From: Adineta vaga
Lineage: Eukaryota; Animalia; Rotifera
DNA: 64,000 nucleotides
Reading direction: 5' to 3'
Assembly: GCA_021613535.1 (NCBI GenBank)
Contig: CP075495.1
Location: 682,001-746,000, forward strand
Position numbers and translations under genes: made by a program. Below the pieces are notes generated by a model. That model was given only the letters and a program-made list of their open reading frames with translations, did no database searches and was not told where the DNA came from. Shown in pieces: positions 1 to 64,000 of the stretch (position 1 is the first letter of the stretch; the number at the start of each line of letters is the position of its first letter).

Positions 1-396
1 TTTATTGACACAAAATCGTTGCATGATGTTGTTTTTTCGTTTGAAATTGTCCTTTGTTATGAATAAGAAGGAGAAATGACGTAATGACGAATGAAAACCA
101 ACGCTTTTAATACACGTCTCGCTCACAACAGTTCCGAGAATGCGATGAAGCTCATACGCTCTTTCATTATTTTTATGTTAGGAAATTGGGTGTAGCTGAG
201 GTTGAGGGTGAACAAACGATAACTACACCCACACCCTCATCACTCTAGTTGTATACAACTCTTGGTATTTATCTAATGAAATAAAAATCAATTGTATTTT
301 CATATTCTTTTCAAATTCAACTTCAAATTAGATTTCTTTAGTGACTATCTGCTATTTAAAACACTCCGGAATGTGTCAACAATTTTTATTAGTAAT

Positions 397-708
397 TTAA
401 TTAGATTTAATATCGAGTCCACATGTATTACAACAAGGTGGTTTTCCACAACACATGAGACACATTGGAGGTCGAGTTACACGAACGACCGGAGTGGAGA
501 CAGTTGATGTGATTACCATTGGTTCGGTAGTTAGGTTAATTAAGTCAGTTAGATTGAAGTTAAAACCACATTTTGGTAAACCACAACAGTTACAACATGG
601 AGGTGGGCCACAACAAGTTGCACAACGTTTGTCACGATTGAGTTCACTGGAATAAACACAACCGAGAACGAATATTAAGAGGAAAGCAGCTAAAGGATAA
701 CTACGCAT
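397..708 (-). CDS. Small secreted Cys-rich precursor: signal peptide, KR cleavage site, two CxxCCGxPPCCNxCGL modules separated by a Thr/Pro linker
   Basis: ATG at 708 (MRSYPLAAFLLIFVLGCVYS). RDKR precedes CATCCGPPPCCNCCGL; the second module is CLMCCGKPPCCNTCGL. Confidence 0.8.
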   Translation of the reverse strand: MRSYPLAAFLLIFVLGCVYSSELNRDKRCATCCGPPPCCNCCGLPKCGFNFNLTDLINLTTEPMVITSTVSTPVVRVTRPPMCLMCCGKPPCCNTCGLDIKSN

Positions 709-933
709 ATTGATTGAAACACTAACAAAGTGCAAATAGTCAAATATTTTCACTGATTTTTATAATCATGGTATTATTAAAGACATCTGTATTGTTTCAC
801 ATATATAGTTTGGTATATTGCTACCAGTAGGCGTAAATAAATACGTACCTTGTATCATTCGTTTTCTTTTGAAAATTTTAAAGCTTATACCGGTACAAAT
901 GCATACGTTTGGTAGAAGAATCTATTAAACATT

Positions 934-1300
934 TTATTCACTCACTGGCGATGAAAATCTATTTAAGAACAGTATCTGATATGATAACAAATCAATCGTT
1001 GATACAAAAAAATTGTAGACAAGACTGATTTTCCTCTCGATAGAATGCATCTTGTGAATTACACAGTTTATAGCGAAAATATTATCGAATGATAATGATT
1101 TTACATGTGACAGTGCAATTCCATAATCATGTGGTTCAACACAGAAATTTTTTGATTGCAATCATATTTGTATCTGTCACTCTCGATGTGGTAATATTCT
1201 TCTTTATTATCCATTGTCACTGATGAATGAAAGTGTTTGTCCGCCATAACCAAATGGTAAGTAAAGAGTGTGTAATTATTTTCCATCCAGACAACACACG
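934..1300 (-). pseudogene. Degraded ORF remnant, possibly 2OG-Fe(II) oxygenase-like
   Basis: Fragments in different frames (LYLPFGYGGQTL; CVIH...RKISLVYNF) loosely resemble the LP.Y.GG.L and H...R.SLVYN motifs. Many stops. Confidence 0.2.
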
Positions 1301-1789
1301 AATGATTCTATGATTGAATGAAAATCAAAAGGAGATTCTTATTGAAAATATCGATTGTCAAAGTTTGCTCATGGATATTTACGGATTTCTTAATGTTTCT
1401 GATCGGGAAAAGCAAAAAGTCCGTACTCCGGTATACTTTCATTAATTTGTCACTTGATTTAGAAAGTAATCTTTACGTTAGTAATTGGTGAAATGATGAA
1501 ACCTTAGATTCTCCTGAGTGAATAATATCACATATTTTGTTAACCATCTGGTTATGATTCTATCATTTTTGCATCCATTCTCCTATCAGAATCTCACCTT
1601 GTTTTTTTTTGATAATTGTTTATAGTGTCAATGAAGTCTTCTCCAACTTCATAGAATAGATCGGAAATTTTCAACGAATTCTTCTTCACAATTGGATGTT
1701 CATTATAAGTTTTACTGTGTTTGTATGAGATGTTTATCTACTTATTATCCATTATATCTTTCAATAACTAAACATAAACAATGAAAAAG

Positions 1790-1945
1790 AAATCCTTTTG
1801 AATTTGTTGAAAAATGACTAAATATATTTCAATTGATGTCCAAGCAACAATGACATATGTAACTGAAACAAATCCAGAAAAATCAATATAAATTCATCAT
1901 AAAAGACAAAATATATGTGATGCTGATAATATTCTTTCACTCTGA
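1790..1945 (-). pseudogene. GPCR TM3 fragment
   Basis: Minus-strand translation HIFCLL**IYIDFSGFVSVTYVIVAWTSIEIYLVIF resembles the C...W.SIERH.FIFH segment of the GPCR at 11779. Confidence 0.5.
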
Positions 1946-1996
1946 TAAAAATCAATTAATCAAATAATTAACGTTTGTCGGGAGCGACTTGCTTTG

Positions 1997-2704
1997 CCCT
2001 CGACTAAATTTTTTAAAAATAAACGTCATATAATGAAGTATTCTTTTAAAACGTTTCTTATATTGAGAAACTGAAGATAATATTCGGTTACAAAATAATG
2101 TTAGTTTTCAATTAACAATAAGAACTCCACGAGACGAAGATAAATTTGATGATGATGATGAATGTAAAGTCCCTTTACTTGTGGCTACAAATATTTAGAG
2201 AATTAAGCAACTCTTGTGGAAGCAGCGACTTACTTAGTCCTTCACAGATTTTCTTTTCAATTCACGCTTTTCATAAGGACTTTCCAAAAAATGTATCGAA
2301 CCATTCATCTTTCAGTTGGAAACTAGCTTTCATTTACTAGAGGTTATGGGAGGAAACTCGTACTGATCCTCATCTATAGACTAGGGTGTGGGATGCTAGA
2401 TGAGGGTGAAGGGGAGGGTGTGGAAGAATTCTCGTGTTCCCAGCTTTCATGCTGAACATTTCTGATCATCAATACATCTATAATTCTCGTTTTCGATATT
2501 TTTTCTTTCGACGTTATTAGGGAGAATTCTAAGGTTCTTCGCCTAGCATTTTAAAACGTTGTTCAGTCAACCTTTACCTATTTCAAACGATGTTTTATTG
2601 AATTCTGAACATTTTCGAAAAAATTCTTTTTTGACCTTTGACCCTGATACAGACAAACATACAAACTATTTTTTTCATAAGACCCTCCTTTCAGTCGAGG
2701 GAAT
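1997..2704 (+). mobile_element. Non-autonomous Helentron/DINE-like element, copy 1
   Basis: 5' CCCTCGACT is inverted relative to 3' AGTCGAGGG. The 3' end (TTGACCTTTGACCCTGA..CAGACAAAC..GACCCTCCTTTCAGTCGAGGGAAT hairpin) is shared with 62662-62740. Confidence 0.55.
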
Positions 2705-2777
2705 GAATTTACAATTGAACGAGTTTGTCGCTTATTAAGCAAGAATCTACAAAAATTATAAAGTGATCAGAAATATA

Positions 2778-3090
2778 ATGAATTATTTCTTATATCTTGT
2801 CTTAGCAATTGGTGTTGTTGGTTATACTAGTGGACTGAATTGGAATCAAAGGTGGGAATATGAATTTCTGAAGCATTTCGGATTTAATTTGAGAAATGAA
2901 CGAAGTGGAAAATGTCTCGATGTTCCTGATAATGAAGTGTTTCAAAATGGAGCTAGAATTCAACAATGGGACTGTTTACGTAGTAAAAATTAGCATTGGC
3001 AATGGGTTAAAGGCCAATATAGAAACAGAAAAAGCGGGAAATGTCTTGATCTACCAGCTGATGAAAGTTCAACAATGGGATTATGTATGA
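2778..3090 (+). pseudogene. Secreted ricin-B (QxW) lectin, disrupted
   Basis: Signal peptide, then LRNERSGKCLDV...IQQWDC..KN*HW and YRNRKSGKCLDL. In-frame TAG at 2991 where Gln is expected; the second VQQWD lies in another frame. Confidence 0.8.
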
Positions 3091-3661
3091 TCTACTCGAT
3101 TTTGTTGATCCATCGTTTTTCCCTTCTTCGTTTACACATCCGCCCTCGATGATTGCCTGCTCAGTATCACGATGAAGTATATTATTGAACATATATTTAT
3201 ATTTAAAATTCTAATTGCACATTTTCCTTCTTATATTCTATTCATCGATTTCATTCGTTACCAAGACTAAAGGAACATCGCAACTATTTAGTCATCGATT
3301 ATCGTCTTATGTAAATCCTGAAGCAGATTGTAAAAGAGTAGGTGTATTTAATTCACTTTTTATCAGTACATTTTATAATCAACCAGAACGTATAACATCT
3401 ATGAGAAAAACATCACAAAAATTGTTTTCATATTTGTAGTCAAGGAGAAAAAACAAGAAGAGATAATTTTAAAGCACAGTCACTACAAAGTTTTAATGTT
3501 CTGACTCATATTGTATCACGTCAATGTGACGTTGATAAACAGTAACGTTATTTCACAACATCAACAACAGAGAAATATCTTATCTTTATTATAGTAGGCG
3601 ATATATAAATATCTATATTCTCTTTCATTGAGAGAACAAAAAAAGTATTTTATATTGAAAA

Positions 3662-4579
3662 ATGTGGTCTCAATTTCTTTTTATTCTATTTATTGCTGTT
3701 CTTCATCAAAATGTCCTTGGTACAACACTTATTGGTTGTCATCATTGTCCTAGTTTAAAGGTATATCATTATATTGTAACAAATGAAACAATTCCAAATA
3801 ATTTTCTCGAACAATGTAGTTATCGAATGAGTCAACGAAGTTGTTCAATCGAAGTTATTATCGATTTTGATACAAAAATCACAACAATAAATGTCACTTC
3901 ATCTACCGAATACATGGAAACATCTATTAATACGATAATTAATATCAAAGATGAATTAAAACATATCAGACATATTTCATTTTGGTGTTCAAATCCAAAA
4001 GGAGGTTGTAATGATGTTTATTATTTAGAAAATGTTTTCAAATCAATATCAATTAAAGATTCATCGAAAGAACTTGAATCACTTCTTATTCCAACGAATC
4101 AAACGATATTCAATAATAATTCATGTGTAACATTTTCTAATCAAACAACATCAATAGAATGTTCAACCGAATGGTTAGAAGATAGTAAAGCATGTTTTAT
4201 ATCGAGTATGACAAATGTTGAATTATCATCGAAAATATGTGCAAATTATTCTTCAATGAATAATTATTATTTAACACAGGCAATGACATTCTTTATTAAT
4301 AATTATTCAATTTCACAAACAAATCATCGATCTCTTCTATGTGCTGTAAATGAATGTAATTCAATGGAGAATTTAGAACGAATTGATCAATTGATAAATG
4401 TTGATTTTGATGCATCGAAGTTTTTTAATTCAACAACAACAACAACAACAACAACGATTGTATCATCAACAGTACCGACAGGAAGTAGTTCCACTCTTTG
4501 GTTAAACAAATCGATTAATTATTGTAATCTATTCCTTTTTCTTCTGATGTCATTTATTTATATTGTTATGCTTTCGTAA
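3662..4579 (+). CDS. Secreted, likely GPI-anchored Cys-rich surface protein (two Ly6/uPAR-like halves ending in CN, Thr stalk, hydrophobic tail)
   Basis: 305-aa single-exon ORF with signal peptide, CHHC...GGCN and ...CAVNECN, poly-Thr and a C-terminal hydrophobic segment. Confidence 0.75.
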   Translation: MWSQFLFILFIAVLHQNVLGTTLIGCHHCPSLKVYHYIVTNETIPNNFLEQCSYRMSQRSCSIEVIIDFDTKITTINVTSSTEYMETSINTIINIKDELKHIRHISFWCSNPKGGCNDVYYLENVFKSISIKDSSKELESLLIPTNQTIFNNNSCVTFSNQTTSIECSTEWLEDSKACFISSMTNVELSSKICANYSSMNNYYLTQAMTFFINNYSISQTNHRSLLCAVNECNSMENLERIDQLINVDFDASKFFNSTTTTTTTTIVSSTVPTGSSSTLWLNKSINYCNLFLFLLMSFIYIVMLS

Positions 4580-4685
4580 AAGATATACTATGATGTATAT
4601 CTATTAACATAGAAAAATAATTTCGCACTTTTTGAAGATCAAACAAAATAGAATTATTCAATATGCATATCGAAAAAGTTAAAAT

Positions 4686-5636
4686 TTAGTTACGTTTGTT
4701 AATGGCAAATACAACAGCCGTTGGATAATGACGACGATGAAAAGTTTTTGTCCATAAAATTCGAAGATGAGGAGATATAAATATTAGAATAATTGTAATC
4801 ATATTTATGATTACACTAAAGATAAGCCATTGAAATTGTGATAACCACCATGGTAAATAATTTGAACACCAATATATGCTATATCCTATTGTTATTGGTA
4901 TAGGAATAGTCATTAATAAACCAACAAGTATACAAATTCGATAAAGTACAATTAAATCACGTCGTACATTTATTTGTTGAATATTTGTCATTGTAAGAAT
5001 TAAATTATGATTTCTTCCTCGAATTTTTCTTAATGTATAATAATAACATCCAATACTTCCATAAACAGGAAATGCATAAGTTAAAATACCATTAATACAA
5101 GTTTTTATTAAACTTGTATAATCAATTTGACAAAGATAATCATTATTTGAATATTTAAAAAAATCAAATAAAAGACCAGGAATCATAATAAGAAGACAAA
5201 TAATCCATTGAATAACAATTAATATTTGATAAAGTCGTATCGATTGAAGTGATTTTTTCGTATGAAAAACAACTCGACATAAACGATGAAATGATTGAAG
5301 AGTAATTGAACAATAGATTAAACAACTAGATGACCACAAAAAATAAGCACGAAGTTGACAAAAAATTCCATCATTTAATGAATTTAGTGAATAAAGATGT
5401 CCTGATAAAACATGAATATATTCTTTTAGAAGTAATATACAAGAGAAAAGGATAGAAAAATATACGTTTGCTGTTAGTAGAAGTGCGATTTGATTAGGAG
5501 ATTTTTTAATTTTAATCAAATGATAAACTATAAATCCAAAGACGACAAGTGAAATACAAATACTAATTGAAGTTAATGAAATAATTGAACAATCAATAAT
5601 AATATTTTCTATTCGATGTGTTATAGATGAATTCAT
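4686..5636 (-). CDS. Single-exon rhodopsin-like 7TM GPCR
   Basis: 316 aa with seven hydrophobic helices, FCQLRAY at the TM3 start, QSFHRL (DRY-equivalent) and an ECL2 Cys. Confidence 0.9.
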   Translation of the reverse strand: MNSSITHRIENIIIDCSIISLTSISICISLVVFGFIVYHLIKIKKSPNQIALLLTANVYFSILFSCILLLKEYIHVLSGHLYSLNSLNDGIFCQLRAYFLWSSSCLIYCSITLQSFHRLCRVVFHTKKSLQSIRLYQILIVIQWIICLLIMIPGLLFDFFKYSNNDYLCQIDYTSLIKTCINGILTYAFPVYGSIGCYYYTLRKIRGRNHNLILTMTNIQQINVRRDLIVLYRICILVGLLMTIPIPITIGYSIYWCSNYLPWWLSQFQWLIFSVIINMITIILIFISPHLRILWTKTFHRRHYPTAVVFAINKRN

Positions 5637-6703
5637 TTTGTATTAACAAAGAAAATGAACTTTAAATTTATATTTTTCAAAAAGAATTAATTATCATCCT
5701 ATTTTTATAAAATCTATTATATTTGAAGGCTATATTTAAGTAGATTTAATGTAATAGAATGTTTTTTTCAATTTTATAAGTATCTTACACAAAATGAAGG
5801 AAAAATTCTACGTCGACTATTTTCTATTGGACGTATGGTCATACTTTAATACGCACATACTCACATTCTTGAGAAAAAAAGGATGGAAGTTTATACGACT
5901 GGAAATCGGTTCATCGAAAAAAATAATTTAAAAAATACATAAAACGACGCAGAATGAGACAGCGAATCTTTCTATAACAAAATAAAGTCATTGCAGAAAT
6001 CAATAAAAGATTTCCGATAGACAATACTACTTCGTATTTTCACCGAATTTTTTCCTTGTAATGAGGCTGTATTTTGAACAAACCCGTAACAAAAATGATC
6101 TCATGTTACCTATCAAATAGCTTCATTAGAAAGAGCAAGCAATTCTACACAAACTCATACATGAACCATCCTGGAAAAGGGTGTGAGTATGTAGCATAAG
6201 GTAATATACCGACATCCACACCCACCCTCATGATAATGAAACGCATGAACACTACCGAATATCAAACTTTCATCATTCATATTCTCTCTTACACATTTTA
6301 AGAATTTGTTTATGTATAGATGCTAACTAAACTAAATGTTGTTGGATGAATGAAGGATAGTATACATTTGATTAGATTTCTACCCACCCTCAAAATTGAT
6401 CAATGTACTCGTTATTTTTTCTTTCTCTTTCGTCTGTCAACTCCTTTCAGTTTTTTTCCCAGTTGGGAAAGAAATTCACATTGTGACTCATAAGGATTGA
6501 CTCATTGGGCATTTAACTGAGAAAAAACACAGCTACTTACAAATAAAGATTGTAAGACTTTTTCTATATGTTGTATATTAGTTTTTCGTCTGGACGAAGT
6601 AAGTATAGCATTTATTTCATCTTTAACACTTGCATATTTAAACTAGGAAGAAGTATTTTTATAGATATTTTCATAATAATCTTTTCAAAAATTGAAAATC
6701 AAA

Positions 6704-8813
6704 ATGAAAGAGAAAGTACAAGAGAGTGAAATACGCAAAATTATTGAGAAACCTGATTTAACAAAACCGTTAGCAATATCATGTGTATCTCTTCGATGCA
6801 TTAACGAAAACGATCGTGTCATAGCGGCCGATCATAATGGATTACTGATGGAAAACTCCACCAAACCAATCGAAGAGAATGCTCAGTGGATAATCGTATA
6901 TTATGATCCATTATGGATTCTGATTAATCACGCTACTTCAATGTGTCTTATTTTCGATACAAAGAATAAACATATTAGTAAGCCATTGAAAGTGAATGAT
7001 GGTCATCGTCACTTGTTACTTCGAATATCTTCCAAAACTACTAAAGATAATCAAATTGCTTTTGAATTATTTGACGAAAATAATCCTCAAAACAATGCTT
7101 CTATTATCTTTTTCGTTTTCGAAGGTTTTCAACGAACATTTCCTATTATTGATCATGATTCAATCAGCAATTTAACAGCTAGTCCCAAGATTAATACTAT
7201 TGCTAACATAGTAAACAATTTGTATGATTATATTGTCATTGGTTCTTCGTTTTGTGCTGCGGCGTTTATTAAACAAACGAAGAAAAACAATCCGAAAGCA
7301 AAAATACTTGTCTTGGAGAGAGGTTTGAAATACTTACCGAAACATCATCAACATTGTCCTTCATGTTCGTCTCCTCCACGTGATGTCGAATCTCGACCCT
7401 GGACTATTTGTAGTGAAACTACACAGAATGAATTCATCAAGAATCTTCATGGTCAAATACCATTTCAAGGAGGAAGATCGACCTATTGGAGTGGTTGGAG
7501 TCCAACACCGTCAACAAAAGAACTTACTGGATGGCCAGAAAAACTCAAGAGTCAATTGCAAGAGACATATTTTCATCTGGCACGTCGATTTCTTGGTGTT
7601 ATTACGGCAAATGAAATCCATGCACTGGACAATGAGAATAATTTGATCTATCATACATTTCAAGCTTCTCTCAAGCAGCGTTTCGATAGTGCTGCAAACA
7701 TCGAATCAATTGATGAAGTTATGCATGCTCCTCTGGCTATGGGCAACAATCAGTGAGTTTAGATTTGAAATTTTCTGTAAATTTTCATAAATCTATGTTT
7801 ATTTTCTTAGATTGATCAAATTTTCCACTGTGGATACATTAGAATCTATGGAAAATGTGACTATCATTCATGATTGTACAGTAGAGCAAATCTTGCATAA
7901 TGAACAAAGAGCAACAGCACTACAAACAAATCAAGGAATTATCTTACTTCCCACTGACAGTAAGCTGATCTTAGCAATGAGTACATTGCCTGCGACGACA
8001 CTCGTACTTAATTCTTTTAAAACGGCTGAATTTCCTCGACTTTCAAATGTTGGAAAGCGATTTACAGCTCATTTTGTCAGTTCAGTAATAGCGCGCGTAC
8101 CTCGTCCTCACCCACCATCAACAGTCAATGCGTCAGAAGTCGAATTGGCAGCAGTTTACATTACAGGTATGAAAGGTGATGCACAATATCATCTTCAATT
8201 ATCTGGAGTAAATTACACACAACATACAAATGATAGCTATATTCATGAGATTTGCAAGAAATATTCAGCGAATTCGATACCTAAAGAGTGTATCGATACA
8301 TCGAAGGACTATGTTGTAGTATCATGTTCAACATTAGGAGAACTGGACTATAAGAATCGAAATAACCAGTTTAATTTGATTGATAATTCTCAATCCCTTA
8401 CTACTAACGGAGAATTAAAGCTTCACTTGAATGAACAGGACAAAGAATTATGGAACTGTATGGATAATAAAACATTTGAAGTTATGAACAAACTTTCATC
8501 CGATTCAAACAATAATGATCTTCAATATTGGCATGAAACGGACAAAACTTGGAGAACAGATATTCCTCTATCAGATGAAATACGTAAACCCTGGATTGTT
8601 CATGATGCTTCAACAATGTGGATTGGTGATGATGAAGATATTGAAGCACCAGTAGGACTTGATTATCGTCTCCATGGTATAAATAATGTTTATATCACTG
8701 GGGGCGCATTATGGCCTACTGGTGGATCATGGAATCCTGTTTTGACTATTGTAGCTATGGCAATACACTTAGCTGATACTATTTACGACGAATCTAAACG
8801 TATAGTATGCTAA
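6704..8813 (+). CDS. GMC-family FAD oxidoreductase with an N-terminal beta-trefoil-like extension; exons 6704-7752 and 7811-8813
   Basis: YDYIVIGSS Rossmann motif, LVLERG, GGRSTYWSG, HDASTMWIG, NNVYITGGALWPTGGSWNPVLTIVAMA. A 58-nt GT-AG intron (7753-7810) joins the two ORFs in frame. Confidence 0.9.
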
Positions 8814-9746
8814 CAGTAAAACTTTTTAATCATAATGTATATCTATTTTTATTCCGACAATGAATTTTTTATGAATCTTTTTTTATATCAGATCTGACAA
8901 CATTTTCATACTATGTATATTTTCTATTTAATTATTAATAAAATTATTTGTAATTCATAAAATCTTTCACTAAAAATAAAGAGAATATTTTAGAAGAAAG
9001 TAAATCAAAAGTATGTTTGATAACTTGGATTTCGTCTAAATGTTGTTCGATATACTTCGAAACCTTGATCAACAATTGTTAGACAAGAACGTCTTTGTTC
9101 AGTTTGAATTGAAAGAACACTAATGATATTTATGTGCTCTTTTTCTCCTTATTTTATATAAATTCTTATAGTGAAAGTTATTTGTTGGGTTTTTTCACAA
9201 AGTCATAAAAATCTATTTTATACGAATTATATTGAACTTTTTCAGATCAATTCTTATAGTTTCACCTTTTCACTTGCCATTACCCCCAACGCATCACACG
9301 ATCATTTCTACAATCTATTATACAAATTTGACCATAATGGTCGATTTTTAACTTACTTGACTGTTCAGTTTAAATAAAACTAAAACTAAAAGTATAACTT
9401 AGAATCTTAGATATTTGTGTTATAAATACATGCTCATCCTTGGAAAAGCTGTCATATGTTCTTTGTTTTTAGTACATTAATAATGTTGCATTATCGTCAG
9501 CCTGACAAACCGTTGTGTTTCTTGAAAATGAGTTACGTTTACAATCTATAGTGTTTATCTCTGCATTAGTAAATAAAAGGCGGAAAACGGTTGTTAATTC
9601 ATTAAAATAATACAATATCGGTTTTCTCTCATCTTTTTCATCACTATTATAATCATGTAAAACAGTTGGAAAATTGTAAAACAATTATTATTTTATTCTG
9701 TTAACACAAAAAGAGACACAGCTTCATAAATCATAAAGCGAGAGTA

Positions 9747-10447
9747 ATGTCGACTTTAGAAGATGATTCTTCTTCACAATGGCGAATGGTTGTATTTGGA
9801 ATATTATTAACTGGTGAAATATTATCTATTCCTTCTTATTTATTTTTATTTTATCATTTTATTCGGGAGCATCGAACAACACGTCAACGTATTTTATTTC
9901 ATTACATTCCACTTGGATTCGTTTCAGTTTGTGCACCAATTCTTTATTTCTATTTGATTGTTTTATGTCCCTGTAAACCTATCTATGATCGATACTTATT
10001 TCTTTGTGGTGTTATTTGTTATGATTTTCATGGATGGTTCGGTTGGTTTGAGCCAATCGTGAATTATGTTTTGCCCGTTCTAATGATTGCGATATTTAGT
10101 TGTGGTTTATTTATTCGTGTTCTCACACAAGAAATGTCGTTTACAACAAGCAATTGATTGGCGTCGTCAACGTAAAATGATTATTCAATTAATATTAATT
10201 TCAAACATTTATCTTGCTTTCTATCTGCCATTTGTTATTGGTTATATTATATCATGGTTTGGTGTTAGTTCTTTTTATAACAGTAGTTTTGCAAAGTACT
10301 CTGTGGTAGTTGTATACTTTCCTGGAATTCTAATACCTTATGGAAATCTATTTGCTTTGCCTCAATTGAAACAGAAGTTTCGTGCAATAATGTTTTGGAG
10401 ACGGCAAACACAGACAGCTGTCCGTTCCGTTTACAAGACACATTTGA
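9747..10447 (+). pseudogene. Defective duplicate of the GPCR at 11779
   Basis: Near-identical N- and C-terminal parts, a net 81-codon deletion removing TM2-TM3, and frameshifts near 10131 and 10421. Upstream DNA is also duplicated (about 9570-9746 vs 11600-11778). Confidence 0.9.
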
Positions 10448-10859
10448 AATCGAATCATATTTACTGACAACAATTTTATTTACTAAAATGAATGAGGTGT
10501 GAGGGTAGATGTGCTCCCTTACACTTCAGTGCACTACTATCCACACCGATACCACTCTTGACGATATTTATGCATTGACATTTTGGAAAAATAACCAATA
10601 TTTCAAACTAATTTCAATACAACTTCGTTAGATTCTTCAGGATGTCTATTTTCCTTTTGATCTTCGGATGTTATTCGAGTGTGAATTTATCTCTTTCTTG
10701 AAAAAGAGTTGAGTTTATAATCTAAGCTTTTTTACATATCAATAATTTGTAGCCAAAAAAGTGTTATTAATTCGTCAAAGTCATACAATGTCGCTTTTCT
10801 TTCTTCCTTTCTTCTAAATATATTTTAAACTATAATCGAAATATTAAAAAAAAAGTCAT

Positions 10860-11055
10860 ATTTAATTATCGTTACATCATGGTTTAGAATTGCACGTTTT
10901 GGTGAAATTGGCTTACATTCCCGCCATTGTTTTATCTGAATTAAAACAAAAGCTTCGTGCATTCATATTTTCGAAGAGAGAAACACGAGGAACTGTCATT
11001 CCGTTTACAAAATAGACTTGAAATTGAGTTATATTTATTCAATAATTTCACTTAT
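10860..11055 (+). pseudogene. Third, more decayed 3' remnant of the same GPCR family
   Basis: LSELKQKLRAFIFSKRETRGTVIPFTK matches LPQLKQKFRAIMFWKRQTQAAVVPFTR, with 3'UTR similarity. Confidence 0.7.
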
Positions 11056-11778
11056 TTAACACTTCAGAAGAAACTAATTGCTTAGCTATATAAGTCTTAA
11101 TCTTGAGAATTGTTTTCATTTTGAAAAGTTAGGTTTTAATAAATGACGAAGAAAAAGATTTCTCACATATTATCTCTTAAGAGACATTACCATCTGTGTA
11201 TTGTAAAAAATTTAATGAAAGAAAGCTTCTTGCGAAACTTCATGTATATAGTACCGATAACCGATGACGACATTTTAATAGTTGTTGTCGTGGATTTCGT
11301 AATAGCTTCTTCGATTATCTATGAAAAAGTCATTTGATATAACTAGATCTATAGTTACCATAAATATATTGAGAATATAATATGAAGATGTGCATGTTAA
11401 TGATGAAATATTTGGAAATGAACGTATTCAACTAGTTTTAATTTAAAACAAGTATTTCTCTTCTGTTTTATTTAAAATGCAATCAATGATCGACTATGTT
11501 GAAATATTTCACCGATCTTTTTAAGCTGACTAAAAATAATCATTTAAGTGGAAATTTTTATCTGTTCTTTGAAAACGTGTTCTATTTAATCTACGCATTA
11601 ATAAATCAAAGGCGGAAAACGGTTGTTAATTCATTAAAATAATACAATATCGGTTTTCTCTCATCCTTTTCATCAGTATTATAATCATATAAAACAGTTG
11701 GAAACTTGTTAAGCTATTATTATTTTATTCCGCTAACACAAAAAGAGACGCAGCTTCGTAAAGTATAAAGCAAGAGTG

Positions 11779-12726
11779 ATGTCGACTTTAGAAGATGATT
11801 CTTCTTCACAATGGCGAATGGTTATATTTGGAATATTATTAACTGGTGAAATATTATCTATTCCTTGTTATTTATTTCTCCTTTATCATTTTATTCGAGA
11901 GAAAGCTTTACGAAAAAATCTTCAAAATCATTCCATTCTTCTTTTATTGATTTACAATTTTATTCAAGTGACAATTGATTTATCAATGTACTTGAATTTT
12001 TTTCGACATGGATATTATACTTTATTCTATATACCTCTTTGTTATCTACAAGCGTACGTTGCTTATGGAATTTTTTCTGGCGCCCTTCATATTACGTGTT
12101 GGATTTCCATTGAACGACATCTCTTCATCTTTCATTCTAATCTTCTTCGAACAACACGTCGCCGTATTTTATTTCATTACATTCCACTTGGATTCGTTTC
12201 ACTTTATGCACCAGTTCTTTATTTCTATTGGATTATTCTTTATCCTTGTGAACGTATTTATGATCGATATTCATTTGCTTGTGGTGTTGTTTGTTACTAT
12301 TATTCAACTCCTGAATGGTTTTCTCAGTTTGAATTAATCGTGAATTATGTTTTGTCCGTTCTAATGATTGCGATATTTAGTTGTGGTTTATTTATTCGTG
12401 TTCTCATACAAAAACGTCGTTTACAACAAGCAATAGATTGGCGTCGTCAACGTAAAATGATTATTCAATTAATATTAATTTCAAACATTTATCTTGCTTT
12501 CTATCTGCCATTTGTTATTGGTTATATTATATCATGGTTTGGTGTTAGTTCTTTTTATAACAGTAGTTTTGCAAAGTACTCTGTGGTAGCTGCATACTTT
12601 CCTGGAGCTCTAATACCTTATGCAAATCTATCTGCTTTGCCTCAATTGAAACAGAAGTTTCGTGCAATAATGTTTTGGAAACGGCAAACACAGGCAGCTG
12701 TCGTTCCGTTTACAAGACACATTTGA
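11779..12726 (+). CDS. Single-exon rhodopsin-like 7TM GPCR
   Basis: 315 aa, seven TM segments, WISIERH motif. Confidence 0.9.
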   Translation: MSTLEDDSSSQWRMVIFGILLTGEILSIPCYLFLLYHFIREKALRKNLQNHSILLLLIYNFIQVTIDLSMYLNFFRHGYYTLFYIPLCYLQAYVAYGIFSGALHITCWISIERHLFIFHSNLLRTTRRRILFHYIPLGFVSLYAPVLYFYWIILYPCERIYDRYSFACGVVCYYYSTPEWFSQFELIVNYVLSVLMIAIFSCGLFIRVLIQKRRLQQAIDWRRQRKMIIQLILISNIYLAFYLPFVIGYIISWFGVSSFYNSSFAKYSVVAAYFPGALIPYANLSALPQLKQKFRAIMFWKRQTQAAVVPFTRHI

Positions 12727-13379
12727 AATCGAATCATATTTACTGACAATAATTTCATTTATTAAACTATATTTTTGTTGTTCCATGAAATGAAAGTATA
12801 CATTCTTTTAAATAAATAATTCTTGAATATTGTGCGTGTTTTCCCGGTAAGAAATAGTCTGCATTCTTTTCTGTTCAATAAATTGTTGAAGAACAGACAT
12901 TCAACTAGACAAGATGTGTATCATTTTTACATTGAATATTTATTTTGTTCACTGGTGACTTCTATTTTCATACAGAGAAAAATCAAATACTTGGGATTTT
13001 GTTCATCAACTAAATGAAATAACATATTCTACATAAATAATTTCGATTAAAAATCCAATTGATCGAAAAGAAAGAAAAAAGATCACTATGGACTAAATAT
13101 TTTGTATATGTTTTCTTATGATTAAGAACGAAAGAAAAAGAAGAAACTGCATCCATTTATTTGTAGCACGGCGCGATTTGAATACTTACATTTTCATAAA
13201 CAAGTCTTTATTATGTCTGATTTACCAACAAATTCTTCTCGAGTCAAAATCACACTTGTTATTGGTATCAGTATATATGAAAACGAAATTCTACTATAAT
13301 GACGCAAATGAGATTTCTTATTCATCATGGAGAAGCAAAATTAAACTTAAAACGCAAAGAATTTCAGTCAATAGACAAC

Positions 13380-14010
13380 GATGATAGTATTTTATTTTAT
13401 TTTGCTGGATATGGATCACAATGGGAAGTATAAGATGAAGAATGATTTGAATACAAATTGAAAGTATTATTTAATTCCATCGAATGATTTAAAAAAAGAA
13501 AATATTCAATGAACGGGTTCTGATTTGCTTTTTCTTAGATTATTGTCGAACTTATCGTTTTTATAATTCTTTAAAAGCTAGTTCATTAATTGTATTTGCA
13601 CATGTGCACCGGAAACAAATGCTAATGATGGAAAGAATGAAGAAACATATGGATTATTTACAAAATATCTTCTTCAAAACCAAATGAAGATATTGAAATA
13701 CTTTTATGTCGTGTTAGAAAATAACATACTATGGAAATTCTATTTTAAGATATAATCATGTTTATTTATTCAATGAAAAAAAGGTAAAAATAATTCTATT
13801 TTCTATTTCTTTGTTTTCAAGAAGAAAAATGAAATGTCGAAATTTCGAATCTGAATATTTCAATAATTAGAAATGATTAACGAGAGATCTTAATGTCTAC
13901 AAACACACCCACACCCTCAAGATTGGAATCATCGAATAATGCGTTGGTGTAAAGATAAGAAAGAAGATGAAATAATGGTTGGTAAAAATGAATTAAATCA
14001 ATTATCCTAC
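13380..14010 (+). pseudogene. Decayed caspase(C14)-NHL gene
   Basis: DDSILFYFAGYGSQW (compare LVLFYFSGHGYQ), YYLIPSND, SLIVFA..APETNANDG..GLFTKYLLQ..NEDIE, then the NHL fragment WNHRIMRWCKDKKEDEIMVG at 13924-14010. Confidence 0.75.
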
Positions 14011-14189
14011 TTGAATGCTCTCGGCAGTATCCTCGTTGTTATCTTCGCTTTCATCACTCTCAAGAGAAAAACTGTAATTCATATTGACAGAGTTGCATAA
14101 CAACATTGACTTTGTAAACTATTTTGTGATTATTCGAGAAAGAAATTTTAATAAAATAAAAACTATTCATAAGTTTTCGTAAAACAAAT

Positions 14190-14940
14190 CAAGATTTTAT
14201 CTTCAAGAAAAAGATAGACAAAGATTATATTCTTTTTCATCCGGTTTTCATTCAAGTCAAAGCTATAAAGCTGATTTATTATTTCCACCAACAATAACTT
14301 CACCTTGTTTTTCTCCTTCACACCAGCGCATTATTCGATCATTGAGACTATCTGCTACGTATATTTAACCCAAACAATCGACTATAACTCCTTGTCGAGC
14401 ATCTTTTTTCCATTCCATTACACGATGATTTTTCATGTCGGATACATAAACCGATTGTTCATCATCAACAAAAATGTACGTAGGACAATTGAGTTGATGA
14501 AAAGCGTCTCCTTGCCTATAGCCACTAGCCACTATTATTCCTTCCTTTTCCTATTTTCCATCTTCTTACTTCATCTTTTTGCCAATTAGAGACATAAAGA
14601 TATCCATATTTATCCATTGCCATACCCCAACAATCAATATTTTTAATGAGAATTTGTTGATTTTGATTTGATCATCGAATGACGTGGTTGTTCCCTCGAT
14701 CTGCGATAATCAATGAATGATCTTGTTGATCAACAGTTAAAGTTGTTGGATCCTGTAATTTATTTCTATCTGCAATAACTTGTTTCTGTTTTGTATTATA
14801 GTTTCATTTAACAACACGATTATTTCTTGAATCAACAATATAAATATTTTTGTCTTGAATAAAAAATGACACGTGGAATTTGTTCCCTAAGCGATTGTTC
14901 AAAAACATCATTGGTAACATCGCTTAATACCATTCTCAAC
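14190..14940 (-). pseudogene. Decayed NHL-repeat propeller
   Basis: TVDQQDHSLIIADRGN and VDCLG*IYVADSLNDRIMRWCEGEKQGEVIVGGN, with stops and frameshifts. Confidence 0.85.
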
Positions 14941-15294
14941 ACCTTCATACATATGTTTTTTATGTATCAGAATGGCTATCTCTCTTCATGATTCGTTTCA
15001 ATAATAATAGTAGAAGTATGTCTGTGAAACAATGTTCTATTCAAAACATACAAAATATATATAGAAATACTGTTATTGATACTGTACAGAATCAGAAAGT
15101 TATCATAAATGTGTATGACGACGATAAATTTAATTATGTAAAGCTGACTGCGTTTGAGGGTTAGTGTGAGAATCAACCGATAGGTAGTATTAATTATATA
15201 TAAGTTTGTATAAACGTGAATGTGAAAATAAAACATGCTTATTCAGCTACATAGTCATTTTTATTTTCAAAAACTGATTGTCATTCACGACTGA

Positions 15295-15480
15295 ATTCAA
15301 ATCTTTGGATTCGATTATTTCCAAAATCAATAACATACATATTTTTATTGAAATCAAATGATAAATTAGTTAGATGATTTAATTGATTTCATTTCCACCA
15401 ACAACAATTTTATACCTCCTTTCCCTCCTTTAGACCAATACATGACTCGATGATTATCACAATCTGGGATAAAGATTCGA
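15295..15480 (-). pseudogene. NHL-repeat fragment
   Basis: IFIPDCDNHRVMYWSKGGKGG then IVVGGN in a shifted frame. Confidence 0.7.
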
Positions 15481-15911
15481 TGAAAATACTCACCAAACAT
15501 GTTGAGAGTGTGTCGGTAATGATACATCTTTATTGAACACGCACACACACACACCGTAATGGATCAGTTCATGAAGGTCTATAATCATAATTAATATTTA
15601 TCACGCCTATGAGAAGAAAATATGAATACAAAGATTTTTCTGTAAAAGAAAATATTTCATAATCTGACAACTCTAAGAATATAATATCATTGATGCATAT
15701 AAAAATGAAGAAAAAAATCCGACAGGAATAATTGTCGATTGTCTCTTAAGGAAGAAAAATGTCAGAGAGATTTTCTTTCCTGTTCGCATCAAGTAAAAAA
15801 GAATAATGATATGTAGTTTGCTCTTGTCTTAATAAAAAAAAGAGATTGCCGTAAAAAGTAGTCTTATTAACACTTTTTCATTCTTCATTTTAAGAAAAAA
15901 GACGCAAAAAA

Positions 15912-16881
15912 ATGGGTGGACATAGTTCAAAAAAAGGCTTTACTGAATGGGATTTAATTGAATTTAGTAATATGACTGGTAAATCATCTTTTCTTTTTTT
16001 TACAAAAAAATATGATTTCTTTATTTTGATTCAGATGTTCCATTGACAACAGTTGAACAGATTTATAAAGAATTTCAACATATTACAGGAACAAATAATA
16101 AAATGGATAAAAAACAATTTCGTCATTTATACAAACAAATGTATATAAGTGCTCAATCAAGAACAAATACAGCACCATTCATTAAAGATCATGATTTAGA
16201 TAAAATGTCTGATCATGTTTTTGAAATTTATGATTCAGATGGATCAGGTTTGAAATTCTTTCTTTTCATTTCTCGTTATTATTATTATCTATTTATTTAT
16301 TTCATTTAGGAAAATTAACTTTTGAAGGTATAAAAATTCATTTTTACGAAAAAAGAGAAAAAAAAACAAATTTTAATTATATTTTTTTAGAATTTGCTGA
16401 ACTTTATTTAATGCTTAATCATTATAGTGGAAAAACATCGAATGGTGTTACATATCGAGAAAAATTTAATTATCTTTTAGATCAATATGATATAACACCT
16501 GGTTAGATTTACATAAGTTTTTTTTTCTTTTGAAATTCTTTTTCTTTAGGTTATATAACACGTGAACATGGTCAACAAGTTTTTCATCGTTTAAATCAAT
16601 ACAATCGGTATATAGAAATCTTTTTTGTTATTGAATAAGAAAACATTTTCATTTAGTTTAAGTAATTTAAATACAAATAAACAAATTTCAAATCCAACAA
16701 CATGGGAACACCATTGGAATAAACTTGATGATGGAACTGGACGGTATTTTAGTTATATATCAATTGTATTTGTATTCAAATTCACTTTTTCATTTCATTT
16801 AGAGTATCAAAAGATAAACTTATTGATTATGTTACTGAATCAAATGAATATAAACATCATTTTCATCCTACACCTACTTAA
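15912..16881 (+). CDS. N-myristoylated EF-hand calcium sensor (NCS/recoverin-like), 7 exons
   Basis: MGGHSSK start at 15912. The spliced EF loop DSDGSGKLTFEE is built across an 18-nt micro-exon (16310-16327). All introns are GT-AG and phase-compatible; stop at 16879-16881. Confidence 0.8.
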
Positions 16882-17146
16882 TTTCAATTTATATGTTTGT
16901 CGTTGTATTTTAAACAATATATATATATTTAATCATGCGAAACAAAAAGAAAAATTTCTCCTGTCCAGAGAAGAGAGTAATAGTGGGCTTTACATGAATT
17001 CATTTAGAAATAAACTATTTTATGTGTAGATAAAGTTGAGCATAACTAACATCTGTTGCTTTATTTTTCCTTTAATCTTTTTCAAAGGAAATAACAAGTC
17101 AGTTTTTCTTCGATATTTTCTTTTTCATTGGAATACACAAAAGGAT

Positions 17147-18576
17147 ATGCCTAACAACGCCGTTGGAGTTACCGAAGTAATTTCTTATTCTTAATTTCAT
17201 TCTAATAAATAATCGGCTTTTTTGTCTTAGTCTCAAGCAAATCCTTTGACTCGATCACAATTATTGTATAAATTTAAAATATTTAAAAAAAATATTTCAC
17301 ACTCTCTTTCTTCTTCTTTCTCTTAGATATGAATATGTTCGAAAAAAGCTAAAGAAAATTATCTTAATTAGTATTATTTCTATTGTGATAATAATATCAA
17401 GTGTTATTCTCACAATTTTCATACCAAAAAAACAATCAATTACCCTAATAACTGAAACAAGAATAACTCGAACAACAACGACAATTCAAACAACGACTTC
17501 ATCGAAAACAATTAGAAGTAAGAATAATCAAAGTTTGAACAAGAATGTTTGATGAGAAATTTCATTTAGAATGGACAGAAACTGGAAAAATAAATTTACC
17601 TCGAGGGTCTCACACAGCAACTGTATTAAAAAATGGAAAAGTATTGATTACAGGTGGTGCAGACTTGGAGTCTAGTCTCTCGAAATGTGAATTGTATGAT
17701 CCACGAACAGGTAAATGGAAAACAGTAGCGAGTATGTCCATTGGAAGAACAGATCATACAGCATCCCTATTGGCAAATGGATTAGTATTAGTTACTGGAG
17801 GAGAAACGCTTGATAAATTTCATCAAAGCGCTGAACTGTATAATGTATCAAAAAATACATGGAAAAAGACTGGAAATATGTTTCATGCACGTAGTGATCA
17901 CACTGCAACTGTTTTGAAGAATGGAAAAGTATTAGTTACTGGTGGAATAACGAATGAATATATATATTTAAACACTGCCGAATTGTATGATCCATCTACA
18001 GAGACTTGGACAATGACTGATAGTATGTTTTTCGATCGTATATTTCATACAGCATCTTTATTATCAGATGGTAATGTGTTAATTACTGGTGGATATTGTA
18101 AGGATCTGTTGATTAATCGGAATAGTACTGAACTATATAACTCAACATCAGGTAAATGGATACTTACAAGTCATATGCATAAAAAACGATCCGACCACAC
18201 AGCAACCGTATTAACAGATGGAAACGTTTTAATAGCTGGTGGTCAGTATAATGATACTGATTCTCTTGTCAGTGCCGAATTGTATGATCCAATAACAAAT
18301 CAATGGACAAGTGCAGGCAACATGAACATATCACGTATGTATCATACAGCATCTCTCTTATCAGATGGAACAGTTTTAGTCACTGGTGGATTGGATTTTG
18401 AAAGTCAAGATAGTACTGAGTTATATGATCCATTAACAAACAGTTGGACACAGATGGATTCTATGAAACTGGGACGTGTTCATCATACGGCGTCTCTATT
18501 AGAAGACGGACGAATATTAGTTACTGGTAGCGGAGGCGACATTAGTGATAGAGGAAGAATTACAGAACTCTATTGA
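17147..18576 (+). CDS. Type II membrane protein with Thr stalk and ~7 Kelch repeats, 4 exons
   Basis: Repeated R..HTA..L.(N/D)G.VL.TGG......AELYDP...W. Upstream short exons give an N-terminal TM helix (IILISIISIVIIISSVILTIFI). Confidence 0.85.
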
Positions 18577-18726
18577 TTAATTTTCTTTTTACAAAACTAA
18601 CAATTGAATGATAAAAAGTCTTGTTGAAATATATTTATTTTTACTGTACTCATAAATGACAAATAAGAAACAATATAAACTTAAAAAATTGAGCTTAAAT
18701 TTAAATTTATTTATTTTTTCTTTCTT

Positions 18727-20543
18727 TTATGATGTATCGATATCAAATTTTTGAACACGATCGTTACTACAATCAACAACATAGAGACGACCTTCACGAT
18801 CAATAGCAACACCTGTTGGACAACTAAATTGATTTGATTGTTTTCCTCGTCCTTTTTCTCCAACGACAATACTTCCTTCATTTGCACCTCGTAACCAACG
18901 TACAATTCGATGATTATAACAATCAGCAATATAAATACTTCCAAAATGATCAACAATAACACCTTCTGGATGAGATAATTGTGTAAGATTATTACCTTGA
19001 CCATGTCCACCAGCAACAAGAATACCTTCTTTAGCATCTTTTTTCCATTTCATAATTCGATTATTATTTCGATCAGAAACATAAATTGAAAGTTCATGAT
19101 CAACAAAGATAAATGTCGGAAAATTTAATTGATTTAAATGATCACCTTTTCCATTTCCACCCGCAACAATAGTTCCATATGTTTCATTTTGTTTCCATCG
19201 TCGAACTTCATTATTTTCTGTATCAGATACATAAAGATCTCCATAATAATCAACTGTTAAACCACAACAATTTATATTTGATATAATTGTTTGTTGATTT
19301 AAACGATTACGACGTGAACAACGAACAACACGTCGATTTCCATAATCACAAATAATTAATGAATCACTTATTTTATCTACAATAACATCCGTTGGACGAT
19401 TTAATTGATCTGAACGATTTCCTTTTCCATTTCCACCTGCAACAACTTGTCCATTATTTGCACCACATTTCCATTCAACAATTCGATGATTTCCAAGATC
19501 AGCTATGTAAATTTTATGTTCATTTGTTTGAATACCAATTCCATGTGGACAATATAATTGATTTGTTTGTGTTCCATTACCATATCCACCTGCAATTGTT
19601 GTTCCATATTGTTTCCATTTGGTATTAATTTCTAAATTTTTCGAAAGAATACTTCGTGCTAAAAGAACAAAAATTATCTGAATTATTCTTTAAAAAAAAG
19701 AAATTCAATATCTTACCAAGATTAGCTAAAGGTGTTTCATTTAAAAAGACATGTCCACGTCGATATAATGCATTGATACTTAATGGTCGTTGTCTCCGAT
19801 TACTTTCTTCGAAAACATCAGCAGCAATACCTTGAAAAATTTGAACAATATCTTCATTAGGATTTGCAATATGTTTTAATAAATGTTTTGTAAATAAACC
19901 ATTTCGTTCATCATCTAAACCATCACTTGCTGTTTGATCAGCATCACATGCAAATTGTATAAATGTTCCAGCAGGAGATTTCATTGTATGTAAACCTTTA
20001 CCTTCTGTTACAGCTAGAAGAACAAAAAAAAGTCATTTGTTAGAAAGAATAAACATTGGAAATTTAAAGAAAAGAAGAGATAAAACCTTTAGGTTTTGGA
20101 CTTCGTTTTGGCCAATATAATCGACAACAATCAAGAATACATATTGTAACATAGGAAGAAGTTTTTTCTGCTAATCTTTTAATTGTACGTTCAACCGGAA
20201 TAGCAAAATCTTCAACATCATCTTCAGTTTCAATTTGTCCATCATCAATTGGCATAAGATAATTTGTTCCTTTAATTTGATAACCATGTCCAGAAAAATA
20301 AAATAAAACTAAATCACCATCATTGATTGTCTTAGAAAAACTATTGATTGTTGCAATCATTTGTGAACTTGTTAGATCAAGTTTTGTTGTCACATGAAAA
20401 CGAATATTTGATAAAATTTCACTAAGATCATTCGCATCATTATTACAATGACGAAGTTTACTTTCTGGTCGAATATAATTATTATTTCCAATAACAAGTG
20501 CTAATTTTCGACGAGGATGTAATGTTCGATGGATTGTAGCCAT
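18727..20543 (-). CDS. Caspase-family (peptidase C14, paracaspase/bacterial-like) domain fused to a 6-bladed NHL propeller; exons 20543-20087, 20013-19717, 19658-18727
   Basis: KLALVIGNNNY, catalytic FSGHG and ILDCCR, p10-like FIQFAC...NGLFTKHLL, NHL repeats AGGNG.G....QL..P. Splice phases are consistent. Confidence 0.92.
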
Positions 20544-22835
20544 GAAGTTTTTATCTCAAAGTTAAGAAAAAAAAAAGAAAAGTACAAGGCAATATCGATG
20601 ATTTCTGACATGACACTCAAAAACGATCCAATCAAAGGACGATGAATACGCGACAAGTATGAAGATGCACTTGTTTAATTATCTCCTTGAGTATTAAATT
20701 GTACTCTTTCCATCAAATGAATATATTTTCATCAATGTCTTTTGTATTTCTCTCTGTCTCACTCAACTCATATTCATTTATTAAAAATAAATATAATAAT
20801 AATAATAATAATCATCATTATTCAATACATTACTTGATCATTAGACGTATCTCTTAGAAGAGAAAAGAACGAAAGTGCAATGATGAGTTAAACACTGTCA
20901 ATGATACACATAATGTACATGGACACAGGAAAGAGAAGGGAGAAAAAAAGAGAACGGATTGTCAAATAAATACATCACTATTGAACTATTGAAGCGCTTA
21001 CATATTGACTTGTGAATAACGATGTGACGTCAGTGTCATTGCTTGGTGCGAGTGATACACGTGGGTGTGTCAATATCAAACAGGAAGAAAAAAATGATAT
21101 TGAAAAGCAACTTATCGTCAAGGAATAGAAATGTTTGTATAATTGAATAAGGTTATCTTATAATTTGTGAGAATTTATTTCTCATTAAGTAAATCATAAG
21201 CTAAACGACACAAATATTTTTATTAATTTATCAGATTAGTTCTTTTCAGTGTACTCAAATAGTGAATATAATATTATTAATATAATCCTTCTGACTAACT
21301 ACAAAGCCAGACATTTACGAAATTTCAAAACTACTGGTCATTTGAGACATTTCTAAACATCTTGGTTTCTGGATGCAGTTTTTGTGCATTTTGAGACTTT
21401 TCTAAATTATCGAATAATTGAACCTTTGATTGGTTTTATAATAAGAATTGCAACTCTCGATGTATATTTCATAATACTTTCATTGTTATGTTTAATAGTC
21501 AATTTAGAATTATACTTATCGTTAATTTCAATGTATTTATTTTCTCTTTTGTATTTTATTATATTTTGTATTTGAACATTTTTATGTGAATTTCTATAAT
21601 TCAAGAAAATGTTCATTTGTTTCATGTATATTCTAATATTAATGATTATAATTTCGATTAATTTTACTTCGTTGGATTAACTATATTTAATTATATAAAT
21701 AACATAAATTATTTTATGTATTTTTATTAAATATCGATTGAATTTCATAACGATACATTTAGTTCTTCAGTAGAATGTCATATTTTATTTTAATTCAAAT
21801 AGTTTCGTGTTCATCAACGGATAAGTTTCTTGTTGGAAAATTGAGAAGAACATTTGAATTAATTTTAGATTTAGTTTTGATAATTTCATTTCTAAGAATA
21901 ATTCTTTGATGAAAACTTTCTAATAGAACAATTTTGTGAAATCTTTTATGTTGATCGATTTTTAATTTATATAAAAAGTAAATGATGAATTAATATTATT
22001 TCGATCAAAAATATTGATATTTGAATGATTCACAGTCAATAAAGATATTTTTGTTTTACAGTTACTTTCGTAAATGACGCGTTTCATCGATCAACTCTAC
22101 AATCATTTGACTTTCTTCGTTTTCATTTCTGTGAATATTTTTTCTGTTCTTTCGTCATTCGTTCGTTGTTTTTCTCTGTTAAATTCTTAATTTGTTAAAT
22201 ATTCTTTTATATTTTTCATTTTGAAAATAATATCTTCGATCATTTCATCAATCAAAATAAACTCAAATTCAACAAAATTTAAATAACTTTTCCATCCGAT
22301 TTCAACTTTTTTTTTTCTTCGTTTTCACTCGTAAAATTTGTTGAAGTTTTAAGAAATCACATCGAATTTGTCAAAACATTCGCAAAAAGAATCGTTTTTT
22401 AGAAATATTTCTTCAAACAACATTTACAAATAATTTTCTTCGAAAATCCTTCGAATCCAAATTAATATTTAATCATTTTAAATCGATATTTGATCAAAAC
22501 AAATTCTTTTTTTTATTTTCAAAGAAACAAAATTATCAAAAACACAAAATCTTTGATTCAACGAACATTTTTATCAAATCAAAACATTTCTTCTGCATAA
22601 TTTCATTTCAATTTAATCAAAAATCATTTTTCACGACAAGAAAAATTCTTTGACAAATCAATTTCAGCGAAACAAATCAACTTTTTCATTTTTTTCCATT
22701 CTAAGTCTTTACAAAAAACTAAAAGATTTTCTCAATTTTATTTCGAAAAAAATCTTTTTTCTTTTTTAAAATCAAAATCAAATCAACAAAAATCGTTTTT
22801 TATCAAATCTTTTCGTTTGAAATACAAAGTTCATT

Positions 22836-24933
22836 TCAATGAATTTTATCAAATCGAACAATTCGATCATTTCCCCAATCTGAAACATAAAGATTTCCTT
22901 CTAAATCAAATGATAAACCAGAAGGACAATTCAATTGATTTGATTCACTTCCTTTACCATTTCCACCAACAACAATCTCCCCTTCTTCATCTCCTTCACA
23001 CCATCGCATTATTCGATGATTCCCACAATCTGCCACATAGATTTGATTCCATTCATCAACAAACAATCCTTCAGGACAATTCAATTGATTGAGATTATTT
23101 CCTTCATCATTTCCTCCAGCCACAACAATTCCTTCCTTCGCATCTTTTCTCCATTTCATCACACGATGATTCCAATGATCTGAAACATAAAGAGATTGAT
23201 CTTTATCAACAAAGATGAACGAAGGACAGTTGAGTTGATTTCTTTGATTTCCTTTTCCATTTCCACCTGCAACTAATATTCCTTCTTTGTTTTTATTAAT
23301 CTTTTCTAACTTCCATTTTCTCACTTCATTCTTCTCCCAATCAGAAACATAAATAAATCCATGTTGATCCATTGTTAAACGAGAACAATCAATATTTTGA
23401 ATGAGAATTTGTTGTTTTTGATCTCTTGACCATCGCATCACTCGGCTGTTCCATCGATCAGTAATGATGATTGAATGATTTTGTTGATCAACAATCACAT
23501 CTGTTGGCCAATACAATTGATCTATTCTCTCTCCTTGTCCATTTCCACCTGCAATGATTTGTCCTTGTTTTTCATCACATTTCCATTCAACAATACGATG
23601 ATTCCCATAATCAGCAATGAAAATGTTTTTGTTTTCATCAATAAAGATCCCTTCAGGGCCACAGAGTTGATTTAATTGATTTCCTTTTCCATTTCCTCCC
23701 GCAAGAATTGTTCCATTTTGTTGAAATTTCGTTTCTAAACAAAGAAAAGAAAAAAGATTTGTGAAAAAGAAAATTTTAAAGAAAAGAAAAGATTTGAAAT
23801 TGATGAAAAAACGAAAGATTTTCTTTTTGATTTGATTTTCATTCGAAATTGAGTTTGAATTTTTTGATTAAAAGTAAATGAGAAATGTTTGATTTATTTG
23901 AATCTTTGATTTTATTCAAAAAGAAACTTTTCTAAGAAGCTCTTTAGAATTAATTTTGTTCATAGAAAAGATTTCAATGAAAACAAATTTGATTTTAATT
24001 TTTTTCGAAGAAATTAAAGAAAAAAACCGAAAATTTTCTTTGTTTTTTGACGAGATTTGGAATAAGAAAATCATTCGTTTCTTTTGTTTTATCAATTAAA
24101 AGATCAAAGAACATCTCATTTTCTTTTTAATTTTCAAATATTTTGAGATTTATTTTGTTAAAAAGAAAAGATTAAATTGAAATGAATTTACTTTGATTTA
24201 TTTTAATTTTTGTTAAATTAATTTGATTTGTTGCTGTTGCTAATGAATCTTCATTATCTTCGTCATCATTAATTTCAATTAAATGAACAATATATGATCC
24301 ATTTGGATGATCTAATGCATTAGATTTGACACGAAATTGAGTTCCCATTGATAAAATAATTTCATCTTCATTTTCATATTCTGTATAACCCGATACTTTT
24401 TTTCCTTTTAATGCTTCAATTAAAAACATAGTTGATTTTTGATTATCTCCAAGAAAATGTTTAATAACATTAACAGATGATGAACATGAATTGATTGACC
24501 ACCAAGTTAAAAGTTGATTTTTAATAAAATGTTTTCCAATATCTTCAGGAATTCCTCTCCAAATAATTTCTTTAACAGTTGGTAATTTATTCAATGCAGA
24601 ATGAAATAATTTTAAATAAGGAAACCAAATTTTAATAATTTGTCTATTTTCATTTCTTAATGCTTGATTTAAAAGACGATATAAAGTTTGTTCACCCCAT
24701 TCCATTGTATAAATATAAATCGAAGCTGATTCATCACGTGTTAATCCATCTGAAGATGGATAATGACAATGTTTTTTTGCGATTTTTATATAATATTGTA
24801 ATTGATCAATTTGTGATTCAATTGGTTTTAATGCTTCATCAATTGAAACGAGTTTTTGACTTTGAAAACCATAAATTGGTGTTAATCTTTTAAATGAACA
24901 ATCAATATCACTAAAACGATTTTTTGTTGTCAT
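22836..24933 (-). CDS. ADP-ribosyltransferase (R-S-E class) fused to an NHL propeller, copy A; exons 24933-24192 and 23734-22836
   Basis: IYTMEW..LYRLLNQALR, WRG, SCS, ENEDEIIL. A 457-nt GT-AG intron joins in frame (NQ-K-TKFQQNG) to the NHL repeats. Confidence 0.92.
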
Positions 24934-27544
24934 TGATTCTTTTAATTGAGAGAAAGAAGATAAGAATAATCTAAAATAATTATGTGAATCATCATGAATT
25001 GTGAGTTAATGTTACTTATTTTACAATCAATATACTTTTATTGTGCGGAGTAACTTAAATTTAAATTCAAATTTCAAAAACGTTTCGTGAGATAAATATA
25101 TTAATTAATTTGTTATAACTTTTCTTTTAAGACGCATCAGAAAATAAATCATGAACGAAAGCGAAATAGGTGTATGGATGAGAGTCTCTCTTCTCAGATT
25201 CGAGTTGAAATTTAAGATGAAAAGATAAGGAAGTGGGTAAAAATTGATGTTCAAATGAGAATAAGACATTCAGGTACAGTATTAGATTTGAGTTTCAGTT
25301 CGAGTATGAATATGAATCTGTTTTGAACGATTCGACTGTATAATACGATCATGAAATATAAGATTCGAAATACAAATGAATCTCTTTTATTATTGGATCT
25401 TAGCTGAGATTTTTGTTTGTTGTTTGTCTATTTAAAAAATTCATAGAGATTCAATTTACTATTTGTTTCAAAAGACATTTTGTTGAATATTCTTGAACAT
25501 AATTTGTTCCATTAACTCTTAACGAGGACTAGAGATGTGTCTAATGATATAACACAAAACTTATCAAAAGAACAATATTCACTAAAGTAACAATTCATCT
25601 CTCCTTCGAAAATTCGTCTAATTAGAAAATGTTTGTTTTGAGATTCAATGAAAAACATTTATAAATATTTCAACTGTGTTTGACACTTCTATCGCTAAAA
25701 TCAATTTCTGTTCTGCGTGTAAATTTCTCCTCACCATAAACACGAAACGCATTAACTATCTTATATATTCGATTACTTAATTATTGTCTATATAGACGGA
25801 TTAGATTTGAAGAATATTGAATCTGTGTCAAATCTAACGATCTGATGTATTGTATACAATGAAGAGCGTATCCAGTAGAGTGATGAGTAACGGAATAATT
25901 GTATAAAAATGTACTTATCTACGACAACAATCCTTATTATGAATTATTAGTTTTCTCTGCAATTAAGTTGGAAAATACTCCGAAGAAGGAAAAAGAAAAG
26001 AAAATTTGCCGAGTTTTTAACTTGTTTTTACTATGAAGAGAAGCAAGAAGAAGGAAAAGAATATTTTCAAGCGTGGCAATGCAAATTTCAACGTAGAAAA
26101 AAAAAGATTCTTTTCAAAAAAATATATTAAAGTCATTCTTCATATGAAGACTTTTTTGACTGTGAAAAAAGAATTTTATAGAATAAAACTCACATCTTTT
26201 ACGCGTTCCGTTACACAACGAGTTTTAGTTTTATGATTCATTGGGAAAATTTGTGTAAACAAGAAATGAATTCACAAACAAAGTGTTAAAAGATGAGAAA
26301 AATTTTATTTTTGAATATATCAATAGGAGAATTAATATAAACAAAGATTTGATCTGTTTTTTTTAGAAGAGTTCTATAACTTATTCATAATAATTTTAGT
26401 TTAGTAAAATCATTCTTTTTCATTTTTCAATGAAATACATAACTTTATTTTAATTCGTTGATTTTTATAATAAATTCGAAAATATGTCGAGTTTTCTCAA
26501 TTTACTTTAAAAAATTAATATTAATACTTTAGTTTTACAGTTAGTTCTAATACTCCGTGTCTTTCTTTCTTTCTTTTATAACATATCGAATGTATCTGAA
26601 TAGATATCAATGTGTTCAATGTAACAAAATCTTTGACGATCGTTCATATAGTTGGAGCGAACTGTTGATTTTAATACCTAAACAAATATTTACTCTTTGT
26701 GATTTTATCGGTAATAGAAGAAATGAAATATTCTTATACGAGATCAGAATTTTTCAAATGATCTCATTAACTATAGTATAGTTAATGTGAGAGATAATGA
26801 GAAATATTGTTATGTAAGAAAATCAGATATGGAATTTAGTCTTAAAAATGAAACTATCAAAGTGTCATCGACTTCGTTCTACATAAAGATGACTTTGCCA
26901 TATTCATAATATAATTTTGTCATACATATTGTCTGCGCTGTGTATTGTTTTTGAGATAATCACAAAAGTTCGCAATGATACTTCAGTTTGATGAATGTAT
27001 ATAAAAAACTTTGCATTCTACATCATCATAATTTACATTTTATATGAGTTCGAGTGTCTAAACATTACTTTTTTTGACGAGAATATTTAGTCATGGGTTT
27101 TCATCAGGAGAATACATGACACATGTTTCTAATAGTGTAAAAAGGTATATCAATATATACTGTTTATTTTAATTTAGTGGTGAAATAGTGAATATTGTAG
27201 TGTACTTTTAGATATGTTAACAAGAACATACTGAATTTTCTAAAACCAATCCCATTGTTTGCTTTACGTCACACGATCTTATTCAAAATAATGGCGCAAA
27301 AGAACGGCGTTTTATTCAATCACATATTTTCGAATCGAAACGTACTTATTTGGAAGAATGTTGTGTTTTTGAAAGATCAGTATTGAACGATTACCTGATC
27401 TTGTTTACAACTGTTTTTATAACAATTCATGCTTTTGTCTGATTTATAATTTCAAACAACTTCTAGTAATTGGTGTGGGTATGGGTATGAGACTAACTCC
27501 AAATTCATTACCCTTACCGATACCCGCCCACACCCTCAAGATGG

Positions 27545-28070
27545 ACCAAAGGTCGGAATCTTACTCTTCATCAGTTCTTCATGTTGTTTATCAACCACTA
27601 ACCATAACCACTCATTCAACTTCTTGTAGAGAAACGATTCCATACAGTAAAGACGAACAAAGCATCCCCATAATTCTTTTCCAGTAAATTCCTTAATGTT
27701 TAGTAGCTGTTGTGCAACCCACTCTCCTTCCTTCTGTAATGAGTCCTTCGGCTGCTCTTTTGACTAACATGTGAATAGTGATATAGCGAACAAATATTCG
27801 CCATCGATATTGAAATGTTCTTCCGACAATGCGAAAACGGCGATGAAGGTAAAAGAAGATTGGGCATGAAGCGTTCTTCTCTTAACATTAATCGTTCTTG
27901 ACGATTATTGACCCGTTTCACAGGACGTTGATTGCTTGTATTGTTGTTGAAAATTTGGACGAGATGTTTGAAATTAATGTGATAATCATCAAGCAGCGTC
28001 TCGATGAACTTCTTCTGAAATGCCTCTTCTATTATGACCACTTCAACATCTGAGTAGCAACACCATTCGA
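27545..28070 (-). pseudogene. WWE-domain plus ART N-terminal pseudogene, truncated
   Basis: WCCYSDVEVVIIEEAFQKK...DYHINFKHLVQ..NQRPVKR (WWE-like), then frameshifted LVKRAAEGLITEG and VRLYCMESFLYKKLNE (ART-associated YT..S.LY..LN motif), cut off at KIPTFGP. Confidence 0.75.
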
Positions 28071-31000
28071 CGCGTCTTTAACGGAACGTTTGTGGAGATA
28101 AGTAATTAGCGTACATTTAGTCTGCCTCTGCAATATATATCGAGAATAGGTGAATGCGCCGAGAGCGATCAATGGCAAGTTAGATAGAAAGATAAACAGT
28201 TTTCAGTAAATTGCATTTTGAAAGTGTTGTTCATGTTAAAATAATCTTTAGGGTGGGTGGGTGGGTGGGTGTGGACGAAGGGTGAGCAGAGTAGTCAATG
28301 GAGCAGTAATTAGCGAAATCGAGTGGACTGGCCGAGCTCTACTTTAAATCAGTATGCACATGGTCGGAACTAACGAATCGATTAAACGATCGAAGAAAAA
28401 GTCGAATGATTTGCCAAGGTATGTCATGTATGCAAAATATAAAAGATTAACGACACACATATCAGTATAATAATCTGTGAATGTGTTTTTTCCGATCGTT
28501 AACGAATCGCCTCCGAAAACAAATATGAAAGAAATATCGTATAGAAAAGGAAGAAATATGGGGATAAACCAACAAGGAAAAGTGTAATAAATAGTGTAGA
28601 GAAAATGGTTTTGACTGAGATTATACAACTATGTGATTAGACATATCACTTCTTTACTCTTTCGTCAAACGGACACTTCGTAAAACATCTCTTTTTAGAT
28701 AAATGTGAATTACATAATACCACATTGTTGCTAATCATACAACATTCGATTTCAATCGAATTTATACAGCAGAAGATGAACACAGATGATTTTTGCTCAT
28801 GGTAATATAGATTTCAATGCAAGGTTGCTAATCTATCAAGAACACTCTGCCAAAGTTATGAATATAGATGAAACAGTTGGACTTATAAATGTTGAAAATA
28901 TTGATGTTAAGTAACGAATGCAAAACTGCGTTGATTTTCAAGTAATAAACTCCACAATTGTTCCCGAATAAAGTCTTTTACAATGTTCTGACAAACACAT
29001 CAAAGATCTTTCCAATATGATCAAAGATATGTCAGTAAAAGAGATAGATAGACTAAGAAATAATATATGATTAGCAATGAATGACTTTTTATTGGAATTA
29101 CCAGTTGTTTCTGTTGCTTTAATTGTAGTTACTTAAAATTAACATAAAGATGAAATAAAACTTCTTTAAATCAAACAAATCTCGATAATTTCAAAGAGAT
29201 ATGTGCACGAGTGAATCAAACAATGCAATTGAATACGAAATATACGAATACAATACAAATCATAAATAATTTAATAATTAAAATCGATGATATTATTCAA
29301 CGACTTGATCTAACTGGAGATCGACTTTTCTTCAGTTAATTTTCATTCTAAGAAAAAATTTATTAACAAATGTTAAATTAGTTGTTCGTTTAATTATATA
29401 TATTTTCTCTATGTCAGTCATTTTTAATGTTATCATAGTTGAATTGACAAAAACAAATGTCTAAATGAATAAATTACAAAAGATTTGAATTGTTTTTCTT
29501 ATTAAATATTATCTATTTAAATAAATATAAATTTATTTTCATTTACAAAAATGATTTAATGAAATTCTTTTAAAATAATATTTCAAATTATTGTTGAAAG
29601 ATAAAGAAAATCTCGAGATTTAAGAATTCTTAATAATAATAATAATAATAATCATTTGGAATCTTATCTGTTTATTCATCGATATACTTTTCAGATTCTA
29701 TAAAGACACTAAAAAGAATAGAATCTTCTAAAAGAAAGATAAAAATACATATTTAATTTATTAAAAAATTCTTTCGAATAAAAATAGAATTTTATTTTAA
29801 ATTGACAAACGATATTTTATAGATTTTATTTTTATTAAATAAAGAAAAATATTCTTTGAAAAATCTTTGTTATATTTGAGAAGAAATCATTTCGATAAAT
29901 AATAAAATTATATTTTTGATTTGTATTTGTTTAACATTAGAAATCTTTGAATAAAATATAAATAACATTTAGTTTAGATTTGAAAGAATTTTCTTTGAGT
30001 TTTATTTTTGATAAAAAGAAATAATTAAAAAAATAATATTTAAATATTTCCAAATTGATTTATTAAAATGAAGAAAAAAAGATTTTTTATTTTCTTTAAA
30101 ATAAATGATCAAATCATTTAGAAAATATTGAAAATAATGATTTATTTAAGATAAAATATTGTTGATAAAGATATTTATTATTTTACAATGAAAAAAATTG
30201 AAGAATTTATTTTCAATTTTCTTCTTTTCAATTATTTCAATTTGTTCGATATTTATTTATGAAAATATTTTATTTCACAATAATTTTACAATTATCTTTG
30301 TTTTATTTTGTTACTTTTATCATCTGTTCGTTGTTTTTATCTTTGAATTCTTTATTCGTTAAATATTCTTTGATATTTTTCATTTTAAAAATGAGATTTT
30401 CTCTCGATAAACATGATCATCAACAAATAAAGTTAATTTAACAAAAAATTTAATTAGACAAAAACTATTTTCTGTTCTTTTCTCTAAATTAATCATAATC
30501 AATGATCATTTTCATTGAAATCTCTTTGACAAAAATCTTTTCAACAATTTTTATAACGAAATGAAATCTTTCTCGTATTTCCATTTCAAATAATGAGTTT
30601 TGTTGATTTGTAGAATAGAAAAGACAAATTGATGTTGATAAAGAGAAGAATGATAATGTTAAAAATAAAAGACAAAACAAATTCTTTGTTTTTCAAATGA
30701 CAAATAATTGAAATTATTAAAAAGTTTTTATTCGAATTAAATTAAAAAACATTTTGATGAAAATCTTTTTATTCTTTTCATTAAGATTAATAAAACTTAA
30801 ATTCTTATAACAATAATAAATATCTTTAGATTCTTCTTTTTCAAATTAAAATATTAATTCGAATATCTTCGATCATTTCATCGTTTAAAATAAAATCGAA
30901 TTTAACAAAATTCAAATATCTTTTTCATCCGATTTCAATCTTTTTTTTTTCTTTGTTTTTACTCGTCAGCTTTACTAAATTTCTATGAGATCACATCGAA

Positions 31001-31488
31001 TTTGTCGAAATGTTCACAGAAAAAATCATCTTTTAGAAATATTTCTTCAAACAACATTTACAAATAATTTTCTTCGAAGATCCTTCAAATCCAAATGATT
31101 GTTTAACCATTTTTAAATCGATATTTGATCAAAACAAAGAATTTCATTGATAAATCAAATTCTTTTTCGTTCTTTTCCAAAAAACACAAAAGTCAAAAGA
31201 AAATCTTTGATTCAACGAACATTTTTATCAAATCAGAACATTTATTCTGACACATCTCATTTCAATCTAAACAAAGATCATTTTTCAAGACAAGAAAACT
31301 ATTTTAACAAAGCAATTTCATCGAAACAGACCAACTATTCCTCTTTGTTCATCGATGTTCTTTTACGAAAAACAAAAGGATTTTCTCAATTTTATTTCGA
31401 AAAAATCTTTTTCTTTTTTTAAAATCAAAATCAAATCAACAAAAATCGTTTTTTATCAAATCTTTTCGTTTGAAATGCAAAGTTCATT

Positions 31489-33586
31489 TCAATGAATTTT
31501 ATCAAATCGAACAATTCGATCATTTCCCCAATCTGAAACATAAAGATTTCCTTCTAAATCAAATGATAAACCAGAAGGATAATTCAATTGATTTGATTCA
31601 CTTCCTTTACCATTTCCACCAACAACAATCTCCCCTTCTTCATCTCCTTCACACCATCGCATTATTCGATGATTCACCGAATCTGCCACATAGATTTGAT
31701 TCCATTCATCAACAAACAATCCTTCAGGACCATTCAATTGATTGAGATTGTTTCCTTGACCATTTCCTCCAGCCACAACAATTCCTTCCTTCGCATCTTT
31801 TCTCCATTTCATCACACGATAATTATCTCGATCTGAAACATAAAGAGATTGATCTTTATCAACAAAGATGTGAGTAGGACAGTCGAGTTGATTTCTTTGA
31901 TTTCCTTCTCCATTTCCACCTGCAACTAATATTTCTTCTTTGTTTTTATTAATCTTTTCTAACTTCCATTTTCTCACTTCATTCTTCTCCGGAGCAGAAA
32001 CATAAATAAATCCATGTTGATCCATTGTTAAACCAAAACAATGAATATTTTGAATGAGAATTTGTTGTTTTTGATCTCTTGACCATCGCATCACTCGTCT
32101 GTTCCCTCGATCAGCAATGATGATTGAATGATTTTGTTGATCAACAATCACATCTGTTGGCCAATACAATTGATCTATTCTCTCTCCTCTTCCATTTCCA
32201 CCTGCAATGATTTGTCCTTGTTTTTCATCACATTTCCATTCAACAATACGATGATTGTTATGATCAGCAATGAAAATGTTTTTGTTTTCATCAACAAAGA
32301 TTCCAACAGGACGAAAGAGTTGATTTAATTGATTTCCTTCTCCATTTCCTCCCGCAACAATTGTTCCATTTTGTTGAAATTTCGTTTCTAAACAAAGAAA
32401 AGAAAAAAGATTTGTGAAAAAGAAAATTTTAAAGAAAAGAAAAGATTTGAAATTGATGAAAAAACGAAAGATTTTCTTTTTGATTTGATTTTCATTCGAA
32501 GTTGAGTTTGAATTTTTTGATTAAAAGTAAATGAGAAATGTTTGATTTATTTGAATCTTTGATTTTATTCAAAAAGAAACTTTTCTAAGAAGCTCTTTAG
32601 AATTAATTTTGTTCATAGAAAAGATTTCAATGAAAACAAATTTGATTTTAATTTTTTTCGAAGAAATTAAAGAAAAAAACCGAAAATTTTCTTTGTTTTT
32701 TGACGAGATTTGGAATAAGAAAATCATTCGTTTCTTTTGTTTTATCAATTAAAAGATCAAAGAACATCTCATTTTCTTTTTAATTTTCAAATATTTTGAG
32801 ATTTATTTTGTTAAAAAGAAAAGATTAAATTGAAATGAATTTACTTTGATTTATTTTAATTTTTGTTAAATTAATTTGATTTGTTGCTGTTGCTAATGAA
32901 TCTTCATTATCTTCGTCATCATTAATTTCAATTAAATGAACAATATATGATCCATTTGGATGATCTAATGCATTAGATTTGACACGAAATTGAGTTCCCA
33001 TTGATAAAATAATTTCATCTTCATTTTCATATTCTGTATAACCCGATACTTTTTTTCCTTTTAATGCTTCAATTAAAAACATAGTTGATTTTTGATTATC
33101 TCCAAGAAAATGTTTAATAACATTAACAGATGATGAACATGAATTGATTGACCACCAAGTTAAAAGTTGATTTTTAATAAAATGTTTTCCAATATCTTCA
33201 GGAATTCCTCTCCAAATAATTTCTTTAACAGTTGGTAATTTATTCAATGCAGAATGAAATAATTTTAAATAAGGAAACCAAATTTTAATAATTTGTCTAT
33301 TTTCATTTCTTAATGCTTGATTTAAAAGACGATATAAAGTTTGTTCACCCCATTCCATTGTATAAATATAAATCGAAGCTGATTCATCACGTGTTAATCC
33401 ATCTGAAGATGGATAATGACAATGTTTTTTTGCGATTTTTATATAATATTGTAATTGATCAATTTGTGATTCAATTGGTTTTAATGCTTCATCAATTGAA
33501 ACGAGTTTTTGACTTTGAAAACCATAAATTGGTGTTAATCTTTTAAATGAACAATCAATATCACTAAAACGAGTTTTTGTTGACAT
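31489..33586 (-). CDS. ADP-ribosyltransferase-NHL fusion, copy B; exons 33586-32845 and 32387-31489
   Basis: Direct duplicate of copy A at offset 8653 with the same motifs and intron. Confidence 0.92.
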
Positions 33587-34900
33587 TTATTCGTTTAATT
33601 GAGAGAAAGTACGGAATTGTTTTAGAATAAAATTTTCGTTTTTCTTTTCAGATATTAAAAAAATAAAAGAAAAAAGTTCGATTAGAGTTTTACATAAAAC
33701 AAATGCGCATCTTACTTTGATAAAATTCTTTGTTTTTTTTTCCAACATAAATAAAAGATAAATGAAAAGATTCTCTTTTTCTTTATCATTACTTTCTTAT
33801 CTCTATTCGAAGAAAAAAAGAAGAATATATGAGTAAAGATATGGGTGAGAATAGACGAAGATTTGATTCGAAACAAGAATAATTACGTTCAAGTTTCGAT
33901 CAAATGAATAGCGGGTCGTTGGACTCTGAGAGAGACTTCCAATACATGTGTAGTCGTTAAAAAAACACCGAGATATTTTCAGAAAAATAAGAAATCATCT
34001 ACACAGATACAACCGATATAGAACAATATGTATTTTAAAAAAGTCTACCAACCAATTGTCTTTGAATTTCGTATAAAATGAAAGAAATCAATAACTAATT
34101 TTTGTCCGATGTTCTGATAGAGAAAAATATGCATATGTAAAAGTCATTACAATGTTGAGGGTGTGGGTGTGAGTAATACTCTTCTCTTCATCCTCACCCA
34201 CACGCGCAATAAAAATCAAATAAACAAATTGTCTCATTGATTTTTTTTTTCATAATATATTTCATATAGATCGCAGATTGTCTTATATATTCATTTTCAT
34301 GTTCTTGATAAGGATAATTATAATTATAATAAAACAAAACGAGATCATTACGTTGAATATTTTCAATGAATTTATCAATTTTACGATTGTATCTAAATCT
34401 TTAGAAACATTGATACAATACTGTAAAGGATCGGGTTGATACGCATTAATTCTAATAATCAATGCTATTTTCCGTTGATAAATACAAGGAAATAACAAAT
34501 ACAAAGGTTTGTATGAGTGAAATACTCCAAGTTAAATAGCTTCATAACTTTTCTGTTTACAACTTGACAGAACCGAAGAACAAAAATTTCACAGACATAA
34601 GTCAAATCGAAATGTTGAGAGTTAAAAAGCGTACTTTCAACACATTTTCTTTGTTTTTTTTTAACATGAAAATTAATCTTCTACTCGTATTCTATTGACA
34701 TATGATATATTTTATCAGAAGATAAATTCCATATTGATTGAAAGATTATATCTTCTATTTTGTGATTGAAATCTAAAAACAACAGATTATTTCAACCAAT
34801 ATTTATGTTCGATATTTATGTCGTTTTCGTCAATATAAATTAGACCTTTTTCTCGCTTGTTGATACTCTCCTAAAAAAATTCGTTTTATCTATTTTTAGA

Positions 34901-36187
34901 ATGCATAGTACGTACGCACTTCTGTTTCGATATTTTTCTCCGAATATTTAAAAATCTTCTTTCTTAGCTTCACCATCTTCAGTCGATCAACGTAAACGTC
35001 GCATCAAACAAATATCAACAGGATTGTGTATATTCCTATTTATTCTATCCTTAGTATTTCCTATCTACATCGTGATAAAAACCACAAAAAATCCTATAAA
35101 TACAATTATTAAAAAGAATATTACAACCGATAGAACAAAAACTATTGCCATTTCAAAACCCAGTTTGGCACAATATTCACAATTGTATTCAGCATATCCA
35201 GAAAAATTGAAATGTCCATGTAGTCAAACATCAATGAACTACGATGAATTTCTTACTATTCAACCTGTATTTCATCAGATCTGCAGTAGTGTTTTCGTCA
35301 CACAAGACTGGATTGATAGCCTTAAACATACTGATCCAAAACTTTTTATTGATGATTTTCGAGTAACAGGTTCACATACATTTCAAGCATTACATACATT
35401 ATGCGAAATGAGTGGCGAGACAGTTATTTTTGAAATAACACAATTCTTTCATAGTGAATTTCTTAATACATATGTGATGAACAAAGATTTATTTCAAATG
35501 AAAATTATGTCACGAATTGGAGAACTGACTAATACGATAAACCATAAATTTGGATTCTCTTTTCGAAAGATACAAAATCTCATTGAAGCCAATGTCTTAT
35601 TCTCTAGTTTACAAACAAATTACCAACTACTCGTACAGAATAACACTATACTTTCATCTCCTGTTACTTATAATGAATGCAGTTGTACTTCTTCGTCAAA
35701 ATGTATTAAACAAACTGCGATTTACGACTATTCAAGTGGCAATATTTTATTCCGAGTACCGGGTTTCTATACCGGTTGTTATATTATTGAATCATTACTT
35801 CAATCTGATCTTCGATGTTTTTATAACCAAACTTGTATCAATCATCTGCTTAGTTATCTATCTTCACCAATGAATGTCATACCTTTGAATCATTTGTCTT
35901 CAAATGGAAACCATGAGAACGCAACTATTCAGACTCTTTTGACGAATTTAATGATCGACCAATGGAAGACATCAATCTCTTATGAGAATTATTATCACCA
36001 ATGTAATCCAGAAGAATGTACTTTTACAATTGAAAAGCCAGAGACAATTGAGACGATAGAAATAATTCAAACAAGAACTGATTTCGTATATATGATTGCA
36101 TTGATTATTGGTATCATTGGTGGTATTATATCCATCTTACAATTTATCATACCTCCATTAGTCAAACTCGTTTCTAATGGAAGTTAA
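34901..36187 (+). CDS. Two-TM protein with large Cys-rich ectodomain (CPCS / FHQICSS / DFR family), paralog 1
   Basis: Micro first exon 34901-34907 and intron to 34967 give an in-frame join. N- and C-terminal TM helices; conserved Cys pattern. The start is tentative. Confidence 0.8.
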
Positions 36188-36534
36188 GAATAATGACTTT
36201 ATAGAATCGATGTTTTTGCAACACGGGAAGCTTTACATTCGAATATATTTGCTTTCATAGTTTCAAAATAAAAACATGATTGTGAGGAAAAGAGATATCT
36301 ATATTTGTTTGTACTATCGGAAGTATTGTATATCTCATATGAACACCGATAATTAAAAAAGAAAGAGAGGAAACGAATAATTTATTACACATCAATAAAT
36401 AAAAACTTTCTCATTGAGAAAAACTATTTTAAAAATAATTATTTTAAAGAGTTTTACTTTTTCTACTGAGAAAAACGATAGTTATTCAGATTTTTGTTCA
36501 AAATTTCTGTTGTCAGTTCTCTGTAAACATTACA

Positions 36535-37818
36535 ATGGCAAAAGTCGTCTCAATAAATGGTAGGTGTTCACTTTATGTTTTGATGTCTTTTTCCCTTATT
36601 ATATATTTAGCTGTACCATCTACAGTCGATCAACTTGAACATCGCATAAAAAAACTATCAATAGAATTCGGTATTACTTTGTTTATCCTATCATTGTCAT
36701 TTCCTGCGTATATCGTGATGACGGCTGTGCAAGATCCACTGATTACAAATGTTACAAATGATGTAACAAAGAGAATTGTTGTCCAGATTCCTAGTTTCAC
36801 TCAATATATACAATTGTATTTAACATATCCACTGACACTAGAATGTCCATGTAGTCAAGCATCGATATACTATGATAGATTTGTTAAAATCAATACAATA
36901 TTTCATCAGATCTGCAGTAGTATATTTCTATCTGAAGAATGGATAAATTATTTTGCAAACAGTAATATGCCACTTTTTGCCGATGATTTTCGAATGACAG
37001 GTTCATATGCATTTCAAGCTTTGAGAACATTATGTAGACTAAGTAACGAGACATTCGAACATAATTTAATGAAATTTCTATCGGATGAATATATTAGTCT
37101 AAATGTTCTTCCTGGCGCATTATTTCAATCAATAATTCAGATGCGAGTTAATCAGTTTAAATTATTTAACATTAAAAGTTTTTCATTATCTTTCTCAATG
37201 ATTCGTGGAACCATTCAAGCCAATGCTTTATTGTCTGGTTTACAAACAAATTATCGATTAATGGCACAAAACAATGACGTGTTTTCAATTCCTAATGATT
37301 ACAATAGATGTTCTTGTTCGGTTTCTTCAACATGTATTGCTCAATCTATGATTTATGACTATCCAACTCGTACTAGCTTATTTAGTGTACCAGGATTTTA
37401 TACAGGTTGTTATATTATTGAATCATTACTTCAATCTGATCTTCGATGTTTTTATAACCAAACTTGTATCAATCATCTGCTTAGTTATCTATCTTCACCA
37501 ATGAATGTCATAGCTCTTGACGGATCAATGATGAGTAACTATTTTAGAAACTCAACTATCAACGATCTTCTTCAAAACTTAATGCTCGACGATTTAAGAT
37601 TAACAATAGATTATGAATCTTACTATGAACAATGTCGACCAAAACTTTGTAGTTATACAATGGAAATGTCTCAGACAATGGAAATAGCTCAAATAGTTCA
37701 AACAAAACGTGATATAGCCTCGATAATTGGTTTAGTTATTGGTATCATTGGTGGTATAATAACCATCTTACAGCTTATTATACCACGATCTGTCAAACTT
37801 ATCATTGGTGGTGTTTAA
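36535..37818 (+). CDS. Two-TM Cys-rich ectodomain protein, paralog 2
   Basis: Tandem paralog with a probable 51-nt in-frame intron at 36560-36610. Confidence 0.85.
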   Translation: MAKVVSINGRCSLYVLMSFSLIIYLAVPSTVDQLEHRIKKLSIEFGITLFILSLSFPAYIVMTAVQDPLITNVTNDVTKRIVVQIPSFTQYIQLYLTYPLTLECPCSQASIYYDRFVKINTIFHQICSSIFLSEEWINYFANSNMPLFADDFRMTGSYAFQALRTLCRLSNETFEHNLMKFLSDEYISLNVLPGALFQSIIQMRVNQFKLFNIKSFSLSFSMIRGTIQANALLSGLQTNYRLMAQNNDVFSIPNDYNRCSCSVSSTCIAQSMIYDYPTRTSLFSVPGFYTGCYIIESLLQSDLRCFYNQTCINHLLSYLSSPMNVIALDGSMMSNYFRNSTINDLLQNLMLDDLRLTIDYESYYEQCRPKLCSYTMEMSQTMEIAQIVQTKRDIASIIGLVIGIIGGIITILQLIIPRSVKLIIGGV

Positions 37819-38218
37819 AAATCACATTTGACAATCCTTCCTTTATCTCCTTGCACTTTTAAAATAAAATAAAAGAATCTACTTCGATATTTTTAAAGAT
37901 GAGACTTGTGTTATTGTTGTTGTTGTTGTTCTATATAAGAATCGAATGAATAATCTTAACACAATTGTCAAATCTCGAAATAAACTCAAGAGAGTTGTAA
38001 TCATATAAAATACATTGAAATTTCGAAGAATAATTAATAGACCACTGGATGACCAAAGAATTTAGAATGAAGCATTTTTATATCTCGATCGAAAAGTTGC
38101 TTTGATTGTTGTTACACATATTTCGTTCTATAAACATTTCAATGATAATTGTAATGGATAACAACCACTTAAGAAACCATCAAATTTCGATGCTTGTGTA
38201 CATTTTGATGAAGTTCCA

Positions 38219-38277
38219 TCTTGAGGGTGTGGATGTGGGTTAAGAGTATAGTCTGATCCACACCCACACCCTCAAGA
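38219..38277. repeat. Best copy of a dispersed mini inverted repeat TCTTGAGGGTGTGG...CCACACCCTCAAGA
   Basis: Related copies or half-copies near 188, 2383, 6177, 10499, 13903, 27471, 28249, 34155, 38386, 40391, 60505 and 62570. Confidence 0.85.
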
Positions 38278-39180
38278 ATGAAAAGTAAAGACAGTTGTGA
38301 ACATAACATGATTGATTTTAATGTCATATTAGCATTTGTTCTCTTATCTTTACATTTTCAGCATGTCGAGGAGAAAAAGAATCATCTTGAGAGTGTGAAT
38401 ATGTGACGATGAGAATATTGACATAAACACATGATCTGTTTTCTATTATTTATGTGCTATTGAACTATCTATTGTAAATGTCTGTTGTTGACCCGCCATC
38501 GCTCTCGAAATACAAGTACTATTTGAGAACATAGAATAGAATTAGGGATCGAATTTATTCATCTTTAAGATGTGTTTCGACACACAATAATTATGTGTTG
38601 CTTTTTATTATTTTGCCTTAAGAAACAAATAACTTATTTTTCTTCTGTCATTCTTTTGTAAAAAAATACCTTAACTCATATTTCATAAGACTGAAGTTAA
38701 AAAAACTCTTCAACGTAGAAAAAAACAACAGTTCCATGATATAAGTTTTTTTGTTACTAAATCAATTTTCTTTAGTAGTTCGTTCTTTTCCTTTTCATTC
38801 AATATTCCTGATTTTATGTTTATATTTTTTCTCTATGTTAAATATTTAATGAAAATACAATGTTTTACATAGATATGATCTACTCTTCTTAATCGAAAGT
38901 TGTTTGAAGCACTGAAGAGATAATTGATTTACTAACAAACGTTTAACAGTAAAAATATGTTTCATAGTTCGACTACTGTGGAGAAACAAAAGCGGAAAAC
39001 AATATCAAAAGTACATAACACAATGCCTAACTTTTTTCCGTAAGAGAGAAAGAAAATCACCCATAAGTGAAGCATAACTGAGAGAAAATGGTTGGCCCAC
39101 AGCTTTTTCTTTTACTGAGGAAAAAGTTTCTCCTACTTGTAAAAAAAAATTCATTTTTTAACTCACACATTCCACTCAAC

Positions 39181-41057
39181 ATGAAATACATAATTGTATT
39201 TTTTTCATTGATTTTCGTTGATCACGTAGTCTTACAAGATATGCGCACACTACGAATGTTGAGAGCAAACGATGTTCGATATCAATGCAATAATCCAGGC
39301 TGTTCATCTTCTATCACGATCTCGATAGCAAACTTGAGAAATTGTCAAATGGTCTGTTTATCTGATATTACTTGTCGTACATTGACATTTGATCAATCTA
39401 CTCATCAATGTATACTTTTCGCTGATATTCCAGGTCAATTTGGTAGTATGCTAGTACAAACAGGAGTTGTCACTATGACGGCCATTGACAATCGACAATT
39501 TTCGGCTCGTAAGTATTGTACTAACAATCTGTTTGGTATTCTCAAAGAGAAAGTGGTTAGTGAGGAGTTGTTGAATCAAAATATCAGTTGAATGAGAATT
39601 TCCTTTGAAGTCGAATTTATTTAAAAGAGAGCAAGATGATGGTATGGTCATCAGGTACTATTTTAGCTGGCTATTCATAAAAAGCATGTAGTGAACCAGA
39701 ACTAATCAGTCCATTCTTCATCGAAGTGAAATTTTGAAATAACATATTATACTTGTTTGTTTTTATTTTTAGCTATGACAACCAGTACTACAACATCAAC
39801 GTAAGTTAGAATGATAGATAATTCAACAGTTGAAATACTGAGACCATGAGAAATTCCAGAATCTATTTTCTTCGTAATATGCACTCGGGTCTGTCATAGA
39901 CATCTATGAAGAAGTGTGACATTTGAGCTATTCGAAAAGAAAAAAATTGATAGGATTTTACTATTTTGTAGATTAGAGTCTCAATAAGTGGAATGTCATC
40001 GAAGTAAGTTGATATCTGACTGATGTTTAATAGAAATCTGTTCTGACTTTTTAATATAAGAATCTTGGATATCAAGAGGAAAACCCAAAAGGTTCTTCGA
40101 ATATTACTGTTACATATAGTGTTTGTTTGTGAAATTATCTTAAGAAGATTTTTTTTCATGTTATTGTTTTTATATATATTCAGGACAACAACAACATCAT
40201 CATCAACTACAAGTTCATCATCCACATCATCCACATCAACAACAACAACAACAACATCATCATCAACTACAACGTCATCAACAACAAGTTCATCATCCAC
40301 ATCAACAACAACAACAACAACAACTACATCACCAACAACCGGTCAGTATTATACTAGATAATTTTTAATATAGATGATTAGTTCGAATGCTGAGGATGTG
40401 AGAGTGGGTGAAGTGAACAAACATATTCTTACTTATACTCAAGCACATTAAATACTGTGTATGAAATTTTCAACATGATAGTCCATTAGAGATTTCATCC
40501 AAAACTCTTTCTATGTAATATTAAAAAAGGTGATTCTACCACTGCGGCCGCAGAGAAAATCTTGTTAAGTTTCCACACGATGGCTGCAACAGCCAAACTT
40601 CAGTATTCTACTCTTTGTCGGTCAATCATTTTCTTATATTTTTATAGCCCTATGCGTGGCGGTAACATATTCCCAATCATTCACACACGCTACTGTCCCA
40701 ACAAGTCAATGTACAGCATGGTCATCATTCGTAGCAAGTTTGACTTGTTCAAATTACTCAAGTCTACGTATATATGGTTCCAACGATCCAACTGGCTTAA
40801 CGATAACTAATCCAACGATGGTCAGTGCTATCGCAGTAGCTTTACGTACTAGTGGTTCATACACGAATCCTTCAAATGGATATACATGGGTAGTTGGTAC
40901 GAGTAGTTGTGGTCTTGAAATCACTACAGCAGGAAGTCTGGGTCAATGTGCTACAGGATACACTCTTAGACCATGCATTAGTAATGAGAATTGGGGTGGT
41001 ATCAACAGTGTAGCATGCAATGCAGCATCACAAACGATGTCACTTACCTTTCAATAA
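39181..41057 (+). CDS. Secreted PAN/Apple-domain protein with Ser/Thr mucin stalk and Cys-containing C-terminal domain, ~4 exons
   Basis: Signal peptide, NCQMVCLSDITCRTLTFDQSTHQCILF (PAN), Thr/Ser exon at about 40183-40341, last exon ...LRPCISNENWGG...SQTMSLTFQ. Confidence 0.8.
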
Positions 41058-41565
41058 AAAAGACGATAATAATTATTTTAAAATAAAATATTTATTTCAC
41101 CATATCCTCTTAGTTAACTCTCACTTTCTACGTAATTTGATTTTTGTTTAAAACATAAACAAATAGAAGACTGACAATAATCAAATTGTTAATATTTCGA
41201 AAAAGTATTTTATACGATAGATGATTACGACCAAATATACATCGCATTGCGTACGTTGATTTAGGTATAATACTATTGTTAAAATATATACTCTACTCAA
41301 ACATAGCTACAGCAGTATTAATCACTTCAAAAAAAAATGATCACACTCGTCCTACGCATACCTAAGAGACTAGCCATAGATATATACTATTATACAAGTT
41401 TGAGAATAAATATTACTAAATTTAGTTTTAATTATCGGAGAACGGGTGAGTAATTTACATGTGCGTGAACTAAATAGACTCTGAGTTTTTAACAAATTTC
41501 TTCCGATATACATATAATGGATTCATTCGATTCAGTTTTCTTCACACTATAAAATAATTACTTTA

Positions 41566-42570
41566 AGCTGGCCTCGTAATCAGACTATATTTGCAATGTT
41601 TCTTAAGTTTCTTAAAATTCATCCTATAATGGACTATATTTTAAGGTTTTTTCCTATACTCCTATATTTTTGAAAAAAATGAGTTTTTGTCAGAGAAGTT
41701 ACGTATTCTTTGAGAAAAGCGTCATTCAGTATGTATACAGAGTGTTCTAAAAGTCTCTTTAAAAAGTTTCCATTAATATATCTTACACCACAAAGCAATT
41801 TTTTTATAGAATATTAGTGCATTATGTCCCAAGTTTTATTTCATATAATTTAGTTTACAACAAATGTTGAAAATTATTACTATCAATTGAACTACATAGA
41901 TTCATCCTGTTTAGAATAAGAATTATTGGATCATTTACAACTTTGGTAGTACGAATCGAATTTTGAAACAAAGAAGGAACGTTATATCAGGTTTGTTTAC
42001 ATCATTTTACAGCTGGAAATCTGTTTTATCATGCATATAAAAATCAAAAGTTTTAACCGAAGATTTATAGTTGCTCCTCAGAAAAGAAGTCGGTTTTCGA
42101 AAAATAATTCATATTCATTTCAAAACTATACAAGACTGAGTATTTTTCAAATAACTTTTATTATAAAAAAAGTAGGGACATAGTTTTCATCTTTGGAAAG
42201 AAGAGATAAAGCTGCATTGAAATATGTATTTCTAATATTTCTGAGAAGTTTTTAAAATATTTTTTTACCTGCTATGTTTTGAAAGGCTATGTTTGTGTTT
42301 CGATTGATAGTAATCATTTTCAACATTTATTGTAAACTAAATTATACGAAATAAAACTTGGGATAATGCACTAATATTCTATGAAAAAAATTGCTTTGTG
42401 GTTTAAGATATATATATTAATGAAAACTTTTTAAAGAGACTTTTGAAACATCCTGTATATTCCATTACATATATTCAAAAAAGGGGCGAGGTCTCTTTGA
42501 CTTAAAAAGTTATTTCATCTATAGAAACCATTGTCCTATATTTTCTCAGATCACCGCTACGAGGCCAGGT
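41566..42570. mobile_element. Older TIR element (CTGGCCTCGTA...TACGAGGCCAG) enclosing the MITE
   Basis: An 11-bp perfect inverted match flanks the region. Confidence 0.5.
41738..42455. mobile_element. Tc1/mariner-type MITE with ~150-bp imperfect TIRs and TA target duplication
   Basis: TA|CAGAGTGTTCTAAAAGTCTCTTTAAAAAG... pairs with ...TTTTTAAAGAGACTTTTGAAACATCCTG|TA. No transposase ORF. Confidence 0.9.
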
Positions 42571-43262
42571 ATCAGTTTTATTTCTATGCATTCCTTTTAT
42601 CGGAGAATGTATTGAAACCATGCGAAATACACTATCTAAATGATCAATTCAAAATGTCTATAGATGTTACTCGTAAAGATTGCTTGATTAGAAATAACAT
42701 CATATTTAAGGATACTAAAAATCCCGTGTGCCGCTTCTTTCAGATAAAGCTCAAGATTTATTGACACAATTATTCGATTTGCTTGTTCGAATTCATATAC
42801 CGAATGTGTTTCTATTACTGAAAATAATTGATTTGCAATGATAATTTATCGAATTAATCTCTAAAAATTATTCAATAAGGAAACTATTTTTCGTTTAGAT
42901 GAGTCTGTAAATACATCAATTCGTAAATGAAATGAAAGATTTGAAAGAAGTAAGCAACATTTTTTAATTCTTCATGATTTATCGATCGTAATAAGAATTA
43001 TTTGATATAACGTAAAGAAATGATGATCTTCTGCTTCAGTATCAAAAACATTCAGCTTTGCTAATCGTTGACAATAGTGACATTTCATCAATTCATTGTA
43101 ATATCTTTTGTGAATATCGAGTGAACGTTTTCTAATCATGAATGTAGTTGTTTTTAGATCTATAGATTTAACATGATAATTTCTACTATTATTTCCTTGA
43201 TGAAATGAGTAGCGTATGTTAAAGTTTATTTATTTGAAAAAAGAAAGAAAGAAAGAAGAAAT

Positions 43263-45110
43263 TTATGTTTTAACACTTGTTTGTTTCTGTTCTTGTGTTG
43301 GTTGATTTCGTAAGAAATTTAAACTAATTAAATCTTGTTTACAACCCGTATGACTTGCAAATGGAGACGATTTCGGTCGAACAAGTAACTGAGAAAGTCC
43401 ACCCTAGAGAAAAAGAAATCAAAATGAGATTCTCTCAAAAGAAGAAAACAACAAACTTGTTGATGCATATGTGAACGAAGATCATTCGGTATTTGAGCAG
43501 CAACACCATTACAATCGGGATGTACAGGACTATTTGGTGAATGAGCAAATGGAGGTTTATCTTTACCAATAAAATTAAATGCCGAAAGACGAGAACGATT
43601 TCTATTGAATAAAACAAATCCAATAATTAAAAACAAATAGAGAAAAATAAATTTCTTACTTGAAATTACTTCCTGAAAGACTTGGTATATCGGATATTCC
43701 ATTATTCGATTTTGATTGTACAAATAAAATATCACCTAGGATAAACAAATCACGATTTTTCTTTGTCAATTCAATTGTATTCCTACTTGATGATTGATCA
43801 TTATTTACTCGATGTGAACTTCGTGCCCATGCAACTGCCTAATACAAAAGTATAAACAACTTTGTTTCATTCTTTGAAAAAAGCATTTCTACTTGTCCAT
43901 TTGGTTTTGCTAAAATAGTGACACATTCGGGTCCTGTTTCCCATCGTCTTTGTTCTTTCCATAGAAATAGATGTGGAGGTTGTGGTTCTATTTCTCTCAA
44001 AGCACCACACCAGACCTTTCGAAAAAGAAAAGAAAGTCGAAAGTATAAATTTGTTTTTTTTTAGATTTACCGTAACAGTTTGTCCAGCTCGAATAATTGT
44101 ATTATATGGAAATCGAAAACGACAAACAGGTGTACAAGCAATATTTTGTTGAAGAAAATGTCCACCGAGATCATAATCATCCGAATTAGAAATATTTAAT
44201 AATCGAAGATATTCACCATTGTTTGGTTCAATTTCATGAATACGAACATTTGATAATGCACTAAATAATTGAATGATTAAGTAAAGAATTAAAAAATTCA
44301 ATCTTACTTTCCCATTTTATAACCAATTGTTGGTTTATTCGTAATTTCTTTATGATGTTGTTTGAATAGATCAGGCATTAAATCAGAACTTTGTCTTTGA
44401 TATGGAATAACAGGTGTAGTAATTTCTTCAAAGGCTTCCGTTGGTTCATTTGAAGATTTATCAGTTGTTTCTTGTTTTTCATCTGTAGAATCTTTCTTTT
44501 CACCTAGAGAAAAACTAACTGATTTGCCTGATTTTATTCGTGAATCCGATCGTTTCAAATTTGATGAACGTTTTTGTAATGCAGAATTTGGTCGTGGATC
44601 AGTCGTCATTGATGTTATTGATGATGAATATAGAGATGATGGATCAGGTGTAGAGTTCATTTGTTGAGAACTTGTACTTAAATTTGTTAATGATTTTGAT
44701 TCAAATTGTTTTGTTGAAGTTGGTGTATAGGAAGAAAAAGAAGGGAGAGGAGGAGACGGTGATTGTTGTTCCTCCTCAACTTGGTCTTCTTCGTCATTCC
44801 ATTGTGTTTCTTCTTCATCATGAATAATTCTATAAAATTTGAAATAAAATAATTCTTTTTTTTTCTTCTAAAAGAAGTCAAAGACATACTCATCTTCATC
44901 TTGTTTATCATTTAAAACCATCTTAATTGTTGTTAATTCTTCGATAATATTTTCATGTGTTTTTGATGCAATTGATATTAATTGTTGCAATTGATCATGT
45001 GTTGCTTTGACTGTTAATAATTTTTCTTCAAGATTATGAACAAAATGAATTAAACGTCGGATAGAATTTTGATCTAATTTATTTGAAAGATTCGTTTCTT
45101 TCATATCCAT
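43263..45110 (-). CDS. Lamin-tail-domain-containing protein (LMNTD-like), ~8 exons; 3' end uncertain
   Basis: Spliced [18 protein letters not shown]...DLGGHFLQQ...[16 protein letters not shown]...[21 protein letters not shown], preceded by a short coiled coil. Confidence 0.8.
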
Positions 45111-45840
45111 CTTGTGTTTCTTCGTTACACGAACAACAATGTTTTAGATGTCGTCGAACGAAAAAAACAAGCAGAATGTGAAGATCTTATTGAATGCAAA
45201 TGCAATCTTACCATACCATTTAGAGTGGATCAATTATTCAACGAGCGTAGAGAAACGAACGCAAGTAAATCAATCACAAGAAAAGAAAGAAAAAAAAATC
45301 TCGATGCTTTGAAATCATTTGTTAAAATAACACTTTACGCGACGATGAAAAAAGGAATCGAACGGTCAAAATATACAGATATTGATGATTGAAGTAACGT
45401 TTCTCTTGTTGTCCTAGTTACACAAGTGATGTCTATATGATTTTCATCAATGCAATAATATAAACATTAACCTTTCTTGTTCATTAGTAGTCTGTTAATT
45501 ACTTATTTTCAACTCTCTATTGTAACTTAGTAATTTCTTTCTGTAACATGCACATATGTTTTGCTTTTAACAGGACGGAAGATGAATAAAGTGTTGATAT
45601 ATAAATTCTTCTCACATTGTTATAACAACTGTTACAATTTCAATTCTTCACATCGTCGAGAGAGAGGGAGAGAGAGAAAGAAAAAAAAAGATTGTCAGAA
45701 TTTTTCAACAAATTAAACATTTTCATCAAAATTTTATTCGTAAAATTATTCAAATTTGATATACCACATTAATTTCTTTTTTTTTTTACAATATTTAAAG
45801 CACAAGCTGACAAATGTTTGATGTAAAAGTATAGTTCATT

Positions 45841-46365
45841 TTAAATACGAAAACCTGATGAAATAAGATTATATTCAATTTGAAGATCAGTTGCAATTGT
45901 TGAAAATAAAGTTGCTTGTTCATTGTAACATAAACGATCAAGAGTATCACAAATTGCATTTCGTCGTCGAAATCGTTTTGATTTACAAAAGTTTCGAAAG
46001 ATTTTCCCATCTTCATCTTTATCATCTTTAAAGTCATTGGTGAAATTTTGATATAGGATAATATTTTGAAGTAATGGACGAAGATGTGATGCTGATTGCC
46101 ACCAATCAAATTCATGTTCATTTGCTGATTGAGCGATATTTTCATTGAATTCAGGTAATAATTGATGAGGACGTAAACGAACACATAAACATTGAATTGA
46201 TGAAGTTAAAGATGGATCCATTGAAGGAAGATTAGATGATTTGTTTTCAATAGGTTTCTCTTCTAGTGAAACACTTCGACGTAAACCAAGTTTTCTTGAA
46301 CGTTGCTGAGGAATGACCGTTGGTGCTAAATATCGCCGAATAGGTTTAACATCTTCAGTTGCCAT
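45841..46365 (-). CDS. Hypothetical 174-aa protein
   Basis: Clean ATG-initiated ORF with protein-like composition; no recognised family. Confidence 0.6.
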   Translation of the reverse strand: MATEDVKPIRRYLAPTVIPQQRSRKLGLRRSVSLEEKPIENKSSNLPSMDPSLTSSIQCLCVRLRPHQLLPEFNENIAQSANEHEFDWWQSASHLRPLLQNIILYQNFTNDFKDDKDEDGKIFRNFCKSKRFRRRNAICDTLDRLCYNEQATLFSTIATDLQIEYNLISSGFRI

Positions 46366-46897
46366 TTAGATTTTGTTAATGAATACAGAACGTTAATTTT
46401 TCTCTTTTTTTCCTGCAAGTGATAAACTAAGTCAACGGAAGATGAGTATATTTGACTGTTCTGATTATGTATATATCGCATGAAAAAGGAGATGTAGAAG
46501 GAAAGATCATGTCTTTTTTTAAATATCATTTATTATATCAACATGATTTCCAACTAGAAATGGAATATTTACTTTTGTATATAAATAACTTTGTTACAAA
46601 GATTGGAAACAATACTGAAATTTGAGTACATTTTTAGAACTACGTCATCTGCATAATATATTTCGTAATACGAAATGATTCAAAATTGTCAACTAAATGG
46701 TAGAAATTGTACTACGAGTCTATTCTTCGAATAATATTCATTTCCTGTTTGATATGTATTGTAATTTTAATCATAAAAATACTTCATGTTGTATAACTAA
46801 ATATCAATTATTTTTCTTAAAGAACACTTCTTGAAAATAGAAAGATATATATATATATATATATTCTCATGTGATTGCTTCAAACAATAAACAAGTC

Positions 46898-49800
46898 ATG
46901 TTTAAAATATACTTGTTTATATCTATACTTATACAAACCATTTCAGGTAACACTCATTGAGAAGATGTTATCGATTATATATTTTTATTTTGAATAGGAA
47001 TATCGTGGAATCAACCAAGATTTTGTGTTAATGCATCGTGGAATTCATCTGGAATGACTTTTGCAGATAATAATACTATTACTGGATTTAAACCTGATTT
47101 TATATTTATTGATAGGAATGATACAATTTATGTCGCAATAGCTGATATGAATTCTGTTTTTATATGGTTCAAAGGAAATTCAAATAACACACGAATTCTT
47201 TCTGGAAATCTCGAAACTCCAAAAAGTCTTTTTGTTAAAGAGAACGGTGATATTTATGTTGAAAATGGTCGTCATCATCAAATCGATAAATGGACAATAA
47301 ATTCATCGATTAGTGTTCCTATCGCAAGTGTCATTAGTCAATGTAATGGATTATTTATTGATCATAATAATAGAATCTATTGTTCAATAAGTGATAATTA
47401 TCAAGTTTTAAAGATATCTCTCATATCTGGAATAAATTTTACTCAAATTGTTGCTGGAAATGGAACACAAGGATCAATATCAACTTTACTTAAATATCCG
47501 AATGGAATTTTTGTTGATGAATATTTTAATTTATATGTTGCCGATTCTGGAAATGATCGAATACAAAAATTTCCACAAGGACAATTGAATGGTACAACTC
47601 TAGTTGGTACTGGTGGATTGGATCCATTTACTCTTCAAAATCCTTTTGGAATTGCTTTTGATGGAAATGGATATTTATATATTGTCGAACGATCTAGTAG
47701 TCGTGTCATTGGATCGGGACCTAATGGTTTTCGATGTATCATTCGATGTTCAGTATCAACTGGTTCAGCATCAAATCAATTATATTATCCATCAAGTCTT
47801 AGTTTTGATAGTACGGGAAATCTTTACGTCGCTGATACAGGAAATCTTCGTATTCAAAAATATCTTTTGAGTACAAATTCTTGTCGTAAGTCATTCAGTT
47901 TATTATTCTTACTAATCATTAAATATTTCTTTAGTTGAAACAACGCCAGTCACATATTCATCTGGTAAGTAATCAAATTCTGTTTTCGACTGATATTGAA
48001 TCGGAAATGAAAAAATATCCTTTCCAAAATAGTTAAGAAACCAATTATCTAGATATTCTATTTATGAGTATGTTTATCAAAAATATTATTTGTAGAGGAA
48101 ACTGAAGAATAAAACATAAGGAAATTGAGTAATTATACTGAAAAATACTTGCTCAATGACATTTTACATTCATATGTACTCTATATCATAGATATATCAT
48201 ACAATCAACCAAAATTGAGTGCAAATGCGACATGGAATTCAAATGGAACAACATTTGCAGATAATAATACAATAGGTGATTATCCATTGAATATCTTTAT
48301 TGATAGAAATGACACTGTCTATGCAGTTACACATGATAAGACTGCAATTCAAATATGGACTAAAGGAAATGTTAATCAATCAAGAATAATTTCGAATATT
48401 TTCACTCAAATTGATGCTATTTTTGTCACTTCAAATGAAGATATATATACTGTTGATGGAATAAATGGACAAATCTTCAAAATATCATCGAATGATATAT
48501 TATATGAAACACTAGTTATTAGTCCTGATGCATGTTTCGGATTATTTATTGATAAAAATAACTATTTTTATTGTTCAGCAAGTTATTCTCATAGAGTTAT
48601 TAAATTATCTCTTAGTAATGTAACAAATTCATGGATAGCTGTTGCAGGAAATGGATCTAATGGGTTAGCTTCAAATATGCTCGATGTGCCAAAAGGAATA
48701 TTCGTAGATGATGATTTCAATTTGTATGTTGCTGATTGGAGAAATGATAGAATTCAATTCTTTCAAACAGAAACATTAAATGGAACAACATTAGCTGGAA
48801 ATGGTGCACCGAATACCATCGCATTGTATGCTCCAACAGATGTTATTCTTGATGCTGATAGAAATATATTCATTACTGATTGGGCTAATCATCGTATTGT
48901 ACGATCTGGACCTAATGGTTTTCAATGTATAATCGGTTGTTATAATCCATACGGTTCAGCTGCGAATCAATTCCGTTATCCAATTAGTTTAGCATTTGAT
49001 CGAATTGGAAATATTTATGTTACTGATAATCAAAATGACAGAATACAAAAATTGATTTTAATAGACAATTCATTTGGTATGTTTAAGTAATATAACCTTC
49101 AGCAATGATATCAATAATTTTGTTTTAGTGGAAACATCATTCTTTAGTACAAGTGAAACATCATTGATGAATAGAGTTGTCACTTCTAAAGACATGACAT
49201 CTCAACAGGTATTGATAATAATTTGATTCAATTATTAAAAATTGTTATAATTTCATGTAGAACCAACATCGATGATGATCACTGAACAATCAAGTACTTA
49301 TTCAATTAATTTTCGAGGTATAATTCTACATCTATATCATTTGAAGATTGCATAACAAATTGTTTTGTTATTTAGGATGTTATTCACCCACAATTACATT
49401 GATTCCAAATGATACATCATTAACAAAACCGATTAGATTTCGTAAAAGTGAAAATTTCTATATTAATTCTATTATTAACTTTAATTGTGATCAATCCGTT
49501 TTATTTACAATACAATGGATATTTATCAATTGTACAGTAACATGTGAAGAAGAAATTCATATAAATTCATCAATGATCACAACTATGAGTGAACTCTACG
49601 TTTCCGCCCGAACTTTTCCTTATGGATTTTATCAATTTAAATCAACTATTCAAACGGCAAATTCCTCCTCATCATCATCATCATCAATTTATATTGAAAT
49701 CATTCGATCAAATATAATTGTCAATCTAATTCAATATGGAACTTCAATAATTACACATAGTATTGATAATGAATTAATCTTGAATCCAGGAAGATATTCA

Positions 49801-52800
49801 ATCGATCCTGATTCAATTAGATTTGATGCAAATGTAAGTATATTTCTCTTCAATTTTATCGAAACGATTGTTTTTTTTTAATCTATAGACTTGGATTTAT
49901 CAATATTATTGTCAAATCGATGCTCATGAACCTTTACTTCTTATTAATTCTTCAAATCATCCATGTTTTTCTAATGCAACAAATTTCTCTTCAATCTCAC
50001 AATCATCATTGATCATTCCTACTGGTTCATTATTTACTAATCGAACATATCGATTTCAAGTTAAATTAATTCATCGCGATAATTCCAATTTACAAGCTAA
50101 TGGTTATCTTTCAGTCATCATTGAAGACAATTCGCTTCCAATGATTCTAATCTCGTAAGTTTTCTTTTATAGAAAAGAATGTCTTCTATAGATTCTTCGA
50201 AATTTAGTTGTATTATTCCAAGAATGTGTTTTTCGAATCTACAATATCAATATATAAACCCAACTACACAATTATCTCTTTTCTCGAGTTGTCAAGGGAA
50301 TTGTTCATCATTGAATAACATTACCTGGAATATTTATCAAGGAAAAATGAATTCTTCAACAAATAATATTCAATGGAATTTGCTATTCGATAATCGAATG
50401 TTTGGTAAGTAAAATCGTATACAATTCAAATTGGAAAAAAAAGTATTGATTTGTAGGAATAAATACCGAATTTGACGGTGATAAATACAATCTTTTCTGA
50501 CTATATAAATATTTCTTATTGGCGTTTTAATGTGATTTATACATTTGAAAGAAAATCAAGTTCAAGTGCATTAGATTTTCTTATCAATCAACCTCCACGT
50601 AATGGTTCTTGTTCAATTGATCCTTTATATGGAACTACAAATACTTTATTTAATATCATCTGTTCAAATTGGTTTGATGAAAATCGTATTACAGATTATT
50701 CATTTTATGGTAAACGAAGATCTTTTCTCTGTAAGAAATTTGATCGTTTGTTTTTGTAGCATCGATAAACAATTCTTCGGAGAAATTTATGTTGGGAACA
50801 ACTTTTTTATCGAATTTACAAGTTTATTTACCGACTAGTATTGATAATACATCATGGATTACAATTATTGTTTATATTCGAGATGAATTAAACGCAGTAG
50901 TTTCAGTAGAATTGCCATCTGTAATGGTTATTCCAGATTGGAATGAAATCAATGAATTTATGAATATGATAAACAATAATAATTCAATTGTTCGATTACT
51001 TGAAAGTGGAAATCAAAATATCATTGCACAAATCATTATTTCAATATCACAAATTATCAATGAAAATGTCGCGACTAGTAAGTTCGATTTTTTTAAATCT
51101 CATATTTAGTTGGTATTCCTCTCACCAATTATTCAATAACACCTTTAGGAATCATCAATTCATCATTATTAACTGATTATCTAAATAATTTGAACAATCA
51201 CGCTACTATTCGTGATTATTTAATACCATACATATCCAATCTTTCTATAACAACTTCTGAAAATATCAAACTTCAATCTTCAATTTTAACTCAATTAACT
51301 AAAATAACCAATGAATTAACTCGAATAACTTCTGTAAAATATCACATTTAAATTTCAATTCGTTTTTATTTTTTTATATTCAATAGATTTCATCATCTAA
51401 TCATTGTTATCAATTATCAATTGCTTTACAATCAATGGCTAATCAGATTTCATATGAAGATGTTCAAACAGCAACTGAATCAATTCTTCAATGTACTGCA
51501 AATACTTTTACCGTAAGAATTTCTTTTTCGCAAACAATTTACAATTTGAATTTCATCGTCTCTACATAGGCGATCAATGGACCATTACAAGAACGAACGA
51601 TGGTATTAAATCTTGATTTTAATCATGCAAATAAGTTTCCGGATGATTATGATACGGATTTAGAAGCCATTTGGTCAAATCCAAGTAGGTTTTTCTGTAG
51701 CAATGATTCTATTTCAGTCCAGAATAGAATGTATTTTTGATTAGATTTCTTTGCAAATGGCGATGATTTTTCAATGGAAACAATTGAAAAGAATCGAAAT
51801 ATTTATTATCAAAAACAGATGGTAAGATTTTCTTTGTAAGAAAACCTTTTTTTTATATTTCTTCTATGAAATCAAAAGGCAAATGAAATTGGTAATAAAT
51901 TTTCTCAAACTTTATCTTCAATTACCAATATTCTTCAACTTCATTTAAATATCGATCAAAAGATTCTTATTAATACCTCATCAATTATTTATTCATTAGA
52001 AAAGATTTCGATCTATTCACTTTCAAATAAATTCATCGAATTATCATCAAATTCACGAATTAAATTTCCATCAACTTTTCAACTATTAACCATCAATGAT
52101 ACTAAATCAATTCTTTTACTTCGAGTATGAAAGATTACAAATATTCTTTAACGATAGAAAAGATATTTCTTTGTTTTAGTCAATTCTTCTACCTCTTGCT
52201 CCATATGGTTATTCGTCATCTGATATGTATATCAATCTTTCCAGATTAGTTTCATTTTCTTTGATGGATTTTAATCAAAATTCGATTGAATTTCTTCCAA
52301 CAATGAATAATTCGATTGAATTTCATATTGAACGAGATAGAAATCCAATAATTCCATCATTGATCAAACAAAATGTAACATCAATGAATTTATCATTAAA
52401 TTATCATTTTATTAATTTAACACGAAGAAATAATTTAAGTATTTCATTTCATTTGGAAATGTATCCAATGACAAACACATCGACATATTTATTTCTTTAT
52501 AAATTTGATCAAATTCCTCAAATAAATTATTTCGATGGATGGTCATTGTTTTGTCCATTAAGTAAATCTTTTTTTCTTTAGTTTTATTTATTAAATTTCA
52601 AATTTATCTTCTATTAGATTTAATTAATGAAACATTTTATAAATATTTTATTGATAATAAACAAATTTCTTCTCATCAATCAATTGTAATCAGTTTACGA
52701 GAATTAAATTCAACGGAAATCAAGGAATTTTGTTTGAATTATTCGATGATTACGAATCCATTGAATCTTTCGAAGTATTCTCAAACATTTTCATCCAATT

Positions 52801-55800
52801 ATGAACTACGTGTGTATACATCTGGTTGTTATTATCTTGATTCAGATAATACTTGGCAATCGGATGGATTAATTGTAAATTTCAAATGAAAACCTTTTTT
52901 TTTTCTAAATAAATAATTCATTTTTCTCGTTCAGGTTGGTCCATTAACAAATCTAAATTATACACAATGTTATTCTACTTATCCAACAACTATTGCAGCT
53001 AGTTTTCATATTTTACCATTACCAATTAATTGGTATTATGTCTTTACTAATAGTGATTTTATAAAGAATAAAACAATTTATATTACAATCATATCTGTAT
53101 CAATAATTTATCTTATCTTAGTGATCTATGCACGATATCAAGATAAGAAAAATAGACAAAAGGTACACAAATAAAATCGAATATTCATCTTCATTATGTC
53201 GATATATTTATAGTCTGGAATGATCGCGTTATCTGATAATAAAGAATTGTATGATTATGCATATCAAATTATTGTTTTTACTGGTCATCGAGCTGATGCA
53301 AATACAAAATCTAAAGTAAATAAATTGAATTCTTGTTATGAAAATGTAAATATATATTTGAGATTAGGTTAATTTTGTTATTGGTGGTGAAAACGCTAAT
53401 ACCGACATTCGAACATTTACCGATTCTAATCAGAATATATTTCAACGTAGTGGAATCGATACATTTGTAATTACAACACCTAAGTATGAAATCATTTCAT
53501 TCGATTTAATTTCTCTCTGATGTTATTTCATTGAAGATCATTAGGAGTTTTAAATTATATTCATATTTGGCATGATAATAGTGGTTTAGATTCAACAGCA
53601 TCATGGTTTCTTAAATATATCATTATTCAAGATTTACAAACTAAAGAACAATATTATTTCATTTGTCAACGTTGGTTAGCTGTAGAATTTGATGATGGAG
53701 CGGTTAGTTAAAACTTCACCATCGTATCTCATACTCTAATATAGTAGCGCGACAAGAAAGAGTTGAGTCTAACTAAAGTCAGAATCCTATAGATCGAAGA
53801 TGCAAAAGACATAATCTATTTTCACAATCTACAAAAAATGAATTTATGCATTTTTTTTTGATGATTTGAATAGATTGAACGTCTTCTTCCTGTTGCTAGT
53901 GAAATTGAAAAAGAGAAATATAAAAATTTTTTAACAAAAAAAGTTTATGAAAATGTATCCGATGGTCATTTATGGTTTTCAATTTTTTGTCGAATTCAAT
54001 CGAATAAATTTACACGTGTTCAACGATGTACATGTTGTTTTGTTCTATTCTTTATTACAATGCTTTTTAATATCTTATATTATGGACAAATAGATGAATT
54101 TAGAAATATTCAACAAACAGATGGATTTTCCATTGGACCATTTTATATTTCATTCAATCAGGTTAATAAAAACAAACTATTTTTTTTCATTTTCTCTCTC
54201 TCTCCCTCTCTTATAGATTATTATTGGAATAATGATTGAACTATTTTCTTTATTTCCAAGTATTTTACTTGTTCAATTCTTTCGACGTATTCGACAAAAA
54301 GATGATAATTATCAATATCAACGAATAACATTTCCCTATTGGTGTATTTATATCGCTTATAGTCTTTCATTACTATTTGTTGGAATATCTATTCTATTTA
54401 TTCTTGCTCGAGGTATTGAATTAGGAGATTTAAAAGTGCAAAAATGGTTAACATCAATAGTTACAGGATTATTTTCATCAATTTGTTTAACTCAACCAAT
54501 TCAAGTAATGGAATTTTTCTTTGAAAAAAATCTTCTCGAGAATCCACTTCTTTAGATTTTATGTTTGACAGTATTTGGTATAATTTTCTTTTCAAAAAAG
54601 AATCGTTATATTCAATCTATCGATGATTTAAATTGGAATTCTAATGAAAAATTAATTCATACGATTGAAGTTCGTTGATTGAATTGTTGTCTGATGAAGT
54701 ATTAAGCTTTTTGTTTCTTTCGCTTTCAGGATAGACCATCAGTTCGTTTAAATAGAATTCAATTATCAAATGCACGTTCTTTTCGTTTGAAAGAAATTCA
54801 TTTTCGTTCGATTATCAATGAATTTTTATCTTATGGATTTTTTCTCTGTATGATTTATCTTATCACTTATTTCAATTGTAATTCTCAAGCGTTTTATCAA
54901 GTCAATCATTTACGTCATTTATTTTTACGTTCTCATCGGACAAATTTCAATTATAATCAAGTAATTCTTTTTAGTTTTTTTTATTAATGAAATTTCAATT
55001 GAAAATAGATAAAAACGATCGATGATTGTTGGTCATGGTTAGAAAATAGTTTTAGTGAAAATATTCGAGCACAAAAATGGTATAATAATCAACCGGCAAG
55101 ATATTTAGCTGGTTTTATTAATGATAAATCCAATCGTTTGATTGGTTGGGCAACTATGCGACAATTACGTGTGAAATCAAGTTTGTATTAACGAATAAAA
55201 GAGAAGTAAGATAAAATTATTATTATTATCGTTTAGATTCATGTGAAATGAAATCAATCATTAAAGATTTGAATTTGACATGTACAGGTGAGTATAGTGA
55301 TTTTAATGAAGAACAAAGATCTTTTACACCAGAATGGAAAAATAAATCAATGATGAATTATAGTTCATCAATTATGAATGCATTTAAATATCGATCAAAA
55401 TCTCAATTAGATACGTATGTTTATATTGGTGAACATGAAACATATAATAGTGGTGGTTATATTTATGAATTTCGTGGTCGTCTATTGGACTTAAAAACAA
55501 ATCTTTCTCTTCTTCATCAATTCAATTGGATTGATCATCAAACACGAGCTATTCTTATTCAAATGAGTCTCTATAATCCAAATATTCAAATGTTTATTTC
55601 AAGTAATTTTCTATTGGAATTTTTACCAACTGGTGGCATTTTCCCAACAGCACGTTTTGAACCATTCAATATTAAAAGTACGTTATTCCTTTTTCATATT
55701 TTGTGTCAAAAGAAAAGATGTATCATACGATTTCTTATATCCCCATCATTTATGTTTCAGGTTTTACATCATGTAATGAAATGATAATGATTATCATTTA

Positions 55801-56685
55801 TATGTTATTTATACTTTATTTTCTGATTGATCAATGTCGATCGATTACACATTTGAAATTGTCATATTTTTCTAAATTTTGGTCATGGATTAATCTTGGA
55901 ATTATCATTTGTTCATGGTCAGCTGTTGGAATTTATATTTGGAGATATAATGAAAGTAAACGTATTGGTAATCTCTTTCGAAAAACAAATGGTTATACTT
56001 ATATTAATCTTCAATTTGCTATTTATCTCAATGATATCTTCAATTTTCTCCTGAGTTTTTGTTGTTTCTTTGGAACAATTAAATTAATTGATATGCTTCG
56101 ATTTCAACAACGTTTATCGATATTTACCAATACATTAGAACATGCACGAAAAGATTTAATTCTATTTATGTTCATGTTTTCGATTGTCTTTGTCGCTTTT
56201 ATTGCTTTATTTTATCAATTATTTCAGGCAAAAATTTGGTCATGTTCAAGTTTATTACGAACATCTGCCATGCTTTTCGAAATGATTTTATTGAAATTTG
56301 ATGTGACAGATTTATATAAAGCAGATCAATTTCTTGGACCTATATGTTTTACATTATTTATTATATTTGTTGTCTTTATTTGTATGAATATGTTTATAAC
56401 AATCATTGTCGATAGTTTTCGTGTGATACAAAACAAAGTGAAACTTACTTTAAACAATGATGATGAAATATTTACTTTTATTAAAGATAAATTTCTTTAT
56501 TGGTCAGGTTTTTGTCGACAAAATGAAAATAGCAAAAGAAGATTGTATTATTATGATTCGATGGAATATTTTCCAATAGTTATTGATCGATTAATGGATA
56601 CAATTCATCGTGTAAGAAAGATTTTGAATTTTGTCAAAAGTAAAATTCATCTTTTTTTCTTTTTATTTAGATTTATTTGAAATAA
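46898..56685 (+). CDS. Polycystin-1-like (REJ, GAIN/GPS, PLAT, PKD channel) receptor with two N-terminal extracellular NHL propellers; many exons
   Basis: Signal exon at 46898; NHL blocks at ~47000-47885 and ~48190-49075; LILNPGRYSIDPD and PPRNGSCSIDP (REJ); SGCYYLD...WQSDG..VG (GPS); YQIIVFTG and HIWHDNSG...SWFL (PLAT); HLWFSIF...FTRVQRCTCC; LIGWATMRQLRV; WIDHQTRA; NMFITII. Confidence 0.93.
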
Positions 56686-56764
56686 TCACGTCAAATGGTT
56701 TTTTTTGGTATAATACATATGATTTCAAGAGAAAAAAATAAGAACTATTTGATTGATTAATAAA

Positions 56765-58968
56765 TCAATTTTCTTCTTTAAATCTTAGAATTTTTATGTT
56801 TGAAGAATTAGGAACTGTCATAGTCAGCGAATAAGCATCACATTGCGCTATGAGTTGAGCATATTCGGAGACTTTGTCATCATTCCCTTTTTCTTTATAA
56901 ATATCATATAAAGCGTAATAAGTTTTAATAACAGAAGGATGAGATTTGGCCATGGATTTTAGTTTCGCTTCAAGTGAACATTCATACATCATTATAGCTT
57001 CATCAAATTGTCCAAGAACTTGATGAACATTTGCAATGTTGTTCATCGTTGAAGAAAGTGACGGATAATCTTCTGGAGATACATGACGTTTAATATACAA
57101 AGCTTTATGTAAAAGTTCTAAAGCTATGTTTGCAATTTTCTGAATATCATTCATTGCAAATAAGTGTTGGCGATATTATGTAGACAAGTAGCAACTAAAC
57201 GATGCATCTCACCATATTTTGTTTTTAAAATTTTTAATGCTATTTCCAATGATTCTAACGCTTGATTTACATTACCAAGTTGAGCTTGTATTGATCCAAT
57301 ATATCGATAAGAATCTGCAATAAGATCATGATCAGCAGGAAGTATTTGTTTATATTTTTCAAGAGATTTTTTATACCATTCTAAACTTTCGTCATATTTT
57401 TCTTTTTCTTGAGCAATAGTACCAAGTGAATTATAACATACACCAATATTTTCTTGATCATAAGGAAAATTTTCACGATTAAGCATTTTATTCAATGATA
57501 AATGATAGTATGTTTCTGCTAAATCTAATCGACCCATTTTTTGCATAATATGACCTAATGTAATCAATGAATTATCAATACCAAGATGTGTCATTTGATG
57601 ATTTAATATTTGCTTAAATTCAACATCTAAATCACAACATTCCATAGTAATAAAATAAATCTTTTCATTTTCATCAAAATGAATGTTATGAACATGAAAA
57701 ACACTACCAGCCATGAAAAGTACTTCTTGTTCTTCGGGAAAATAACTTTTCGAACTAATATCCGCAAATGGCATTGCTTCATGAAGTTTTGATGAATCAG
57801 CATCAATAATAAACAATACACGTTTTAATGAACGTACTTGATGAGCACGCCAACGTTCGATTTGTTCAGCAGCATCACCAAGTACAAACATTGCTAGATT
57901 TCGATCAATAGTTGTTGATAGAAAAGATTTCATTAGAATCGATTGATCAAGAGATTTTTCTAAATTGGACAATTCTTCACTCGAAATTAATTGACCTCGA
58001 TATGTTCGAATTGATGTTTGATGTTGACTTTGTTGTAATTCACGTAATTCATCGTAAATATCGTTAATAAAGAAACGCATTTGGAGAAGAACTTCGATAT
58101 TCTGTTGACGCAATGCTTTATTTAAAGCATTATAAAAAAATGTTTGACGTGTATACCTAGAATTGAATATAGGAAAAAGATGAATGCATATGTTTTATAT
58201 AATTTACCACCAAAAAACTTTATCCAATGAATATGTATTCATAAATTCATTAAGAATACATCTATTATTGATGATATCTGAGTTTCTCTTTGACCAATAG
58301 GAGAAGAATTCGTTGCCATCATTTTCCGTCCAATCCATTTTTCGAAGAAAATCGATTAACAAACGAAAGACAAGAACATCTCCATTAGCATCGAGCGCGG
58401 AATCACCATGCATATTAACTGAAATGCTTCTTATTGATATGAGTTCTTGTACTCTTTCTCTTCGTTGATGATCAATTTGAATTTTAGTAACAAGTTGATG
58501 CATTTCATTAAAGATACCACTAATCTAAAAGGTAGAAACGTTTTAGAGATGAAATTTGAGTAGTCACTGCATTCCGGGTATGGAATAGGATGAATTATTC
58601 TCACTCTTTTATTTATTTATAGAATTTACCTTAATATAATTTTTCATCCACTCTTCATTCCAATTTTCACTACGACAGTAGATGTAGATGGATTTAATGT
58701 TGTCAAAATCATGAATATTTTTAATCAATTCTAACGCCCATTGTCTACTAACTATAATTAAAAACAAATTTTTTATATGTTCTCGAATATATTCTTGACA
58801 ATCTATTGGATCTTTAAAGATTAATATTTGAACATCTTCAAATACTGTTTGTAGTTCTTGTTGACCTTTTTGATTTTCATCATCGATAAAAGAATTCGCA
58901 TCAATCCAGAGAATCTCATCCACAGCCATACTAATGTTTATATCATCGAATATTTCAGATGAAGCCAT
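56765..58968 (-). CDS. Receiver-like domain, ADP-ribosyltransferase and TPR repeats; exons 58968-58630, 58524-58208, 58156-56765; one frameshift at ~57153
   Basis: ILWIDAN..., WYTRQTFFYNALNKALR, YRGQ, FLSTT, EEQEVLF, kinesin-light-chain-type TPRs. The frame breaks at TTGCAATGAAT. Confidence 0.88.
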
Positions 58969-59188
58969 ATATTAATGAAAAAAATTAGATTGTATGAGAG
59001 TATTGACGAGAAATACTCATTATTTTCTTTTTCTCGTTGTGTTAAATGATGCATGACTTCAATGTTTCATCACATATTTATTTATTTATTTATAGGAATG
59101 TATTTTCGTACAAACTAAAATCAAATAAAACTTTATTCAGACAAAATTTTTTTATTGGAGAGATATCCGTCGATGAATATAATTATAT

Positions 59189-60148
59189 TCATTGACGGAT
59201 AATTAGTTTGATAATTTCCTTTCGAAAAATTGCACCTGTTGCTGTATAAAGATAAAAACTACTTGAATGAGCAAAATGTGAGAATATATTCAATGTTTGA
59301 TTAGCGAGATTTTCTTTTGCTTCTTGAATTGTATCTTTTTGAATGAAAACTGTTAAGTTTCTATAGATGCGATATATACAAATAGGTGATGTTGAAATAA
59401 TAGTGACAAAAACTTGAGCAGCTAACATATATAAAACTTGATTTTCTTTACGTCGATTCTTTTGATTAAGACGATTACCTAATGGACGAATTTGTCGTCG
59501 TTGACGAATATTTTTTAATGTTAAATAACCAAATAAAAGCATAAAGAATGATGGACATAATGAATACCAACTAATATGAAAGATTTGTAAGAAAATTCGA
59601 TAAAAACCTTTTCGACTATTACATGTTTGTATAATATTACCAAATGAATCGATTGTATTTGTAATTTCAAAATAAATAATCATATGAGAATACAATAGAA
59701 TGAAAAGAATTATAATAAATAGAATAGTTAATCGTGCTATTTTTTCAGAACTTAATTGACGTAAACGAATATTTGATGAACTATGTAAATATCGATCAAT
59801 ACATGCACATACAATTAACCAACAAGAAATAACACGAACAACATAAAAAGAAAAGAATTCAATTCGACATATTACATTATTATAATCAGCTAAATCAATG
59901 TTATAACCACTGGAAAGAAGACGAACAGGTAAAACAATAAATATAACAAATAAATTAAAACATGTTGATGAGAAAAAATAAATTGAACATGGTTCATGAC
60001 GAAGTGTTGATCGAGTAAAAACATAAAGATTGAGTAAAAGACCAATTGTACCAAGACAAAAATTAATCAAAGATAATGCAAAGACAATTACATTTGTTGC
60101 TTTATTTAATTCATTGACAATTTCAGTAATATTTGACATTGAATCCAT
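59189..60148 (-). CDS. Single-exon rhodopsin-like GPCR
   Basis: GTIGLLLN, PCSIYF, ACIDRY, FYLYTATG..FR; ATG at 60148. Confidence 0.92.
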   Translation of the reverse strand: MDSMSNITEIVNELNKATNVIVFALSLINFCLGTIGLLLNLYVFTRSTLRHEPCSIYFFSSTCFNLFVIFIVLPVRLLSSGYNIDLADYNNVICRIEFFSFYVVRVISCWLIVCACIDRYLHSSSNIRLRQLSSEKIARLTILFIIILFILLYSHMIIYFEITNTIDSFGNIIQTCNSRKGFYRIFLQIFHISWYSLCPSFFMLLFGYLTLKNIRQRRQIRPLGNRLNQKNRRKENQVLYMLAAQVFVTIISTSPICIYRIYRNLTVFIQKDTIQEAKENLANQTLNIFSHFAHSSSFYLYTATGAIFRKEIIKLIIRQ

Positions 60149-60872
60149 GAGATAAATTTGTTCTGAAAGTTTATACAAGATTAATTAACAATTTTGAATA
60201 AGAAATTATGAACAAGTAAGCTTTTTTCTGTGAGTTGAATCATTAATTATTTTTTATTCTTAGAAGATAAAAGATAAATCTTCATTTCATGATATCATAT
60301 GCATCAATTAAAAATTGTCTCTAATTATTATTTATTATCAAAGAAACTAAGTTCAATAATAAAATGTGTTTTTACATTCTACCAGGTAAAATCACGGAAA
60401 AAGCCATGTCATCGCGTGATATATACATATGCATCGTGTAATTAAATGAAATAAGATTTCTTAATGTAATTGAAAGACTGTCGGACAACATTTATGTACC
60501 GAATAGAGTGAGAATGTAAGTCTTTTGTATTCACACTTACCCACACCCTGATAGAGACTAGTTGTACCAAGACAGAAATTAATCAAAGACAGTGCGAAAA
60601 CGAATAGATTTAATATTCGATATTTAGTTAGGATAATAAGACTTTTATTGTATATAGATCTGTCGACTTTCTATACTCTCTCATTGAGAACACATATAAT
60701 CTATGCGCCTATCTGATGAATATAGTAAAAAGCAAACATGATAATTAACTAATAATATAGATTGAACTATTCGAACTATTCTATTTCATTTGAAGATGAT
60801 TGAATTTTCTTATCCTATGATATTTTATAGAATAAGATAAGTAATACTTAAAAATGACATAGAAAAACTAAA

Positions 60873-61265
60873 TTATTTTTCAATTATTGTTACAGGAGGC
60901 ATTTGTGAATTGGGGAGAGGTGGTGGTGTATACATATTAGATTGTTGTTGTACAACAAATGCTGCAGTAGCAGCTGTATGGATTGCATTTCTTGCTCTGA
61001 GTATTCGCATTCGTACGATTCGAAATATAGTAAGTGCAATCATCAGCATAAATACAATTGGCATTAGAATATAGATCATAAGAGTAACATTAAATCCAGA
61101 ACCACTTGATGAAGATTTCTTAGTAGTGGTTGTTCTTCTTCCTGTTGTTGTTGTACTTCTCGTTGTGATCGAAGTATTGATCGAACTAATTGTTTGTCCA
61201 TATACAAATATAATTCCATATTGGAAAAGAAAAAAGAAAAGTTTTTGAACAACAGTTGTAACCAT
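60873..61265 (-). CDS. Small type I membrane protein (signal, Thr/Ser stalk, TM, Pro-rich tail)
   Basis: 130-aa ORF with this architecture. Its 5' end and upstream region are partly duplicated at about 61785-61965. Confidence 0.8.
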   Translation of the reverse strand: MVTTVVQKLFFFLFQYGIIFVYGQTISSINTSITTRSTTTTGRRTTTTKKSSSSGSGFNVTLMIYILMPIVFMLMIALTIFRIVRMRILRARNAIHTAATAAFVVQQQSNMYTPPPLPNSQMPPVTIIEK

Positions 61266-62391
61266 GTTATGTGACAGTAACTATGCTTTGTTATTTACTG
61301 AAATTGTAATTTCAAAGAAAAACTCATTTTTTAAATTTTTAGTCTTTTTTGAAAGGAAGGAAAAGAAAATAAATTTATAACAATAAGAGTTCCATTGAGT
61401 GCAAAGAAAAAAGAACTCTATCATATAGAATCTTAGTTCGATGATGACATTTAGATGGCATCGTTATTGACAGCAGCATTTCAGGAAAACATTATGTATG
61501 AATTTAGAATTACATTTATTATTTGAAACTTTTTTTTACAAAGTTAATGTTTTACAAACAGAGAATATAAACATATTGGGTTTAGATGAGTTCTTTTATA
61601 TAACATTCAAAAGTCTTTGAATCTATATACAAAGGACATTGACAATGAATCAGTGTTTGAAAGATATTTGAGATTGATTTAGTCTATTCTGTCTTTTGAT
61701 ATTGACGAGTTTCAACTCCTTAGACATAGTTAGTATTTATCGAACTAGTTGTTTGACCATATACAAATCGAATTTCATATTAGAAAAGAAAACAAAAAAA
61801 GTAGCTTTTAAACAACGGTTGTAACCATGAGGTGAGAATAACTATGTTTTGTTATTTACTGCAACTGCATTTTCAAAGAAAAAGTTATTTTCTGAATTTT
61901 TAACCTTGTTTTGAAAAGAAAAGAAAAGAAAAGAAACTCATAATAATAAGAGTTTCATCGAGTAGAAAAACAAAAGTTTATTCTGCAAATATTTGTGAAC
62001 TCAATGTAACAAAGTACTTTCATTTATGGAATAAATTTTCATGATGATGAACATCAAAAGAGAGAACGTGTTGAAATTGAAACGAAAAATTTGCTATTTA
62101 GTTTTTATAAAGATAAAAACAATAATGTCAATTGTTGACTGAATTTACAATCTCTAATGCTTGAAAAACTTGAAGTATTCTTTATCATTTGTCTTTTCTT
62201 ATCATTGAAAATGCATTCTAAACGAGTAAATAAGCAACAAGATCCACTTTTTTGTCTTGCACTTCTTCCATTATGTTTATCGATTGGAAGTTTCTTGTTT
62301 TTAAATTCAGCTATAATTAGTTATATCGAAGAACGACATAATGAAAAGATTTATTTAAATACAACAAGTAACGCTCGTCGTGCCGACTCAC

Positions 62392-62743
62392 TTAACCCTC
62401 GACTGCGGAGGATAGGTATTTTTAGTTTGTCTCAATAGTGAGATGAATTGATCTTGCAACTTACTATACCAGAAAACAGCTCAGATGTTATTGTTGAAAT
62501 GTGTATTAACATTCGAGAACATAATATTAACTTTTTTTATAAAATCAACTTCATCCAACATCCATCTCTGTACTCCCACCCACAGTTTCATCCAACACCC
62601 ATGTATCTACTCCCCGAAGATGATGATTTCAAACTAGCCTTCACTAATGTGTTTTTGACCCTTGACCTTTGACCCTGACACAATCCCACAAACAGACAAA
62701 CTATTTTTTTTTATATGACCCTCCTTACAGTCGAGGGAATAAA
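62392..62743 (+). mobile_element. Non-autonomous Helentron/DINE-like element, copy 2
   Basis: 5' CCCTCGACTGCGGAGGA is inverted relative to 3' TCCTTACAGTCGAGGG; TGACCTTTGACC motif, CAGACA tract and 3' hairpin. Confidence 0.65.
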
Positions 62744-62769
62744 TCTATTCTTGGGTTTTCGTTTTGACA

Positions 62770-63110
62770 GATCGCGTTGCTTTAAATGATAATGATTCCC
62801 TTTTCTTTAATCTTCGTTATTTTGAACAAGTCTATGGGAAAAAACTTACTAGCACTGTGGGAGTTAAAATCAGTTATAACTGATTTAACCGTATCAACGC
62901 AGTGAGTTGAAATTAGTTATAACTGTTTTAACTAGTTTTAACTCCCACAGTGCTTATTAGTATTCAACAAGATCCAACTCCATCGAATTTCAATGTTCAG
63001 ATTATTGTGAATTTTGACTACATGGTTATATGTCACGAACTGGCACACAATAAAACACAAGAACTTAATCAAGAATTCATTGAACTTATGAAAACTATTG
63101 CTATTAAATA
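62770..63110 (+). pseudogene. Remnant exon with HExxH motif, interrupted by a MITE
   Basis: VALNDNDSLFFNLRYFEQV ... YMVICHELAHN, resembling from memory the C-terminus of DUF3684-type proteins. Confidence 0.45.
62851..62954. mobile_element. ~100-bp MITE/hairpin with 19-bp perfect TIR
   Basis: AGCACTGTGGGAGTTAAAA ... TTTTAACTCCCACAGTGCT, with internal AGTTATAACT palindromes. Confidence 0.85.
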
Positions 63111-64000
63111 AATCAGTAAAAGAGCTTCATATATTTAAAAATAAAGATTTGATTCCTAATCTTTATTCGTTTTTGTCGATGATCTCGAAGGAATAAAATA
63201 AATTCACATGTATATTTTTATAATAGGTAGACCATGGTATGCAAGAAAGAAACTCAAAATTCCAACTCAATCGAAAAGGCTATTCCAGAGATATGAGCGT
63301 TACAAATACCATGACTATCGGTTTCACGTTTTATTACAGAATTTTCAGTTTCTAAAACAAAAAAAAAGGAAATTCCACTTGCACAATATCACACACAACT
63401 TTAAATATCTTCATGATTTCGTTTTTCATGTAATTTTATTAATGATAAATTCAATTCAATCATAGAACGATAAAGACTACGATATTCTTAAAATATACAA
63501 AGCAATTCGAAGTGATAAAATTTATTAGGTTTCACAAACCGATGCAATTACAATTCAACGAGATTCATGACTCACGTCTTCAGTAAATAACGATGTGTAT
63601 AAATATATATTAACGCAGAAAAACGAAGAAAAAAAGATACATTCTAATTGAAACGAGCTCATTCAACCATAACTCAGAGTTATGACGATCAATCGAAGCA
63701 AAAAACATGCTGTGTTTCATTTGCTCGACGAACACCGAAGTATCAGCTATATTTTTTTTTCATATTATTACAGTGATTAATCAAACATCACGCAGTCAAT
63801 TACAAATGGCTCTTCGCTTATACGCCTCAGATCAACACCAATGAACACTTTATATGATTGTGTACTAACAAATAAATATTCTACTAACCTTCCCTGCGAT
63901 TCCTTGCGCCAATGATATACTTATGTCACTTCATTTTACACAATCATTCCTGCATCTTTCAAGACTTGTATGAAATTCTTCCGCCTAAAAAATTTACAAA

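Follow-up and report, generated by a model that had tools for sequence, protein, structure and literature searches.

A large bdelloid family of NHL propeller proteins, likely a recognition repertoire diversified by gene conversion and selection

Described systems and the bdelloid family

In Podospora anserina the propellers of the NWD/HNWD proteins (het-d, het-e, het-r) evolve in concert, while in every blade the d-a loop and the b-c turn are positively selected, and the shared propeller is combined with varied N-terminal effectors (PMC1805685, PMC4986451). Both traits seem to recur in a family of bdelloid rotifer proteins, in which NHL propellers follow ART, caspase, DED or B-box/coiled-coil heads and in which diversification is of the loop type, as judged from changes on the top face (28/31), site entropy and a dN of 3.9 times the flank. 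Unlike NWD/HNWD, the bdelloid proteins belong to an animal, are built on NHL and not WD40 repeats, have no NACHT/NB-ARC switch, and have no known role in allorecognition. Furthermore, NWD/HNWD repeats are near-identical, exchanged and polymorphic in number, whereas the blades of the two genes studied here are diverged and fixed at six; exchange in the bdelloid family seems to take place between genes, in blocks, with little between blades, and the face stays constant among likely alleles. By analogy, the ART-NHL family may work like the fungal HET-E/NWD receptors minus the NOD domain.

Duplicates in which the intron and most of the coding sequence are homogenised while selected sites diverge are known from the primate LW/MW opsins and RHD/RHCE, and divergence peaks are a known signature of duplicates under conversion (PMC3924837). 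The same pattern is seen in the two genes, here named copies A and B. Unlike the opsins and RHD/RHCE, their 16 peaks in 900 nt would need unusually short tracts, and they belong to a family that has hundreds of members and exchanges its heads.

Vertebrate ecto-ARTs carry a signal peptide and a GPI anchor. Unlike these, A and B have no signal peptide, GPI anchor or secretion/translocation module, and a propeller is fused at the C-terminus; they do have the R, S-x-S and E-x-E motifs of the ARTC-clade mono-ADP-ribosyltransferases, with a weak match to PDB 6dre/6drh and 4xzj (E 0.01-0.08). TRIM-NHL proteins (Brat, LIN-41/TRIM71, TRIM2/3, Thin) have the six-bladed NHL fold and bind through its top surface; A and B share the fold in the model, presumably with the same binding surface, and many bdelloid family members have a B-box-like/coiled-coil head as TRIM-NHL proteins do. 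A and B themselves differ in having no RING, B-box or coiled coil, their N-terminus being the ART; canonical TRIM-NHL faces are conserved whereas the bdelloid faces are hypervariable, and bdelloid blades carry a GGNGxG insertion.

In the literature searched, mostly non-subscription, neither ART-NHL proteins of bdelloids nor hypervariable faces of NHL propellers were the subject of any paper found; the sole mention is in PMC3846280, which places NHL among expanded repeat families possibly involved in defence. The family is large and undescribed, and likely represents a diversified recognition repertoire, possibly an immune one, maintained by conversion and selection. How ancient asexual animals keep up in the parasite arms race is a long-standing question, and in this family specific loci and sites can be named, along with a likely mechanism by which new recognition specificities could arise in a clonal animal. 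The route proposed here would consist of ectopic conversion, block exchange, head swapping and selection on one binding face.

Layout and predicted products of copies A and B

The window analysed is a stretch of 64,000 nt, in which A and B lie as neighbouring minus-strand genes, each made of an ART exon and an NHL exon, in the asexual bdelloid Adineta vaga (Table 1). A phase-1 intron precedes the NHL exon in the ART and caspase genes of the window alike.

Table 1. Coordinates of the features discussed, as positions in the 64,000-nt window
Feature	Position	Strand	Remarks
Copy A, whole gene	22836..24933	-	2098 nt
Copy A, exon 1, ARTC-type ART domain	24192..24933	-	Pfam ART E=3e-9; ends in phase 1
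Copy A, intron, 457 nt, GT..AG, phase 1	23735..24191	-	sole difference from B at 23848
Copy A, exon 2, six-bladed NHL beta-propeller, 899 nt	22836..23734	-	Pfam NHL E=6.5e-34
Copy A, 3' flank, duplicated	22229..22835	.	73/600 diverged from that of B, plus indels
Copy B, whole gene	31489..33586	-	2098 nt
Copy B, exon 1, ART domain	32845..33586	-	spliced B = P0005
Copy B, intron, 457 nt	32388..32844	-	alignment with A
Copy B, exon 2, NHL propeller	31489..32387	-	alignment and Pfam
Copy B, 3' flank	30862..31488	.	partner of 22229-22835
Caspase-like (Peptidase_C14)-NHL gene, three exons	18727..20543	-	His and Cys motifs; propeller 58% identical to that of A
Broken NHL gene remnant of the A/B family, frame-shifted pieces	13877..15563	-	sequence comparison

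Spliced copy B was found to be identical to the database protein P0005 (Adineta vaga I4U23_005867). The ART-NHL architecture with an R-S-E motif that was read in a first-pass annotation of this DNA was borne out, the catalytic motifs of copy A being intact (R126, S149-C150-S151, E189-D190-E191) and conserved among 83 relatives (R126 in 80, S149 and E189 in all, E191 in 82). The head, which has the R-S-E motif of the ARTC type, is predicted to be an arginine ADP-ribosyltransferase. It is joined to the propeller by a linker of ~25 aa. An alignment-based AlphaFold2 model of the NHL exon reached a pLDDT of 95.5, and a Foldseek search with it gave matches to Pizza6, Thin and TRIM2/3/71, with a TM of 0.78-0.81 for the TRIM-NHL proteins; Pfam, model and Foldseek together identify six four-stranded blades with the NHL repeat signature. 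The cytosolic location that had been suggested is consistent with the lack of a signal peptide in both copies. Furthermore, neither NACHT/NB-ARC nor any other P-loop domain was found in A or B, as judged by a Pfam scan and protein length.

The splice joint 23734-24192 (457-nt CT..AC) is present in contigs of runs X11 and X12, the kind of which is guessed or unknown and whose contigs have no intron cover and do not separate A from B, and it is absent from the DNA runs X1 and X2. Expression is judged from these X11 and X12 contigs. A and B are spliced tandem paralogues.

Divergence between the copies

The gapless alignment of A and B holds 48 differences in 2098 nt: two in the ART exon (2/742, at codons 2 and 5), one in the intron (1/457) and 45 in the NHL exon (899 nt), where they lead to 31 amino-acid changes and two silent codons (276 and 460). 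The first-pass annotation had put the NHL figures at about 45, 31 and 2 and had confined the ART differences to the first five codons, with one difference in the intron; these counts proved exact, and all the loop motifs that it quoted are present. Mapped on the predicted structure, as it had proposed, the variable residues do cluster on one face, the top loops and top strand ends holding 28 of the 31 changes against 128 of all 298 residues (p=1.7e-8; residue classes follow the secondary structure of the model, with limits set by the analyst). This is a cleaner test than those made with a set of 35 face sites, since that set was picked after viewing the pair and the entropy and the resulting p-value is not independent.

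Homology between A and B ends 23 nt upstream of the ATG on the 5' side (24956 / 33609) and after 600 nt downstream, with near-identity limited to the first ~60 nt past the stop. Since the duplicated 3' flank is 12% diverged (73/600), the duplication is likely old, and the almost identical ART exon and intron point to a homogenised backbone and not to a new duplicate. The near-identity of the 'invariant backbone' noticed earlier therefore holds, but it is better read as the outcome of conversion than as that of a brand-new duplication. When the NHL exon was considered alone, Nei-Gojobori pN/pS was 1.5 and not significant (p=0.45). Measured against the 3' flank (0.133), the face had a dN of 0.51, a ratio of 3.9, suggesting that selection drives the face at about four times the neutral clock given by the flank.

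The explanation that we favour, and consider fairly probable, combines these elements. An old tandem duplication would have given rise to A and B, short-tract gene conversion would have evened out the ART exon, the intron and the propeller scaffold, and diversifying selection would have held the two faces apart despite conversion. Block swaps between paralogues would have produced chimeric propellers, and the proteins would act in the cytosol, the propeller recognising a ligand and the ART head serving as effector, most likely in defence. Conversion between A and B is suggested by the silent sites: without homogenisation ~20 silent differences would be expected in exon 2, and two were seen outside the changed codons. 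A simple conversion model predicts 2.7 silent differences for 30 nt tracts, 5.2 for 60, 8.7 for 120 and 13-16 for 300-1000, so that tracts of ~60 nt or less are required; these are shorter than the reported allelic tracts, which, like the non-significant pN/pS, counts against this explanation. For A. vaga, PMC13564844 reports gene conversion tracts of ~100 bp to a few kb along with unequal crossovers, in support of conversion as such. The peaks of face divergence, 16 small ones in a single 900-nt exon, lie 17-95 nt apart. One nucleotide step separates 19 of 22 face differences, compared with 61±9% in 10,209 older paralogue pairs, indicating that the faces diverged stepwise from a common ancestor.

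It is also conceivable, though unlikely, that one recent whole-gene conversion, or a re-duplication onto an older copy, made A and B identical between codon 6 and a point shortly beyond the stop, and that ordinary point mutations at face codons were then fixed in a very fast burst of positive selection, with an omega of the order of 100 relative to the intron. One long tract would yield the ART exon and intron almost identical over 1184 nt and the identity ~60 nt past the stop, and the one-step excess (19/22) would agree with such a burst, as would the Poisson-like spread of differences per face codon (13/13/7/2 codons with 0/1/2/3 differences, Poisson 13.6/12.9/6.1/2.5). By the same measure, the 2-3-nt codon swaps that had been noted are not in excess, multi-base changes (10/31) being at the Poisson expectation for independent single changes. 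Point mutation plus selection does not, however, predict that all four silent changes lie beside face changes, with 4 changes per 52 silent sites where a face difference is no more than two codons away, against 0 per 134 in the rest of the exon (p=0.006; p=8e-5 when tested against all neutral sites). Nor does a burst agree with the static face of likely alleles, which at 2-10% backbone divergence differ by <10% at the face in 188 of 207 pairs, these being other loci in other species than A and B. The silent rate beside face changes (4 per 52) is close to the 12% of the flank.

A third A. vaga propeller is found in P0602 (I4U23_005852), where it bears a caspase-like head. Its face departs from that of A at 22/33 sites and from that of B at 26/33, compared with 13/252 and 14/252 in the backbone, and this same face-only pattern shows that the pattern is independent of copy A. 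A, B and P0602 thereby form a natural controlled set, with nearly the same scaffold, different faces and two enzyme heads. The comparison of B with P0602 also speaks against the proposal, which we regard as extremely unlikely, that the ART/intron identity is an artefact of assembly collapse or polishing, or that A and B are alleles laid in tandem. The 1071-nt identical stretch is spanned by no contig, and the runs hold a further ART copy, ~4% diverged and outside the window (5 differences in 126 nt, and an intron variant with indels). However, the limits of homology on both sides are not those of haplotype duplicates, an artefact cannot remove silent differences from the 20-95 nt that separate real face differences, and coverage is higher for the ART arm of the assembly type than for the variant one (370 vs 275 in X1, 36.6 vs 25 in X2), which hints weakly at more than one locus; the depth of the unique upstream of A is 250 (X1) and 27.7 (X2). 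Letters specific to A were seen in contigs of 0/4 runs at 23649 and 1/4 runs at 23462 and were not seen at 23660-23662; since variants are lost from contigs, these letters need not be missing from the genome.

The wider family and its putative function

Propellers of the family are joined to ART, caspase, DED, B-box/coiled-coil or secreted heads. On the propeller tree sequences group by species with the head types interleaved, and head labels (23 ART, 66 B-box) change 13 times compared with 20.5±1.4 times when shuffled. Block-chimeric propellers were found among A. steineri proteins; P0017 and P0511 have an identical ART (0/219 differences) and diverge solely from residue 456 onward, and the differences between P0027 and P0524 are confined to 264-408. 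Among 160 bdelloid relatives, the sites that differ between A and B have a mean entropy of 2.35 against 0.94 elsewhere (p=9e-11). The face of 147 de-replicated domains is composed of Y (12%), G (11%), S (10%), N (9%), R (7.5%), C (6%), W (6%) and F (5.5%), with P at 0%. Antibody paratopes have a similar residue composition.

It could be proposed that the subfamily has a dedicated face diversifier, either one that copies short templated patches from the many other NHL paralogues, much as chicken immunoglobulin genes are converted, or a mutator focused on these sites. This is very unlikely in our judgement. It would account for closely packed differences that include silent ones (7 in 21 nt at codons 272-279, 5 in 14 at 416-420 and 3 in 11 at 457-460), and for B having the commonest motif of the family, G-Q, at 457-458, whereas A and P0602 both have D-E there, which is rarer. 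The A-like and B-like stretches of P0602 lie in blocks (6 runs, p=0.06), the GNG-x-G loops of a single protein repeat a residue more often than chance would allow (319 vs 267±13, p=0.001), and NHL positions are each covered by dozens of related contigs in the A. vaga genome runs, a contig mapping at 85% likeness that is swamped by paralogues. On the other hand, if patches came from saturated donors, 19/22 differences would not be a single step apart, the changes have neither an adenine-specific nor a GC-rich signature, and no face-focused variation was found among likely alleles in 29 clusters (9 Rotaria/environmental, 10 from A. steineri and 10 others). Blade-to-blade residue sharing showed no enrichment in seven of the nine classes of sites, including the P and D loop sites, and the search for donors of the variable patches gave, within the 64-kb window, none longer than chance apart from the gene's own blades. 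The GC-rich codons once thought to mark the changes are not clearly enriched (face third positions 6/30 and 7/33 vs 38/253 and 37/253). A DGR-type mutator was rejected on the substitution spectrum (AG14 CG8 GT8 CT7 AT5 AC3), with flanking AAT codons unchanged; there was no reverse transcriptase among the 33 ORFs scanned and no template repeat in the window.

Equally doubtful is the bolder version in which a NOD-less propeller immune repertoire is fed by a germ-line process that copies very short paralogue patches into the face loops, with exon shuffling re-pairing ART, caspase, DED and TRIM-like heads; if true, a diversifier resembling immunoglobulin conversion would stand in for sex in the parasite arms race. 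Of the routes put forward at first, selection and paralogue exchange gained from the family-wide data, and site-focused mutagenesis was not supported, given static likely alleles and Poisson-like codons. For old duplication with short-tract conversion and selection, too, the lack of face polymorphism among likely alleles is a point against; MHC and het loci under balancing selection differ in this respect. In a metagenome scan five loci were found, four of them alleles of one gene, and the tandem pair in none.

Given the remainder of the conversion-and-selection reading, an immune or defence role would be reasonably probable. The expression data point, if anything, away from an infection-induced one: in the 12 of 16 supplementary files of PMC11258130 that were searched, and at the level of the GO term and not of A or B individually, the arginine-ART term (431 A. 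vaga genes) is found after fungal attack only among down-regulated horizontally acquired candidates (supplementary file 14), with 6 down-regulated A. vaga genes at 7 h, 19 at 24 h, and 8/366 in A. ricciae. The same evolution might have served another function, a lesser but real possibility that competes with the functional step only, in which the propeller would neither switch as a sensor nor act against pathogens but bring a constitutive ART, caspase or TRIM-like head to varied host or symbiont proteins, RNAs or ligands from the diet. The lack of a nucleotide-binding switch domain would suit such targeting, as would the absence of arginine ARTs from the terms enriched among infection-induced genes and the solved NHL relatives that bind RNA or host proteins through the same face (PMC4015489). 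Yet conflict systems typically show what is seen here, namely hundreds of paralogues, a paratope-like face, turnover specific to lineages and heads of the death type (caspase, DED), and saturated face diversity would be needless for housekeeping targeting. A representative-sequence search showed the ART family to be large, with 1647 clusters at E<=1e-10. The bdelloid family also suggests that animals have a large class of putatively cytosolic R-S-E ARTs without a described role.

The duplicated pair and its propeller face

Self-comparison of the window revealed a single direct duplication of 2.75 kb that holds both ART-NHL genes. Copies A and B (2098 nt each) align without gaps and show 48 differences: two in the ADP-ribosyltransferase (ART) exon, at codons 2 and 5, one in the 457-nt intron and 45 in the NHL propeller exon, giving 31 amino-acid changes and two silent codons, in line with the counts of the first-pass annotation. 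After splicing, B is identical to P0005 (Adineta vaga I4U23_005867), so that the window belongs to a bdelloid rotifer. Contigs from X11 and X12 contain the joint with the intron removed and lack intron cover; the kind of these two runs is guessed or unknown, and their contigs do not distinguish A from B. In the DNA runs X1 and X2 the joint was not found.

Exon 1 encodes a Pfam ART domain with the motifs R126, S149-C-S151 and E189-D-E191, kept in 79-83 of 83 relatives, and is thus a predicted R-S-E enzyme, with the E-x-E motif of the type that modifies arginine. Neither a hydrophobic signal nor a membrane stretch was found in the A and B proteins. Exon 2 was modelled as a six-bladed propeller (pLDDT 95.5, alignment of 115 rows), the nearest structures being the NHL domains of Pizza6, Thin and TRIM2/3/71. 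The top, ligand-binding surface of NHL domains is described as the d-a and b-c loops by definition (PMC4015489). In the model, 28 of the 31 changes lie in these loops or neighbouring strand ends, which make up 128 of 298 residues (p=1.7e-8, model strands), consistent with the earlier proposal that the changes occupy the top face. A 35-site face set (P-2, P-1, P+1, D+1, D+2 and GNG-x-G), picked after seeing the data, holds 22 of the 31. At the 21 most variable face sites copy A carries five Cys residues, mostly at P-1 in several blades, and B carries one; at least five were seen in 2 of 147 relatives. A thiol ring is possible.

Proposed conversion and selection, and their alternatives

The duplication is not new, since the 3' flank has diverged at 73 of 600 positions, with indels, and is near-identical solely over the initial ~60 nt past the stop. 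Outside changed codons, exon 2 shows 2 silent differences where ~20 are expected at the flank's age. By minimum count, silent steps occur at 4 of 52 silent sites lying no more than two codons from a face site that differs, a rate close to that of the 3' flank, and at 0 of 134 elsewhere in the exon (p=0.006), while face dN is 0.51 against 0.133 in the flank (ratio 3.9). The pattern in A and B matches the signature reported for conversion between duplicates with selection keeping sites apart (PMC3924837), and gene conversion and unequal crossover are reported in A. vaga (PMC13564844). We propose that conversion homogenises A and B and that selection holds the face sites apart, and the pattern is mostly accounted for by known population-genetic processes. 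Against this reading, a crude tract model demands ~60 nt or shorter, and within-exon pN/pS is 1.5, non-significant.

An assembly collapse is an unlikely alternative source of the identity of ART and intron, and A and B are not alleles arranged in tandem, because homology stops 23 nt upstream of the ATG. When X1, X2, X11 and X12 were compared with window positions 24095-24964, at least one extra ART-NHL copy absent from the window was seen, ~4% diverged in ART and intron and with its own upstream variant, as it was in intron-free contigs; therefore room remains for collapse. On the other side, depth over the assembly-type ART arm exceeded that over the variant arm by a factor of 1.3-1.5 in both DNA runs, which hints weakly at more than one locus, polishing cannot create silent identity between genuine face differences, and B against P0602, a caspase-NHL protein of A. 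vaga from outside the window, shows the face-only pattern without need of copy A. No contig covers an entire copy.

Site-focused mutagenesis had also been suggested, alongside a remark on 2-3-nt codon swaps and GC-rich codons. Face codons with 0, 1, 2 and 3 differences number 13, 13, 7 and 2, in agreement with Poisson, which lends no support to special codon swapping, and neither an adenine nor a GC3 signature was found in the A/B changes, against the supposed codon bias. One-step differences make up 19 of 22 on the A/B faces against 61+-9% in older pairs. Likely alleles in 29 multi-member clusters show no variation at the face; among the 207 pairs whose backbones diverge by 2-10%, 188 differ at <10% of face sites, the pairs being non-independent (25 groups). 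A face difference of at least 25% was found in just 10 of 343 close pairs, in four groups, of which one is the A. vaga set, one is P0200/P0212 and two are block chimeras. Faces are therefore static per locus and diverge between paralogues, and a face-directed mutator is not supported by these results. Short templated imports into face loops from paralogues are possible, as dense A/B patches contain silent changes, B carries the common G-Q where A and P0602 have D-E, and a runs test gave p=0.06.

Block mosaics, visible in A. steineri proteins, would provide a second route to new faces. P0017/P0511 differ at 0 of 219 ART residues and diverge solely from residue 456 on; P0027/P0524 differ within 264-408 and P0105/P0302 mainly within 274-354, this mosaic occurring in two records. 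Because the records derive from short-read assemblies, such mosaics may partly be chimeric assemblies.

A propeller family with swappable heads

The phenomenon is larger than the first-pass annotation saw. The propeller matched 5420 proteins at E<=1e-40, the best 120 being from Adineta or Rotaria only. Mean entropy was 2.35 at A/B-differing sites against 0.94 (p=9e-11; 160 propellers of 169 tried), the residues there being mainly Y, G, S, N, R, C, W and F, with Pro absent, and ~75% of face sites differ between paralogues of 12-20% backbone divergence. The heads found on the propeller are ART, caspase, DED, B-box/coiled-coil (calls resting partly on reading of sequence and UniRef names) and secreted; in a FastTree tree of 163 domains propellers cluster by species with head types interleaved. 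P0602 differs from A at 22 of 33 face and 13 of 252 backbone sites, and from B at 26 and 14, and is thus the face-only pattern seen a third time, on a different head; its propeller is 86-87% identical to both. Rotifera-only ART-NHL clusters, automatically named, are present in the atlas, and the arginine-ART GO term covers 431 A. vaga genes (PMC11258130 supplement). The bdelloid ART head was also seen joined to MORN repeats, kinase, septin-like GTPase, RRM/YTH, HEAT/ARM, FG-GAP and alpha/beta-hydrolase domains.

Possible function and neighbouring genes

Judged from sequence, an immune role of the family is plausible: the face of a cytosolic A/B-type protein would bind a variable, probably non-self ligand, after which the head would modify or kill. 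That this propeller also carries caspase and DED heads would fit defence. NHL was listed among expanded families likely in defence (PMC3846280). After fungal attack the arginine-ART GO term was enriched solely among down-regulated horizontally acquired candidates (PMC11258130), a result for the term as a whole rather than for A or B; passages of its main text mention neither NHL nor ADP, and passages of PMC12220480 and PMC5916493 hold nothing further on the family. Podospora NWD/HET-E receptors are alike in that selection acts on the same pair of loops in each blade, the genes evolve in concert and the heads are swappable (PMC1805685, PMC4986451). However, the bdelloid genes are not members of that group, because they lack a NACHT domain, their propeller is NHL, not WD40, and their blades are without near-identical repeats. 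In the literature searched, neither bdelloid ART-NHL proteins nor a hypervariable NHL face is described.

Other features of the window are listed in the table. WWE domains bind ADP-ribose chains, and GMC oxidoreductase-like genes in bdelloids are often of foreign origin.

Features of the window
Feature	Position	Strand	Observations
GMC oxidoreductase-like gene	6680-8813	+	two long ORFs
Tandem 7TM-like receptor genes	9554-10487, 11586-12766	+	0-15 differences per 100 nt, patchy; first copy with 243-nt deletion and frame break; possibly another conversion mosaic
Caspase-like (Peptidase_C14)-NHL gene	18727-20543	-	intact; 2.3 kb from copy A; phase-1 junction before NHL exon, as in A/B
ART-NHL copy A	22836-24933	-	duplicated segment 22229-24956
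Fragmented WWE-domain gene	27536-28077	-	Pfam WWE E=3e-7; between A and B
ART-NHL copy B	31489-33586	-	duplicated segment 30862-33609
Tandem membrane proteins	34952-37818	+	69% DNA identity; without Pfam match; two predicted transmembrane stretches and Cys-rich loop
Two more NHL propeller exons, then REJ, polycystin and PKD-channel domains	46994-49090 to ~56680	+	possibly one NHL-polycystin gene
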